From assembly GCA_963825135.1 (NCBI GenBank), contig CAWGRW010000009.1:2560001-2624000 (forward strand): a stretch of 64,000 nucleotides of DNA, written 5' to 3'. Below, one piece after another: positions 1 to 64,000 of this stretch. Made by a program: the position numbers and the translations under genes. Positions within the stretch are counted from its first letter, which is position 1, and every line of letters begins with the position of its first letter. The notes beneath the pieces are model-generated. The model was not told where the DNA came from. It ran no database searches and saw only the letters and a program-made list of their open reading frames with translations. Source of the stretch: an uncultured bacterium. Lineage in GTDB: Bacteria; Desulfobacterota_D; UBA1144; Nemesobacterales; UBA2774.

Positions 1-449
1 TCCCTGGGGTCCTTGCCCTTGATGCGTTTGTAGATTTCGGGGAACATCGGGTTCCTGACCTTCGTCCCCGTGTTGTCGTCCAGGTTGATTTTGACGATCC
101 ACTGCTCCCCGCCCGCGATGCTGGTTATCACCTTCTCGTTAATCTTTAGCGGGGGGCCGCCCGGAACCCTGACCTCGGAAACCTCGACCCAGCAGAGCTT
201 CTTTCCCCAATCGCCCGAATATTCGGTCTTCTCGCCCGCGCTATTCCCCTCTATCCTGTATTTGACGGTGTAGCTCTCGAGCGGGTGGTACTTCTGCTCC
301 TGGGCGTGGGAACCAGGAGCAGCCGAAAGGAGAAAAATTAAGGTAGAGATGTGGAAAATATATTTAATGTCATAGTTTAGAAATACATGACAACTATCTG
401 TGTTTACTGTTAAATGAGGTAATAGATGTGATCTTCTTGTTGCTCTCAT
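1..449 (-). CDS. Hypothetical secreted protein, 5' part (runs off window start)
   Basis: Open frame read manually from ATG 449 (true start may be downstream): ...LIFLLSAAPGSHAQEQKYHPLESYTVKYRIEGNSAGEKTEYSGDWGKK...; signal-peptide-like stretch. Confidence 0.65.
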   Translation of the reverse strand, partial: MRATRRSHLLPHLTVNTDSCHVFLNYDIKYIFHISTLIFLLSAAPGSHAQEQKYHPLESYTVKYRIEGNSAGEKTEYSGDWGKKLCWVEVSEVRVPGGPPLKINEKVITSIAGGEQWIVKINLDDNTGTKVRNPMFPEIYKRIKGKDPR

Positions 450-459
450 TCCATTCTTT

Positions 460-633
460 GTTAAATCCCCCTTAATCTGGTTTCAAATACCCTGTCGCTT
501 CGATCAAGGGATTTCTTTGCTTTTAATCATCTCCGACCAATTCCTCCGATTTGTCGGAATTGTTCCCCTTTTCCAAAGGGGGAAAGTAATTTTTGATTCC
601 CTCCTTAGAAAAAGGAGGGGCAGGGAGGATTTT
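460..633. repeat. Composite palindromic intergenic repeat (REP/MITE-like)
   Basis: 531-585 is the exact reverse complement of 50822-50876; 591-633 is a CCCTCC..GGAGGG unit recurring at 33959, 45640, 51016 and 62922. Confidence 0.85.
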
Positions 634-655
634 TATTTATATTTTTCTAGGCTAT

Positions 656-1312
656 TCAAAATTTCCTTATTTCGAGTGTGTTTATTTTATCGGTAATGTC
701 GAGGAAGGCGTAGGAGCGCGTGCCGAGGGGGCCGGGATTGACGATTTTGGTCTCTCCAAGCGTATCGATTCCGGGGGCCTCGTGTATGTGTCCCGTGAAG
801 CATACGAGAGGCTTGTGACGTTCTATGAATTCCCTCACAGTCCTGCTGCCCACGTGGGACCCGTTCGTGAGCGTGTCGCTGAGCGTGCCGTATGGCGGCT
901 GGTGAGAGACAAGTATCCGGGGCGCCCCGTCCCCGGAACCGTCGAGCGAACCCTCGAATATCTCCGCGTATTCCTCCTCCGTGTAAACGTTCGGGGTCGG
1001 GCTCGGGCATGGGAGCGAGCCCCCCGCCCCGGTGATGGAAAGTCCCTTAATATCTACGGTCCTTCCGTGTATGTTAAGGCCCCTTGCGGAGAGGTATTCG
1101 TCCACCCCTTTCGTGTCGCAGTTCCCGGTTACGGCGAGTATGTTTCTATTATATTTCGCGACCGAGGATATAACATCTTCGGCGTCCCTGCCGTCCCCGA
1201 AATGGGTGAGGTCCCCGGAGATAATGACGAGGTCCACCGGGCAGAGCGCCGCGCCCAGGCCGTCTATCGGCGTCAGGTTCCCGTGTATGTCCACTATGTT
1301 GATAATCTTCAT
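656..1312 (-). CDS. Calcineurin-like metallophosphoesterase (Icc-related)
   Basis: DIHG, GDLT, GNCD, SHQPP and GHIHE motifs. Confidence 0.9.
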   Translation of the reverse strand: MKIINIVDIHGNLTPIDGLGAALCPVDLVIISGDLTHFGDGRDAEDVISSVAKYNRNILAVTGNCDTKGVDEYLSARGLNIHGRTVDIKGLSITGAGGSLPCPSPTPNVYTEEEYAEIFEGSLDGSGDGAPRILVSHQPPYGTLSDTLTNGSHVGSRTVREFIERHKPLVCFTGHIHEAPGIDTLGETKIVNPGPLGTRSYAFLDITDKINTLEIRKF

Positions 1313-1323
1313 TACTCGTGCAA

Positions 1324-1929
1324 TCAGTTACGGGTGATGACCCCTTCTTCGGTGATAGCTTCGCCTACAAGCTGTTCGTTGAACTGGGCGCCGTACTGCC
1401 TCAGCATCCAGAGCTCGGGGATTATCTCACCGACTATGCCTCCGTTGTCGAACACCCGCACCATCGAGCTCTCGGAGACGACCACGGCTACGGCGCTCGT
1501 TGTCTTCGTTATGGACGCAGCGGCCATGTGCCTGCTCCCGAGGCCGAGCGGCAGGTCGAGCCCTTCCGACGTGGCGTCTATGTATCGGCATGCGGAAAGC
1601 ACTACGCCGCTGTCGGTAATTATGAACGCGCCGTCTAACTGGGCGAGCTCCTTTAAGGTCTCGCGCATTCCGGGGTCGTCGATCCGCTTCGCGGTATCGG
1701 GATGGCCGTATAGCGGGTCGAGTATCATGGGGCGGGAGCGTTTGAGCGTGGAATCGGTGTCCGCTATTACGAACATGGTCCCTATCTTTCTGCCTTCCCT
1801 CCCCTCCCTGGCTATCTCCATTGCCAGGTTGAGCACGCTTTTCAAATTCTCGGGATCGACCTTGCGCTCCGGGCAGCATATGCCCGAAACGAGCCTTCTG
1901 TGAGCTTCTATCCTCTTCACGATGTCCAT
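1324..1929 (-). CDS. Stand-alone DAC (DisA_N) domain protein, probable diadenylate cyclase
   Basis: EGREGRKIGT, LAQLDGAF (DGA motif), GLGSRHMAAA (RHR-like motif), VVVSES. Confidence 0.85.
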   Translation of the reverse strand: MDIVKRIEAHRRLVSGICCPERKVDPENLKSVLNLAMEIAREGREGRKIGTMFVIADTDSTLKRSRPMILDPLYGHPDTAKRIDDPGMRETLKELAQLDGAFIITDSGVVLSACRYIDATSEGLDLPLGLGSRHMAAASITKTTSAVAVVVSESSMVRVFDNGGIVGEIIPELWMLRQYGAQFNEQLVGEAITEEGVITRN

Positions 1930-2059
1930 GTGTTTACGCCTCTCGTTCTATCTAGATTAATATAACCGATAATGGATTCACGCGCCCGTGCGCACGGACA
2001 ATGTCCGCCGATAATCGATACTTCCGTTACCCGCGCGCCAGGCTGACAAACATAGCCCG

Positions 2060-2217
2060 ACCCGTTCGTCCTGAGCCCACCTGTCCTCGGGCGCAGAACC
2101 TGCGCTCGTATACGGTCCCTTTGTTGCTCTTCGGCTTTAGTCAGATAAAGGAGCCAGGTTTATCCTGAACTGCACGCCTGTCCTGAGCTTGTCGATGGGG
2201 TCGAAGGATTGAACGGG
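2060..2217. repeat. Nested REP-like element
   Basis: cccgttcgtcctgagc...gtcgaaggattgaacggg outer arms (related to 33887-33912); the internal ggcgcagaacctgcgctcgtatacg also occurs at ~63080. Confidence 0.7.
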
Positions 2218-2349
2218 TCATATTCCCGTATGTCAGCGGCGACTCGCCGTTTTTGGTGTTATGTTTTAATGTGCGGATCCCGGCCGTGAACTCTGGCGTG
2301 TTCCGGCTTCGAGGAGCTGCTAATCAAGATACACCGGAGATAAAAACAT

Positions 2350-4044
2350 ATGAGCGCGGACAATCACGTTACCGTAGGGTCGTACGTTGCGTCGAGGCTT
2401 TCGGAGGCGGGAGTAAGACATTACTTCGCCGTACCGGGAGACTATAACCTCATACTACTCGACGAGTTTTTGAAGAACGGGGATTTGAGGATGATAAGCT
2501 GCTGCAACGAGCTCAACGCCGGGTACGCCGCAGACGGGTACGCGAGGGCAAACGGAGTCGCGGCGCAGGTGGTCACTTTCTCGGTGGGAGGCCTGAGCGC
2601 CCTGAACGCGATCGCGGGGGCTTACGCCGAGGACCTGTCCGTGCTCATCATATCGGGCGGCCCGAACACGAATTCCGAAATGGAGAACCAGATATTACAC
2701 CACACCTGCGGCGAGGTGCACTACGGGTATCAGAGGGACATATTCTCCCATACCACGGCCATGTCGGTTATAGTGAGGCACCTGGGGGACGCGCCTTATC
2801 TGATAGACAAGGCGATAGAGGAGTGCGTCTTCAGGAAAAAGCCCGTGTACCTCGAGATTCCCTGCAACCTGGCCGGGCTCATGGTCCCCCCTCCCAACAG
2901 AAAGTATTTCGCCAAAGACCCCGTTAGCCATCCGGAGGCGCTCGAGGAGGCCGTAGAGAGGACCGCAGGGCTGCTTGGCTCGGCCGCGAAGACCGTGCTC
3001 GTGGCCGGGGCGAAGCTCCGCGCTTTCGGTGCGGCTGACGCTTTCAGAAAGCTCGTGGACGCGTCTCGCTGCGCGGTCGCCTCGATGCCCGAGGCAAAGG
3101 GAATAGTCCCCGAGGGACACCCCTGCTATATCGGCACGTACTGGGGACCCGTGAGCAGCCCGGGTACGGCGGAGATAGTGGAATCCGCGAACATGTACCT
3201 CTTCGCGGGGCCCGTGTTTACCGACTATACGACGTGCGGGTTCTCGGCGCTGATTAAACCGGAGAAGCTCATACACGCGGGGCCCGATTTCGTAAAGCTC
3301 CCCGGCGTCACGTACAACGATATAGCGCTTTCGGATTTCCTCGAGGCGCTCGCAAAGAAGATAAAGCCCAACGACGCCTCCCTCGCTGCCTATAAACGCA
3401 TACGTGTCGAGCTCGCGCCCGAGCCGCCCCTGAAGAAGGAAGCCCCTATAACGACGAGGAGGCTATTCTCCCGCGTTCAGGAGGTCCTCACACCCGGCAG
3501 CGCGGTTATAGCCGAGACGGGGGACTCCTGGTTTAACGCCATAAAGCTCAGGCTCCCCGAGGGGTGCGGCTTCGAGATACAGATGCAGTACGGCTCTATC
3601 GGATGGTCTCTGGGAGCGACCCTCGGCTATGCCCTTGGGAGCCCGGACAAAAAGCGCGTCCTCACGTTCGTCGGCGACGGCTCGTTCCAGCTCACGGCCC
3701 AGGAGCTATCGACGATGATACGCTACGGGCTCAACCCCATAATATTTCTCATCAACAACGGCGGCTACACGATAGAGGTCGAGATACACGACGGCCCCTA
3801 CAACAATATCAAGAACTGGGACTATGCGGGGCTGGTTGACGTATTCAACGCCGGGGAAGGGAACGGGTTCGGCGTGAGGGTCAGGACAGAGGGTGAGCTC
3901 GATGAGGCGGTAAAGAAGGCCCTCTCCCACGACGGGCTCTCTCTCATAGAGGTAATCATAGACAGGGACGACTGCAGTAAGGAATTGCTCGAATGGGGGA
4001 GCAGGGTCTCCGCGAACAACGGACGCCCCCCGATGTGCGGGTGA
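2350..4044 (+). CDS. pdc: Pyruvate decarboxylase / TPP-dependent 2-oxo-acid decarboxylase
   Basis: [44 protein letters not shown] motif, [21 protein letters not shown]. Confidence 0.85.
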
Positions 4045-4115
4045 TGTTCTTGTTTTTCTTCGCGCCGGTATGGCGCTTCTATTGATATTAGATATATTAC
4101 GAATAGAGAACATCT

Positions 4116-4850
4116 ATGTCTGAAAAGGTTGCTCTTATAACGGGCGGGGCGAAGGGGATAGGGAGGGAGATCGCCCTTGCCCTTGCGGATAGAGGATGGT
4201 CCGTCGCCGTCTGTTACAGGAAGAGCAAAAAAGAAGCAACCGAAACAGTGAAGGACATAGAGTCCCGCGGGGCAAGGGGCATGCATTATAAAACGGACGT
4301 GTCTAACCCGGCGTCCGCCGTTGACCTCGTGAGGAAGGTCGAGGCCGAGTTCGGGAGGATAGACGCGCTCATCAACTGCGCCGGCCCCTATCACCGTATT
4401 AACTTGCTGAAGGAATCCGTCGAGGGCTGGCACGAGATGTTCGACAACAACCTCCACCCGGTGTTCTACCTCTCCCGCACCGTCGCGGAAGGTATGAAGA
4501 CCCGCGGCTGGGGGCGCATAATCAACTTCGGCATGGCGAACGCCGATAAGCTGAGCGCCCAGACCGAGATAACGGCGCATTACATTGCAAAGGCGGGGGT
4601 GCTGATACTCACCCGATCCCTCGCACGTCTCCTCGCGCCCCACGGCATTACCGTGAACTCCATATCCCCGGGGTTCATCGAGTCGGGCAGCGCCACCATG
4701 GAAGAGCTTCAAAATATGGTAAAGACGATCCCCGCCGGATACATAGGGAGCACAAAGGACGCGGTCGATGCCGCGTTGTTCCTCCTGTCCGACGAGGCCC
4801 GTTACGTGAACGGCGCGAACATACACCTGAGCGGCGGGTGGGGGCTCTGA
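4116..4850 (+). CDS. SDR family oxidoreductase
   Basis: TGGAKGIG, NCAG, VNSISPG; catalytic segment reads HYIAK. Confidence 0.85.
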   Translation: MSEKVALITGGAKGIGREIALALADRGWSVAVCYRKSKKEATETVKDIESRGARGMHYKTDVSNPASAVDLVRKVEAEFGRIDALINCAGPYHRINLLKESVEGWHEMFDNNLHPVFYLSRTVAEGMKTRGWGRIINFGMANADKLSAQTEITAHYIAKAGVLILTRSLARLLAPHGITVNSISPGFIESGSATMEELQNMVKTIPAGYIGSTKDAVDAALFLLSDEARYVNGANIHLSGGWGL

Positions 4851-4925
4851 GCCGCGTTCCGTCATTTTAACGCACTCCGCGCAGGCTGGATTTACGCGCG
4901 GCGTTAGTTATAATCAATTCACCCC

Positions 4926-5948
4926 ATGGATACCGGATTACTTAAGAAACTCTGCGAAGCTCCCGGGCTGCCGGGACACGAAGGACCAGTCAAGGAAATC
5001 ATAAAAGAGCTGTTCTCCGAATTCACGGACGAGATCAAAGAGGACGCGCTGGGCAACATCATAGCCCACGTGCCCGGCAAGGGGCCGAGGCTCGTCATCG
5101 ACGCCCATACGGACGAAGTCGGGTTCATGGTGAGCCATATAGACGGCAAGGGGTTCCTCCATGTGATCCCGTTAGGCGGCATGGACCCCAGGGTCTTTTA
5201 CGCGCAGAGGATAACCGTGTGGGGACGGAGGGCCGTCACCGGCACTGTAGCCGCGATACCCCCTCACGTAAGCAGGAACGCGAACAACAAGGAAGCGCCC
5301 GAGGTCGAGGACTGCGTCGTCGATCTGGGCCTATCAGCAGAGAAGGTGAAGGATATCGTCAGGGTCGGGGACGTGGCCTCGTTCTGCTACCCCTTCGAGG
5401 AGACTGAAGACGCGTTTATATCCAAGGCGATAGACGACAGGGTTGGCTTATTTGTAATGGTAGAAGCCCTCAGAAGAAAGCCAAGGCAGTCCTGCGACCT
5501 CTATCTCACCGCTTCGTGTCAGGAGGAGGTGGGACTCAGGGGCGCGCACGTGATAGTGCCCGCAATCGAGCCCGATTTCGCGATCGCCATAGAAGGGACG
5601 GTCGCCATGGACGTGCCGGGGATACCGGATTACAAGACCCTCGCCAACACCGGGAAGGGGCCCGAGGTCAGGCTCTCGGACAGGTTCCTCGTAGCCCACA
5701 GGCCCTTCAGCGACTTTATCATGAAAACGGCCGAGGAGGCGAAGATCCCTTACCAGATCACGGTGAAGAAGGCCGGGTCCACTAACGCCACGGCGATGCA
5801 GGTCACGGGAAAGGGCACCCGCGCCGCGTCCGTATCCGTGCCCGTAAGATACCTCCACAGCCCGAGCTGCCTCGCGTTTAAATCCGACATCGGGCACACT
5901 ATCGACCTCATCCGCGCGGTCATCGAAAATATCGGGCATTTTGGGTAG
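4926..5948 (+). CDS. M42 family aminopeptidase
   Basis: DAHTDEVG, KAIDDR, QEEVGLRGA, RYLHS. Confidence 0.9.
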   Translation: MDTGLLKKLCEAPGLPGHEGPVKEIIKELFSEFTDEIKEDALGNIIAHVPGKGPRLVIDAHTDEVGFMVSHIDGKGFLHVIPLGGMDPRVFYAQRITVWGRRAVTGTVAAIPPHVSRNANNKEAPEVEDCVVDLGLSAEKVKDIVRVGDVASFCYPFEETEDAFISKAIDDRVGLFVMVEALRRKPRQSCDLYLTASCQEEVGLRGAHVIVPAIEPDFAIAIEGTVAMDVPGIPDYKTLANTGKGPEVRLSDRFLVAHRPFSDFIMKTAEEAKIPYQITVKKAGSTNATAMQVTGKGTRAASVSVPVRYLHSPSCLAFKSDIGHTIDLIRAVIENIGHFG

Positions 5949-5977
5949 TCCCCCTCTCTCTGATACACTTATTCCGA

Positions 5978-6829
5978 ATGATGCCGAATAAGACCGTTTT
6001 CGTGACGGCCCTGATCCTTCTCTGCCTCGCTCTGCTGTTCCCCGCCCGGGACGGTATGTGCGGAGACTCGTCCTTAAACGCGTCCGCCGATACCTCCGCG
6101 GGCGAAGGCGTGACGGACCCGCTCGCGCGGGCCAGAGAGGCGTTCGGCTCCTATAACGCGGACCCGGACAACATAGACAAGGCCATCGCCCTCACCGAGG
6201 AGGATTTGAAGCGGGACCCCTCGAACGTCCCGGCGCTCCTGCTCCTCTCGAGGGAATGGCTTACGTACGGATACGTGAAGGCGCGGACCAGGGAAGACTT
6301 TATAAGGGTATTCGAGAACGGCAAGAACGCCGCCGGAAAGGCCATAGAAATCGACCCCCGAAACGCGGACGCCCATTTCTTCTACGTCGCCAACCTCGCG
6401 TCGCTTGGGGACGCGAAGGGGCTCTTCAATTCCCTCTTCATGCTCCCTGAGGTCAGGAGGGAGCTCGAAACGGTGCTCGATCTCGATCCTAATCACGCGA
6501 ACGGGCTCGCCATGACGGGCGCGCTCTATCTGTACCTCCCGTCCATACTCGGAGGGGACCTCCACATCTCGGAGGTATATCTGAAGAGGTCCGTATCGAT
6601 CGACCCGCACGTATCCTCGGCCGGGCTATATCTGGCGGCCAACCTCAAGAGGCAAAAGAAATACGACGAGGCTCTAGAGGTCCTCTACGGCATACTCGAC
6701 GACAGGAACCCGTCCTTCTATCCCGACTGGGTCGAGAACAGGAAGTACGCTTATATGATGATCAGGGGGATAAGGCGGGAAATGGGCGGGGAGACCGCCA
6801 GAAAGGATGAGGGCAGCACGCTCAATTGA
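5978..6829 (+). CDS. Secreted TPR / TatT-like helical repeat protein
   Basis: Signal peptide; TPR-like units (AIEIDPRNADAHF, VLDLDPNHANG, SIDPH). Confidence 0.7.
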   Translation: MMPNKTVFVTALILLCLALLFPARDGMCGDSSLNASADTSAGEGVTDPLARAREAFGSYNADPDNIDKAIALTEEDLKRDPSNVPALLLLSREWLTYGYVKARTREDFIRVFENGKNAAGKAIEIDPRNADAHFFYVANLASLGDAKGLFNSLFMLPEVRRELETVLDLDPNHANGLAMTGALYLYLPSILGGDLHISEVYLKRSVSIDPHVSSAGLYLAANLKRQKKYDEALEVLYGILDDRNPSFYPDWVENRKYAYMMIRGIRREMGGETARKDEGSTLN

Positions 6830-6864
6830 AATTGCGATACACATAAATTGGGTTTGAGGGACGC

Positions 6865-7224
6865 ATGTACATAGAAGAGTTGATAACACTATTCGAAACG
6901 GCGGCAGCGGAGGGCTTCCCCGCGCTTAAATCCGAACGCGTGAGGGAGGCGCTCAGGCGAGGGATCGAGTCGAGGAAATACGACCTCCAGGACGGGGCGC
7001 TGATCGAGGCGATTCTCAAGCAGGACAGCCGGGACCTCGTAGAGTCCTTTACGCAGGCGTTCGAATCTGTGTTAAGCGGTTTTGACGGGGAAGATGCGAG
7101 GAATGAATTTCTCGACGGGGACGGCGCCGGGAAAGAAGCGATACGTATATATATCGCCTCCCTTGAGCATCTGATTAATTACTACCATACGAGCCTTATA
7201 GGCAAGCACTTCTCGAGCACATAG
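6865..7224 (+). CDS. Hypothetical protein
   Basis: 119-aa ORF with upstream GAGG and host-like codon usage. Confidence 0.65.
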   Translation: MYIEELITLFETAAAEGFPALKSERVREALRRGIESRKYDLQDGALIEAILKQDSRDLVESFTQAFESVLSGFDGEDARNEFLDGDGAGKEAIRIYIASLEHLINYYHTSLIGKHFSST

Positions 7225-7331
7225 CCGGCGGGGGGGGAGCCAAAGCCCATTGCCCTCAATCGCTGCCCGCCTCTTCGCCGCGGCCGGAAGCCGCTGCCGA
7301 GGTACATACCGGCAGTTATGCCTGCGCCTGA

Positions 7332-8636
7332 TTAAGCCTTCTTCTTTTTGCCCCTTTCGGACATCGGAACGTACTTGCGGTCCATCTCTCCCAGGTAAAC
7401 CTGCCTCGGGCGGGCGATCCTTCTCTCCGGGTCCTCAAGGAGCTCTATCCACTGGGCGAGCCATCCGGGGTTACGCCCTATGGCGAAGAGCACCGTGAAC
7501 ATATCGGTGGGTATGCCCATGCTCTGGTATATGAGGCCCGAGTAAAAGTCCACGTTCGGGTAGAGCTTGCGCTTTACGAAGTAGTCGTCCTCGAGCGCTA
7601 TCTTCTCGAGCTCGAGCGCTATGTCGAGGAGCGGGTTCTTCCCCGAGACATCGAAGACGTCGTACGCGATTTTCTTTATTATCTTGGCCCTCGGGTCGTA
7701 AGACTTGTAGACCCTGTGGCCGAAGCCCATGAGCCTGAATTCGCCGGTCTTGGCCTTCTTGATGTATTCGGGGATGTTCTTGACGGAGCCTATCTCCCTG
7801 AGCATCTGGAGCACGCCCTCGTTGGCTCCTCCGTGGAGCGGGCCGTAGAGAGCCGCTATCGCCGCGGCCGTCGCGGAATACGGGTCGGGGAGAGAGCTTC
7901 CGACGTTACGCATCGCGCTCGCGCTGCAGTTCTGCTCGTGGTCCGCGTGGAGTATGAACAGCACGTCTATGGCCTTTTCTATCGCGGGGTTCGGCTTGTA
8001 TTTGAGCTCGGTCATTTTAAATAACATGTTGAGGAAATTCCCGGCGTAGGAGAGGTCGTTATCGGGATACACGTAGGGCATGCCCATCGAATGGCGGTAC
8101 GCGAAGGCCGCCATGGTCGGCATCTTTGCGATCAGCCTGTGCACCTGTATATCGCGTATTTCCTTGTTGAATATGTCTTTCGCCTCCGGGTAGAAGGTCG
8201 AAAGGGCCCCGACGGTTCCCAAAAGCATCCCCATGGGGTGCGCGTCGTAGCGGAACCCGTCCATGAATCTCTTTATATTCTCATGCACAATCGTATGGTG
8301 AATGATGTTGTGCACCCACTGGTCGTACTCGGCCTTCGTGGGCAGCTCGCCGTGCAGCAGAAGGTACGCGACCTCGAGGAAGTTGCTCTTCTCCGCGAGC
8401 TCCTCTATGGGGTATCCCCTGTACTGGAGTATGCCGTTGTCCCCGTCGATGTAGGTTATCTTGCTTATACAGGCGGCCGTGTTCCCGAAAGCGGGGTCAT
8501 AGCTCATCATTCCGAAATCGTCGTCCTTGACCTTTATCTGCTTTAAGTCGTTGGCCCTGATGGTGTCGTTCTCTATGGGTATCTCGTAACTCTTCCCCGT
8601 CCTGTTGTCTGTGATCGATAATGTGTCCTTCGCCAC
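7332..8636 (-). CDS. gltA: Citrate synthase
   Basis: LHADHEQN, GPLHGGAN, MGFGHRVYK, PNVDFYSG, ARPRQ; GGAGG RBS before GTG. Confidence 0.97.
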   Translation of the reverse strand: MAKDTLSITDNRTGKSYEIPIENDTIRANDLKQIKVKDDDFGMMSYDPAFGNTAACISKITYIDGDNGILQYRGYPIEELAEKSNFLEVAYLLLHGELPTKAEYDQWVHNIIHHTIVHENIKRFMDGFRYDAHPMGMLLGTVGALSTFYPEAKDIFNKEIRDIQVHRLIAKMPTMAAFAYRHSMGMPYVYPDNDLSYAGNFLNMLFKMTELKYKPNPAIEKAIDVLFILHADHEQNCSASAMRNVGSSLPDPYSATAAAIAALYGPLHGGANEGVLQMLREIGSVKNIPEYIKKAKTGEFRLMGFGHRVYKSYDPRAKIIKKIAYDVFDVSGKNPLLDIALELEKIALEDDYFVKRKLYPNVDFYSGLIYQSMGIPTDMFTVLFAIGRNPGWLAQWIELLEDPERRIARPRQVYLGEMDRKYVPMSERGKKKKA

Positions 8637-8869
8637 GGTGATTCCTCCTTCTACTGTATTTCCTGCGAGGTTTTTTGTTTTTTTGTAATAGCCGATTTAA
8701 TTTTTAAGGATTTGTGTCCGAAATACGAGTGTTCGCGGACAACTAAACTTACCCTAACTCCTGAAATTTTCAATATTCATAAAAAATTTCGGCAAATGGA
8801 ATCATCACGCACCGGTCCGGGCGTCCGGGACCCCCGGCGCGGCCTTCGCCCCGCAGGCGGGAGCGCCGC

Positions 8870-9775
8870 CTACGACAGCTTGATCGGGACCGGCGAAATG
8901 CACCCTATAAATATCAAAAGGGCAATGAATCCGAGTATTTTCCTGCTGTAGTCGAGCTCCCCCTCGTCGTGAATCGTAGGGGGGTGCTTGGTCCCCATGA
9001 GCGTAAGCAGCACGGCCCACAAGACCCACCCGGGCCAGCCCTCGAATTGCGGGATGCGGTTAAGGAATTCGGGCAGGACGCCGCCCGCGAGTTTTTGATA
9101 CTGCGTTAAGAGGGATTCGGTCCCTATGCCGAATATTACGAGCAGGGCTATCATGACTATGGACGTTATCCTGTGTGTCTTCTTCGAGAAAAGCGAATAT
9201 ACGATGTGCCCGCCGTCGAGCTGCCCCGACGGGATGAGGTTCAGGGCGGTCACGAAAAGCCCCACCCATCCTGCGAACGCGACCGGGTGGAGAAAGATGT
9301 CTTTCCCTTCGGGAATCTTCCCTATGATTATCCCCGAGAAGAAGGTGAATATGAGGGGCGAGCCCAGCGTGAGCCCCTGCCCTCCCGCCTTGTCCGCTAC
9401 GTCCACTATCGTCGAGAGCTTGAGGCCTATTATCAATACCGGGATGCTGGCTATGATACCCGCGAGCGGCCCCGCGATCCCTATATCGAACAGCGCTTTT
9501 TTGGTCGATATGGGAGACTTGATTTTGATGAACGCGCCGAAGGTCCCTATGGGTGATATGATGGGAGGCGCCGGGATGAAGTACGGGGGGGTGATGTCGA
9601 CCCCGTATTTCCTTCCGTAGAGATAGTGTCCCATCTCGTGAGAGCCGAGTATGAAGAGCAGCGCGCCCGAGAAGGCGAGAGCGCTCAGAATCGTCCCTCC
9701 GGACAATATCCCCGTGGAGAAAGTGGTGATGACCGTGAGCACAAAAAGGATGATGTGTATTTTTCCGACTTTCAT
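8870..9775 (-). CDS. Site-2 protease (M50) membrane metalloprotease
   Basis: HEMGH, IAGP, NLIPSGQLDGGH, multiple TM segments. Confidence 0.92.
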   Translation of the reverse strand: MKVGKIHIILFVLTVITTFSTGILSGGTILSALAFSGALLFILGSHEMGHYLYGRKYGVDITPPYFIPAPPIISPIGTFGAFIKIKSPISTKKALFDIGIAGPLAGIIASIPVLIIGLKLSTIVDVADKAGGQGLTLGSPLIFTFFSGIIIGKIPEGKDIFLHPVAFAGWVGLFVTALNLIPSGQLDGGHIVYSLFSKKTHRITSIVMIALLVIFGIGTESLLTQYQKLAGGVLPEFLNRIPQFEGWPGWVLWAVLLTLMGTKHPPTIHDEGELDYSRKILGFIALLIFIGCISPVPIKLS

Positions 9776-9836
9776 TCGCAGGGAGAAAAAATACCTCAGT
9801 AATAGGAAATTGAAAGCGGTTATCTCAAGAGCCGGT

Positions 9837-12140
9837 CTATTCGATCTCTATGAGGGCCGGGTCGATGGCCTCGAGTGCTTCGATCAGGTATCTCTCAATA
9901 TCGGACGTCTTCGTGATATCGAGTATGTCCCGTTTCACGGCCCCGAGCTTGTATTTGTCGAGCTTCTTGCAGAGGTACCTGATGTACGGGACGTGCGAGG
10001 GGGAAATGCTCAACTGCCTGTATCCGAGGGCGATAAGCCCGAGCGCCCCCGACGGCGTGCCCGCGAGCTCTCCGCAGACGGAAACTTCCATGCCCGAATG
10101 CCTGGTCTTCTGGTATATATCGTCGAGAACGCGGAGAACGGCCGGGTGGAACCCGGAGTAAAGGTGCCCGACGACGTTCGAGTTCCTGTCCACGGCGAGT
10201 ATGTACTGAATGAGGTCGTTCGTGCCCACGGACATGAAATCGATCATCTCCCTGTAGTCGTCGATCTGATAGAGGATCGCGGGGACCTCCATCATTATTC
10301 CGAGCTCCGGTCTGTCCCGGGCAGGTATGCCCATCTCGCCCGCCGTCTGCTCTACGATCTCTTTGGCGGTCTCCACTTCCCAGAGGTTCGTTATCATCGG
10401 AAGGAGTATCCTGAACCTGTGCCCCTTCTTGAGCGAGATCAATATGGCCCTCAGCTGGTTTTTGAAGAGGTCGAGGTACTCCATCGAAAACCTTATCGCC
10501 CGGAGCCCGAGGAGCGGGTTCTCCTCCTTCGGAAACTCGAAGTAGGGAAGGAGCTTGTCGGCCCCGATGTCGAGGGTCCTTACGGTGACATAGCCCTCGA
10601 ATTCCCCGGCGAGGTCGTCGTATATCTTTACCTGCTCTTTTATGCTCGGCCATTTCGAGTACTGGCTGAAAGCGAATTCCGTGCGGAAAAGTCCGACGTC
10701 GGTAATGCCGTAATGCTTCGCGAGCTGTATGTCTATCGGGAAGCCGATATTGGCCGTTATCTTCACCCCGAGCCCGTTGTGATCGGTATCCTCCTTCCCC
10801 GCCTCCTCTATGACCTCCCTCACCTTCATGAGCTTTATGTATGTGTTCTGGTACTCGGCGATGAGGCTGTCGTCCGGGTTCGAGAATATGAACCCGGTCT
10901 TGCCGTCCACTATGACCTTCTCGCCTGATTTCAGGAGGCTGCAGATGTTGTCTATGCCCACCACGGCGGGGATGCCGAGCGATTTCGCTATGATGACCAC
11001 GTGGGAGGTCTCGCCCCCCCTCTCTATCACGACAGCGGAGACCTTGTTCTTAAAGAGCATCGAAACGAACGAAGGCCCTATGTCGTAGGCGACAAGAACG
11101 GAGCCTTCGCGGGGCTCGGCCACAACGCTCCGCCCTTTCTTGAGCTTGACTAAGTCCTGCAAGATCCTCTCGCCTATATCGCGGAAGTCCTGCGCCTTCT
11201 CCCTCAGGTATTTATCGCTCAGCTCTTCGAACTGCTGCGCGATGGATTCGATGCCCTCTATGACCGCGAGCTCGGCGGGGATCTTCTTTTCCTTTATTTT
11301 CTTTACTATGACGCCCCTCAAGGTGGAGCCCTCGAGTATCATCAGGTGCGCCCTGAATATGTCTATTTCGGCCTTGGATAAGAGCGCCTCCGTATCGAGC
11401 TGCTTGATGAGGTCCCGGAGGTCTTCCTCCACTCCCCTGAGCGCCTTCTTCAGTCGTTCCTTTTCAACCTTGGGGTTGGACGGCGTGAGCTTGTCCGCGC
11501 TCATCTGCCGGAAGAGCCCCCTGAATATGAACACGCTGCCTATCGCGACGCCCGAGGAGACCCCTTTTCCCTGATACGTCCGGGTCTCGTGCTTGATAAT
11601 GGACGGGGTCCTCAGGCGCTCGAGCCTGTCCGCGACCTCCAGGAGCCCCGCGAGCCTTGAGGCGATAATCTGAAAGAGCGTCTCCTCGGCAGGGTTTATG
11701 AGTCTCTTGTCCTTCGTCTGCCCGACCAGGACGCCGATGCACCTGTTCTGGAGGATTATGGGGACGCCTATGTAGCTCTCGTACTCCTCTTCCCCGATCT
11801 CGGGGAAGTACCTGTACCTGGGGTGCTCGGACGCGGGCATCACCGTTATCGCCCGCGAGCTCTCGAACACGAGCCCTGTGAGGCCCTCCTCCGGGCTGAG
11901 CGTGATGGGGTTCCTGAGGGGATCGACGTTCAAGCCCTTCGTCGAGCGGAGTCTGAGGACATTCCTGTCCTTGTCCCAGAGGTATACGGATACGACGTCG
12001 AAGTGAAGCGAGCCCGCGATCTTGCTCACCACCTTTTTCAAGATGGTGTTTAGGCCGGTGGATTTATTCACCAGGTCGCTTATTTCCTGGACTATCTTTA
12101 AATGAAAATCGGCTCTGTCTACTGTTTTCTTGGTAATCAT
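9837..12140 (-). CDS. ptsP: GAF-domain PEP-protein phosphotransferase (EI-Ntr type)
   Basis: N-terminal GAF, TSH phospho-His, RTLDIGADK, SVGTNDL, CGE. Confidence 0.93.
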   Translation of the reverse strand: MITKKTVDRADFHLKIVQEISDLVNKSTGLNTILKKVVSKIAGSLHFDVVSVYLWDKDRNVLRLRSTKGLNVDPLRNPITLSPEEGLTGLVFESSRAITVMPASEHPRYRYFPEIGEEEYESYIGVPIILQNRCIGVLVGQTKDKRLINPAEETLFQIIASRLAGLLEVADRLERLRTPSIIKHETRTYQGKGVSSGVAIGSVFIFRGLFRQMSADKLTPSNPKVEKERLKKALRGVEEDLRDLIKQLDTEALLSKAEIDIFRAHLMILEGSTLRGVIVKKIKEKKIPAELAVIEGIESIAQQFEELSDKYLREKAQDFRDIGERILQDLVKLKKGRSVVAEPREGSVLVAYDIGPSFVSMLFKNKVSAVVIERGGETSHVVIIAKSLGIPAVVGIDNICSLLKSGEKVIVDGKTGFIFSNPDDSLIAEYQNTYIKLMKVREVIEEAGKEDTDHNGLGVKITANIGFPIDIQLAKHYGITDVGLFRTEFAFSQYSKWPSIKEQVKIYDDLAGEFEGYVTVRTLDIGADKLLPYFEFPKEENPLLGLRAIRFSMEYLDLFKNQLRAILISLKKGHRFRILLPMITNLWEVETAKEIVEQTAGEMGIPARDRPELGIMMEVPAILYQIDDYREMIDFMSVGTNDLIQYILAVDRNSNVVGHLYSGFHPAVLRVLDDIYQKTRHSGMEVSVCGELAGTPSGALGLIALGYRQLSISPSHVPYIRYLCKKLDKYKLGAVKRDILDITKTSDIERYLIEALEAIDPALIEIE

Positions 12141-12468
12141 AAAAGATTCCAGGTCCGGACTCTCTTATTCACAATCTGACCGGTTACCAGTCATCGTCAA
12201 GCCCGTTCCGTATAATTGTTAAACAGGTCTTAATACCGGAAGGCCTGACGTCTGTTTATTCCGATCAGGCGCCGGATTATTCGCGATAAATACACTGGGC
12301 GGGATTTTTTGGTATATTTATCGACTGATTTATAATACTCGTTAATAGCCCGGATTCATAATTCCAGAATAAAAATATAATTCCGATAGCGAACGGGTCA
12401 ATAATAAATCGGAGCCGGGCTGAAAACCCGGATAGGGCTCCCGGTACAACGATAAAAGGAAAACGATA

Positions 12469-13902
12469 ATGGAAACCGGTCAGGACGCGAAGAAAAGGAT
12501 AAGGGCGGCGATAATAGGGTCGGGACCCGCGGGTTTTTATACCGCGGAGCACATGCTGAAGAGAGCGGACGTCGAATTCGAGGTGGACATGTTCGACAGG
12601 CTCCCCACGCCGCACGGACTCGTGAGGTCGGGCGTGGCGCCCGATCACCAGAAGATCAAATCCGTCACGAAGGTGTACGACAAGATAGCCTCCCACCCGA
12701 GGTTCAGGTTCTTCGGTCTGGTCGAGTTCGGAAAGCACATCACGCTGGAGGACCTAAAGAGGCATTACCCCGTGATAGTGTTCACGACAGGGGCGCAGAC
12801 CGACAGGAAGCTCGGGGTACCGGGAGAGGACCTCAAGGGCAGCCACACTGCGACCGAGTTCGTCGCCTGGTATAACGGCCACCCCGACTACAGGCATCTG
12901 CACTTCGACCTCTCGCAGGAGAGGGTGGCGATAATAGGCGTGGGGAACGTGGCGATAGACGTGGCGAGGATACTCTGCCGCACACCGGAGGAGCTCAGTG
13001 AGACGGACATCGCGGATTACGCGCTAGAGGCGTTAGGCGGGAGCAGGGTTACCGACGTGTACCTGCTCGGACGGCGGGGCCCTCTTCAGGCCGCTTTCAC
13101 GAACCCGGAGGTAAGGGAGCTCGGGAAGCTCCCGGGCGCCCACGCGGTAACGCTCCCGCACGAGGTCGCGCCCGACGAGTTTACGATTGAGGCGATCGAA
13201 ACGAACAAAGACCAGACCGCAATCAACAAGCTCGAGCTGCTGAAATCGTTCTCAGACCCCGCCCGGCACACGAAGGACAGGAGACTCCACATCAGGTTCC
13301 TCGTGTCCCCTGTCGAGATACTGGGGGACGAGCGGGGGCGGGTATCAGGGGTCAGGCTCGTCAGGAACGAGCTCTACAGGGCCGAGGACGGCAGCGTGCG
13401 CTCGCGCTCCACGGGGCAATACGAGGAGCTCAGGGCAGGCCTCGTGTTCCGCTCGATAGGGTATCAGGGGGTCCCTCTTCCCGGCGTGCCGTTTCACGAG
13501 GAGTGGGGCGTGATACATAACGAGAAGGGCCGCGTGACGGACCCCGGCACGGGCGATCCGGTAGCCGGCCTATACGCGGCCGGGTGGATCAAGCGGGGAC
13601 CTACGGGCGTTATAGGGACAAACAAGCAGGATTCGGGTGAGACGGTCGAGTGCATAATCGAGGACGTTGGCAGCGGGTGCGTGAATGATCCGGCCTTACC
13701 CGATAGAGAAAGCGCGGAAAAAATGATATCTGAAGCGCAGCCCGACTTTGTCACGTATCAGGACTGGCTCAGACTCGACGAGCTCGAGGTGGAAAGGGGG
13801 AAGGCCCACGGGAGGCCCCGGATCAAATATACGAGCGTCGAGGAGATGCTGGAGGCCTTACATAGACGCAACAAGGGTTCTCTTATACCGGATAAAACCT
13901 GA
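12469..13902 (+). CDS. Ferredoxin-NADP+ reductase, adrenodoxin-reductase/FprA type
   Basis: GSGPAG, GVAPDH, GVGNVAIDVAR, GWIKRGPTGVIGTN. Confidence 0.9.
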   Translation: METGQDAKKRIRAAIIGSGPAGFYTAEHMLKRADVEFEVDMFDRLPTPHGLVRSGVAPDHQKIKSVTKVYDKIASHPRFRFFGLVEFGKHITLEDLKRHYPVIVFTTGAQTDRKLGVPGEDLKGSHTATEFVAWYNGHPDYRHLHFDLSQERVAIIGVGNVAIDVARILCRTPEELSETDIADYALEALGGSRVTDVYLLGRRGPLQAAFTNPEVRELGKLPGAHAVTLPHEVAPDEFTIEAIETNKDQTAINKLELLKSFSDPARHTKDRRLHIRFLVSPVEILGDERGRVSGVRLVRNELYRAEDGSVRSRSTGQYEELRAGLVFRSIGYQGVPLPGVPFHEEWGVIHNEKGRVTDPGTGDPVAGLYAAGWIKRGPTGVIGTNKQDSGETVECIIEDVGSGCVNDPALPDRESAEKMISEAQPDFVTYQDWLRLDELEVERGKAHGRPRIKYTSVEEMLEALHRRNKGSLIPDKT

Positions 13903-13938
13903 CACCGGAATTACAATTTACTTTATATATGATTTATA

Positions 13939-15948
13939 TCAGACTGTGCTTAATGATAATATCTTCCTCAGCGGATCGACTTTCCTGACCCGGAGCTTAA
14001 TCCTGGCCCCCTCTTCGGGAACCCTGTCCGAGCCCAGGCTTACCGGGGTTTCGAACAGGTAATCGGGCAGGTACACGCTTACCCTCGTGTCAGTGGAAGA
14101 GCTTACGACCCCTTCTACCTCCCCGCCTTCGAGCGACCTCAGGTGTTTATAGAGCCAGTACCTCTCCCTCTGCCTTTCTATCGTTCTTTTGTCGCGTATG
14201 CCTACCTCTATGCGCGGGTACAGGTTCTCGAGCTCTTCCTCCGAGTACACGGCCTCGCCGTAAACGAGCTCGGACACGATCTGCCTCTGCATTATGATAT
14301 CGGGATATCTCCTTATGGGGGATGTTACCTGGGTATAAACGTCGATGCCGAGGGACATATGCGGCTCCGGGCTTAGTCCCACCCTCGGCGCTCTCAGGAA
14401 CTTCACCACGCGTACGGGATATAGCGGATCGCTCTCGTCGAGCGACCTCACGTCGTCAGGGACCGGTTCCGACTGGGACCTGTAGATAGCGGGAACCTTG
14501 TTTTCCCTGAGGAACCTCCCGGCCATCCTGTTCATGAGTATCATCATCTCCGCCACGACGACGTGGGCCACGGAGTTCATGAAGTTCTTTTCTATGCTGA
14601 TGCGCCCTCCGCCGTTTATCCTGATTTTTAGCTGTGGGAGCTGGACTATGAGCGCCCCGGCCTCGAGCCTTTTAATCCTGAGCGCCCCGGCTATCTTTTT
14701 CAGTCTCTCCCCGACGGGGTCATTGAGAAAGAACTCGCTTCCTTCAGAGTAGCTGATGTTTTTCCTGACCTTTATTACCGCGTTCGTGAACCTCTGGCTT
14801 ATAATATTGTTGCTTTCGTCGAAAACCATGAGCAGGGACAATGAGAGCCTCTCCGTGCCCTCCACCAGGCTCAGCCTTTCCTTGATGAGCCTGAGCGGGA
14901 ACATGTGTATGCGCTTTTCAGGCAGGTAGATCGTCTCCCCCCTCCTTCCGGCCTCCGCGTCCGCCTCGCTCCATTTGGGTATGAGCGCGGCCACGTTCGA
15001 GATATGTACCCCGACCTCGGTCCCGGCGGGGACCTCCCTGACCGATATGGCGTCGTCGATGTCCTCGGTGCTTACGTCGTCGATCGAGAAGACGTCGAGA
15101 CCCGTCAAATCCTCGAAGCCGTCTGCGGGGAGGATATCGTCTATCACCCTGTCGGTCTCGATCTCGACCCCCTCCGGGAAATCGTCCCTGATCGAGAACC
15201 TCTTCAGCATCGGGTCTTCGTCCTCTCCCCACGCGCCCGCTTTAATGAGGAATTCCGTCGCGCCCTCGACGTCCCTTATCCCTATCTCGGAAAGAAACGA
15301 TTTCGCCTCCGAGGCGCGGCCGAATTTGTCGAGATAGGTTACGTACCCCTTCAGGAGGTCTACGTAACCGGACACTCCCGCAAGCCCGCCCTCTGCCGGC
15401 GTATTCCCCAGCAGCACTCCTTTGGCCCAGTAGAGGGCGTTCTCTCTCTCCTCCTTTTTTTTCTCCTCGGTTTCCTTCTTCTTTATTATTTCGGCGGCGT
15501 CCTCGGGGCTCCTGGGCGAATACCCCTCCTCGCCTCTCGTGAAATAAATGTCGTCCTTATCCACGGCCCAGAAAAGAGAGAGTTTTTCCCTGTCCGAAAC
15601 ACCCTTTTCTCCGAAGTAGAGGCCCGAAAGCTCCGCGAACGGTATCTCCTCACCGCCTCCCTCGTAGCACCCCCATACGGTCACGAGGTCTATGCCCTCC
15701 CTCGCCTCGTCGAGGTCCCTCCTCAGATCCCTGAGCTTCAATTTCTTCTCCGATGCGGTGAATTCGCCTTCGATCCTGAGGCCGCTTAGAAATGCGATCT
15801 TCTCCGGGTCGACGTCCACCTCCCTGCCCTCTTCCGAAAAAAGGGTGTACTTGTCCCCGAGTGCGCGGACGAATATTCCGAGCGAGGGCTCTCTCCGTTT
15901 TCTGAACAGGACTACTTCATTGTGCGAGGGGAATCTGGAGCGGGTCAT
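13939..15948 (-). CDS. RNB-domain exoribonuclease (RNase II-like)
   Basis: SIDDVSTEDIDDA, TSPIRRYPD, C-terminal S1-like domain. Confidence 0.9.
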   Translation of the reverse strand: MTRSRFPSHNEVVLFRKRREPSLGIFVRALGDKYTLFSEEGREVDVDPEKIAFLSGLRIEGEFTASEKKLKLRDLRRDLDEAREGIDLVTVWGCYEGGGEEIPFAELSGLYFGEKGVSDREKLSLFWAVDKDDIYFTRGEEGYSPRSPEDAAEIIKKKETEEKKKEERENALYWAKGVLLGNTPAEGGLAGVSGYVDLLKGYVTYLDKFGRASEAKSFLSEIGIRDVEGATEFLIKAGAWGEDEDPMLKRFSIRDDFPEGVEIETDRVIDDILPADGFEDLTGLDVFSIDDVSTEDIDDAISVREVPAGTEVGVHISNVAALIPKWSEADAEAGRRGETIYLPEKRIHMFPLRLIKERLSLVEGTERLSLSLLMVFDESNNIISQRFTNAVIKVRKNISYSEGSEFFLNDPVGERLKKIAGALRIKRLEAGALIVQLPQLKIRINGGGRISIEKNFMNSVAHVVVAEMMILMNRMAGRFLRENKVPAIYRSQSEPVPDDVRSLDESDPLYPVRVVKFLRAPRVGLSPEPHMSLGIDVYTQVTSPIRRYPDIIMQRQIVSELVYGEAVYSEEELENLYPRIEVGIRDKRTIERQRERYWLYKHLRSLEGGEVEGVVSSSTDTRVSVYLPDYLFETPVSLGSDRVPEEGARIKLRVRKVDPLRKILSLSTV

Positions 15949-16053
15949 GGGGGTAGTATTCTAATTAAGGGAGTGGGTTTTACAAAAAATCGGAGAAAAT
16001 TCAGTGCTGGCAGCTCGTTCGAGAAGCCGGGGCAGCAGGGACGGGAATCAAAT

Positions 16054-16491
16054 TCAGTGGTTTTCCCTGTATTTCCCGAGCTCCCTCAAGAGCCAGTCGG
16101 AGGTCTTTTCGGGCTCTTTGCCGGGGCAGATGACGAGATAGTACTTGCCGCTCATCATACTCTTGGTGGCGGCGTACTCGATGAAGGTCTCGGTCGAAGT
16201 GATCTTGCCGCTGAAGTACTCGTATTTCTCCTTGATATGCCCGTACGCCTTCTCGCCGTCGTAGAGCTTGCCGTTCCTTTCGAACCGGCATGGGGAGCCC
16301 TTCACGAGCCCGAGCAGGTATTCTACCTCGGGCTTCTCGGCTGGGGGGACGTCGGCGCTCGCGGGATTCAGATACGGCACTGATACCGAGAATATTATTG
16401 TCAGCAGCAGGAGAATCATGGATTTAAGGAGCTGCCTCCGAAGCCCGCACTCGGGAAAAAGCTTTTTAACGGCTTCATCATGCCGGTTCAT
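16054..16491 (-). CDS. DUF5329-like exported protein (start may be 16419)
   Basis: CRFERNG, H..KY, FIEYAATKSMMSGKYY pattern. Confidence 0.7.
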   Translation of the reverse strand: MNRHDEAVKKLFPECGLRRQLLKSMILLLLTIIFSVSVPYLNPASADVPPAEKPEVEYLLGLVKGSPCRFERNGKLYDGEKAYGHIKEKYEYFSGKITSTETFIEYAATKSMMSGKYYLVICPGKEPEKTSDWLLRELGKYRENH

Positions 16492-16573
16492 TGAGATAAA
16501 TTATACACGAAATGAGGCATGAGTCGTTGGGTCGAACAGAAGGAGTTACGCCGGCTAATAATGTGATTCGAAT

Positions 16574-18187
<1,614 letters not shown>

Positions 18188-18356
18188 TTAATGCTGACCT
18201 CAGAGAGAACGATTTCGATAAATTTAAGGCGGGACCGTCTAGGTCTTTATTAATATATTCAAAAGCGGGAAATCTTGCAAGACCCGGACATACAAATATT
18301 TTTGAGTCTTTTGGAACGACAAGATTGCGTGTAGGTTAAACGGGAAGGGGTCGTGC

Positions 18357-19136
18357 ATGAGCGGCGATAGAGAAAAGATACATCTGACGAAGATACTCGA
18401 CCAGTTCTCAAAACAGGCGGTCCCGTTCGCCGAGTTGCATATCCACATGGACGCGATGGATCTGCTCCTGGAGGTGTCCGGAGTCAATAACGGCGATACG
18501 GTCCTCGACGTGGCGTGCGGGCCCGGTCTCGTAGCCTGTGAATTCGCCCGGACGGCCTCCCGCGTTACGGGCATGGACATCACGGATGCAATGCTCGGGA
18601 AGGCCCGGGATCTGCAGAAGGAAAAGGGGCTCCGGAACGTTGAATGGGTACACGGAAACGCGAGTCCCCTCCCCTTCGGCAACGAGACCTTTTCTCTCGT
18701 CATAACCCGTTACAGCTTCCACCATTTCCTCGATCCCGAGGAGGCCCTCCGGGAAATGGTCCGGGTCTGCGGGCCCGGCGGTCGAGTCATGGTCGCGGAC
18801 GTCTGCGTCCGGGCGGAGCACTCGGAGGAGTACGACCGCATGGAAAAGATGCGGGACGATTCCCACGTGCACGCTTTGACGGAGCCTGAGCTCACGGGAA
18901 TGTTCGCGCGCTCGGGCCTCACGGAGCTGAAAAGGAGCGGATACGGGCTCCACACGGACGCGGAATCCCTGCTGAACGCGTCGTCGCACACGCCTCAAGA
19001 AAGACGGCGAATCCTGGAAATGATTACTTCCGATATATGTGTTGGTAATATCGGGATCAATGCGCGTATCGAAGGGGAAAAACTGACGTTTACATTCCCT
19101 ATCGCGGTATACGCGGGCACGAAAAGCATAGATTGA
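18357..19136 (+). CDS. Class I SAM-dependent methyltransferase
   Basis: VLDVACGPG, LPF, FHHF..P, PGGRV. Confidence 0.88.
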   Translation: MSGDREKIHLTKILDQFSKQAVPFAELHIHMDAMDLLLEVSGVNNGDTVLDVACGPGLVACEFARTASRVTGMDITDAMLGKARDLQKEKGLRNVEWVHGNASPLPFGNETFSLVITRYSFHHFLDPEEALREMVRVCGPGGRVMVADVCVRAEHSEEYDRMEKMRDDSHVHALTEPELTGMFARSGLTELKRSGYGLHTDAESLLNASSHTPQERRRILEMITSDICVGNIGINARIEGEKLTFTFPIAVYAGTKSID

Positions 19137-19171
19137 GCGGACCCGCCGGAGGTAATGCCGGTTGAGAAGCA

Positions 19172-19765
19172 CTAATCCGATATTTCCCGAAGGCGTCTGA
19201 TCAGGGAATCAGCGGCGCGGGCCCTGTGGCTTATCTTGTTCTTGAGCTCAGCCGGTATCTCCGCCATTGTCTTATTATATTCGGGCAGAAAAAAAACAGG
19301 GTCGTATCCGAACCCGCCACCCCCGCGGGGCTCCATCATAATGACCCCTTCGCGCCTCCCCTCCGCGGTTATCTCTTTCCCCTCCGGAGTGACGAGCGCG
19401 AGAAAGCATACGAACCTCGCCCTCCTGTTATCCGCGCCCTCGAGTTCCGACAGCAGTTTCGTTATATTATCGCCGTCGGTCGCGCCCTCCCCCGCGTACC
19501 TTGCAGAATAGACCCCCGGCCTTCCGCCGAGGGCATCGACCTCCAGCCCCGAATCGTCCGCGAGCGCGGGAATGCCCGAATAAGAGGCTATGGCGCGGGC
19601 CTTCTTGACGGCGTTTTCACGGAACGTTTCGCCGTCTTCTATGACCCCAGGCGGGGACGCCAGGTCGTTAAGGGACACTATGTTCCCGAATACGCCCCCG
19701 AGGAGCCCTTCAAACTCCCTGACCTTCCCCTTATTGGCGGTAGCGAGCACTATCTTCTCTATCAT
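19172..19765 (-). CDS. rdgB: XTP/dITP diphosphatase
   Basis: ATANKGK, ADDSGL, PGVYSARY, GFGYDP, ISHR; directly follows rph. Confidence 0.95.
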   Translation of the reverse strand: MIEKIVLATANKGKVREFEGLLGGVFGNIVSLNDLASPPGVIEDGETFRENAVKKARAIASYSGIPALADDSGLEVDALGGRPGVYSARYAGEGATDGDNITKLLSELEGADNRRARFVCFLALVTPEGKEITAEGRREGVIMMEPRGGGGFGYDPVFFLPEYNKTMAEIPAELKNKISHRARAADSLIRRLREISD

Positions 19766-19784
19766 GGCTCCGTGCTTGTGAACA

Positions 19785-20507
19785 TCATTCGGCGAGGATT
19801 TCTTTTTGCCTGTCTATGAGCTCTTTTATTCCCTTTTCCGCCATCTTAATGAGCGAACCGAGCTCATTCTTCGAAAACGGCTTCCCTTCGGCGGTCCCCT
19901 GCACCTCGACGAGAAGCCCCGACCCGGTCATGGCGACATTCATGTCGACCTCGGCCTTCGAGTCCTCCTCGTAGTCGAGGTCGAGCGCGAGCCTGCCACC
20001 GACGATGCCGACGCTTACTGCGGCGATGAAGTCGGCAACGGGGTTATCTTCGAGCACTCCTTCCCTGATGAGGTTGAGCACGGCGTCCGAGAGCGCCACG
20101 AACGCACCCGTGATGGAGGCCGTCCTCGTCCCGCCGTCGGCCTGAAGCACGTCGCAGTCTATCGTGATAGACCTTTCGCCGAGCCTGTCGAGGTCTATCA
20201 CGGACCTGAGCGCCCTGCCTATTATCCTCTGTATCTCGTGGGACCTGCCCCCTATCCTCCCCCTCACGCTGTCCCTCGTTATCCTTTCCTTGGTCGAGCG
20301 CGGGAGCATGGAATACTCCGCGGTGACCCATCCCCTGCCCGTGTCCTTGAGAAAAGGGGGGAACTTCTCCTCGAAGGTCGCCGTGCACAGCACCTTCGTC
20401 TCCCCGGTTTCGATCAGCGCCGACCCCTCCGCGTATTTCATGATGCCTCTCGTTATCTTGACCGGCCTTAGCTGGTCCCATTGCCTTCCGTCATGCCGCA
20501 CGTTCAT
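19785..20507 (-). CDS. rph: Ribonuclease PH
   Basis: [32 protein letters not shown]; start chosen at MNVRHDGR. Confidence 0.97.
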
Positions 20508-20681
20508 ATGAATCTCCGTCGCGTTCCTTTCATAAAATAGGAACTCACGAAATTTTAACATATGACAATGTTCCGACGTTAACGGCTGAATAAAAAAAAG
20601 AAGGCCGTCGTCGCCTCCGGAAATAAAAAGTATTAAAAAAGTGAAATTAACATTTACAGAGTTTCGGAAAAAAACCGAAAT

Positions 20682-20721
20682 TGTCCGTTTTCAAACACAC
20701 CATACTGTCCGGAACGGAACA
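20682..20721. promoter_or_regulatory. Two tandem TGT-N10-ACA enhancer-like sites
   Basis: TGTCCGTTTTCAAACA (20682-20697) and TGTCCGGAACGGAACA (20706-20721), ~85-125 bp upstream of a sigma54 motif. Confidence 0.6.
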
Positions 20722-20806
20722 AATCGTCACTTTTTTCTTTTTAATACTCCAAACCGATATGAGAGTAACCGGCATTTCATTGGCGATATCGCGGATTCGT
20801 TATAGG

Positions 20807-20821
20807 TGGCACGGCGCTTGC
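20807..20821 (+). promoter_or_regulatory. Sigma54 (-24/-12) promoter
   Basis: TGGCACGGCGCTTGC fits TGGCACG-N4-TTGC, 42 bp before ATG 20864. Confidence 0.8.
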
Positions 20822-20863
20822 CAATCACAACCGCAAAATCCCCGGACAAAAGAGGCACTCAAA

Positions 20864-21973
20864 ATGAATCGAAGAACCATTGCTGGTTTTATATGCGTTC
20901 TGCTTACATCTCTGCTCGTTATTATTCCTCTTTCCACTGATGAAGCTCTATCTTATCATCGCTCAAATACACACAGGCCGCCAAGTAGTCCAACTCCCAC
21001 GCCGGTGCCGACGCCCGTACCGACCCCCAAGCCGACGCCCGTACCCACACCGGTACCGACGCCGGCTCCAAAGCCCGTTACGACGATTATAAAGGCCGGA
21101 GACAAGGTTGTGGAACGCGGTCAGTCCATACAATCGGCCATCGGCGCTGCGTCAAGCGGACAGACCGTGTGGGTTAAATCCGGCACCTGGACCCTTAACG
21201 CACAGCTTACGATGAAATACGGGGTAAGCGTTAAAGCCTATCCGGGAATGGAGGCATACGATTGGGATACCGACACCATTAATCCGTCCCACCCGTACAT
21301 CATTCCGGGCGCCTGTAATTCATGCGGCATAAGGTGGGGGAAAAATCAGGGAAATAATGAGTTCTCGGGGTTTGAAGTTGCCGGAGGGTACGGCGGTATA
21401 GATATCCATGCCAATAACGTGATCGTGAGCGACAACTGGATTCACGATACCGACTATACGAGTATATTCATAGCGAGCTCGAGTAATATTCTGATCGAGC
21501 ACAATAAGACTGAGCGTGACGGACAGTACTGCTACGGATGGACGAATCCAAATGACGGCACCCTGATAAGCCCGCGTCACTGCCATTCCGTTTACTTGAG
21601 CAACATCCCCGGTTACTGCGGCATGACGAATGTTACGGTCAGGGAAAATTACCTGTCGGATTCGGGGGGCAGCGCGGTGAATTTTAACGGCGATGACTGC
21701 GCCAAAGCCGGCGGTCAGCTCATATCGAATACCCTGATCGAGCTCAATAAGATAGTGGATGTGAATTTAGGGCCTTCTCTCTGGCACGGCACCACGGGGA
21801 CCGTAATAAGGGGTAATAAAATCACGATCCAGCACCCGTATACGCCGCCTGGTTCTATTAACGATATGTCCCTCGGCCTGAAATGCGGGATCGCCGCCTG
21901 GGATGAAACCCCGGCAATGTCGGGCAATACCTTTGACCTCAGGGCCGATTATAAACAGACCTGTCTGTATTAA
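20864..21973 (+). CDS. Secreted protein with Pro/Thr linker and right-handed parallel beta-helix (pectin-lyase-like) domain
   Basis: Signal peptide, PTPVPTP repeats, SIQSAI..A..G.TV.V.SGT, repeated N..I..N beta-helix rungs. Confidence 0.8.
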   Translation: MNRRTIAGFICVLLTSLLVIIPLSTDEALSYHRSNTHRPPSSPTPTPVPTPVPTPKPTPVPTPVPTPAPKPVTTIIKAGDKVVERGQSIQSAIGAASSGQTVWVKSGTWTLNAQLTMKYGVSVKAYPGMEAYDWDTDTINPSHPYIIPGACNSCGIRWGKNQGNNEFSGFEVAGGYGGIDIHANNVIVSDNWIHDTDYTSIFIASSSNILIEHNKTERDGQYCYGWTNPNDGTLISPRHCHSVYLSNIPGYCGMTNVTVRENYLSDSGGSAVNFNGDDCAKAGGQLISNTLIELNKIVDVNLGPSLWHGTTGTVIRGNKITIQHPYTPPGSINDMSLGLKCGIAAWDETPAMSGNTFDLRADYKQTCLY

Positions 21974-22059
21974 TTCTTGTTTTGGCGGGGTCTATATAAT
22001 CGCCGGCCCGGCTATGTAGTCTTCCGGTAGATACCTGGAGGCAGGGTATATTGATCGTT

Positions 22060-22295
22060 GTCAGCTTTAAGGACCCATCCGTGCCTAAAACGGACGCGCC
22101 CGTCGATTATTTCAAGACGTTCACGAACCTCGCGAATAACCTTGCATACAGGTGGGGGCGGAATCCCTGAGCGCGCTCATGGGAGGGTTCCTCGCCGAGA
22201 TGCTTATTCCACTGCCTTTATTAACCCACGGGATAGTCGCCGTAGCGGGCGGATTGCTCCTTATCACGTACAGGAAGCCCCTGGCCCTCGATTAG
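22060..22295 (+). pseudogene. Possible remnant of a membrane-protein gene
   Basis: Frame-broken hydrophobic tail LSALMGGFLAEMLIPLPLLTHGIVAVAGGLLLITYRKPLALD*. Confidence 0.3.
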
Positions 22296-22403
22296 CCACT
22301 CCCGTTCGGGTCGTTATTGCCGCCGTCTTCCCGGGGCGGAGGCTGACCTCAAAATAACACTTAGGCATTGACATAAGTATTCGGCCATTGTATATTCAGG
22401 TAA

Positions 22404-22739
22404 ATGCCTAACAATCATGTGCAGCTCGATCGCGTTTTTTATGCCCTGTCGGACCCGACCCGTCGCGCCGTTTTGACACGGCTCAGCGACGGCCCCGCTC
22501 CCGTGAGCGAATTGGCGCGACCCTTCGACATGGCGCTGCCCTCATTCACCCAGCATTTGGGAGTTCTCGAGGAGTGCGGGCTGGTCCGCTCGCAAAAACG
22601 GGGACGGGTGCGTACCTATGTGTTGACGCCGGAACCGTTGAAAACAGCGGAACACTGGATCGAGAAGCGGCGCGTGCTTTGGGAGCTGCGCCTGGATCAA
22701 TTGGACAATTTCCTGATATCGTTAAAGGAGAAAAAGTGA
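22404..22739 (+). CDS. ArsR/SmtB family regulator
   Basis: [25 protein letters not shown]. Confidence 0.92.
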
Positions 22740-23239
22740 TGACTCATACAAAATTCAAACCCGATCCCGGGCTCGATCTCGTATTGGAGCGCATCGTCGA
22801 TGTGCCGAGAGAGCTCGTCTGGAAGGCGTGGACGACACCGGAATACCTGATGAAATGGTTCACGCCCGCACCCTGGATGACGGTCGAATGCGAGATCGAT
22901 CTCCGCCCCGGCGGGCTATTCCGCACGGTTATGCGTTCGCCGGAGGGGAAAGATCATCCGAATACCGGCTGTTACCTCGAAGTCGTCGAGAACGAGAAGC
23001 TCGTCTGGACCGATGCGCTCGAAGGCGGCTACAGGCCTTCCCAGAAGCCGAGCGACTGCCTCGCAGGATTCTTCTTTACCGCGAAAATCATTCTGGAGCC
23101 GCATAAAGACGGGACGAAATACACAGTTATTGCCCTTCACAGCAATGAAGAAGGGCGCAGAAAACACGAAGAGATGGGATTTCACGACGGATGGGGCACA
23201 GCCCTCGATCAGCTAGTTGCCTTTGTAAAAACACTGTAG
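22739..23239 (+). CDS. SRPBCC/AHSA1 family protein
   Basis: [32 protein letters not shown]; start overlaps the ArsR stop. Confidence 0.9.
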
Positions 23240-23370
23240 AGATCAAAGTAGGCCGCCGATCAGCCGCTTTCATCTTCTTCGGTTTTATCCCCTTCCCTTA
23301 CGACCGACGGCACGAACGGGACCGGCCGGGGTACGGCGGACATGCTATTTTATCCGCGCATGACATGTTT

Positions 23371-24939
23371 TTATAAATCATTTCCGGAATAAGACAAATT
23401 GAAACTTTTATTAATCAGGGGGAAATCGGGTACCACATTCCCCTTCCCCGCGTGACCCAATATGGTCCAGTTTATAAACGATGGGTCGCGCACGTCTACC
23501 CTGCTTATCTCACCGGCCGCATCCGTCGCTACAAAATAAACGATATCGCCCCGCCATCCTTCCGTCACTCCGACGCCGTAGCTGCTGCTCCTCAATACCA
23601 TTTTTTCGCCGGATTTTAGTTCGTTGTTCAAAGGAATGCTCCCGAGCGCCTGCTCTATAATATCCATGGAAGTATGCACTTCCTTGATACGCACGGACCA
23701 TCTGGCCCGCACATCCCCTTCTTCTTCCAGGACGATCTCAAATTTTAATTTGTCGTATGCCGCGTAGGGGTATTCAGCGCGCGCATCGTGCGCGATCCCG
23801 GTTGCCCTGGCGGCTACGCCGATAACACCGTGGTCGAGGGCTATCTGACGGTCGAGCTTGCCGGTGCCCGAAAGGCGGTTCAGGAGAGAGAAGCTGCTTT
23901 CGGCAATTTCAATCACTTCGTGAAAATCACGGTGTACTTTTTTTAGATCGCTTAATAGTCCACCGCTCATCTCGCTCGTGATATCCCGCGTCACCCCGCC
24001 GATCGTATTTATGCCCCGTAAGAAACGGTTTCCTGCAAGACGCTCACAGCATTGCATAATGATTTCGCGAAGACGCGCACCGTTACTGCCGCCGAAATTA
24101 TAGCCGGCGTCCAGCATAACGAGACCGATATCGCTCAAGTGGTTTGCCAGTCTCTCCAACTCGGAAAAAACAACTCTCAGATACTTTGCCCTTTCCGGAA
24201 TCTTAATGCCGGACAGGTTTTCCACGGCCTGACAAAATGCCAGCGAATGAGTGAACGAAGTGTCTCCCGAAACCCTCTCGGATAATCTGATCTTGTCTCC
24301 CATCGTTAAAACCTCGAAGAGTTTTTCGGCGCCTTTGTGTGTATATCCAAGCTTCGGCTCGAGCGACGCTATTTCCTCTCCGACGACGTTGAATCGGAAG
24401 TGCCCGGGTTCAATGATGCCGGCGTGCACGGGCCCTACGGGAATTTCATAAATTCCCATTCCTTCGACCTTGTGGAATTCATACGATGCGTGCGCCTGCG
24501 GCGGACGGTCCCGCCAGTTAAAATCTTTTCTCAGCGGGAAAACCGTATCAGGCCAATTTTCGTGAAGAATGATCGGCCGCGGATGGGGGTGCTTTGTCGG
24601 TTTTAAACCGAAAAAGGTCTCGATCTTCCTTTCGTAACCGGAAGCCTCGTGAATAGCTCTGGTGATTGAGGGAAAATTTCCATGGTCCGTGAGGGTTATG
24701 TAGGGGACGAGAAAAACATTCTCCTTCGGCACGCCAAACACATAATAGATCTTGAAACCTCCGTCTTCACTCCGTTCGTCCGCCGCGGTTATCGTTTTGA
24801 GCTGTAACGCGTGAGCGAAATAGAGCCGGTTGGCGATCTCCGGTATTTCATCAACAGGAACATTATAGGCAGCGACGTTGCCCTCTTTTCTCATCTCATA
24901 TTTAGCGGGAATATATTTTTCTATTATTTCTCGTTTCAT
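23371..24939 (-). CDS. Ehr large subunit (HyfG/HycE-like NuoC-D fusion) lacking NiFe-binding CxxC motifs
   Basis: VGPVHAGIIEPGHFRF, GYTHKG; L1 site reads ERVSGDTS and L2 site reads SFNLSYSGNDL. Confidence 0.9.
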   Translation of the reverse strand: MKREIIEKYIPAKYEMRKEGNVAAYNVPVDEIPEIANRLYFAHALQLKTITAADERSEDGGFKIYYVFGVPKENVFLVPYITLTDHGNFPSITRAIHEASGYERKIETFFGLKPTKHPHPRPIILHENWPDTVFPLRKDFNWRDRPPQAHASYEFHKVEGMGIYEIPVGPVHAGIIEPGHFRFNVVGEEIASLEPKLGYTHKGAEKLFEVLTMGDKIRLSERVSGDTSFTHSLAFCQAVENLSGIKIPERAKYLRVVFSELERLANHLSDIGLVMLDAGYNFGGSNGARLREIIMQCCERLAGNRFLRGINTIGGVTRDITSEMSGGLLSDLKKVHRDFHEVIEIAESSFSLLNRLSGTGKLDRQIALDHGVIGVAARATGIAHDARAEYPYAAYDKLKFEIVLEEEGDVRARWSVRIKEVHTSMDIIEQALGSIPLNNELKSGEKMVLRSSSYGVGVTEGWRGDIVYFVATDAAGEISRVDVRDPSFINWTILGHAGKGNVVPDFPLINKSFNLSYSGNDL

Positions 24940-24943
24940 GGTA

Positions 24944-26389
24944 TTAGTAATTTATTGTCGCTGAATGTAACAACGTCCGCATACCCTCCGGGATGAAAAT
25001 GCTGAAAATGATTAAAAGAGTGGCCAGAAGCATAATGGGGACGATTGTATCCAATCCGCTCTCGCCCTTTGCCATGGGTATGTCGCTGTTTCCAAACGTG
25101 ATCGAGACGACGTGCCGCAAAAAACCGACAAATACCAGGGCCAGCACCGATAAAGTAATGATCACGGTTGCCGGATGCGTATTAATGCCCGCCGACAATA
25201 TTGAAAATTCGGTTAAAAAAGTCCCGAACGGAGGAACGCCGGTGATCGCCAAAAATCCGATAAAAAACAGTATGCCGGTCACAGGCAGGACCGTAAGAAC
25301 GCCTTTCACATTTCTTATTTTTGTGGAACCGTATTTCACTAATATATTGCCCGCCGATAAGAATAGAACCGATTTTGTCAGCGCGTGGTAGATCATATGG
25401 AGCAGAGCCGCGAATGCCCCCGCGCCACCGAACCCGAACCCCAGGGCGACGATCCCCATGTGCTCAATGCTGGAATACGCCAGCAGCCGTTTATAGCTCT
25501 TTTGACTAAAGATGATAAAAGCCGCGACGGATATCGAGATGACGCCGAAAAATACGAGCAGCTCCCGGGAAAAATACGGGCCTATAGCTACATCGACAAC
25601 GGATTTGAACCGCAGAAGTGCGAGAAAAGCGACATTAAGCAATACGCCTGAAAGCAGGCTGCTGATCGGTGCCGGGGCTTTACTGTGGGCATCCGGCAGC
25701 CATGTATGCATGGGAACCAGACCGACTTTTGTGCCGTATCCGATTAAAATAAAAATGAATGCCATCTTGGCTATAAACGGATCAAGCGCTGAAGCATGGG
25801 ATAACATGTCGTGCCAACTGATCAATCCCGGAGAACCGGCATGTATGGACGGATAGAGGAAAAGGAAGGTGCCGAAAAATCCCAACAATAGTCCGACCGA
25901 ATTAATCATCAAATATTTCCAGGCTGCTTCAATCGCAGACGGCTTGTTGTAGAAGCTGATAAGGAACGCTGTGGAGAGCGTGGTCGCTTCAATCGCAATC
26001 CAGGTCAAAATGGGGCTCGTGGACATAACTGCAAAAAACATCGCCAGGAGGAATAAGTGCAACAGAATAAAATATTGCCGTACCCTGCTGAATCCTATGA
26101 TCCTTTTCGCCACCTCAAGTTTTAGATAGCCGGTCGAGTACCATGACGCCATGGCGCCTACGACTGCGACAAGCATGATTATGACCGCCCCCAGCGGGTC
26201 GACGAAGAAATAGCCGTTTAAGCGATATAAGCCGCTGCTCACGACCGAGGCGACCGTTACCAGCGTCGCCGCCAATTCCAGGAAAGAGGCGGAGACAGCG
26301 ATAAAGCTCAACACCCGCATATCTTTCTTCACAAAGAAAGATGCGACGGAGGCGATAATCGGTATGATGATAATTAAAAATAAGGCCAA
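24944..26389 (-). CDS. hyfF: HyfF-like proton-translocating antiporter-type subunit
   Basis: EATTL, EAAWKY, GTKVGLVPMHTWLPDAHS, KRLLAYSSIEH. Confidence 0.88.
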   Translation of the reverse strand: MALFLIIIIPIIASVASFFVKKDMRVLSFIAVSASFLELAATLVTVASVVSSGLYRLNGYFFVDPLGAVIIMLVAVVGAMASWYSTGYLKLEVAKRIIGFSRVRQYFILLHLFLLAMFFAVMSTSPILTWIAIEATTLSTAFLISFYNKPSAIEAAWKYLMINSVGLLLGFFGTFLFLYPSIHAGSPGLISWHDMLSHASALDPFIAKMAFIFILIGYGTKVGLVPMHTWLPDAHSKAPAPISSLLSGVLLNVAFLALLRFKSVVDVAIGPYFSRELLVFFGVISISVAAFIIFSQKSYKRLLAYSSIEHMGIVALGFGFGGAGAFAALLHMIYHALTKSVLFLSAGNILVKYGSTKIRNVKGVLTVLPVTGILFFIGFLAITGVPPFGTFLTEFSILSAGINTHPATVIITLSVLALVFVGFLRHVVSITFGNSDIPMAKGESGLDTIVPIMLLATLLIIFSIFIPEGMRTLLHSATINY

Positions 26390-26393
26390 CGAA

Positions 26394-27053
26394 TTATTCC
26401 TCTTTTAAATGTTTTAGCACACTCACATTAAGCGAGCCGAAGTGCCGGTATATCATTGACGCAAAAACGGTCGCGATAACGACCCAGATAAAAATATCGA
26501 ACAGAATGCCCACTTGCAGCCCGGCAGTCGTCTCAAGCCCGGCCACGTACGCGAATGAAACGATGGCATTTTCCAATGACAAAATACCGACCATCTGGGA
26601 CAGTGCCCCTTTGCGGTTAATAATTAAAAAAATTGATATGAGCACCATCGCTATGGCGAGAGATAAAGCGTTTTCCTTGCCCGGAGCGAGAATAGTCAAC
26701 GGACCGAAAAAGTGCGAGTAGGAAAGCGCGGTTAATAACGCCAGGGCGACCAGCGTCATAGGAGTGTTCAAATAAGTGCTGACGGAAAATTGCAGCCGGT
26801 GTTTTTTAATGAGCCCCGAAAAGAAATACGGGACGATTATCACTTTGACCAAAAAAGTCGCCGCAGCCGCTATCACAAGCAGAAGTGAGTACTCAGTGAG
26901 GGATGAATTGAACAAAACGATAGCAATGATCAATGACTGTGCCGCATAAAGAAGTATTACCCCCGAATTTTTCTTGGCGATGTGCATAAAAACGACCGAT
27001 ACAAACAGCATCGTCTCAAGAAAAAACAATATTTGCGGTGTAATAGAAATCAT
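26394..27053 (-). CDS. hyfE: HyfE-like membrane subunit
   Basis: Hydrophobic; KVIIVP, GILSLENAI, LFDIF; position in operon. Confidence 0.8.
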   Translation of the reverse strand: MISITPQILFFLETMLFVSVVFMHIAKKNSGVILLYAAQSLIIAIVLFNSSLTEYSLLLVIAAAATFLVKVIIVPYFFSGLIKKHRLQFSVSTYLNTPMTLVALALLTALSYSHFFGPLTILAPGKENALSLAIAMVLISIFLIINRKGALSQMVGILSLENAIVSFAYVAGLETTAGLQVGILFDIFIWVVIATVFASMIYRHFGSLNVSVLKHLKEE

Positions 27054-27057
27054 GGTT

Positions 27058-27984
27058 TTAGATAGTCAAACTCATAGCAATGATGCTTAAAATAAACGAT
27101 GTGAACAATAAATCCGGCAGTCTGAAAAACCTGAATTTGACGATAGTGGACTCCAGGACGGCAACGAATACGCTGAACGCAAGAATTTTTGCAAGAAACA
27201 AAATTAAGGCAAGCGGAACATCCCCGAGACGTCCCGATGACGACATCCCCCAGGGGAAGAATATATTTGCTCCCAATGCGAGGAAGATAAAAAACTTATT
27301 TGCCGCCGCCCATTCGATAAGCGCCAGTCTCTTTCCCGAATATTCCAGGACCATTGCTTCGTGGATCATGGTAAGCTCCAGGTGGGTAGCCGGATTATCG
27401 AAGGGGAAGCGCCCCGTTTCGGCAAGCATGGCGATTATAAACGCGGCGAGCGCGAGAGTTATCGGGGCAAAAGCGAAAAACGAAAACGAGGCGACAGCGC
27501 CGGAGATTGTAAAAAGATTCGTGGAATGAGCCGAGAACGCCGGGACGAGAATGGAGAACATCAAACCGCCCTCCGTTAAAGCGGCAACCGTCATTTCACG
27601 GCTTGATCCGAACCCCCCGAAAGCGCTTCCCACATCCATGCCGGCCAGGGCGAGAAAGAAAGTTCCAAGCGCAATCAGATATATTACGACCAGCAGGTCA
27701 CCGAGGACATTGATGGAAAAGATCGTGGTAAAGAGCGGAATGCTCGCTCCTATAATCACGGTGGTCGAAAAAATGAGATAGGGAGCGCATTTGAAAATCC
27801 AGGAAGCGTCCCCGCTTATCACCTCATCCTTATGGAGTAACTTCCACAAGTCCCTATACGGCTGAAATACGCTCGCGCCGACTCTGTTTTGGAATCTCGC
27901 TTTTATCTTTCTGACGACACCTATACACAGAGGCGACACGGCCGGCACGAGTGCTAATTGAATTGTCCAAATTATAATTGACAT
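27058..27984 (-). CDS. hyfC: HyfC/HycD (NuoH-like) membrane subunit
   Basis: QPYRDLWKL, FGGFGSSRE, ETGRFPFDNPATHLELTMIHEAMVLEYSG. Confidence 0.88.
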   Translation of the reverse strand: MSIIIWTIQLALVPAVSPLCIGVVRKIKARFQNRVGASVFQPYRDLWKLLHKDEVISGDASWIFKCAPYLIFSTTVIIGASIPLFTTIFSINVLGDLLVVIYLIALGTFFLALAGMDVGSAFGGFGSSREMTVAALTEGGLMFSILVPAFSAHSTNLFTISGAVASFSFFAFAPITLALAAFIIAMLAETGRFPFDNPATHLELTMIHEAMVLEYSGKRLALIEWAAANKFFIFLALGANIFFPWGMSSSGRLGDVPLALILFLAKILAFSVFVAVLESTIVKFRFFRLPDLLFTSFILSIIAMSLTI

Positions 27985-27991
27985 AGTATTT

Positions 27992-30037
27992 CTACATACC
28001 CGAAGCGAACAGCAGGGCAATGAGTATCGCCAATATGTACAGTACGTACATATTGATATTGCCGCTCTGGATTCTTTTCACGTACTCGGAAGCTTTGATG
28101 GTCAGCATATGCACCGGCTGATAAAAATACCTGTTGTAAATATCCTGAATCCCAAGTTCAATAGTGCTTGATTTTTGAAAATAACGCATATCCTCGTCCC
28201 GATACTCGATGCTCGTTTGTTTAGTCGGCTTGAGCGCCCCGCGGAAAATAGTAACGATAGAGTTGGAGAATCCCGTGGCTGTGATTTCCATTCTCGGGCT
28301 AAGAGTTGTTCCGCAATCCCATGTGCGGCCGATTTTCGTTTTTCTGTTGCGTGAGACGAGATACACGGCAAAAAACGTCAATGCCATGGTTACAATAAGA
28401 CTTGCCAGGATAAGCGGCATTGAAATTGAAGCGAAGCCGTTCCGCATTCCGGCCGTTTGGATGGTTGAAAAGAATGCCGGTTCGGAAGCATTAAAGGCGC
28501 TCAAATCGCTCACAACGCCTGATACTGCATTTGTGATACCGCCCGCCGTAAATCCTATGACCAGAGTAAGAGCCGCGAGAACGGCCATTCCGGCACGAAG
28601 CGCGAAACCCGACTCTCTTGCGCGCCGGACATTCTCACTCCTTGGTCTCGCCAGGAATGTAATTCCGAACGCTCTCACAAAACACATTGCCGCAAGCCCC
28701 CCCGTAAACGCAAGCGATCCCGCCGCCAGCACAAATACCCAGCGCACCGAGATATTCGATGCCATGATTCCGCTAAAAAGAGCCTGAAACGTCATCCATT
28801 CGCTGAAAAAACCGTTCATAGGAGGCAGCGCCGATATCGCCATCGAGCCGGCGAGAAAGAAAAGCGCAGTTTGCGGCATATATTTTATTAAGCCGCCGTA
28901 TTCTTCCATATTTCTGGTATGGGTTTGGGAAATAACGGAACCGGCGCCCAGGAATAATAATGCTTTGAATATCGCATGGTTGAGAGTATGAAAAAGCGCC
29001 GCTACCAGGCTAAGGACGGCCAGCGGCTTCATGTCCAGCGACCAAAACACAAGCGAGCTGCCGAGTCCCAGCAGAATGATCCCGATATTCTCGATGCTGC
29101 TGTAAGCCAGGAGTCTTTTGATATTGTATTCGGTGAGTGCATACAAAACCCCTAACAGCGATGATATAGCGCCCAGTATTAAAATAACGACTCCCCACCA
29201 GAGCGGCGCGTCCGGCAGCATGTCCATGAACATCCGGATAAACATATAGATGCCGGTCTTGATCATCACGCCCGACATCAGGGCGGAGACATGGGACGGG
29301 GCGGCGGGGTGAGCGTTAGGCAGCCAGATGTGAAAAGGGATTATGCCCGCTTTTGTTCCAAACCCTATAAGCGCAAGAATGAAAACCGTATCGGTTATGA
29401 GCGGCGGACTATTTCCGATAGTTTCTTTTATTACGCCAAAGTCCAAAGACCCGGTAGAACGGTACAGGAGTAAAAAAGCCAGCGTTATAAACGCCGTCCC
29501 GACGTGGGTCATAATGAAATAAAGCGATCCCGCTTGCACATTTTCTTTTTCCTTGTTTTCATAAATAACCAGGAAATACGACGCAAGTGACATTATTTCC
29601 CACACGATGAGAAAAAAAAGGGCATTGTGCGCGCTGACCACCATAACCATGCCGACCAGAAAAATATTATAAAAAAAGCCGAGCGCGCCGATGTTATACC
29701 TTTTGTAATAATGCTTTACATATCCCAATGCATAGATTGAAGCGAGTAAAGCGATGAGCGAAATAAGGAAGATGAAAAATGCGGATAATTTATCTACGCT
29801 GAAAGATAACGATAACAGAGGCAGCGTGGAGTCGATGTTAAAAGAAAATGTCGGCCCGACGATCAGCACCGACAGAGAGAACAATAATCCGACACAGGAT
29901 CCGAGAATCGCAAAAGAATTTCCCCACCAGTTTGCCAGGCGGTCATTTTTGCTCAAGGCCAAAGCCCCGACAGCCCCTGCTAACCATAATAGGAGTGACA
30001 GAAAGAATATATTCGATGAGATAAGCGTGTTAAACAT
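27992..30037 (-). CDS. hyfB: HyfB-like antiporter-type subunit
   Basis: WEIMSL, KAGIIPFHIWLPNAHPAAPSHVSALMSG, KRLLAYSSIEN, TWDCG. Confidence 0.9.
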   Translation of the reverse strand: MFNTLISSNIFFLSLLLWLAGAVGALALSKNDRLANWWGNSFAILGSCVGLLFSLSVLIVGPTFSFNIDSTLPLLSLSFSVDKLSAFFIFLISLIALLASIYALGYVKHYYKRYNIGALGFFYNIFLVGMVMVVSAHNALFFLIVWEIMSLASYFLVIYENKEKENVQAGSLYFIMTHVGTAFITLAFLLLYRSTGSLDFGVIKETIGNSPPLITDTVFILALIGFGTKAGIIPFHIWLPNAHPAAPSHVSALMSGVMIKTGIYMFIRMFMDMLPDAPLWWGVVILILGAISSLLGVLYALTEYNIKRLLAYSSIENIGIILLGLGSSLVFWSLDMKPLAVLSLVAALFHTLNHAIFKALLFLGAGSVISQTHTRNMEEYGGLIKYMPQTALFFLAGSMAISALPPMNGFFSEWMTFQALFSGIMASNISVRWVFVLAAGSLAFTGGLAAMCFVRAFGITFLARPRSENVRRARESGFALRAGMAVLAALTLVIGFTAGGITNAVSGVVSDLSAFNASEPAFFSTIQTAGMRNGFASISMPLILASLIVTMALTFFAVYLVSRNRKTKIGRTWDCGTTLSPRMEITATGFSNSIVTIFRGALKPTKQTSIEYRDEDMRYFQKSSTIELGIQDIYNRYFYQPVHMLTIKASEYVKRIQSGNINMYVLYILAILIALLFASGM

Positions 30038-30039
30038 AT

Positions 30040-30579
30040 TTATTGGGCGGCCTTGGCGCGGGAATCGAACATTTCAAGGATTTGCAGCAAGCTGCAAAGT
30101 ATTACTCTTGGAGACGGCGGGTCTCCGGGAATATTAAAATCTACAGGAATGACATTGTGCACTCCGTCCAAAACTCCGTAAGAACCTTTAAAAATGCCTC
30201 CGTCTATCGCGTCATCTCCGACTGCCACGACAATCTTCGGATCAGGAACGGCTTCGTATGTCCTTACCAGCGCTTCTTCCATGTTTCTGGTAACGGGGCC
30301 CGTAACCATCAGCATGTCCGCGTGCCTTGGCGAAGCTACAAAATGGATTCCGAATCTTTCAATGTCGTAATAAGCGTTGCCGAGCGCCGTAAGCTCCTGC
30401 TCGCATGCGTTGGTCGATCCGGCATCTACGGCCCGGATAGCGAGCGAGCCGTGAAATGACCGCCGTACTGCGGCTTCCAGCGTTTTCCCTATAATGTTAA
30501 TGTCCGCATCGCACCCGAGCGACCGAACGTCTATGACCGTCTTCGGTGTCGAAAAAATTTTGTAATAAAGTCTGAACAT
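30040..30579 (-). CDS. Ehr small subunit (HyfI/NuoB-like) with degenerate Fe-S ligands
   Basis: YDIERFGIHFVASPRHAD, VTGPVT; ligand motifs read GSTNACE, VGDDA, IPGDPP. Confidence 0.88.
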   Translation of the reverse strand: MFRLYYKIFSTPKTVIDVRSLGCDADINIIGKTLEAAVRRSFHGSLAIRAVDAGSTNACEQELTALGNAYYDIERFGIHFVASPRHADMLMVTGPVTRNMEEALVRTYEAVPDPKIVVAVGDDAIDGGIFKGSYGVLDGVHNVIPVDFNIPGDPPSPRVILCSLLQILEMFDSRAKAAQ

Positions 30580-30853
30580 TTTCTTACTTGATTAAATCAT
30601 CAGCGCCGACGTCAAAACGCTTTTGCGATTTGTGAAGGGTTTCAATAGTTGTATACGGCATAGTCTTCTGCAGGCTGTACCGTACTGGCGGATCAAATGC
30701 TTTCGTAAGAACGTTCATGGGTGTTAACGCGCGGTTTCCTGATGATTGTTCAGTAAATAAGGTAGTTGTCAAGAGAAACGAAGGAAAATTCACACCGGAA
30801 ACGGATATGCGCGCATGAAATAACCGTGAGCGAAACCGGCTCCCTGCTATTAC

Positions 30854-31681
30854 TCATACGGACGGAATTTGCGTCTGACGACGGAAGAGCCAGGCGGCTG
30901 TCGGCATAGCGGCGAGGGTTATTGCGACGCACCAGACGACCGAGAGCCATCCGGCGTTTCCTATAGGCGTCCCGACTAGCCAGGCGCGCATTGCCTGAAT
31001 CACTATGGTAAACGGCTGGTTCTCTGCGAAGACGCGTAGAGGGGCGGGCATGCCGTCCGTCGGGACGAAGGCGCTCGAAGCGAAGGTCAGGGGCATGATG
31101 ACGATGTAGCTCACCCACTGTGCCGCCTCAATGCTCTTCACGATAAGCCCGAGAATGGCGCAGAACCACGACATGGCGAACGTAAAGAGGAGCAGGAGAC
31201 CGAACACCGCGAGCCATTCGGCAGGCCCCGCCGTCGGACGGAAGCCGACCGCGAAGCCCGCTATGAGCATTATGAGACCCGAGATGGTGTTGCGGAAGAG
31301 GTCTGCGACAACATGACCCGTAAGGAGAGCGGAGCTGTTCATGGGGAGAGAGCGGAACCTGTCCACTATGCCGCGCTTGAGGTCGAGCACGATGTTGACC
31401 GTGGTGTTGCTCGAGCCGAACGCGAGGGTCTCGACGAGTATGCCTGCCAGAAGGAAATTGGGGTAAGAGGTGTCGCCCGTATCGATAGCGCCTCCGAAGA
31501 CGTAGCGGAACAGGATCAGAAACATGACGGGCATGAGGATGAGCGACAGCAGCTGGTCGAGGTTCCTGGTGATGTGCTTGATGCTGCGTTTGGTAAGCAC
31601 CCACGAATCGCTCAGAACCCAATAGATAGCCGGGCGGCGTTCGGGTTCTACCTTCGTAAGTATGGAGGAAATCCGGTCCAT
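30854..31681 (-). CDS. ABC-2 exporter permease (DrrB-like)
   Basis: LFRYVFGGAI, GIVDRFRSLP, FASSAFVP, NQPFT. Confidence 0.9.
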   Translation of the reverse strand: MDRISSILTKVEPERRPAIYWVLSDSWVLTKRSIKHITRNLDQLLSLILMPVMFLILFRYVFGGAIDTGDTSYPNFLLAGILVETLAFGSSNTTVNIVLDLKRGIVDRFRSLPMNSSALLTGHVVADLFRNTISGLIMLIAGFAVGFRPTAGPAEWLAVFGLLLLFTFAMSWFCAILGLIVKSIEAAQWVSYIVIMPLTFASSAFVPTDGMPAPLRVFAENQPFTIVIQAMRAWLVGTPIGNAGWLSVVWCVAITLAAMPTAAWLFRRQTQIPSV

Positions 31682-31685
31682 GGCT

Positions 31686-32657
31686 TCACCTTATCTCCTT
31701 TTCCGTATGACCCTGGTTGGTTTCCGTCGTTGCGGCGTGTCCGGTGAGGGCTAAAAAAACGTCGTCCAGCGTGGGGCGGTGAAGAGATACGCTCTCGACC
31801 TCGACCCCTGCATTCTCGAGACAGTCCAGGATTTCCCTGAGGTCCCGGACGCCGTTTTTGGTCGCGACGCTTATGCTCCGGCGCGGGAGGTCTATGTATA
31901 GCTCATCGGACGTGAAGACTTTCTTCGCGGCCTCGAAATCGCTTGTTCCCGCGATGACGAACTCCAGGTATTCGGACCCCACCCGCGCTTTCAGCTCCGA
32001 AGGCGTGCCCTGTGTTATAACCACCCCTTTGTCTATGACGACGATATCATCGGCGAGCCAGTCGGCCTCTTCCATGTACTGAGTGGTGAGGAGTATCGTG
32101 GTATCGCCCGCGGCGAGTTCCTTGATTATGTCCCACAGGATGAGACGGCTCCTGGGGTCGAGACCCGTTGTAGGCTCGTCGAGGAACAGGATCGAAGGAG
32201 AGGCTATGAGGCTCGCCGCGAGATCGAGCCTCCTCCGCATGCCGCCCGAATATGTCTTCAGCTGACGGGAAGACGCTTCCACGAGGTCGAACTGTTCGAG
32301 CAGGTCTCTCGCTCGGCGTTTGGTATCCGCGTCGCTCAGGCGGTAGAGACGCCCCATCATTTCGAGGTTTTCGAGCCCGGTCAGATATTCGTCCACGGCC
32401 GCGTACTGTCCGGTGAGGCCGATGCTGCTCCGCACCTTGTCGGGCTCGCGGACGACGTCGTAGCCGTTTACGAGCACCCTGCCGCCGTCGGGCTTGAGCA
32501 GTGTGCTGAGGATTCTGACCGTGGTGGTCTTCCCCGCGCCGTTTGGGCCGAGTATTCCCAGGACAGAGCCGCGGCGGACGGCGAAATTAAGGCCCTTCAA
32601 AACCTTTATCGCCCCGTAAGACTTCTTGAGGCCCTCGACTATGATTGAGTTATCCAT
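31686..32657 (-). CDS. ABC exporter ATP-binding subunit (DrrA-like)
   Basis: GPNGAGKTT, YSGGMRRRL, LFLDEPTTGLDP, PTLDDVFL. Confidence 0.93.
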   Translation of the reverse strand: MDNSIIVEGLKKSYGAIKVLKGLNFAVRRGSVLGILGPNGAGKTTTVRILSTLLKPDGGRVLVNGYDVVREPDKVRSSIGLTGQYAAVDEYLTGLENLEMMGRLYRLSDADTKRRARDLLEQFDLVEASSRQLKTYSGGMRRRLDLAASLIASPSILFLDEPTTGLDPRSRLILWDIIKELAAGDTTILLTTQYMEEADWLADDIVVIDKGVVITQGTPSELKARVGSEYLEFVIAGTSDFEAAKKVFTSDELYIDLPRRSISVATKNGVRDLREILDCLENAGVEVESVSLHRPTLDDVFLALTGHAATTETNQGHTEKEIR

Positions 32658-32764
32658 TTTTACGTCGCTGACATCGTAATAGGGTTTTTAAGCGTGCGGG
32701 ACAAGACCCGCAGCCGGGTTGTTAAAGGATGCGTAACTGACACTAATATTCAATTCTTTGAGGG

Positions 32765-33118
<354 letters not shown>

Positions 33119-33253
33119 ATGTCAAAGAACAATAAACTTTAATTATGCGTTGTAACTTATTATTGTAAAATAATTATTGTTTCTATGTTGTCAAGACCGC
33201 CGCTCGGACGGCTATATGGAGAGTGTACACTACTTTCGGGGATATATACAGGA

Positions 33254-33703
33254 TCAGAATCGCCTCTTCATGGCCTTTTCCATCTCCCTGTCGGCCTCCC
33301 TCTTCTTTATATCGTCCCTTCTGTCTATGACCTTTTTGCCCTTTCCCAGAGCGAGATCGACCTTCGCCCTGCCCTTCTTGAAATAGATCTTGAGCGGGAT
33401 GAGGGTGTATCCCCTTATGATTGTCTTGCCCATGAGCCTGGCGATCTCCCGCTTGTTTAGGAGGAGCTTCCTTTCCCTGCGCGGATCGTGGTTGAGTATG
33501 TTGGCCTTCTCGTAGGGGGCGATGTAGCTGTTGACGAGGAAGACCTCCTCGTCCCTTATCATGGCGAAGCTCTCCTTGATGCTTGCCTGGTTCCCCCGGA
33601 GCGACTTCACCTCGGAGCCCTTGAGCTCGATGCCGGCCTCGTAGTTCTCCTCTATGACGTAATCCCTCTTGGCCCTGGGATGGGTGCAGACGACCTTTTC
33701 CAT
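33254..33703 (-). CDS. smpB: SsrA-binding protein
   Basis: EAGIELKGSEVKSLR, RKLLL, LGKGKK..D.R. Confidence 0.97.
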   Translation of the reverse strand: MEKVVCTHPRAKRDYVIEENYEAGIELKGSEVKSLRGNQASIKESFAMIRDEEVFLVNSYIAPYEKANILNHDPRRERKLLLNKREIARLMGKTIIRGYTLIPLKIYFKKGRAKVDLALGKGKKVIDRRDDIKKREADREMEKAMKRRF

Positions 33704-33799
33704 TTTTTTAATATAATGTCTAAGGGAAGGAAATCAACACACGTAGTGTGCTCTATGGTTCCTTCTTAACTCCTCTGCCTACCCACCCTAACGCCTGTC

Positions 33800-34136
33800 T
33801 CAACCGTAGGAGCGGCTTCCAGCCGCGATTCCTTTGATTCCTTCCCCCTTTAATCAAGGGGGAAGGCGAGGATGGGGGTGATAAATCCGTTCATCCTGAG
33901 CTTGTCGAAGGAGATCATTCCCGAATGTCTTTATCGGGAATCTCATCTTTAATCTTTCAATTCCCTCCTTTGGAAAAGGAGGGGTAGGGAGGATTTTCCA
34001 TTTTGTCATTTCGAGCGCATGCGAGAAATCTATATGTACAACAAACAATGGATTTCTCATGTACATTCGAAATGACAAAATTAAAGGCGAAAGGAAACAA
34101 CAAAAGACGAGATCCTGAATCGAGTTCAGGATGACG
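33800..34136. repeat. Cluster of several REP-like palindromes
   Basis: ccttcccccttt..aagggggaagg; tcatcctgagcttgtcgaagga; attcccgaa..tcgggaat; CCCTCC..GGAGGG unit; gtcatttcga..tcgaaatgac; atcctgaa..ttcaggat. Confidence 0.8.
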
Positions 34137-34144
34137 GAAAAAAG

Positions 34145-34594
34145 CTAAAACTCCTTCTTACTATCCAGCATAAGGGTAACAGGCCCGGAGTTCACGAGGT
34201 GCACGTCCATCATTGCACGGAACCGACCTGTCTCGACCTTTGCTCCGCGCTCCCTCAGCTCACTCACGAATAGCTCATAGAGCCTCTCGGCTATCTCGGG
34301 ACGGGCCGCCTTGTCGAAGGACGGCCGCCTGCCCTTCCGGCAGTCGCCGTAGAGGGTGAATTGCGACACGACGAGGACCCCGCCGCCTGTATCGGTCACG
34401 GACAGGTTCATCTTGCCTTCCGCGTCCTCGAATATGCGGAGGGACAATATTTTCTCGGCAAGATACCGTACGTCCTCCCCGGTATCGTCCTTCCCCGCCC
34501 CGAGAAGCACGAGCACACCCTCCCCTATCCGGCCCACGACCTCGCCTTCGACCTCGACCCTCGCTTCTTTTACACGCTGTATTACGGCTCGCAT
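34145..34594 (-). CDS. dtd: D-aminoacyl-tRNA deacylase
   Basis: [28 protein letters not shown]. Confidence 0.96.
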
Positions 34595-34692
34595 TGTTTT
34601 ATCCCGGCATGGGAGTGATATTTTACATCACGGATACCGGAAACATAAAATGATGACCGGGCAGTGAAATTGTATTATAATTGGAAAAGACG

Positions 34693-35034
34693 ATGCGTAT
34701 AACGGTTGCCTTAATAATATTTCTGGCTTTTATTGGATTGGGGGAGCGTATCGCAAGCGCGATCGAATTCCCGCCGGAGCCGCCTAAGAAGCTGATCATA
34801 CACACGGTCAAGAGCGGGGAGGAGCTGCACCTGCTGGCGGGGTACTATTTTCTCGACTGCAGGCAGTGGGAGAACATATATCAGGCCAACATGGGCACGA
34901 TCGTGAATCCGAACAGGATTTATCCCGGGCAGCAGCTTTACGTTTATGTGGACGCCGGCTGGAAGCCGCCATTCGACCTCGACGCCTACGTCAATAAATG
35001 GCGCCCTTACCTGTTGAGCGGCACTGCGCCCTAG
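34693..35034 (+). CDS. Small secreted LysM-domain protein
   Basis: Signal peptide; [12 protein letters not shown]....W..IY.AN...[11 protein letters not shown] (alternative TTG start 34681). Confidence 0.8.
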
Positions 35035-36227
35035 ATCAGGTCTCTTAAATATTCCCCGACGTCGGAGGTCGATATCTTCTCAAGGGCGGATTTTTCTATC
35101 TGCCTTATCCTCTCGCGCGTAACCCCGAATATATCCCCGATCTCGTTTAACGTGTAGGTGGTGTCTATGCCTATGCCGAAGCGCATCCTGATTATCTCCT
35201 GCTCCTTCGGCGTGAGGAGCGATAGTATGTCCTCTATCCTGTTCTGGACCGTTCTTTTGAGTATCGCGGAATCGGGCGGGGGTATCTTCTCGTCCTCGAC
35301 GAATTCGATGTGTGTCCTCTGGTCTTCGTTCGAGACCGGGGTGTCGAGGGACTGCACGTTGTTCATAACGTCTGACGCGGTCTGTATAATCCTTTTCACT
35401 ACGGAGGGCGAAATCCCCAGCTCCTTCGCTATCTCCTCGCACGTGGGCTCCCTGTCGAGCTCCTTCGACAGCATCGTGGTGACCGCCCTCACTTTTCCGG
35501 CCCATTCGTAGAGATATACCGGAATCCTGATGGTCTTGGTCTTCTCGAACGGCGCCCTGAATACTGCCTGCTGAATCCACCAGGTCGCGTAGGTGGAGAA
35601 CTTGTATCCGAGCGTGTAATCGAATTTCTCGACGGCCCTCATGAGGCCGAGGTTTCCTTCCTGAATGAGGTCGGCCAGAGGCAGGCCCCTTCCCATGTAG
35701 TTCTTCGCGATGCTAATTACCAGCTTGAGGTTCGACTTGATGAACCTGTTCTTGAGCTCGGAGGACCTCTTCACGTAGGCGTTCGAGAGGGTGTTCATCC
35801 TCTCAATGTAGCCGATCATGTCCTTTCCGGTGTAAACGGGGTACTTTTTAAAGAGGCTCTTGTTCTTGTTCGCGTCCCGTGAAATCTCGTTGAGTACCGC
35901 CCTTATGGCCTCGGCCTTGTTCTCGCACTTTTTAATATTGGCCGCTATCCTGAGCTCTTCTTTGGGCGAAAGGAGGGACGTCTCGTGCTCGAGGTCCTTG
36001 AAATATACGTGGAGGAGCCTCAAGTGCTCCTCGAGCTTCGATTTCCGGTGCTTCTTCCGGCCGGAGCCCGTCTCAAGGGAAGTGAAATCAGAATCGGATT
36101 CTGCGTCATCGGGGGCGAAACCATCGACCTCGACGTATGGAAATAATTCGTAATCTTTTTCGGAAGAGCCTGATTCTATTAAAGCGAGCCTCGGAGTCAA
36201 CTTTTCAAGGTCTTTATGTTTTTTCAT
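35031..36227 (-). CDS. Sigma-70 family RNA polymerase sigma factor (RpoD-like, no obvious region 1.1)
   Basis: [49 protein letters not shown]. Confidence 0.93.
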
Positions 36228-36448
36228 AACACCCTTTATCCCTGTTATGCATGGGATTCCCCTATTGAGTCAAAACTATGCGCTCCTTCAATACCCGTAA
36301 TGGTATGAGGGTACCCGGAATTACCGGGAATTATTCGATCTAATCGGCTGAAATCGAATATACAAGAAAATCGGTTGATTTTGGTTAATTCGGGAAGGCC
36401 GGGATAATTGGCCCTCCCGTTTAATTTTTCAAAATTATCAACGCACGA

Positions 36449-36868
36449 TTATATCTTGAAGGATTCAAGCGCTTCGTCGAACATCGTAAAAGCCTTGATC
36501 ACATTCTTCTTCGCGATGTCGTGGCTCTCCGCGGCGACGTTGCCCGAAATTCCCTTGAACGAATCCGTCAGGTTCTTCTGAAACTCGAAAACCTTGGCCA
36601 GTCCGTCGTCGAAAGCCCCTGTATCGACCTTGGCGAACGGGTAATTCTGCTTCGGAAGCGATCCGTAAAACTCCTTAACGGAATTGAAGTAATCCTTTTC
36701 CGCATCGATAACGTAGTCGAGCTGCTTGTTCAGCACCTTCTTGTTTTCCTCGGCCACTGATAAAGAGAAATCGAGCGTATTGAGATACGTCTCTTTTACG
36801 AGCTTCGATAATTCCTTTACCGGCTCGGTGAAACCTTTTGCATCAAAAGCTTGTTTGCTTGTTGCCAT
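36449..36868 (-). CDS. Hypothetical amphipathic-helix protein, phasin-like
   Basis: GGAGG RBS, 139 aa, apparently all-helical amphipathic pattern. Confidence 0.6.
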   Translation of the reverse strand: MATSKQAFDAKGFTEPVKELSKLVKETYLNTLDFSLSVAEENKKVLNKQLDYVIDAEKDYFNSVKEFYGSLPKQNYPFAKVDTGAFDDGLAKVFEFQKNLTDSFKGISGNVAAESHDIAKKNVIKAFTMFDEALESFKI

Positions 36869-37193
36869 GATTATGACCTCCTTTTTTGGTCTAGGATTAA
36901 TATAATAGTCCCGGAAACGGTTGTCAAGAGGAAATGTACGCAAATGCGAAGATTTATATATTCATAACAGCCTGCCATTACAGCATATATAAATTCACCA
37001 TGAAAATATTATAATGCGTGTGCTTATAAATTGAGGTATCCGGATCCGTGGACGGCGGGGTTCTTAAAAGGGATGTACAGGCGGGAATAGAATGGAGAAT
37101 AGCATAAAGGATATAATTATCTATTATCCTCTCGGGTGTAAAAATACTTTAAGAACGCCTTCTAACAACCTAATATGACTTGCTAAATAATAT

Positions 37194-37601
37194 CTATGAC
37201 CCTTTCTTCATGAAGTCCTGGAACATGGACGAGGTATTTTTTACCTGCTCCATCCAGCTCTCCTGGATCTTCTGCATGTTCTTCATGTATTCGGAGAACT
37301 TGTCTTCACCCGTCCCGAGGCCGGGCATGGGGCTTCCGCTCCCGTATTTCATAGGGTTTTCGGACATAATCCTCAACATCCTCTTCGTGGTCTCCATGAT
37401 GTTTTCCATGAGCGCCTTCTGGAGCTCTATGGATTCCAGGAAGAGCCTCTGCTGGTACTCCATGACGGGCTTGGTCATCTCCTGGGCCTTCTTCTGGCCC
37501 TCGAGGATGGGTTTCGTAATCTTCTCGATTTCTTTCTTCTGGGTCTCGAGTACCTTGAAGAATTCCGAGAATATATTTTCAGAGCTTTCCTTCTTCGTCA
37601 T
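37194..37601 (-). CDS. Hypothetical helical protein, phasin-like
   Basis: AAGGAG RBS; M/Q/E/K-rich amphipathic helices (QKIQESWMEQ). Confidence 0.6.
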   Translation of the reverse strand: MTKKESSENIFSEFFKVLETQKKEIEKITKPILEGQKKAQEMTKPVMEYQQRLFLESIELQKALMENIMETTKRMLRIMSENPMKYGSGSPMPGLGTGEDKFSEYMKNMQKIQESWMEQVKNTSSMFQDFMKKGS

Positions 37602-37941
37602 TTCAGGCTCCTTAATACTTGATAATGACTATTATAAATCCTGTGGGGGAATGTCAAGCGGCGCGACCGGGCGTCAGCGTAATAAGGCATAACCTATTTG
37701 TTTTTGAATGAAATAAAACTATAGGGGTAAAACTGTAATGACTGTTAAGGAAACCGAATCGTAAGGAGTATGAATGTGAAACCTTCCATTACTTCAATGC
37801 AGGGAGCGGTCGGAAAGTTCTTCATCGGCGGAAGGACGATACATCCGCCTTATCAATTCCAAACACCCATACCGGTCAAGCCGTGATGCGCTTTAGAACC
37901 GCTCCCCATCGATCCATACCGTCAAATTCAAACCGGGCTGA

Positions 37942-38148
37942 TTAACCCTCTAATATGAACGTAATTCTTATGTGGGCCCTGTATTCCGTGATTTTCCCGC
38001 CCTTACCCACAGCGGCGTTCATCTTCGTTACCTCTATTCCGGTGAGGCCGCGGAGCGTCTTGTTCGCCCTCTCGAGGGCGTTCTTTACTGCGTCGTCCCA
38101 CGATTTGGGAGACGAACCTATTATCTCTGTGATCCTTGCAACAGCCAT
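37942..38148 (-). CDS. Dodecin family flavin-binding protein
   Basis: EIIGSSPKSWDDAV..A..RA.KTLRG, ITEYR..I.ITF. Confidence 0.92.
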   Translation of the reverse strand: MAVARITEIIGSSPKSWDDAVKNALERANKTLRGLTGIEVTKMNAAVGKGGKITEYRAHIRITFILEG

Positions 38149-38164
38149 AGCAAATACCTCCTTA

Positions 38165-38245
38165 GTGTATTTTATGCCTTACCGCAGTGTATTTTATGCC
38201 TTACCGCAGTGTATTTTGTGCCCTACCCCGGTGTATTTTGTTGCC
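38165..38245. repeat. 22-bp tandem repeat, ~3.5 copies, in dodecin leader
   Basis: gtgtattttatgccttaccgca twice exactly, then gtgtattttgtgccctaccccg and a partial gtgtattttgttgcc. Confidence 0.9.
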
Positions 38246-38417
38246 AGCCGCTCCCCGGTCCCATTACTACTATAATAAAAATGCCCAAAAAAAGTCAAGG
38301 TAAATTTATCGGCACCGGTTGACTTCATTACACAAATTTTATAATCATGCTATAATCAATCTCACAAAAAAGACACCCGTTTTAGAGGGCATAATCTAAT
38401 TTTATCAGGAGGGCCCT

Positions 38418-39560
38418 ATGCCTATTGATTTTGAGTTTACCGAAGAACAGTACATGTTCAGGGACACGATCCGCGACTTCGGCGAGAACGAGATAGCGCC
38501 GCTCGTGGAGGACGCGGAAAAGAACGAAAAATTCCCCAGGGAACTATTCCCCAAGCTCGGGGAGATGGGCTTCCTGGGCATCTCGTTCCCCGAGGAATAC
38601 GGCGGCGTGGGTCTGGACAAGATTACGGAATGCATATTCGCCGAGGAGATGGGGCGCATAAACGCGGGCATAGGCATGTGCATAAACGCGCACACGAGCC
38701 TCTCCTGCGTGCCCGTCCATAAATTCGGCACTGATGCACAAAAAGAGAAGTACCTGATACCCGGGATAGAGGGGAAGGTCATAGGCGCGCTCGGACTTAC
38801 CGAGCCCGACGCGGGCTCGGACGCGAGGAGCATACGCGCGACCGCGGTGAAGAAGGACGGGAGATACTATCTGAACGGCACCAAGACCTGGATTACTAAC
38901 GGCACTATGGCCGATTTCGTCATCGTCGCCGCATACACGGACAAGTCAAAGAAAGGCACGGGCATCAGTCTTTTCATAGTGGACTCGGACGCCCCCGGCT
39001 TCACGGAGAAGAACAAGATACACAAGCTCGGGCACAGGTCGGCCGACACGGCTGAGCTGGTGTTCGTGAACTGCGAAATACCGGAAGAGAACCTCCTCGT
39101 CGGAGAAGGGGGTTTTAACGGCGCAATGGATACGTTATTGGGCGCGCGCATAACCCACGCCGCGAAATCGGTCGGCCTCTCGCAGGCCGCGTTCGAATTC
39201 GCGCTTAACTATTCGAAGCAGAGGGAGGCGTTCGGGAAGCAGATATCGAAGTTCCAGGCCATAAGCTTCAAGCTGGCCGAGATGGCCGTCAAGATAGAGA
39301 CCGCGAGGCTCCTCGTGTACAAGGCCGCCTGGCTTTACAGCAGCGGTCAAAAGGCCCTCAAGGAGGCGTCGATGGCGAAATTGCACGCTGCCGAGGTAGT
39401 GCAGTGGGTCGCGACCGAGGCCGTGCAGGTGCTGGGGGGATACGGGTACGGGGTCGAGTTCCCCGTCGAGAGGTATTACAGGGACGCCAAGCTCGCGTCC
39501 ATTACCGAAGGCACGTCCGAGATTCAGCACGTCGTCATAGCGAGGGAGCTCGGCATTTAA
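38418..39560 (+). CDS. Acyl-CoA dehydrogenase
   Basis: LTEPDAGSD, NGTKTWITNG, REAFGK, QVLGGYGY, ITEGTSEIQ. Confidence 0.95.
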   Translation: MPIDFEFTEEQYMFRDTIRDFGENEIAPLVEDAEKNEKFPRELFPKLGEMGFLGISFPEEYGGVGLDKITECIFAEEMGRINAGIGMCINAHTSLSCVPVHKFGTDAQKEKYLIPGIEGKVIGALGLTEPDAGSDARSIRATAVKKDGRYYLNGTKTWITNGTMADFVIVAAYTDKSKKGTGISLFIVDSDAPGFTEKNKIHKLGHRSADTAELVFVNCEIPEENLLVGEGGFNGAMDTLLGARITHAAKSVGLSQAAFEFALNYSKQREAFGKQISKFQAISFKLAEMAVKIETARLLVYKAAWLYSSGQKALKEASMAKLHAAEVVQWVATEAVQVLGGYGYGVEFPVERYYRDAKLASITEGTSEIQHVVIARELGI

Positions 39561-39597
39561 CGCCTGAGAGATTCCCTGAACAAAATAAACTGAAAAT

Positions 39598-39637
39598 AAA
39601 AAGCGGGGATGCGTCATCAGACGCTCCCCGCTTTTTT
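39598..39637. terminator. Bidirectional rho-independent terminator
   Basis: aaaaagcgggga(t)gcgtc-atca-gacgctccccgctttttt between convergent genes. Confidence 0.85.
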
Positions 39638-39684
39638 GTGTTCTTTATTGTATCCCTGCTAAATCTTTAGATCCGATTAAAGCC

Positions 39685-39882
39685 TTATTTCCAGGGGGCT
39701 GTCATTTCGCCCTTCTCCGGGTCCTGGAACTTGAGCCACTTGGACGAATCGTAATGAGCCGACGCATAGCAAAGGATAGCCGTCGTGGCTATGAGCTGCT
39801 CAGGCGTGGACTTCGTCATTTCGGCCCTTTTCTTTATTATGTTCAATATCGGATCGGGTATCTGAATCGTTACTTCAGCCAT
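39685..39882 (-). CDS. Small hypothetical protein (ribbon-helix-helix-like N-terminus)
   Basis: AAGGAGG RBS; VTIQIPD.I...IK.RA pattern. Confidence 0.65.
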   Translation of the reverse strand: MAEVTIQIPDPILNIIKKRAEMTKSTPEQLIATTAILCYASAHYDSSKWLKFQDPEKGEMTAPWK

Positions 39883-39902
39883 GATGTAGAACCTCCTTTG
39901 AT

Positions 39903-40931
39903 TTAGTCGGCGTCGCCGATACCTTTTTCTTTCCTGTACTGGTCCAATACCTCTCTCTTGACCGTCGGCACGAGCTTGAAGTCGCCTTCCTTCGCGCCCG
40001 CAGCCGTGGCTTCGACTTCCGAAGCGCTCAGGGGCTCGACCTTCTTGTCGACCGCGTTTACCGGGTCGTTAAGCTGTGAAGGGGTGAGCTTCCAATCCGT
40101 GAGGGATTCTTTTCCGAGCCCGAACCTGATCGTAAGCTTGTTTATTTCCTCGAGCCTTCCCGCTTTCGGTCCCGGCTCCTGTATCATCTTCAGCTCTTTC
40201 AGAAGCTCTACGGTCTTTCCGTCCCTTTCGAAGGGCTGTCCTACCTTGCCCTTGAAGAACATGGTTTCGAACGGAGGACGTCCTCTCGTACCGCCGCCGT
40301 CGAGGTTCTCCGACGGATAACCTACGGTCATTAGCCAGCAGAATACGTACGATGGCGGGAGGTTGAATTTATCCTTTATGTTCCTTCTCGCGCCGCCGCT
40401 TGCGCCGTTAAGGCAGCAGCCGAGCCCGAGGGACGTCGCCGTGAGGATCGAGTTTTGAATCGCGTTTCCAAGGTCGATGCAGGCGAGCCTGTGGAGAACG
40501 AAATCCGGGAGAAGGGCAGGCAGCGGGAAGAGCCTGTTCACGCGGTCGTATTCCCATCCGTGGGCCTTATCGAGGGCGCCTGTCCTCATCAGGTCGTGGA
40601 GCTGTTGTCCCTGAACGTCGTATGAAGACAAGTCGTAGCACCAGAAGATAAGTATCGGAGCCATCTGCGTCGTGATCTGGCTCCAGTCCGAGATGAATTC
40701 CCAGATCTCCGGGTCTTCGTCCCTGTAAACTACTATACCCCTCTGCCCGTTGAAGTTGCCGGCGGACGGAGCTATTCTTGAAGCTTCAAGCATAGCCTGT
40801 ATCTTCCATCTTTCGACAGGCTTGTTGGGTTCATACCATCTTATAGATCTCCTCAAGCCTATCGCTTCGAAAGTATTAAGCGGTTTGACCTGCCCAGCCT
40901 GAGGGAGAGCATCGGAAATCAATGTACTCAT
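39903..40931 (-). CDS. Nitroreductase family protein with C-terminal extension
   Basis: RRSIRWY, APSAGN, LTATSLGLGCC, MTVGYP. Confidence 0.85.
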   Translation of the reverse strand: MSTLISDALPQAGQVKPLNTFEAIGLRRSIRWYEPNKPVERWKIQAMLEASRIAPSAGNFNGQRGIVVYRDEDPEIWEFISDWSQITTQMAPILIFWCYDLSSYDVQGQQLHDLMRTGALDKAHGWEYDRVNRLFPLPALLPDFVLHRLACIDLGNAIQNSILTATSLGLGCCLNGASGGARRNIKDKFNLPPSYVFCWLMTVGYPSENLDGGGTRGRPPFETMFFKGKVGQPFERDGKTVELLKELKMIQEPGPKAGRLEEINKLTIRFGLGKESLTDWKLTPSQLNDPVNAVDKKVEPLSASEVEATAAGAKEGDFKLVPTVKREVLDQYRKEKGIGDAD

Positions 40932-41167
40932 TTCGGCCTCCTTATGTGAATTATGTTTTTCTTACCAGACAATCAACCATATTATTATTTCCGGAAAAAA
41001 AAGTCAAGTTATTCGTGCAATAAAGGACTATGAGTACTAATTTTTTGCTCCGTATATCCCATCCGCGCCCGCTGATAATGCTCGTGAAACCCGCGTCTCC
41101 TGCCGCGGTCCCCTGACGACCTCAGCTTTGCGCATCCAATGGTCTCAGATTATTTAATAATTCAGGG

Positions 41168-41194
41168 TTGAATTCCGGGCTTTGATTGCTATAT
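41168..41194 (+). promoter_or_regulatory. Possible heat-shock (RpoH-type) promoter of clpB
   Basis: TTG-N18-CTATAT, 35 bp before the clpB ATG. Confidence 0.4.
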
Positions 41195-41229
41195 TTAGAT
41201 AAAAATAACCAGATGGAGATAACTCGATA

Positions 41230-43864
<2,635 letters not shown>

Positions 43865-43927
43865 TCGAAAAGAACCGGCATTCACTCAGAGATGGGGGAG
43901 TGTCTTTTGCTATGGAGCATACATTTT

Positions 43928-44830
43928 TTGATCACACGTAAGATTACAAGGCTAATTGCTGAGACTTATGAGAGTGCCTTTAAAACAGGCAGGACATCTG
44001 GTAGCAGTACATACTATTCCATTGATATTGATAAACTATACGACTTTCTGTTCGATAATGAATTTCCAGGGGGTTTTTGTAATGATGCAAAAAAAACCTA
44101 TAATGCTTATAGCACTCGTAACCTAAAAGAATTTATAATGAAACTTCATACTGGAGAAACATTAGTCAGAGGAACGCCAGAATGGAGCTGGGAACAAAGG
44201 AGTGCTTTAGGACAAAGCTATCTACACGATCTGGCAGAGGTGATTATTAAGCACAAATCCACTTTAGATGACAGATTTGAAAGTCACATAATACGATCTA
44301 TTGATTCACTTATAGCTCAACTAGAGCTTGAAGGTTATGAGTACAAGAATGGGAAATTATTAATATCGGAAGCGGATGTTTTGGACATTACCGAGGAAGT
44401 TGGAACAATTGAGAATCTCTATAGGGAGCTAGGATTAGATAATACAGAAACAACATTCCATCATCTCTCTCTTTCAGAAGAACATTACCACAATAAGAAA
44501 TGGGATGATTCAATTTCCAATTCTAGAAAATTTCTTGAATGTATTATAAGAGAGGTTGCTGCAACACATAGCATTAGAAAAAAGGGTGCAAAACTCGATT
44601 CCGATATATATTCTAATCAAAAAAGTATCCGTAGTTATCTAGAGAAAGAAGGTTTATTGGAAGCAAAAGAACGGGAAGCAATTACTTCAGTGTATGGATT
44701 ATTAAGCGAAACTGGTGGGCATCCAAATATGGCAGAATCTGAAGAAGCAAGATTATTACGTCACTTATCTTTAACTCTTTCTCAATTTGTTATGCTAAGA
44801 CTTCGTGGAGCACTTATTAAGTCGACATAA
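43928..44830 (+). CDS. AT-rich hypothetical protein with Abi_C/HEPN-like C-terminal domain
   Basis: GGAG RBS before TTG 43928; WDDSISNSRKFLECII ... GGHP ... EEARL resembles abortive-infection C-terminal domains. Confidence 0.65.
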   Translation: MITRKITRLIAETYESAFKTGRTSGSSTYYSIDIDKLYDFLFDNEFPGGFCNDAKKTYNAYSTRNLKEFIMKLHTGETLVRGTPEWSWEQRSALGQSYLHDLAEVIIKHKSTLDDRFESHIIRSIDSLIAQLELEGYEYKNGKLLISEADVLDITEEVGTIENLYRELGLDNTETTFHHLSLSEEHYHNKKWDDSISNSRKFLECIIREVAATHSIRKKGAKLDSDIYSNQKSIRSYLEKEGLLEAKEREAITSVYGLLSETGGHPNMAESEEARLLRHLSLTLSQFVMLRLRGALIKST

Positions 44831-44834
44831 CGAT

Positions 44835-45641
44835 ATGGATTACAAGGACGCACTAAAACGACTCGAAGAATTTCGTGTTCTCTTAGAAAAACATACTCTA
44901 GGAAAATTTGAATCCGATAATGATAAAATAAGGTTAAATCAAGAAATTTATAATAAGTATGGTGAGGTGGAAGGTATTATAGAACAGTTTGAAGGTCGAT
45001 CTGAAATCAAAGTGCCATGGCATGGAGGTGCGGACCCTTTAATTTATCCGAACTATATAGAAGCAGGTTATCTGTCTGGACGAACATTCCATCAACATCA
45101 AGGATATACTCAACTATTAAAAGTAATCGGCAAAGTAAAACAGAGATTAGAGAATCCTAATGTAATAAGAGATGAGCAATCGTTATCTGGTGCCGTACGA
45201 GTTTTAAATAGTTTTCGCGAGTGTTGTCAATATCTCACTTCTCCTCCAGCGAATGAACGTGATGTCCAAGATATAATTTGGATCATGCTTCGGTCTCATT
45301 TTGATAGACTTGATAGGGAGGAAACATTTCCTAAATTCGGAGCAAAGAGTTATCGGCCGGACTTTGGGATACCAGAATTGTATACATTAATAGAAGTTAA
45401 GTTTATTGGTCTAAAGTCTGATATTGCATCTATTCAGGATGAGATAATGGCCGACATCCCTCCATATCTTTCGAATCAAACTCACTACCGCAGCCTCATA
45501 ATATTTATATATGATGCTGCACATAAGCTGCGCGATCCACGCAAATTCATCGAAGATTTACGGACGATAGATGGGATAGTTGATGTTATAGTGGTTCCTG
45601 GAATAGGATTACCAATTAACAAAACTGAGAATAAACTATAA
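44835..45641 (+). CDS. AT-rich protein with C-terminal PD-(D/E)XK nuclease (DpnII/MboI-like REase domain)
   Basis: ERDVQD..., REE, RPDFGIP, IEVKF, EI.ADI..Y, FIYD. Confidence 0.75.
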   Translation: MDYKDALKRLEEFRVLLEKHTLGKFESDNDKIRLNQEIYNKYGEVEGIIEQFEGRSEIKVPWHGGADPLIYPNYIEAGYLSGRTFHQHQGYTQLLKVIGKVKQRLENPNVIRDEQSLSGAVRVLNSFRECCQYLTSPPANERDVQDIIWIMLRSHFDRLDREETFPKFGAKSYRPDFGIPELYTLIEVKFIGLKSDIASIQDEIMADIPPYLSNQTHYRSLIIFIYDAAHKLRDPRKFIEDLRTIDGIVDVIVVPGIGLPINKTENKL

Positions 45642-45725
45642 ATCCTCCCTAACCCTCCTTTTTCTAAGGAGGGAATTAAAAACGATAGGCCAAAAATAGA
45701 TTTCTCACATACGTTCGAAATGACA
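45640..45725. repeat. Two REP-like units
   Basis: aatcctccctaaccctcctttttctaaggagggaattaaaa and agatttctcacatacgttcgaaatgaca (cf. 34050-34077). Confidence 0.8.
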
Positions 45726-45739
45726 AGGGAAATGCTTGG

Positions 45740-46462
45740 TCACGAAATAGATTTCACAATTTCGTCGACAACCAAACCAGGGTTCTCGGCTTCGGTGATT
45801 GCCCTGCCGATGACGAGGTAGTCGGCTCCGCTGGCGACTGCCTCAGCGGGGGTCACTACACGCTTCTGATCGTGAGCATCACCGCCGGGGCGTATTCCGG
45901 GAACGACCAGTGTGAACCTTTCTCCGAATTCCTTTCTGAGTATCTCAACCTCCATGCCGGAACAAACCAGCCCGTCCACTCCCGCTTTATCCGCGAGTGA
46001 CGCGAGGCTCAGCACCGTATCCCTCGTTGACGTATTAATGCCTATGCCTTTCAGGCTCGCCTCGTCGTGGCTCGTCAGAACTGTAACCGCCAGCACCATC
46101 GGGTTCCGCTTATTGCTCTTTCCCGATTCATCACTGACCGCATCTGATACCGCCTTCATCATCTCGAAGCCCCCGAGTGCGTGTATCGTGAACATCCTGA
46201 CGCCGTAGCGTACGGCCTGCCTCCCGGAGTGGTCGACAGTGGACGGAATGTCGTGGAACTTGAGGTCGAGGAACACGTCCGCCCCCATGTCGCGGAATTC
46301 CTTTATCCCTATCGGCCCCGCGTCGAGGAACAATATCGGGCCTACCTTGAACGTCTTTATCTTGTGTTTCAGGCTCTCGACCCAGAATTTGGCAATCCTG
46401 AGCTCGGAGAAATCGAGCGCGAGTATTATTCGTTCTTTCGGTTTTAGTTCGGGTCTGGCCAT
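45740..46462 (-). CDS. pyrF: Orotidine-5'-phosphate decarboxylase
   Basis: ILALD, FLDLKFHDIPSTV, VTVLTS, VPGIRP, VIGRAI. Confidence 0.97.
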   Translation of the reverse strand: MARPELKPKERIILALDFSELRIAKFWVESLKHKIKTFKVGPILFLDAGPIGIKEFRDMGADVFLDLKFHDIPSTVDHSGRQAVRYGVRMFTIHALGGFEMMKAVSDAVSDESGKSNKRNPMVLAVTVLTSHDEASLKGIGINTSTRDTVLSLASLADKAGVDGLVCSGMEVEILRKEFGERFTLVVPGIRPGGDAHDQKRVVTPAEAVASGADYLVIGRAITEAENPGLVVDEIVKSIS

Positions 46463-46480
46463 GTGGATAGAATTATATAT

Positions 46481-48187
46481 CTATGAGAGAAGCGACTCCA
46501 CTTCCTTCGCCACTTCTTCGAGTTTTACGTTACGCGATATTCCGCCCTTCCTGAGTTTAAGCTCCGCCTCCCCCTCCTTTATAGTCCTCGGCCCCACGGC
46601 CACGTGAATCGGAATGCCTATGAGCTCGGCGTCCTTGAACTTGAACCCCGGCCCTACGTCCCTGTCGTCTATTATTACCTCGTATCCCTTGTCCGTAAGC
46701 TCCCGGTATATCTTCTCGGCCGCGGACATTATCTCCTCGTCCTTTATCTTGAGCGGGAGCACTGAGACCTGAAAGGGCGCGAGCGCGTTCGGGAAAATCA
46801 TACCGTTCTCGTCGTGGTTCTGCTCTATGGCGGCGGCTACGGTCCTTCCGATCCCTATTCCGTAGCAACCCATGATGTATGGCTTCTCTTTCCCGTCGGA
46901 ATCAATGAACGTGGCGTTCATGGCTTCCGAATACTTCGTCCCCAGCATGAACACGTGCCCGACCTCAATACCCCTCGTGGATATGAGCGTGCCTTCTTTA
47001 CATTTGGGGCATTTGTCCCCTTCGGACGCGACCCTTATGTCGCCCGTCTCTTTTAGCTCGAAGTCCCTTCCGGGGAGCACGTTTACGATATGGTAGTCCT
47101 CCCTGTTGGCCCCGGTTACGGAGCTCCCCATGCCCATGACGGACCTGTCGGCTATCGTCCTTATCTCCAGTCCCACGGGGCCGCTGAAGCCCGTCTTGCC
47201 GCCCGTTACCTCTTCAATCGTCGTGGCCGTCGCAAGCTCTACTGACTCCGCGCCTAACGCCTTCTTCAGCTTCGTGAGGCTTAGCTCGTGGTCCCCCCTT
47301 ACCAGCGCGGCTACAGGCTGACCGTCCGCCGTGACTATCATCGTCTTTATCAGGTTAGAAGGCTTTACCTTGAGGAACACGGCCACCTCCTCCACGGTCT
47401 TGAGGCCGGGTGTATGCACTTCCGAGATTGTCCTGTCTTCCTTGGAGCCTTTAATCCCGCTCTCGTGCCAGTTTGTCTCGGCCAGCTCGAGGTTGGCCGC
47501 GTAGCCGCACTTGCCGCAGCTCATCACCACGTCCTCTCCCGTGGGCGCTAGCACCATGAACTCGTGGGAGAAGCTCCCGCCTATGTTCCCCGTATCGGCG
47601 AGCACGGCCCTGAACTCGAGCCCGCACCTCTCGAATATGCGCACGTAAGCGTCGTACATGAGCTGATAGGATTTCTCTGCCCCGGCGGCGTCCGCGTCGA
47701 AGCTGTACGCGTCCTTCATTATGAACTCGCGGGCCCGCATGACCCCGAAACGGGGGCGTATCTCGTCCCTGAACTTCGTCTGTATCTGGTAAAGGTTTAC
47801 CGGGAGCTGCTTGTAAGAGCGCACGTCCCGCCTCACTATGTCGGTGATGACCTCTTCGTGCGTGGGTCCGATGCAGAATTCCCTTTCGGCGCGGTCCCTG
47901 AACCGGAGAAGCTCCTTCCCGTAAAAATCCCACCTGCCGCTCTCCTTCCAGAGCTCGGACGGCACGACCGCCGGCATGAGGAGCTCTATGGCCCCTGCCC
48001 TGTTCATCTCCTCCCGGACTATGTTCTCGACCTTGCTTATGCACCTGAGTCCGAGGGGGAGGTAGTTATATATGCCGGCCGCGACTTTCCTTATCATGCC
48101 GGCCCTTATCATGAGCTTCTGGCTCACGACCTCGGCGTCGGCCGGGTCTTCCTTGAGCGTCGGAATAAAGTATTGGGAGTATCTCAT
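46481..48187 (-). CDS. proS: Proline--tRNA ligase (with INS editing domain)
   Basis: GPTHEE, QTKFRDEIRPRFGVMRAREF, GIEVGHVF.LGTKYS, MGCYGIG. Confidence 0.98.
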   Translation of the reverse strand: MRYSQYFIPTLKEDPADAEVVSQKLMIRAGMIRKVAAGIYNYLPLGLRCISKVENIVREEMNRAGAIELLMPAVVPSELWKESGRWDFYGKELLRFRDRAEREFCIGPTHEEVITDIVRRDVRSYKQLPVNLYQIQTKFRDEIRPRFGVMRAREFIMKDAYSFDADAAGAEKSYQLMYDAYVRIFERCGLEFRAVLADTGNIGGSFSHEFMVLAPTGEDVVMSCGKCGYAANLELAETNWHESGIKGSKEDRTISEVHTPGLKTVEEVAVFLKVKPSNLIKTMIVTADGQPVAALVRGDHELSLTKLKKALGAESVELATATTIEEVTGGKTGFSGPVGLEIRTIADRSVMGMGSSVTGANREDYHIVNVLPGRDFELKETGDIRVASEGDKCPKCKEGTLISTRGIEVGHVFMLGTKYSEAMNATFIDSDGKEKPYIMGCYGIGIGRTVAAAIEQNHDENGMIFPNALAPFQVSVLPLKIKDEEIMSAAEKIYRELTDKGYEVIIDDRDVGPGFKFKDAELIGIPIHVAVGPRTIKEGEAELKLRKGGISRNVKLEEVAKEVESLLS

Positions 48188-48330
48188 ATCAGCCGTATAA
48201 ATTACCGACTCGTCGTCTAAATGCAACACGCACGCACACACGTAGTGTGTTCTATGGTTCTATTCGGATGGTGGAGATATTGTGGACATCGTGCCTATAA
48301 TTTAAAACTGCGGCTCACCACTGCCGTTAA

Positions 48331-48711
48331 CTAATCCGCCTTCTCGACCCACTGGGAGCGCCAGTCGGGGGCCTCGAACGGCTCGCTCCAGTAGGCGGTC
48401 TCCTTCGCTATCTTCCCGTCCCTGAACTCGAATATGAAAACGGCCTTGTAAGGCGAGGGGCCGCCGTAGTCGAGCGACGCCTCGGCCGCTACCAGGTCGC
48501 CCTCGCTCACCATGCGCCTGGGCGTGATCGTCGGGAGCGCCGGAAAAGCCCCGTATATCGCCCGCCTGTTGGCTGCGCCCACTATCCTCTCGCCCGACTG
48601 CGGCCAGTCCATTACGGCGTCGTCGTGGAAGAGCTCGTCCATTACCTCGACCTTCTTCTCGTTTATGCACTTTATAAGGCGCTCGATGACCTTCTCATTT
48701 TTCGTTGCCAT
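48331..48711 (-). CDS. SnoaL/NTF2-like protein
   Basis: DWPQSGERIVG, FEFRDGKI..ET.YW..PFEAP.WR; GGAGG RBS. Confidence 0.85.
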   Translation of the reverse strand: MATKNEKVIERLIKCINEKKVEVMDELFHDDAVMDWPQSGERIVGAANRRAIYGAFPALPTITPRRMVSEGDLVAAEASLDYGGPSPYKAVFIFEFRDGKIAKETAYWSEPFEAPDWRSQWVEKAD

Positions 48712-48904
48712 GACGGAAACCTCCTCCATGCGTTCCGGACGATCCCGGCATCCGGGAATCGATCCATATATCCACTATAGTAGATTCGGGCGGCAATTGG
48801 AATGGGTTTTTGATTTCGATTGAGGGCGGACATGCCGATTGACACTCCGTCGATACTTATGTAATTTAGCCTGCTTATAAAATTCTTTCTATGACGAAAC
48901 CCTG

Positions 48905-49831
48905 TTGAGATATCTCTCTTATCTAAATAACGCGGTAACCGGCTACTTCACGTTCTGGATAATCCTCTTCTCGCTCATAACTTTCTTCCACCCGGGGCCG
49001 TTTGAGGGTCTGACGGGGCTTATAGTGCCTGTCCTCGGGATAATCATGTTCGGTATGGGCATGACCCTTACGGCCGGGGACTTCAGGAGGATAGCGGGGA
49101 GGCCCCGGGACGTCGCCATAGGGGCCGCGGCTCAGTACGGCATCATGCCTCTAACGGGGTTCATCCTCGCCAAGGCGTTCTCGCTCGACCCGATGCTGGC
49201 GGCGGGCGTGGTGCTCGTGGGCTCATGCCCCGGCGGCACGGCGTCTAACGTAATCACGTACCTGGCCAAAGGCGACGTCGCCCTGTCAGTAGCCATGACC
49301 TCGGTGACGACACTCATGGCCCCGCTTATGGTCCCCTTCTTCATGTACATATTCGCCGGGCAGTGGATACACGTCCCCGCGCTCGGCCTTTTCATCTCCA
49401 CGGTGGAGATAATACTCCTCCCCGTAACGCTCGGCGCGGGGCTCAGGTACCTGCTCGGAAAACGCACCGGATACGTGCTTCCGGCGCTTCCCGGGGTGTC
49501 GTCCCTCGCAATAATATTCATCGTGGGCGTAATCGTGGCCGCCAACTCGGGCTCTATCGCGAAAGTCGGGGCGGGCGTCGCCGTGATCGTAATGCTCCAC
49601 AACATCACGGGGTTAGTACTCGGATACACGGTTGCGAGGCTCTCCGGCATGGACGTTACAAGGGCGAGGGCGGTGTCGATAGAGGTAGGCATGCAGAATT
49701 CGGGGCTCGCGGTCGCTCTCGCTAACCTCCATTTCAGCCCGCTCGCCGCCCTTCCGGCCGCCATATTCAGCGTTTGGCACAACATTTCGGGCTCGGCCGT
49801 CGCATGGTGGTGGAGGAGGCATACGAAGTGA
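48905..49831 (+). CDS. Bile acid:sodium symporter (BASS) family transporter
   Basis: MFGMG, PGGTASN, SIEVGMQNSGL, SVWHN. Confidence 0.93.
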   Translation: MRYLSYLNNAVTGYFTFWIILFSLITFFHPGPFEGLTGLIVPVLGIIMFGMGMTLTAGDFRRIAGRPRDVAIGAAAQYGIMPLTGFILAKAFSLDPMLAAGVVLVGSCPGGTASNVITYLAKGDVALSVAMTSVTTLMAPLMVPFFMYIFAGQWIHVPALGLFISTVEIILLPVTLGAGLRYLLGKRTGYVLPALPGVSSLAIIFIVGVIVAANSGSIAKVGAGVAVIVMLHNITGLVLGYTVARLSGMDVTRARAVSIEVGMQNSGLAVALANLHFSPLAALPAAIFSVWHNISGSAVAWWWRRHTK

Positions 49832-49849
49832 TGAACCGGGAACAGGCGA

Positions 49850-50776
49850 ATGAACGGAAATAATACGGTCGTAAAAGGCAAAGAAAAGTTCCCCGTAACG
49901 GGTTACCTCTATCTCGTGGGCACGGCTCTATTCACCGCCCTTTCCTACGTGTTCGGGAGGGCCATAGACAAGAGCTTCCACCCGGCGGCAATCACGTTCT
50001 ATTGGTTCTCCGGCGCGTTTTTGTGCTCGGTCCTCGTCGTGCTCGCAATCCCGTCCCAGAGGGCCGAGGTCAAACACCTGAGAAAATATACGAAGATATT
50101 CATATGCAGCTCCGTACTGACCGCCGTAGGCGCGGCCCTATGGATATCCGCCATCAAGACGATCGGCATCCCGCTTACGTCGTTCCTCATGAAGGCCCAG
50201 ACCCTCTTCTCCCTGATATTGGGAATGATATTCCTCGGCGAGAGGCTTAATAAATGGGAGACTGTCGGGATCGTCATCACGGTGACCGGCGGAATAATAG
50301 TCGCCTACCAGAGGGAATTTTCTCTCCTCATGGGGACGCTCACGGCTATCGGGGCGGCGTTCTTCTACTCGAGCCTGTCGTTCATAGTGAAGAAGATGGG
50401 CCAGAGGCTCAACATGCTCACCGTAGCCAACCTTAGGGCGCTCGGCGTGTCGATATTCCTTATCGCGTACCTCGTCCTGACCGGAACGCTCCAGACGCCG
50501 GGGCCGGTCGACCTCCTCTTTATGTGCCTGGGAGGCATCACGGGGGCATACATCGCGAAGGCGTGTCAGTTCCAGGCGATAAAGATGATAGACGTTTCGC
50601 GCACGACCGCTGTCCTGCCGCTCGAATCCATATTCGTCGTGCTCTTCTCGTACTTCATCTTCCACGAGATACCGTCAGTGATAAAGCTCATCGGCGGAGC
50701 GGGGATCATAATCGGCGTGATATTCCTCGTATTGTTCAGGGGCGAGAAGCCCGAGGACCTGGGCGAGGGGGAGTGA
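49850..50776 (+). CDS. DMT/EamA family transporter
   Basis: About 10 TM segments in two repeats, FLGERL, IFHE. Confidence 0.85.
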   Translation: MNGNNTVVKGKEKFPVTGYLYLVGTALFTALSYVFGRAIDKSFHPAAITFYWFSGAFLCSVLVVLAIPSQRAEVKHLRKYTKIFICSSVLTAVGAALWISAIKTIGIPLTSFLMKAQTLFSLILGMIFLGERLNKWETVGIVITVTGGIIVAYQREFSLLMGTLTAIGAAFFYSSLSFIVKKMGQRLNMLTVANLRALGVSIFLIAYLVLTGTLQTPGPVDLLFMCLGGITGAYIAKACQFQAIKMIDVSRTTAVLPLESIFVVLFSYFIFHEIPSVIKLIGGAGIIIGVIFLVLFRGEKPEDLGEGE

Positions 50777-50793
50777 AAGAGGAAGATCGGCGT

Positions 50794-51056
50794 TCTTTTT
50801 CTAATGAAGGAATTAAAGGCATTTCCCCCTTTGGAAAAGGGGAACAATTCCGACAAATCGGAGGAATTGGTCGGAGTTGAATGATAGAAAATAAGTCCCT
50901 TATCCCAGCAACTCGGTTATGATAGTCAAATTAAGGGGGATTTTCATTTGTGATGTTGTGCTATCTTTGAAGTCTATATACAATGGAGAGCTGATAAATT
51001 GTAAAAAAAAAACTTAATCCTCCCTACCCCTCCTTTTTCTAAGGAGGGAATTAAAA
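50794..51056. repeat. Composite palindromic repeat; inverted homologue of 460-633
   Basis: 55-bp exact inverted match to 531-585; attaagggggattt matches 463-476; CCCTCC unit at 51016-51056. Confidence 0.85.
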
Positions 51057-51116
51057 TACACGATTGCTCAGCTATCTGAGAGATGCGGGAAACGAGCAGG
51101 GATTGCAGCTAATTCG

Positions 51117-51746
51117 CTACGCCATACGGAGGCGGATCAGGGTTATGAACGCATAAGCGCCGCAGCCGAATATGAATATGCCGGTCACCTTGTTTACGAT
51201 TACAAGCCCCCTTTCGGTGAGCCTTCCCCTGAGATGTGATATGACGTAGCAGAGTACGGTCCAGAGTACGGTGCATCCGGTGAATATGCCCGCCACCAGG
51301 AGGGCCGCGGTCCTGTAATAATCCGCGGGCTTGTGTATTCCGAGTATGGCGAATAACGCCAGAATAGAGAGTATGACCATCGGGTTTGAGAGGGTGAGCA
51401 GAAGAGCCGAGCCGAAGATCCCGAGGCGGCTCCTCTGGGCCTTATTTTCCGAATACTGCGAGGGCTTGGAGAAATAGACTCTCAGGCCGAAGACGAAGAG
51501 GATTATCCCGCCCGTCAGGTGCACCCAGGCCTCTCTCTGCATGAGCATTTCCGATATGAAAGTGAGGCCGAAGGCGACAATAGTGGCATAAATAGCGTCG
51601 CCGACGGCGGAGCCGAGCCCCGATATGATTCCCGTCGCCCTCCCCTCGTTGATCGTGCGCTGAACGACGAGCGCGCCCACGGGCCCGATCGGGGCGGTTA
51701 TGACAATGCCTACAATTATCCCCTTGATGAATACGTTTAAATCCAT
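51117..51746 (-). CDS. LysE family translocator
   Basis: APIGPV, G..SGLG.A.GD, LTLSNP. Confidence 0.9.
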   Translation of the reverse strand: MDLNVFIKGIIVGIVITAPIGPVGALVVQRTINEGRATGIISGLGSAVGDAIYATIVAFGLTFISEMLMQREAWVHLTGGIILFVFGLRVYFSKPSQYSENKAQRSRLGIFGSALLLTLSNPMVILSILALFAILGIHKPADYYRTAALLVAGIFTGCTVLWTVLCYVISHLRGRLTERGLVIVNKVTGIFIFGCGAYAFITLIRLRMA

Positions 51747-51881
51747 AGCCTAAACTCAGGTAACACTATACCCGAACAGGAATAATATTTCTAAAGCGGA
51801 GTTATGAAAAGAAATAATCTTTTCCGGGAAATAACGAACCATGGCAGCTCTTTAAAGATCGTTCAGGAGAAAGCCCGGCCG

Positions 51882-53642
51882 TCAGGAGTTCGAGATGATC
51901 TCCGTTGCGAATTCGGGCGGGAGCGAGTCGCCCCATGTGTCGATCAGGGCCTTTGAAACGAACTCCCTGATTGCCGTCCCCGTTTTCAAACGCAGGCATT
52001 CGTCGGCAATCCGTTTCGATTCCTTTTCGGTTATCAAGCTCAGGAGCTTCTTCACCCTGGGTATGGAGTGCGTGTTCATGCTGAGCTCGTCCACCCCCAT
52101 GCCGACGAGTAGCGGGACGCACGGGAGCTGGCTCGCCATCTCGCCGCACACGCTCGCCGGTATCCCCTTCGAATGAGCCGAATCAATGACCCCCTTGATG
52201 AGCCTCAGCACGGCCGGGTGGAACGGCGTGTAGAGGTACGAGACGTGCTCGTTCACCCTGTCGACCGCTAGGGTGTACTGAATGAGGTCGTTCGTCCCGA
52301 TGCTGAGGAAATCGACTTCCTCGGAAATATCTGACGCCGTTATGGCGGCCGAGGGGGTTTCTATCATCACCCCTATCTCCCACGAATCCTCTCTCCCGAG
52401 GCCCGCCGCGATCTCTGTAATTATGGACTTCGTCTCCGAGATCTCGGCCATGTCCGAGACCATCGGTATCAGTATCCTCAGCTTTATCCCTTCAGCCGCC
52501 CTCAGTATCGCCCTTATCTGCGTCCTGAACGTCGCCTCTTCCTTGAGCGAAAACCTTATGCCCCGGAGACCGAGCGCGGGGTTGAGCCTCTGCGAGGGCT
52601 CCATGCCGGCAGGGAATTTATCCCCGCCTATGTCGAGCGTCCTGATTGTGACGAGGGGGGAGCGGAGAGCGGAAGCGACCTTCCTGTAACTCTCGTACTG
52701 CTCGTCCTCGTCCGGGAAATACCCGGACTTCGTAAAGAGGAATTCCGTCCTGTACATGCCTATGCCCTCGGCGCCGTAGCAGACGGCGTGGTCGAGCTCT
52801 TCGATGATCTCTATGTTCGCGTTAACCTTTATGTCCCTTCCGTCGAGTGTCCTGCCGGGGAGCTTCGCGTATTCGAGCAGCTTCTTCTCTAACGCTATGT
52901 AGGTCGACTTCCTCCGGCCGAACTCCTCCCGCTCCTCCGGGGCGGGGTCGAGTACCACGACTCCCCTAAAGCCGTCCATGAATATGGTGTCCCCGGGACA
53001 CGCCCTGAGGGTGATGTCCTCGAGGCCCATTACCGTGGGTATCCCGAGGGACTTCGCTACGATTGCGCTGTGTGAGGTGGATGCGCCGGTGTCGGTGGCG
53101 ATGCCTATGGCGTGGTGCTTCGCGAACGCGACCACGTCCACGGCCGAAATGTCGTGCGCCACGAGTATGGAGTCCCGCCCGAGGTCGGGCGTGTCCTCGG
53201 CGATGCCGTGGAGGTTCCGGAGTATCCTCTCGCCCATGTAGTAGATATCGGCGAGTCTCTCCTTCATGTAGAGGTCCTCCACCTTTCTGAAGGCCTCGCT
53301 CTTTTTGGAGAGGATGCTGTTGAGGGCCCATTCGGCGTTCACGCGCTCGGTTTCTATGAACCTGAGCACCTCGTCCGAAAGCAGCTCGTCCTCGAGCATC
53401 ATTATGTTTATATTGAGTATCTGGAGGTGCTCGCCGCCCTCGAGCGGCTCGAGCTTGTCCTTGATGGAGATGAGCTGGTCCTTGGACCTCCTGACGGCCT
53501 GGAGGAACCTCTCCTTTTCCGAGCCTACGAGGCCGTCGTCGATCTGAGTCCTTTCGACGATCATCCTCGAGCGGTCGAGCAGGACGACTTTGCCGAGGGC
53601 TATCCCCGTGGATATGGGGATGCCTTTTCTCTCGACCCTCAT
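51882..53642 (-). CDS. ptsI: PEP-protein phosphotransferase (enzyme I)
   Basis: TSHSAI, GMYRTEFL, RTLDIGGDK, SIGTNDL, CGEMA; overlaps ptsH. Confidence 0.94.
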   Translation of the reverse strand: MRVERKGIPISTGIALGKVVLLDRSRMIVERTQIDDGLVGSEKERFLQAVRRSKDQLISIKDKLEPLEGGEHLQILNINIMMLEDELLSDEVLRFIETERVNAEWALNSILSKKSEAFRKVEDLYMKERLADIYYMGERILRNLHGIAEDTPDLGRDSILVAHDISAVDVVAFAKHHAIGIATDTGASTSHSAIVAKSLGIPTVMGLEDITLRACPGDTIFMDGFRGVVVLDPAPEEREEFGRRKSTYIALEKKLLEYAKLPGRTLDGRDIKVNANIEIIEELDHAVCYGAEGIGMYRTEFLFTKSGYFPDEDEQYESYRKVASALRSPLVTIRTLDIGGDKFPAGMEPSQRLNPALGLRGIRFSLKEEATFRTQIRAILRAAEGIKLRILIPMVSDMAEISETKSIITEIAAGLGREDSWEIGVMIETPSAAITASDISEEVDFLSIGTNDLIQYTLAVDRVNEHVSYLYTPFHPAVLRLIKGVIDSAHSKGIPASVCGEMASQLPCVPLLVGMGVDELSMNTHSIPRVKKLLSLITEKESKRIADECLRLKTGTAIREFVSKALIDTWGDSLPPEFATEIISNS

Positions 53643-53920
53643 ACGCCCTCGCCGAATCCGCTCTCTATGAGCTCTCCGATCTCTGCCATGGCTTCGTCCG
53701 AACCCTCGCCTTTCGTAATCACCTTTATTTCGCTCCCTTTCGCGGCCGCGAGGGACAGGACGCCGAGAATGCTCTTGCCGTCCACCTCGTAGCCGTTCTT
53801 TATGAGCTTAACTTCGCAGGCGAACCTGCTCGACAGTCTTACGAAAACAGCCGCCGCGCGCGCGTGGAGACCCAATTTATTCTTTATCGTAAAAACCTGT
53901 ATTACTTCCGATTCGGACAA
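53639..53920 (-). CDS. ptsH: Phosphocarrier protein HPr
   Basis: NKLGLHARAA (His15), DGKSIL (Ser46). Confidence 0.95.
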   Translation of the reverse strand: MSESEVIQVFTIKNKLGLHARAAAVFVRLSSRFACEVKLIKNGYEVDGKSILGVLSLAAAKGSEIKVITKGEGSDEAMAEIGELIESGFGEGV

Positions 53921-53997
53921 CTGTGGATAACCTCAGCCAGTATGTGAATTATATTTCATCGAATCCGTACGAGTACGAGAATGAATCGTCATCCGTA

Positions 53998-54798
53998 CTA
54001 ATTATAATTTTGATCGCCGGTTTTTTCAATCGCCGCCGTCGGAGTGAAGAGCGCCCTGTCCACGCCGCCGTTGAGCTCGACGCTCCGCTCGTATACAATT
54101 GTAATCGATAGCCGGCCTGTATCAAAATCTATCTTCCGCGGGAAGTAATGCCCGTCCACGAGGCCGCCGAAATATTCGTATATGAGACTCGCCCTCTCAC
54201 CGTTCCCGAGCGAAAACTCCGCTTTCTCCACCCTGTAATTATCGCGGTTTACCCACAGGACGTTCTCTCCGCCTGATTTAGAGTCCCTGAAAGCAAGCCT
54301 TATCATACCCGCGTCCGCCGTTATTGCGGGCTTCCCGGCAGATTCATATATCCTGTACGGAAGCCTTCCCATCACGAGGTTCACGAGACTCTCGGCCGTT
54401 ATCCTTATATCCAGGCCCGGATAAACGTAAGAGAGGTCGAATGCCTCCCCCGCGTCATAAACACCCCTCTCGCCCGAGGAAATGATATATATATGCGTCC
54501 CGTCCGATGAAATGAACCCCACCGTGCTGCCGAACGGGTTCAGGGCCTCGAGGCGGAGAAGATTGGGCTCCTCGGCGACCGTAACCTGGGTGTACGAGAC
54601 CTTGTCGGAGGCCGTTACTATCCTCACCCTCGCCAGGCCCTTTACGGACCTGACGCCGTTTTCAAAAAGCTCGACCTTCTCTATTATGCTCCCGGCGTCG
54701 GCCCCCGTCATGTCAACCTTCGCCGCTCTCGGGGCGCACGACGAGGCGAGTGCCAGTAATAAGGTTAATATGAAATATTTATCGTATGAGCGTATCAA
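53998..54798 (-). CDS. Lipoprotein, LolB/DUF4292-like
   Basis: Lipobox LASSC; LRLEALNPFG; follows the TPR gene. Confidence 0.7.
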   Translation of the reverse strand: MIRSYDKYFILTLLLALASSCAPRAAKVDMTGADAGSIIEKVELFENGVRSVKGLARVRIVTASDKVSYTQVTVAEEPNLLRLEALNPFGSTVGFISSDGTHIYIISSGERGVYDAGEAFDLSYVYPGLDIRITAESLVNLVMGRLPYRIYESAGKPAITADAGMIRLAFRDSKSGGENVLWVNRDNYRVEKAEFSLGNGERASLIYEYFGGLVDGHYFPRKIDFDTGRLSITIVYERSVELNGGVDRALFTPTAAIEKTGDQNYN

Positions 54799-56597
54799 TT
54801 CCGACTTCTCGTATCCGGATTTTGCGTGAGCGCGCTTATCTTTTGCCTGAGCCTTGTCATCAGCTCTTTATCCTCGGGATTATCGGAAGGGACCTCCGAC
54901 AGCATTTTCAGTCCCTTGCTGTAAGATTCGAGGGCGTCCGCGCTGTCCCCCATGTCCCTGTAAACGTCCCCCAGGTGCTCGAGCACGGCGGGGTCGTCGG
55001 ACTGCAGTGCGGCCGCTTCCTTGAGCAGCTTTACCGCTTCCGCGTATTTTCCCTTCTTGTAGTAGACCCAGCCCAGGCTGTCCAGTATATAGCCCTTGTT
55101 AGGAGAGATTGCGTTGGCCTTCCTTATGAGGGTCTCCGCTTCGTCGAGGTTCACGCCCTTCTCCGCATACGAATAGCCTACGAAGTTAAGCGCGTCCGCG
55201 TGCTGCGGGTTAAGCTCGATGAGCTCTTTCATCGTCCTTATGGAATCGTCTTCACGGCCGATGAGGAAGTACGTAACGCCGAGCGAATAATATATCGTCT
55301 CGCTCTTGGGGTTCGATACGAGGTATTTCTTGTAGAGGTTGACCGCGTCGTCGTTCCTGCCGAGCTTCCTGTAAACGCTGCCCATGTAATTCACTATCAC
55401 TTCGTTGTCAGGCTCGTGCCCGTACACCTCCTCCATGAGGGCGAGGGCCTCGGGCAGCATGCCGCGCTTCTCGAACACATACGCCTTCTGCACGAGACTC
55501 TCGTCGTAAAAGTCCGAGTACTGGGGTATGGAATTCAATATTTCGAGCGCCGGGTCGTACTGCCCCGTCTCTATATAGCAGAGGGCCAGGTAGTATTTCG
55601 CCCTTTCGTCCCCGGGGTTCCCCATGAGTATGACCCTGAACTCCTCTATCGCCTTGTCGTATTCCCCGCTCTCGATGTACAGGAGCCCGAGCCTGAGCTT
55701 GAGGTCCGGGTTCTGGTAGTCCATGCTCTCGGCCTTCTTGAACTGCTCCCTCGCTTCGTCCATGCGGTTGAGCCTGAAGAGGAAGTTCCCGTACCTCACG
55801 TAGGAGTCGAGGCTGTTCGGGTAGAGCACGATCACGTCCTGATAAATCTGCTCGGATTCCTTGATCCTCCCCTGCTGCTCGTACACCAGGGCGAGCTCCA
55901 CAAGGGCCGAGCCGAAGCTCGGGTTTATATCGAGCGCCTTCTTGTAACTCTGTTCCGCACTGGCGTAGTCGCCCTTTTCGTAGTAAAGCTTTCCCAAAAA
56001 GTAATAACCCTTTTCATTGTCCGGGTAGAGGTCCGTTATCTTCCTGAATTTTATCTCGGCGCTGTCGTATTTCCCCGATTCCGTATCCATTATTCCCAGG
56101 AACAGGAGCGACTCCGCGTCGTCGGGGTTGAGCTCCACGGCGTGGTTCAGTATCTCGACCGACTTCTCCCTCTCCTTCGGGTCCTGGGAAGAGGCGTATA
56201 TTTTTCCGAGCAGGGTGAAGGACGGGGCGAACTCCGGATTCGCTTTTATGGATTCCTGAAGCTTCGCGAGCGCGTCGTCCATCCTGCCCATGGACATGTA
56301 CATGAGAGCGAGGTTGTATTTAAGGTAGGCGGAGGAAGGGTCCGCAAGCTCGGCAAGCTCGAGCTCCGCGAGCGATTCTGCGACCCTGTTGTCGAGAAAG
56401 AGCATCCTTGAAACCATGAAGTGGTAATATGCGTCTGAATTCGGCTTGGACGAGGACAGGACGGGCTCGTCCGCCTGAGCGGGGTCGCTTTTAACGGTCT
56501 TCATGCCGGCGCAGGAAAAGAGGGCGGGCAGAAGCGCCAGGAGCAGGAGCGGCGCATATTTAATGAATATCTTTTTTCCGTTCATTTCAGGAAGCAT
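54795..56597 (-). CDS. TPR-repeat lipoprotein
   Basis: Lipobox FSC; many TPRs; ALNFVGYSYA, ILDSLGWVYY, EHLGD (start may be 56585). Confidence 0.9.
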   Translation of the reverse strand: MLPEMNGKKIFIKYAPLLLLALLPALFSCAGMKTVKSDPAQADEPVLSSSKPNSDAYYHFMVSRMLFLDNRVAESLAELELAELADPSSAYLKYNLALMYMSMGRMDDALAKLQESIKANPEFAPSFTLLGKIYASSQDPKEREKSVEILNHAVELNPDDAESLLFLGIMDTESGKYDSAEIKFRKITDLYPDNEKGYYFLGKLYYEKGDYASAEQSYKKALDINPSFGSALVELALVYEQQGRIKESEQIYQDVIVLYPNSLDSYVRYGNFLFRLNRMDEAREQFKKAESMDYQNPDLKLRLGLLYIESGEYDKAIEEFRVILMGNPGDERAKYYLALCYIETGQYDPALEILNSIPQYSDFYDESLVQKAYVFEKRGMLPEALALMEEVYGHEPDNEVIVNYMGSVYRKLGRNDDAVNLYKKYLVSNPKSETIYYSLGVTYFLIGREDDSIRTMKELIELNPQHADALNFVGYSYAEKGVNLDEAETLIRKANAISPNKGYILDSLGWVYYKKGKYAEAVKLLKEAAALQSDDPAVLEHLGDVYRDMGDSADALESYSKGLKMLSEVPSDNPEDKELMTRLRQKISALTQNPDTRSRN

Positions 56598-58017
56598 CCA
56601 GAATTTTGAGGTTTATTTTACCCGCCGCATTCAATATGAGGGAGCTTTTCGTCAAATCCCCTTCCACGAGCTTAATGTGCGTGGCGTCGGCAGGGACCTG
56701 CCCGAAAGTAGGGTCGACGGCCACCCATTCTCCCACAAAGACCTCGTTCCATGCGTGGTAGTAGAACCTCCCGTCGAGATATATTGTACCCGACACCGTT
56801 TTTGTCGGGATTCCGGCCGCGCGCGCGAGTGCCGCGAAAAGGGCCGAGTGCTCGTTACAGTCCCCCGAACCTGTTTTGAGGACGTCCCGGGCGTTGGGTA
56901 TGCCGGCGGTGCCGGTCTTCTTCAGATGGGTGAACACCCACGTGTTTAATTTGATTGCGGCCTTGAGCGAGTCTTTTTCGCCTTCGAGTATCTCGCGGGA
57001 TTTGGATATTATTTCCTTGTCCCCGCTCTGGATGAGGTTCTCCGGAGCGAGGTAGAGCGCGAGCGCGGGGTCCCCGTTCGGGAGCGCGTACGTATTCAGG
57101 CGGGAAATGTCCCCCGCGCGTATCGTGACGAATTTCCCGTCGTACGATTGCCTGTATCCGTCCGAGAGGTCAAACCCGTCCCCGGGGCCGATGCCGCCTA
57201 TCTCCGCCTTCATGTATCTGAGGCCCCTCGGGTCGTCAATCGTGACGTCGGACGGTATGGAGGTCGAGCCCTGCACGTCGAGAGCGGAAAGCCCGTCCCC
57301 GGACATGCTCCCGCTTTCGTCCCTGAGAGCGGTCATTCCCGGGGGGATCAGCTCCTTTAGAACCTTCCCGCCGTCCGCGATCCAGGACGTCGTGCGGGCG
57401 CCGGCTATCGTCGACTCCACCCGCCAGGCCGAAACGGCGCCCAGGGAAGGCACTTCGACGGTATCCCTGCCCGCGATGAGGCTCGAGGATTCGAAGTCCC
57501 CCGGAGAAGACGAGCCTATGACGGACACGGGGTCGATGACCGGGACCCTGTACTCCCGCCCTATTTCGGGGGAGAGCGATATTATTCGCGAAGGGAGCAT
57601 GGATACGGGTATGAGGCCGGGGGGCGCGTCGAAAACGATCTCCGAGTCCCCGGAGAGGGTCTTCATCTTCATCCGCATGGAGTCCCCTTCCCTCACGCCC
57701 GAGGCTGTCACCTTTCCGGACGGAGATTCGAACCTGAATTCGAAGGAGAGGAGCTTATCCCCGCCGAGCCTGTAATGGGCCTCCGTCTCCACGTCCTCGG
57801 TATTGTCGAGGAGCCTGACCCTGATCCTGGCCTTTTCCACTGCCTCGGTCACGCCGCCTTCTGTTTTGACGGAGTCGTACGAGTAGCCTATCTTCCTGCC
57901 CCCTGAATATATGTATAGAAGGTTTTCGCTGGAAGTACCGGCATATACGTGTGAGGCTGACGGTAGTAAGGACAGGGCGATTGCCGTGAGAATGAAAGCG
58001 GCTCTTCTAAATGGCAT
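56587..58017 (-). CDS. Secreted transglutaminase-like domain protein
   Basis: GDCNEH, YHAWNEV, DPT (Cys-His-Asp triad). Confidence 0.9.
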   Translation of the reverse strand: MPFRRAAFILTAIALSLLPSASHVYAGTSSENLLYIYSGGRKIGYSYDSVKTEGGVTEAVEKARIRVRLLDNTEDVETEAHYRLGGDKLLSFEFRFESPSGKVTASGVREGDSMRMKMKTLSGDSEIVFDAPPGLIPVSMLPSRIISLSPEIGREYRVPVIDPVSVIGSSSPGDFESSSLIAGRDTVEVPSLGAVSAWRVESTIAGARTTSWIADGGKVLKELIPPGMTALRDESGSMSGDGLSALDVQGSTSIPSDVTIDDPRGLRYMKAEIGGIGPGDGFDLSDGYRQSYDGKFVTIRAGDISRLNTYALPNGDPALALYLAPENLIQSGDKEIISKSREILEGEKDSLKAAIKLNTWVFTHLKKTGTAGIPNARDVLKTGSGDCNEHSALFAALARAAGIPTKTVSGTIYLDGRFYYHAWNEVFVGEWVAVDPTFGQVPADATHIKLVEGDLTKSSLILNAAGKINLKILDAS

Positions 58018-58086
58018 GTTACGGGAATAATCTACACACGTTTATCCCCGGTCTCAATATTTTTTCTTGAGAGCGGGATACGGACC

Positions 58087-58141
58087 ATCCGCCTACCTTC
58101 CCGCCCTATACCCCCGCGGAGGTTGGCGGATGGCGGATCAT
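58087..58141. repeat. Palindromic element; inverted copy at 62964-63019
   Basis: atccgcctaccttcccgccctatacccccgcggaggttggcggatggcggatcat vs atgatccgccaatccgccaacctccgcaagggtatagggcgggaaggatggcggat. Confidence 0.8.
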
Positions 58142-58378
58142 GCCGCTCCCCGTTAAGAAGCTGGCTGCATTAAGCTGGTAAAACACTTGGAAAAGTTAAA
58201 AAAAGGGAGTATTACATCTGCTCTTTATAATCTCTATACAAGTACTATAGTCATTCCCTGCATCCCGATACCGATACACTAAAAAGAGTAAATACGGCTC
58301 TATACACCATTTGACCGATAGAGAATTAACCCACCCTCCATATATTTAACAGTAAAAGTCAATTTTCAGGAGGGTTAC

Positions 58379-59116
58379 ATGAAAAAGATTACCGTTTACG
58401 ACCTGCCCACGCGTTTCTTTCACTGGCTTTTTGCTTTCCTTTTTATAGCGGCTTTTGTCATCGCAAAAGCTGTGGACGATGAAAGCCCGCTTTTTAGCTA
58501 TCACATGCTGGCTGGACTGACTATCGCGTATTTACTGGTTCTGAGGTTTATATGGGGATTTACAGGCACGGCCTATGCGCGTTTTTCATCCTTTAAATTA
58601 AATCCCATTGAACTTATCCGGTACTTTAAAGACACCGTTGTCATGAAGACCAAATCCTATCCGGGTCATAACCCGGCTTCGAGCTACGCGGCGGTGATCA
58701 TGTTTGCCTGCGCTATCGGACTGGCTGTCACGGGTATATTAATGAGTACCGGCGGCGAAAACGATAGTCTTGAGGAGATCCACGAGTTACTGGCTAATAT
58801 ATTCCTGATTTCTGTTATTATTCACGTAGCCGGGATCGTTTTTCACCACTTTAGACACAGAGATTCATTATGGTCCAGCATGTTGGACGGCAAAAAGAAG
58901 ACGAGCTCGGATGCCCCAGGAATCGCGAGCATGAGACCGGCTGCATTATTGCTTTTTGCTATTCTTTTTGCATCCTGGCTTGGGTATATGATTACTAACT
59001 ACGACAGCCGCACTCAGACTTTGAATTTACTGGGGACCAGGCTGAGCCTGGGCGAATCGGAAAATGAATCCGAGCGTGGTTCTGAAGGCGGTCACGAAGA
59101 GTACGATGACGACTGA
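58379..59116 (+). CDS. Cytochrome b (b561/Ni-hydrogenase cytb-type) membrane protein
   Basis: DLPTRFFHW, H..AG, R..WGF.G...ARF, GHNP, IHE, IHVAG heme ligands. Confidence 0.88.
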   Translation: MKKITVYDLPTRFFHWLFAFLFIAAFVIAKAVDDESPLFSYHMLAGLTIAYLLVLRFIWGFTGTAYARFSSFKLNPIELIRYFKDTVVMKTKSYPGHNPASSYAAVIMFACAIGLAVTGILMSTGGENDSLEEIHELLANIFLISVIIHVAGIVFHHFRHRDSLWSSMLDGKKKTSSDAPGIASMRPAALLLFAILFASWLGYMITNYDSRTQTLNLLGTRLSLGESENESERGSEGGHEEYDDD

Positions 59117-59127
59117 GCTCAATTAAA

Positions 59128-59637
59128 ATGAACATAAACGAGCGACTGACAATATCCGCTATATTGGTCTTTATAGCCGTTCTGACTTTTATAGATATCT
59201 ATAACGACTATCTCGACGGGGTAGCGTTATGGCATATCTCGATCGAAACCATTGTAGGATTGACGGCGCTTGCGGTGGTTTACTACCTCATAAAGAGCCA
59301 TATTACGATGCAGCACACGGTTGAGAAGGAGAAGCGGCTCTCGAACGAGCTTAGTCTCGAAGCGCAAAAATGGAAGCGCGTATCGAAGACCTACCTTGAC
59401 GGATTGAGCGTCGAAATTAACAAGCAGCTGGACAAATGGGAGCTGACCGAAGCCGAAAAACGGGTCGCCTTTCTGCTGTTAAAAGGGCTTAGCATAAAGG
59501 AAATAGCCGATCTGAGAAAAACGAGCGAGAAAACCGTCCGCACACAGGCAAATTCCATATATTCCAAGTCCGGGCTCCCGGGCCGTTCCGCTTTATCGGC
59601 CTTTTTCCTTGAAGACTTACTGCCTCCAAGTCTCTAA
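59128..59637 (+). CDS. Membrane-anchored LuxR-type HTH regulator
   Basis: Two TM helices, W.LT.AE..VA..LLKGLS.KEIA..R..SEKTVR.Q. Confidence 0.88.
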   Translation: MNINERLTISAILVFIAVLTFIDIYNDYLDGVALWHISIETIVGLTALAVVYYLIKSHITMQHTVEKEKRLSNELSLEAQKWKRVSKTYLDGLSVEINKQLDKWELTEAEKRVAFLLLKGLSIKEIADLRKTSEKTVRTQANSIYSKSGLPGRSALSAFFLEDLLPPSL

Positions 59638-59685
59638 GGATCCTAATTTATTGTTAAGTTTTGCTCTGAACAACCTTATCCGGCA

Positions 59686-59814
59686 ATCAGACATTTCGGA
59701 CAAATGCGCGGAGTATACACCCCCCCGGATGTGTCGGAATGTCGGATATCCCGGGAACTGACAACTGACAGATGTGCGGAGGTATATACCCCGTAGATGT
59801 GTCAGTTGTGTCAG
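59686..59814. repeat. Two tandem hairpin elements with GTATA(T/C)ACCCC core
   Basis: gacatt..gacaaatgcgcggagtatacacccc..tgtcggaatgtc, nearly identical to 62859-62914; second unit ctgacaactgaca..tgtcagttgtgtcag. Confidence 0.8.
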
Positions 59815-59865
59815 ATGGTCTAAACCGTACTTGATTTTTATTTTGTCTTAATTATCATCGGCAGA

Positions 59866-60000
59866 ATGAAGGAAATCTTATATTATCTTGCTAGCTTGGC
59901 CGGAATAATCGGTCTGATTATTATGCTACTGGAATACAGGAATAATAAAAATAGAGAAATCAGGGCAATGACAGATCAAGTCATAAATGATTTTCGTGTA
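59866..60000 (+). pseudogene. 5' fragment of a DUF4760-like membrane-anchored gene interrupted by IS
   Basis: MKEILYYLASLAGIIGLIIMLLEYRN...NDFRV ends exactly at the IS terminus and is in frame with 62382-62753. Confidence 0.75.
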
Positions 60001-60056
60001 CTGCTCCCCATTTGTCAAACTCGGTTTAAGTTGGAATGATGAATCTTAAAACTAAC

Positions 60057-60080
60057 AAAAAAGGGAGCCGAAGCTCCCTT
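60057..60080 (-). terminator. Rho-independent terminator of the IPTL-CTERM gene
   Basis: Minus strand AAGGGAGC-TTCG-GCTCCCTTTTTT. Confidence 0.85.
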
Positions 60081-60109
60081 GAACTATTCAATTGTAATAT
60101 CCTCAGATT

Positions 60110-61045
60110 TTAAGCAGCCACTTTCCTTCTGCGAATAACCATAAATCCAGCTATCCCCAATATACCTGCCATCGCTATCACTCCCCATTCGCTAAGTGTC
60201 GGGATGGGGCGTGTGAAATCCGGGTCCGGGCCGAATATTAATGCGTCGAGGCCTGTCTCGGACTGGCCGATAATGTTTGTGATCCCATTCGAGGTGTTAA
60301 TCGTAGTCAGATAGGCGAGATCTTCGGGTCCAAAAACTCCATCATCGTCTCTCAGAGAGCCGAAAAGAACGCCGGTATCGGGGTTAAAAGCCAAGGCGTT
60401 CATGCGACGCGGTACATTTCCTACCGATGCCGGGATTTCGGTTGCAACACCTGTCCCAGGGTTTATAGTGACAAGACTTTCATTGTCACTAGGAGTGGCA
60501 TACAATATGCTGCTAAACAGGTCTATTGCGAGTCCGTTCCCGCCGCTATCAAATCCCGTGGGTCCTATAATGGTGCCTTCTCCAGAAGTTGTGTTAATCG
60601 TAAGGAATTTGTCGGTCATATCACAGCGATCCCCATAACCGTACAATGTATCGGTAACCGGGTCATAGGTTATATCTGGAACTCGCCCACATTCATCATG
60701 AGTGTCATCGTTCTGGCCTATAATACCGATGAGTCTACCACCACCCGTGTTCGGATTGATTTCGATGAGAATGGATGTATTCTCTCCAAATTCGTTATCC
60801 CCATCAGCGGTCCCTACTAGTCGTCCATCATTCAAAAATGCGAGGCCAGTTACATTATCAAACCCTATACGACCTATCAGTTTCGCAGCCCCTGTTTCCG
60901 GATCGATAACATACAAGCTGCTTTCTGTAGGTTGCATTTCTGACGTCGCGCCGGTGGCCGCACCATAGAGGGTCAGAGCTGATGCTGTTCCGTATAATAG
61001 GAAGAACACAGCAAACGCAGCGAATAAACGTATTAAGCTTTTCAA
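60110..61045 (-). CDS. IPTL-CTERM sorting-domain surface protein with beta-propeller-like repeats
   Basis: Signal peptide; repeated I(D/N)P.TG....IG units; C-terminal IPTLSEWG + TM + RRRK; GGAGGA RBS. Confidence 0.9.
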   Translation of the reverse strand: MKSLIRLFAAFAVFFLLYGTASALTLYGAATGATSEMQPTESSLYVIDPETGAAKLIGRIGFDNVTGLAFLNDGRLVGTADGDNEFGENTSILIEINPNTGGGRLIGIIGQNDDTHDECGRVPDITYDPVTDTLYGYGDRCDMTDKFLTINTTSGEGTIIGPTGFDSGGNGLAIDLFSSILYATPSDNESLVTINPGTGVATEIPASVGNVPRRMNALAFNPDTGVLFGSLRDDDGVFGPEDLAYLTTINTSNGITNIIGQSETGLDALIFGPDPDFTRPIPTLSEWGVIAMAGILGIAGFMVIRRRKVAA

Positions 61046-61266
61046 TTGTGTCCTCCATTAATTGCTCCATTAGACTATCTAAATAATCCGTAATTGTATC
61101 ACAGCATAGAATAATGGTATAGAGGTTTGTATAACTGGTTAGAATGACTGGATTTCTGATCGGTTTGCGGAAGAACATCCTTTGAGAATCTAAGGGTTAG
61201 CCGTCTGGGATTGTTTATTTCCTGATGCTGTTGAGTAACGCAGAAATCGTATATGAGCGCGGATTT

Positions 61267-62039
61267 TCAAGCAGCGTTTAACCGTGAGGCGTGATTCCCG
61301 TAATAATCTTCTTCTACCTGAAACGGTGTCTGGTATCCGTGTGCTGAATGCAGGTAACTCCTGTTGTAATAATCAACCCATTTGTCCAGTTCTAGGCTAA
61401 GCTCTCTCTCACTCTCCCATTCCCTAAGCCAAAAGAGCTCCTCCTTCATCGTTCTTATCATTCTTTCTGTATCTGCGTTACCCTTTGGGTTATTGTAGCT
61501 AGTAAATGCTTGCTCTACTTCAAGATTGGAACAAGCTTTCATAAAGCTAAGGGAAGTAGGCTGACTGCCGTTATCACTCATAAGCTTAAGTCTGTTTCCT
61601 CTAACTCCTCCAGGGAACTCCCTCGTAAGTCCTTTCTCTAAGGCTTCAAGCCATTCTCTGCTGTTCTTGCCTGTATTCCACTGTAGTGTCCTACTATCTT
61701 CTTCGTATACCAGTCCAGTACTATTACCACATATACCCAGCCACTGTCAGTCATGACCTTTGTCATATCTATACCCCACCACTGCTTAGGTTTGTCTGGG
61801 CTGGGCTTTGGTCTTTCTGATACTCTCTTAGCTATGAGCCTTGTGTTTGGTTTAACAGTAAGGTTATGCTCCCTCATTAACCTGTATACACGCTTCTTGT
61901 TTACTAGTAACCCATCTACATATCTCAGATATGCCCATACTCTTCTATAACCCCAGAATGGATGTTCTCCTTTTATATCTTTTATCCTTTCAAGTAAACA
62001 TTCGTTACGAAGAGCTACAGAGTCAGACTGATTTCTCAT
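61267..62039 (-). pseudogene. IS3-family transposase OrfB (DDE), frameshifted near 61658
   Basis: WGYRRV, WGIDMT, VLDW, then a frame change to EWLEAL...SDNGSQ, NADTER...KEE, YN..Y.HS.HGY.TP. Confidence 0.85.
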
Positions 62040-62311
62040 ATGAAGTCTTCCTCTGTTTTTTTTAATTCAACGGTGAGTGGGCCGATTATTTGTGTTAGCT
62101 CTTGATTCTTCTTACGAAGACGGTTTATTTCTCCACCCTCATTCTTAGACTCAAACGCTTTATGAGCTTCAGACAAGAACTTATCACGCCAGGTATAGTA
62201 TTGGTTCTGATGTATCCCGTACTCGTTGCATATCTCTGAAACCGGTCTGCCGGATAAACCTTCAAGTACTATCTTGGTCTTTGTTTTAGAATCCCATCTC
62301 CTTCGCTTCAT
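62036..62311 (-). CDS. IS3-family transposase OrfA (HTH)
   Basis: K.KIVLEGL.G...SEIC.EYGI....YY.WRDKFL; A8C slippery run at 62055-62063 gives -1 fusion to OrfB. Confidence 0.9.
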   Translation of the reverse strand: MKRRRWDSKTKTKIVLEGLSGRPVSEICNEYGIHQNQYYTWRDKFLSEAHKAFESKNEGGEINRLRKKNQELTQIIGPLTVELKKTEEDFI

Positions 62312-62381
62312 TGCTACCCTCCCACTGTGTTTTACAGATATTTTACTAGCTTAATTCTACTAGCTTCTTAATGGGGAGCAG

Positions 62382-62753
62382 TATATTCGGAACAATATAT
62401 ATCCAGTCTATTTAGATTTGTTTAACTCCGATCAGGGACAACCATATACACGTGAAATAGTTACAACACGCACATTAGCCGAAAATCCCAATTATATAAT
62501 GATACTCAGTTATTTTGAGTACCTGGGAACTTTATGGAATAGAAAGAATGTTGATAAGAATATAATACAGGAGAATTTATACGGCTATGTGGTAATCAGC
62601 TTTAATCCATTTAGAAGATACATAGAAGAATCAAGGAACGATTATAGAGATCCGGACTATTGCCGTAACTGGGAAAATATGGTTGATGATTTGAATAGGC
62701 GAGCTTTGTTGCTGAGATCTCGTCAATTATCTAATACTAACTTGCCCATATGA
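62382..62753 (+). pseudogene. 3' fragment of the IS-interrupted DUF4760-like gene
   Basis: YIRNNIYPVYLDLFN...ILSYFEYLG......VDKNII...YIEESR....PDY..NWE. Confidence 0.7.
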
Positions 62754-62769
62754 TACACTATTTTCCCCA

Positions 62770-63105
62770 AATGGGACAATGGGACACATCATCCGGGTAT
62801 ATACTCCGTCTGTCTGTCCCATCGGTCCCATAGTCCGAATCTCCCCTTATCCGCCAATCCGACATTCCGACAAATGCGCGGAGTATATACCCCGGAGAGT
62901 TGTCGGAATGTCGTAAAGTCTAAATCCTCCCTATCCCTCCTTTTTCTAAGGAGGGAATTAAAAATGATCCGCCAATCCGCCAACCTCCGCAAGGGTATAG
63001 GGCGGGAAGGATGGCGGATGGCGGATTCTTCCCTTACCCCGCCGCCAAGGGGGGGTATACAGGGTTGGCGGTAGCGGCGGGCGCAGAACCTGCGCTCGTA
63101 TACGA
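62770..63105. repeat. Cluster of at least five palindromic elements
   Basis: tgggac..gtccca, ccgacattccgac..gtcggaatgtcg, CCCTCC unit, atccgcc..ggcggat, ccgcc..ggcgg, ggcgcagaacctgcgctc. Confidence 0.8.
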
Positions 63106-63362
63106 TTTCTTCCAACTCCTGCGGCATATACGGACTGGCACATTGATAATAGAAAATTGATGTACACCCCCACCCTACCCCTAATTTGATTTGGGTGGCA
63201 TTGAGGCTGAAGTTAATTGGCTGCATGAGCGTCGTTGTAACTCCGACCGGTTCATACGCTTGCTCTGAACCGTTCCCTCAAGGGGGAGGGAAGTAATTGG
63301 GAGGAGCATCAGGCGCCGCCCCCCGATTGACACCCGGGGCTATATTAGGTTCACTAGAATAT

Positions 63363-64000
63363 ATGGAAGTAAGGGATATATTCGGAAAGGTATTTGCGGG
63401 TGAGAGGATAGGCAGGGAAGAGGGGCTTCGGCTCCTGAAGGAAGCCGACACCATACAGATGGGCTCTCTCGCCGACTCCGTAAGAAGAAAACACCACCCG
63501 GAGGGGATAGTTACGTTCGTCGCCGATACGAACCCCAACTACACGAACGTCTGCGACACGGAGTGCCTGTTCTGCGCCTTCTGGCGTCCGCCGGGCTCTC
63601 ACGACGCATATACGCACAGCGTCGACAAGGTCATAGGGATGATGAGGGCGTCTTACCACAACGGGGCCACGACGGTGCTGCTCCAGGGAGGGCACAACCC
63701 GGAGATCACGCTCGATTACTATCTGGAAATAATAACGAGAACGAAGAAGGAGATTCCGGGGCTCCACCTCCACGCGTTTTCCGCCCCCGAGATAAGCGCC
63801 ATAGCGAAATACTCCGGCCTGACGACCGAAGAAGTGCTCCGGAGGTTCTGGGACGCGGGTCTGAGGACCATACCCGGAGGAGGGGCCGAGGTGTTATCGA
63901 ACCGCGTGAGGAAGAAGATAAGCCCGCTCAAGATAGACGCCGACCAGTGGATGAAGGTCACGAGGGAGGCGCATCTGACCGGGTTCAAGACCACGGCGAC
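63363..64000 (+). CDS. mqnC: Radical SAM enzyme, cyclic dehypoxanthine futalosine synthase (partial, runs off end)
   Basis: Manual translation: VTFVADTNPNYTNVCDTECLFCAFWR, LLQGGHNP, IPGGGAE. Confidence 0.85.
   Translation, partial: MEVRDIFGKVFAGERIGREEGLRLLKEADTIQMGSLADSVRRKHHPEGIVTFVADTNPNYTNVCDTECLFCAFWRPPGSHDAYTHSVDKVIGMMRASYHNGATTVLLQGGHNPEITLDYYLEIITRTKKEIPGLHLHAFSAPEISAIAKYSGLTTEEVLRRFWDAGLRTIPGGGAEVLSNRVRKKISPLKIDADQWMKVTREAHLTGFKTTA

What the first reader, a model, noticed from the sequence alone, without database searches (positions are those of the whole stretch)
23371..30579. Apparently cofactor-free complex-I/hydrogenase-like membrane machine
Seen: an intact, tightly packed, AT-richer six-gene operon (small subunit, hyfB, C, E, F, large subunit). 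The large subunit has no CxxC at either Ni site, which is the known Ehr condition. The small subunit has also lost 3 of 4 [4Fe-4S] cysteines: CxxC reads TNAC, GxC reads GDD, PGCPP reads PGDPP. No NuoI/HyfH ferredoxin subunit is present. The antiporter Glu/Lys motifs are retained and no frame is broken, suggesting selection. Inference: the complex cannot do canonical electron transfer. The Cys/Asp/Asp set may bind a different metal, so it may be a redox-independent ion pump/antiporter or couple the ion gradient to other chemistry (e.g. CO2 hydration or anion detoxification).
Basis: partly seen in the sequence, partly recalled or inferred. Interest (0 to 1): 0.82.

Follow-up and report, generated by a model that had tools for sequence, protein, structure and literature searches.

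The report
Cofactor-free complex-I-like (Ehr) membrane module
This bacterium picked up, probably from ultra-small "CPR" bacteria, a well-kept six-gene relative of respiratory complex I and membrane hydrogenases that has no recognisable site left for any electron-carrying metal centre, so it most likely moves protons or other ions without redox chemistry.

Summary
Window 23371-30579 (minus strand) carries six tightly packed genes: small subunit, HyfB-, HyfC-, HyfE-, HyfF-like, large subunit. The large subunit has S/T/S/G at the four Ni-Fe cysteine positions. The small subunit has T56/C59/D123/D153 at the four [4Fe-4S] positions. No ferredoxin-type subunit is present.

The substitutions are not private. 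They recur in 103-118 of the 120 closest homologues. All six genes have dN/dS of 0.07-0.18.

It belongs to the known Ehr (energy-converting-hydrogenase-related) kind, in a Cys-depleted class. That class had gene order S-B-C-E-F-L in all 22 loci where order could be read. The 26 readable Cys-intact Ehr loci had B-C-E-F-L-S.

The class lies near F1Fo ATP synthase genes in 12 of 49 loci, against 0 of 37 Cys-intact loci. Carbonic-anhydrase-like genes are adjacent in 6 of 49. Neither neighbour occurs in this window.

Here the module is a ~7.9-kb insertion found in 4 of 10 genomes of one genus and in 0 of 110 other genomes of the phylum. An empty site exists in a sister genome. Its nearest named relatives are CPR bacteria.

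Best reading (0.55): a redox-independent ion-translocating machine. This scan has found the same class repeatedly in CPR genomes. The new points here are the non-CPR host and the module's autonomy. Function remains untested.

The parts
30040..30579 (-). Small subunit (NuoB/HycG-like, 179 aa). The [4Fe-4S] ligand positions read T56, C59, D123, D153.
   Evidence: Pfam PF01058, E 6.8e-26. Residue-by-residue alignment to HycG and MbhJ. AlphaFold2 model with a 94-sequence alignment has mean pLDDT 93.9. Best fold matches are NuoB/PSST, HycG and MbhJ; for MbhJ, TM 0.87 normalised by target length.
27992..30037 (-). HyfB/HycC-like antiporter-type subunit (681 aa)
   Evidence: PF00361 and PF00662. HycC 7z0s_C E 4.8e-82 and MbhH E 4.9e-68, with the Glu/Lys/His motifs kept.
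27058..28020 (-). HyfC/HycD/NuoH-like subunit (320 aa as listed; likely start at M13 = 27984)
   Evidence: PF00146. HycD 7z0s_D E 9.8e-46. The alignment begins at M13, and the Glu-rich loop with its PFD motif is kept.
26394..27053 (-). HyfE-like membrane subunit (219 aa)
   Evidence: No Pfam hit. NCBIfam NF008556 'hydrogenase 4 membrane subunit', E 3.1e-18, below its cut-off.
24944..26389 (-). HyfF-like antiporter-type subunit (481 aa)
   Evidence: PF00361. Alignments to NdhF, an MBS subunit and NuoL show the charged motifs kept, with a Glu at the TM12 position.
23371..24939 (-). Large subunit (NuoC-NuoD/HycE-like, 522 aa). The Ni-Fe ligand positions read S224, T227, S516, G519.
   Evidence: PF00329 and PF00346. 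HycE 7z0s_E E 1e-79, with alignment. S224, G225, D226, S516, Y517, G519, D521, H172, E177 and H180 are at least 90% conserved in both Ehr classes.
30584..30793 (-). Decayed remnant of an XRE-type HTH regulator gene directly upstream of S. It is probably part of the transferred block.
   Evidence: It aligns with intact 69-aa HTH_3 proteins upstream of S in L022 and L030. The window copy lacks the central ~46 residues.
30745..30772 (-). Promoter-like site TTGACA-16-AACAAT about 165 nt upstream of S (candidate only)
   Evidence: Consensus scan. 7 sites were found in the region against 10.2 expected, so this is not above chance.

Best explanation
The six genes encode an Ehr-type complex, a relative of group-4 membrane hydrogenases and complex I. 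It belongs to a distinct, conserved class that has lost the Ni-Fe site, the proximal [4Fe-4S] cluster and the ferredoxin-like subunit or domain.

Shown:
- The anatomy of the operon.
- The loss of the canonical ligands.
- Conservation of that loss across a large clade.
- Purifying selection on every subunit.
- Retention of the charged residues of the ion-translocating membrane subunits.
- Acquisition as a discrete insertion in one genus of a non-CPR phylum, from a clade whose named members are CPR bacteria.

Inferred:
- With no electron path, the complex works without redox chemistry as a proton or cation translocating device.
- The peripheral arm (S+L) serves as a non-redox, acid-base or cation-binding head. 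This head would comprise a conserved polar pocket at the former Ni-Fe site and an acidic patch (D122, D153, plus E59 or D123) where the cluster used to be.
- The device is linked to the membrane ion gradient, as its frequent placement directly behind the ATP synthase operon in relatives suggests.
- Because it was transferred and kept on its own here, the six-gene module is probably functionally self-sufficient.
For: Ligand loss: alignments to HycG, MbhJ and HycE.

No ferredoxin-type partner: none of the 13 ORFs scanned in and around the operon has a Fer4 domain. No ORF with CxxCxxCxxxCP occurs in any of the 49 Cys-depleted loci. A relaxed motif finds only two unrelated distant ORFs.

Conservation: among the 120 closest small-subunit clusters (69-100% identity), TNAC occurs in 103, GDD in 116 and PGDPP in 118.

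Classes: small subunits were classified in 88 of 91 fetched loci. 49 lack 3-4 Cys, 37 have all four, and 2 are NuoB of complex I.

Gene order: all 22 Cys-depleted loci holding both S and L are S-B-C-E-F-L. All 26 such Cys-intact loci are B-C-E-F-L-S.

Cysteine content: 5 of 49 Cys-depleted small subunits have no Cys.

Selection: dN/dS against three ~90%-identical operons is 0.071-0.180 for all genes.

Membrane motifs are kept.

Fold: the S fold is predicted with confidence (pLDDT 93.9) and matches NuoB, HycG and MbhJ.

ATP synthase: genes lie within the fetched flanks of 12 of 49 Cys-depleted loci and 0 of 37 Cys-intact loci. They are directly upstream on the same strand in 8 of the 19 Cys-depleted loci with at least 4 kb upstream.

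Horizontal transfer:
- 4 of 120 genomes of the phylum hold it, all in one genus (4 of 10).
- In sister genome G072 the two flanking blocks lie ~157 bp apart, against ~7.9 kb in G076/L003.
- GC is 0.487 against 0.532.
- The window's L nests inside the clade containing L018. The ATP synthase beta subunit of L018 is 81-88% identical to proteins whose taxon-bearing source names are all CPR: Patescibacteria, Moranbacteria, Parcubacteria, Pacebacteria. One further name reads only 'bacterium'.
Against: No experiment exists for any Ehr complex. The papers I could read call the function unknown (passages in PMC10284858, PMC10432482 and bioRxiv 10.1101/765248).

Absence of canonical ligands does not prove absence of a cofactor. 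This window's S keeps C59 plus three oxygen ligands.

The large subunit is about equally conserved in the Cys-intact class, with no class-specific invariant residue. The two classes may therefore share one chemistry, and in the Cys-intact class that chemistry could still be redox.

The ATP synthase link is absent in 37 of 49 Cys-depleted loci (many have short flanks) and absent in this genome. Here the ATP synthase genes lie about 2 Mb away on the same contig.

Related loci are not independent samples.

Why a mere ion carrier would keep a strongly conserved peripheral arm is unexplained.
Confidence: 0.55

Rival explanations
1. The complex is a proton-coupled CO2/bicarbonate machine. The membrane arm removes or delivers the proton of CO2 hydration or dehydration, which is carried out by a carbonic anhydrase partner or at the polar pocket of the large subunit. 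From recall, this resembles cyanobacterial NDH-1 with CupA and the DabAB system.
For: Carbonic-anhydrase-like genes of three unrelated kinds lie directly beside the operon in 6 of 49 Cys-depleted loci.
- Pro_CA_2: L041 (E 3.5e-33), L049 (E 4.8e-26), L062 (E 2.9e-9).
- Gamma-CA-like: L051. Best NCBIfam hits are the CcmM gamma-CA domain (E 1.7e-49) and 'carbonic anhydrase' (E 8.6e-39), both below the curated cut-offs.
- CsoSCA-like, weak: L026 and L070.

A phmmer search with these five proteins over all fetched loci found no homologue in the 37 Cys-intact loci.

Earlier notes of this scan report the same pairing in CPR genomes. These are leads, not independent evidence.
Against: There is no CA-like gene next to the operon in this window or in the three ~90%-identical operons L003-L005. 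No Pro_CA_2 match exists in the own genome, which is 94% complete. The two beta-CA genes lie about 1 Mb away. 43 of 49 loci show no CA neighbour. Two of the six hits are far below the family cut-offs. The control in Cys-intact loci only looked for homologues of five proteins.
Confidence: 0.2
2. It is still a redox enzyme. Either a non-canonical metal centre sits at the C59/D122/D123/D153 site or at the Ser/Asp pocket of the large subunit, or an external redox partner encoded elsewhere docks and delivers electrons. Such a partner was proposed for FDH-Ehr in Margulisbacteria.
For: C59, D123 and D153 are conserved in the window's subclade: C59 and D123 in 29 of 29 xCDx loci, D153 in 26 (N in 3). 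Positions 59 and 123 covary: C+D 29, E+G 14, other 6 of 49. This suggests a selected site rather than drift. An FDH-Ehr idea is in print for Cys-intact Ehr (PMC6349859, passages and Supplementary Note 4). Ehr subunits of Geobacter rise in abundance on formate (PMC7894505, passages).
Against: One Cys plus carboxylates is not a known ligand set for a stable [4Fe-4S] cluster (established knowledge, recalled). 5 of 49 small subunits have no Cys. Position 59 is E, A or V in 20 of 49. The other Cys of the window protein (C23, C162) are not conserved. The NuoI-like domain that feeds electrons in Cys-intact Ehr is missing. No redox-partner gene recurs in the neighbourhoods. From recall of CPR biology, many carriers lack respiratory chains.
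Confidence: 0.12
3. It is a decaying, non-functional remnant of a hydrogenase operon, or a sequencing or assembly artefact.
For: All catalytic ligands are lost. The upstream HTH gene is decayed. One relative (L005) has its B gene split into three ORFs.
Against: All six frames are intact. dN/dS is 0.07-0.18. The same substitutions occur in more than 100 clusters and 49 loci from many samples. The small subunit is 69-81% identical between this genome and CPR-type relatives.
Confidence: 0.03

Closest known systems
Ehr (energy-converting / Ech-hydrogenase-related) complexes. Examples: Geobacter sulfurreducens GSU0739-45 (EhrA-D, L, S) and the Margulisbacteria and Nitrospira complexes.
   Same: The subunit set is homologous (HyfB/C/E/F-like, large and small subunit). 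The large subunit lacks the Ni-Fe cysteines. Function is unknown. The residues around the former Ni-Fe site (S224, G225, D226, S516, Y517, G519, D521) are shared. The definition comes from passages in PMC6349859, PMC10284858, PMC3569383 and PMC7894505.
   Different: In my sample the classical form keeps all four small-subunit Cys. Its gene order is B-C-E-F-L-S in 26 of 26 readable loci. Its small subunit is often ~270-295 aa with an N-terminal NuoI-like part (PMC6349859 Supplementary Note 4). The window's form has a 179-aa small subunit with 1 of 4 Cys, no NuoI part, and the small-subunit gene first.
CPR-specific Ehr clade (Jaffe et al. 2020, PMC7304191)
   Same: This is probably the same clade. 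Close small-subunit homologues carry CPR names from their sources: Magasanikbacteria, Uhrbacteria, Parcubacteria, Paceibacterota. The paper reports a monophyletic CPR group of Ehr large subunits without metal-binding Cys and with a patchy, transfer-like distribution (passages).
   Different: The passages I read describe only the large subunit. A search of the main text for 'ATP synthase', 'ATPase' and 'antiporter' found none. Its Additional file 2 was not seen. The host here is not a CPR bacterium. It has a 3.1-Mb genome with its own complex I and ATP synthase.
E. coli formate hydrogenlyase / hydrogenase-4 (Hyc/Hyf; PDB 7z0s)
   Same: These are the best sequence matches among solved structures for S (HycG, 5.5e-29), L (HycE, 1e-79), B (HycC, 4.8e-82) and C (HycD, 9.8e-46). 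L is a NuoC-NuoD fusion like HycE.
   Different: There is no Ni-Fe site, no proximal cluster, no HycF/HyfH, no HycB/HyfA and no formate dehydrogenase gene in the operon.
Respiratory complex I and membrane-bound hydrogenase MBH (PDB 6cfw)
   Same: It has the same modular build: a NuoH-like subunit, antiporter-like subunits and a NuoB/NuoD-like head. The S model superposes on NuoB/PSST and MbhJ.
   Different: Cluster N2 is missing. The residues aligned to the quinone-binding His38 and Tyr87 of T. thermophilus Nqo4 are Ile176 and Gly225. The alignment is; the role of those two residues is recalled. There are no NuoI or NuoE-G equivalents.
Mrp-type multisubunit cation/proton antiporters
   Same: B and F match MrpA/MrpD chains in the solved-structure searches (7qru_A/D, 6z16_A/D). 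Mrp is the known redox-free member of this superfamily, so it is the closest model for how the complex may work.
   Different: No MrpB/C/E/F/G homologues were seen among the six genes. Mrp has no NuoB/NuoD/NuoH-like head (recalled).

Membership tests
Ehr (energy-converting hydrogenase-related) complex | Subunits homologous to group-4 [NiFe]-hydrogenase / complex I, encoded together: large, small, NuoH-like and antiporter-like | tested here: met
   Pfam, NCBIfam and solved-structure matches for all six genes
Ehr (energy-converting hydrogenase-related) complex | Large subunit lacks the CxxC motifs that bind Ni-Fe | tested here: met
   S224/T227 and S516/G519 align to the four Cys of HycE. The same pattern (S-x-S-G) occurs in 45 of 45 Ehr large subunits of both classes in my sample.
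Group-4 [NiFe]-hydrogenase (Hyf/Hyc/Ech/Mbh) | Four Cys ligands of the Ni-Fe centre in the large subunit | tested here: not met
Group-4 [NiFe]-hydrogenase (Hyf/Hyc/Ech/Mbh) | Proximal [4Fe-4S] cluster with four Cys in the small subunit | tested here: not met
   T56, C59, D123, D153
Group-4 [NiFe]-hydrogenase (Hyf/Hyc/Ech/Mbh) | 2x[4Fe-4S] ferredoxin-like subunit (HycF/HyfH/NuoI-like) | tested here: not met
   No Fer4 domain in the operon or adjacent ORFs. No CxxCxxCxxxCP ORF in 49 loci of the class.
Respiratory complex I (NDH-1) | Cluster N2 in NuoB, and quinone-binding His/Tyr in NuoD | tested here: not met
   N2 ligands lost. Ile176 and Gly225 align to Nqo4 His38 and Tyr87 (residue roles recalled). 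The genome has a separate nuo locus at C9:847-854 kb.
Mrp cation/proton antiporter | MrpA/D-like subunits together with the small MrpB, C, E, F, G subunits, and no peripheral arm | tested here: not met
   Only the antiporter-like part is shared. A NuoB/NuoCD/NuoH-like head is present.
CO2-hydrating complex-I-like systems (NDH-1 with CupA; DabAB) | A carbonic-anhydrase-type subunit encoded with the antiporter-like subunit | tested here: not met
   None in the window or in L003-L005. Present beside 6 of 49 related loci. The definitions of these systems are recalled.
Cys-depleted Ehr class (as delimited here) | Small subunit of ~180 aa lacking at least 3 of 4 cluster Cys, small-subunit gene first, D/N at positions 122 and 153 | tested here: met
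   The window groups with this class in the L tree. One origin of the class is not rejected (AU p = 0.337).

The most novel reading that the evidence does not exclude
A complex-I-type energy converter that runs with no redox chemistry at all. The cubane-binding pocket of the NuoB-like subunit has been rebuilt as a carboxylate patch, and the Ni-Fe pocket as a Ser/Asp pocket. Together they would form a protonation- or cation-driven switch that gates the antiporter-like membrane arm. The six-gene unit is a self-sufficient, mobile module that works both in ATP-synthase-dependent CPR fermenters and, after transfer, in a respiring bacterium. If true, it would separate the coupling mechanism of the complex I superfamily from electron transfer.
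Probability: 0.3. Interest if true: 0.8.

Novelty: new variant of a known kind. Interest (0 to 1): 0.6.

Why it matters
How complex I and its hydrogenase relatives turn chemistry at the NuoB/NuoD interface into ion movement is a long-standing question. A natural, conserved version with the whole coupling apparatus but no recognisable redox centre would be a minimal system for studying that coupling.

It would also give a testable function to the Ehr family, which every paper I could read calls unexplained.

This window adds a practical point. The module occurs in a bacterium with a normal-sized genome, as a clean seven-to-eight-kb insertion without ATP synthase or carbonic anhydrase neighbours. 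The six genes alone are therefore a reasonable unit to express and assay.

The papers found by searches mention neither the small-subunit cluster loss, nor the gene-order split, nor the ATP synthase linkage. Marreiros et al. 2013 and Coppi 2005, which define the family, were not readable. The point may be made there.

Tried and rejected
- First AlphaFold2 run of S with 62 close homologues gave a useless model (mean pLDDT 44.5). A 94-sequence, more diverse alignment gave pLDDT 93.9. No coordinates are returned, so the geometry of the T/C/D/D site could not be measured.
- read the ligand columns one residue off. It was corrected.
- Expression: no RNA holder listed. No reads were laid.
- Names for the nearest unnamed homologues: the listing of cluster members returned no organism names.
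- Search for a seventh conserved subunit or unknown partner among unannotated neighbours: the clusters found were antisense ORFs inside operon genes. The remaining small proteins had no Pfam match even at E up to 1.
- Alternative Cys ligands (C23, C162) are not conserved.
- Na+ coupling of the neighbouring ATP synthases: the 8 c subunits read '...FAEAxAIY/LL...', without the Gln/Glu-Ser-Thr signature that I recall for Na+-binding c rings. This is a recalled rule and only weak evidence for H+ coupling.
- Promoter and terminator scan: nothing above chance.
- 'Perfect' link between gene order and Cys loss is rejected as stated. Two Cys-intact loci (L086, L073) also begin with the small-subunit gene. 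With L085 they form a separate clade in the poorly resolved S tree.
- A strict rule 'always a carboxylate at position 59 or 123' holds in 49 of 49 loci. It fails in a few of the 150 distant cluster representatives: DADAD, TCDGN, DCTAA.
- Marreiros 2013 is not held.

Full report
**1. What is there**

Window 23371-30579 holds six ORFs on the minus strand with 2-4 nt spacers or short overlaps.
- S, 179 aa, 30040-30579.
- B, 681 aa, 27992-30037.
- C, 320 aa as listed, 27058-28020. The alignment to HycD starts at M13, so the true start is probably 27984.
- E, 219 aa, 26394-27053.
- F, 481 aa, 24944-26389.
- L, 522 aa, 23371-24939.

Family assignments:
- S is NuoB/HycG-like (PF01058).
- B and F are antiporter-like (PF00361).
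- C is NuoH/HycD-like (PF00146).
- L is a NuoC-NuoD fusion like HycE (PF00329 + PF00346).
- E matches only the NCBIfam model for the hydrogenase-4 membrane subunit HyfE, E 3.1e-18, below its cut-off.

No ferredoxin-type domain is present in the operon or in the seven neighbouring ORFs scanned.

**2. The ligand positions**

Against solved HycG and MbhJ, the four Cys that hold the proximal [4Fe-4S] cluster align to T56, C59, D123 and D153. Against HycE, the four Ni-Fe Cys align to S224, T227, S516 and G519.

The positions that align to His38 and Tyr87 of Thermus Nqo4 are Ile176 and Gly225. I recall those two residues as the quinone ligands. L keeps the hydrogenase-like 'GPVHAGIIEPGHF' stretch.

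The membrane subunits keep the charged residues typical of the family:
- The TM5 Glu, the TM7 Lys in the '...GTKxGxxPxHxWLPxAH...' motif, the His/Lys pair of TM10-11 and a TM12 Glu in both B and F.
- The Glu-rich loop with PFD in C.

With a diverse 94-sequence alignment, AlphaFold2 folds S with mean pLDDT 93.9. The model matches NuoB/PSST, HycG and MbhJ chains; for MbhJ, TM 0.87 normalised by target length, rmsd 3.4 Å. AlphaFold ignores cofactors, so this only shows that the sequence fits the fold.

In 'GDD' only D123 replaces a Cys. The AT-richness is modest: GC 0.487 against 0.532 for the genome, and 6.2% of 3030 equal-sized genome windows are as low.

**3. Not private, and under selection**

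The 120 best small-subunit clusters in the 5.8-billion-protein collection are 69-100% identical to S. They read TNAC in 103, GDD in 116 and PGDPP in 118. Only the best 120 of 8000 scored candidates were listed.

Among the 150 best cluster representatives at 50% identity, most have all four Cys. About two dozen lack three or four, with many different replacements such as SEDGD, NEDGD, DADAD and DVDES.

Against three operons of ~90% protein identity (L003, L004, L005), dN/dS by NG86 is 0.071-0.180 for every gene compared (17 gene pairs). The B gene of L005 was left out because it is split into three ORFs.

**4. Two classes of Ehr**

I fetched 11 loci from species-representative genomes and 80 from metagenomes. 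The 80 were the best of 595 confirmed relatives, so the sample is biased towards relatives of S.

A small-subunit ORF could be classified in 88 of the 91 loci. 49 lack 3-4 of the Cys, 37 have all four, and 2 are NuoB of ordinary complex I. L006, L046 and L093 had no usable S ORF.

Every large subunit in both classes lacks the Ni-Fe Cys (pattern S-x-S-G). Both classes are therefore Ehr in the published sense.

Where both S and L are on the contig:
- All 22 Cys-depleted loci have the order S-B-C-E-F-L.
- All 26 Cys-intact loci have B-C-E-F-L-S.

Two further Cys-intact loci, on short contigs, begin with S (L086, L073). The link between order and Cys loss is therefore strong but not absolute.

Cys-intact small subunits are often 266-295 aa with an N-terminal Cys-rich part. 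This fits the NuoB-NuoI fusion described for Margulisbacteria Ehr (PMC6349859, Supplementary Note 4, passage seen). Cys-depleted ones are mostly ~170-190 aa (range 154-244), carry 0-4 Cys in total, and 5 of 49 have none.

No ORF with a CxxCxxCxxxCP motif occurs in any Cys-depleted locus.

**5. Phylogeny**

In a maximum-likelihood tree of 47 large subunits (quick search, LG+G4, NuoD outgroup), the Cys-depleted class falls into two well-supported clades of 6 and 17. These sit in an unresolved three-way fork with a four-member Cys-intact clade. Holding the class together costs 4.3 log-likelihood units (AU p = 0.337). One origin is therefore not rejected, and also not shown.

The window's L sits in a starred clade with L003-L005, inside a starred 7-row clade with L016, L018 and L023. 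The S tree (141 columns) is poorly resolved and adds little.

**6. The former cluster pocket**

Across the 49 Cys-depleted loci:
- Position 122 is D in 46 and N in 3.
- Position 153 is D in 44 and N in 5.
- Positions 59 and 123 covary: C+D in 29, E+G in 14, other combinations in 6.
- Every one of the 49 has a carboxylate at position 59 or 123.
- Position 56 is T, D, S or N.

In the more distant representatives the rule has exceptions: DADAD, TCDGN, DCTAA.

C23 and C162 of the window protein are not conserved.

Between the classes the only class-specific invariant positions of S are D153/C, A58/G and L63/I. L has none.

In both classes L keeps, at 90% or more, H172, E177, H180, S224, G225, D226, S516, Y517, G519 and D521. 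S is also the subunit best conserved between the classes: 48-66% identity to the window protein, against 23-48% for the other five.

This shared, conserved polar pocket argues that the head of the complex still does something. It also argues that whatever it does may be common to all Ehr.

**7. Gene neighbourhood in relatives**

An unsupervised clustering of neighbouring ORFs brought out a full F1Fo ATP synthase operon. Pfam confirmed it: AtpI-like, a, c, b, delta, alpha, gamma, beta, epsilon.

- ATP synthase genes lie within the fetched flanks of 12 of 49 Cys-depleted loci and of 0 of 37 Cys-intact loci.
- Among the 19 Cys-depleted loci with at least 4 kb upstream of S, 8 have the operon directly upstream on the same strand.
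- In L040, L051 and L062 the gap between atpC and S is only 78-132 nt.
- The 12 loci span the TCDD, DCDD, DADD, SEDD, TEGD and NEGD variants.
- Twelve Cys-intact loci with at least 4 kb on one side show none.

Related loci are not independent, so I give no test.

After I had found this, the scan's earlier notes showed the same class and the same ATP synthase linkage reported many times in CPR genomes. They also gave a further lead: carbonic anhydrase neighbours.

Testing that lead on my loci gave carbonic-anhydrase-like genes directly beside the operon in 6 of 49.
- Three Pro_CA_2: L041, L049, L062.
- One gamma-CA-like: L051. Its best NCBIfam hits are the CcmM gamma-CA domain and 'carbonic anhydrase', both below their cut-offs.
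- Two weak CsoSCA-like: L026, L070.

phmmer with these five proteins found no homologue in the Cys-intact loci. That is a narrow control.

**8. This genome**

The window lies on a 2.8-Mb contig of a 3.13-Mb assembly that is 94% complete. The genome has its own nuo locus (C9:847-854 kb). Its ATP synthase is split between ~515-519 kb and ~756 kb. Its two beta-CA genes lie at 1.44 and 1.60 Mb. All are 1-2 Mb from the operon at 2.58-2.59 Mb. It has no Pro_CA_2 match.

The closest named genome record is a Candidatus Dadabacteria MAG. Its L is 89% identical to the window's (L004), and its flanks are 81-92% identical in DNA to the window's flanks.

In the phylum as held (120 genomes), S is found at E ≤ 1e-30 in 4, all within one genus (4 of 10 including this genome). 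It is found in 0 of the other 110. Several of those genomes are incomplete.

In sister genome G072 (98% complete, no match), the arsR/AHSA1 block and the rph block lie ~157 bp apart. In G076 (= L003) they are ~7.9 kb apart, and the operon and the small upstream ORF fill that gap. This is an empty-site/filled-site pair.

In the window itself the surroundings were further rearranged. The arsR/AHSA1 pair lies downstream of L, and an ABC-2 exporter pair (30854-32657) lies upstream.

Source-given names of small-subunit homologues at 72-77% identity are Magasanikbacteria, Uhrbacteria, Patescibacteria, Parcubacteria, Paceibacterota and one Lentisphaeria MAG. L018 lies next to the window's clade in the L tree. 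Its ATP synthase beta subunit is 81-88% identical to proteins whose taxon-bearing source names are all CPR; one further name reads only 'bacterium'. In CPR-type loci the operon's GC equals that of its flanks: L018 0.440 against 0.435, L023 0.474 against 0.477.

The simplest reading is transfer from a CPR-type donor into this genus. The direction is inferred from nesting and composition. It was not tested with a rooted reconciliation.

**9. How it most likely works**

Shown: there is no canonical site for any of the family's electron carriers, the ion-translocating membrane part looks intact, the head is conserved, and selection acts on all subunits.

Inferred: the complex translocates protons or other cations without electron transfer. 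The head acts as a non-redox acid-base or cation-binding switch.

The ATP synthase linkage in relatives ties it to the membrane ion gradient. In organisms that I recall as lacking respiratory chains, that gradient would be made by ATP hydrolysis. The carbonic anhydrase neighbours in a minority of relatives suggest that in some lineages the proton handled is that of CO2/bicarbonate interconversion.

Here neither neighbour is present. The module has been kept for long enough to accumulate dS ≈ 0.2-0.5 within the genus. This suggests that it works on its own.

I put 0.55 on the redox-free ion-device reading, 0.2 on the CO2/bicarbonate version, 0.12 on a hidden redox function and 0.03 on decay.

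**10. Known or new**

Ehr complexes are a known kind. A CPR-specific Ehr clade lacking the Ni-Fe Cys is in print (PMC7304191, passages).

The papers found by searches treat only the large subunit and call the function unknown. I read passages of these:
- PMC6349859, plus one supplementary note.
- PMC7304191.
- PMC7894505.
- PMC10284858.
- PMC4758237.
- PMC3569383.
- PMC10432482.
- bioRxiv 10.1101/765248.

None of these passages mentions loss of the small-subunit cluster, the gene-order split or ATP synthase linkage.

Limits of this check:
- Marreiros et al. 2013 and Coppi 2005, the defining papers, could not be read. What I say of them is from citations.
- Jaffe's Additional file 2 was not seen.
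- bioRxiv supplements are closed.

This scan has already reported the Cys-depleted class many times on other DNA.

What this window adds:
- A non-CPR, respiring host.
- A demonstrated insertion site.
- Detachment from ATP synthase and CA genes.
- The covariation at positions 59 and 123.
- The finding that L does not differ between the classes.

I file it as a new variant of a known kind.

Noticed in passing
window 30584-30793 (-): The 69-aa ORF just upstream of S is a decayed XRE-type HTH gene. Intact 69-aa HTH_3 homologues sit in the same place in L022 and L030. The window copy lacks the central ~46 residues, and the L003/L004 copies are diverged.
   Followed up: partly
window 30854-32657 (-): An ABC-2 type exporter pair (permease and ATPase) lies between the operon and the next syntenic block. 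It is absent from that position in L003-L005. There, the arsR/AHSA1 pair that lies downstream of L in the window (22351-23238) sits upstream of the operon instead.
   Followed up: partly
window 36000-38500: A second low-GC stretch (GC 0.447-0.454 in 1-kb windows, against 0.53 for the genome) holds only short ORFs. It may be another acquired segment.
   Followed up: no
window 20681-21973 (+): A 430-aa right-handed beta-helix protein (PF13229) lies in a stretch of GC ~0.48, near the operon. No counterpart was aligned in L003-L005 at this place.
   Followed up: no
L051:12739-14337 and L062:12436-14034: In two TEGD/NEGD-type loci, the HyfC-like and HyfE-like genes appear fused into one 532-aa ORF.
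   Followed up: no
L073:3016-3579, L086:186-746, L085: A small clade of short (186-213 aa) small subunits has all four Cys intact. In the two loci where order can be read (L073, L086), the gene comes first in its operon. It may be a third Ehr or hydrogenase arrangement. Their large subunits are not on the contigs.
   Followed up: partly
L048:17707-20526: A second HyfB-like and HyfC-like gene pair follows directly after a complete Cys-depleted Ehr operon.
   Followed up: no
L005:4898-6968: The B gene of this ~90%-identical operon is split into three ORFs. This is either frameshifts or assembly error in that MAG.
   Followed up: no
G077 (contigs C17, C21, C22): One same-genus genome shows three copies of S at 91-92% identity. 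Its contamination estimate is 7%, so mixed strains are as likely as true multiple copies.
   Followed up: no
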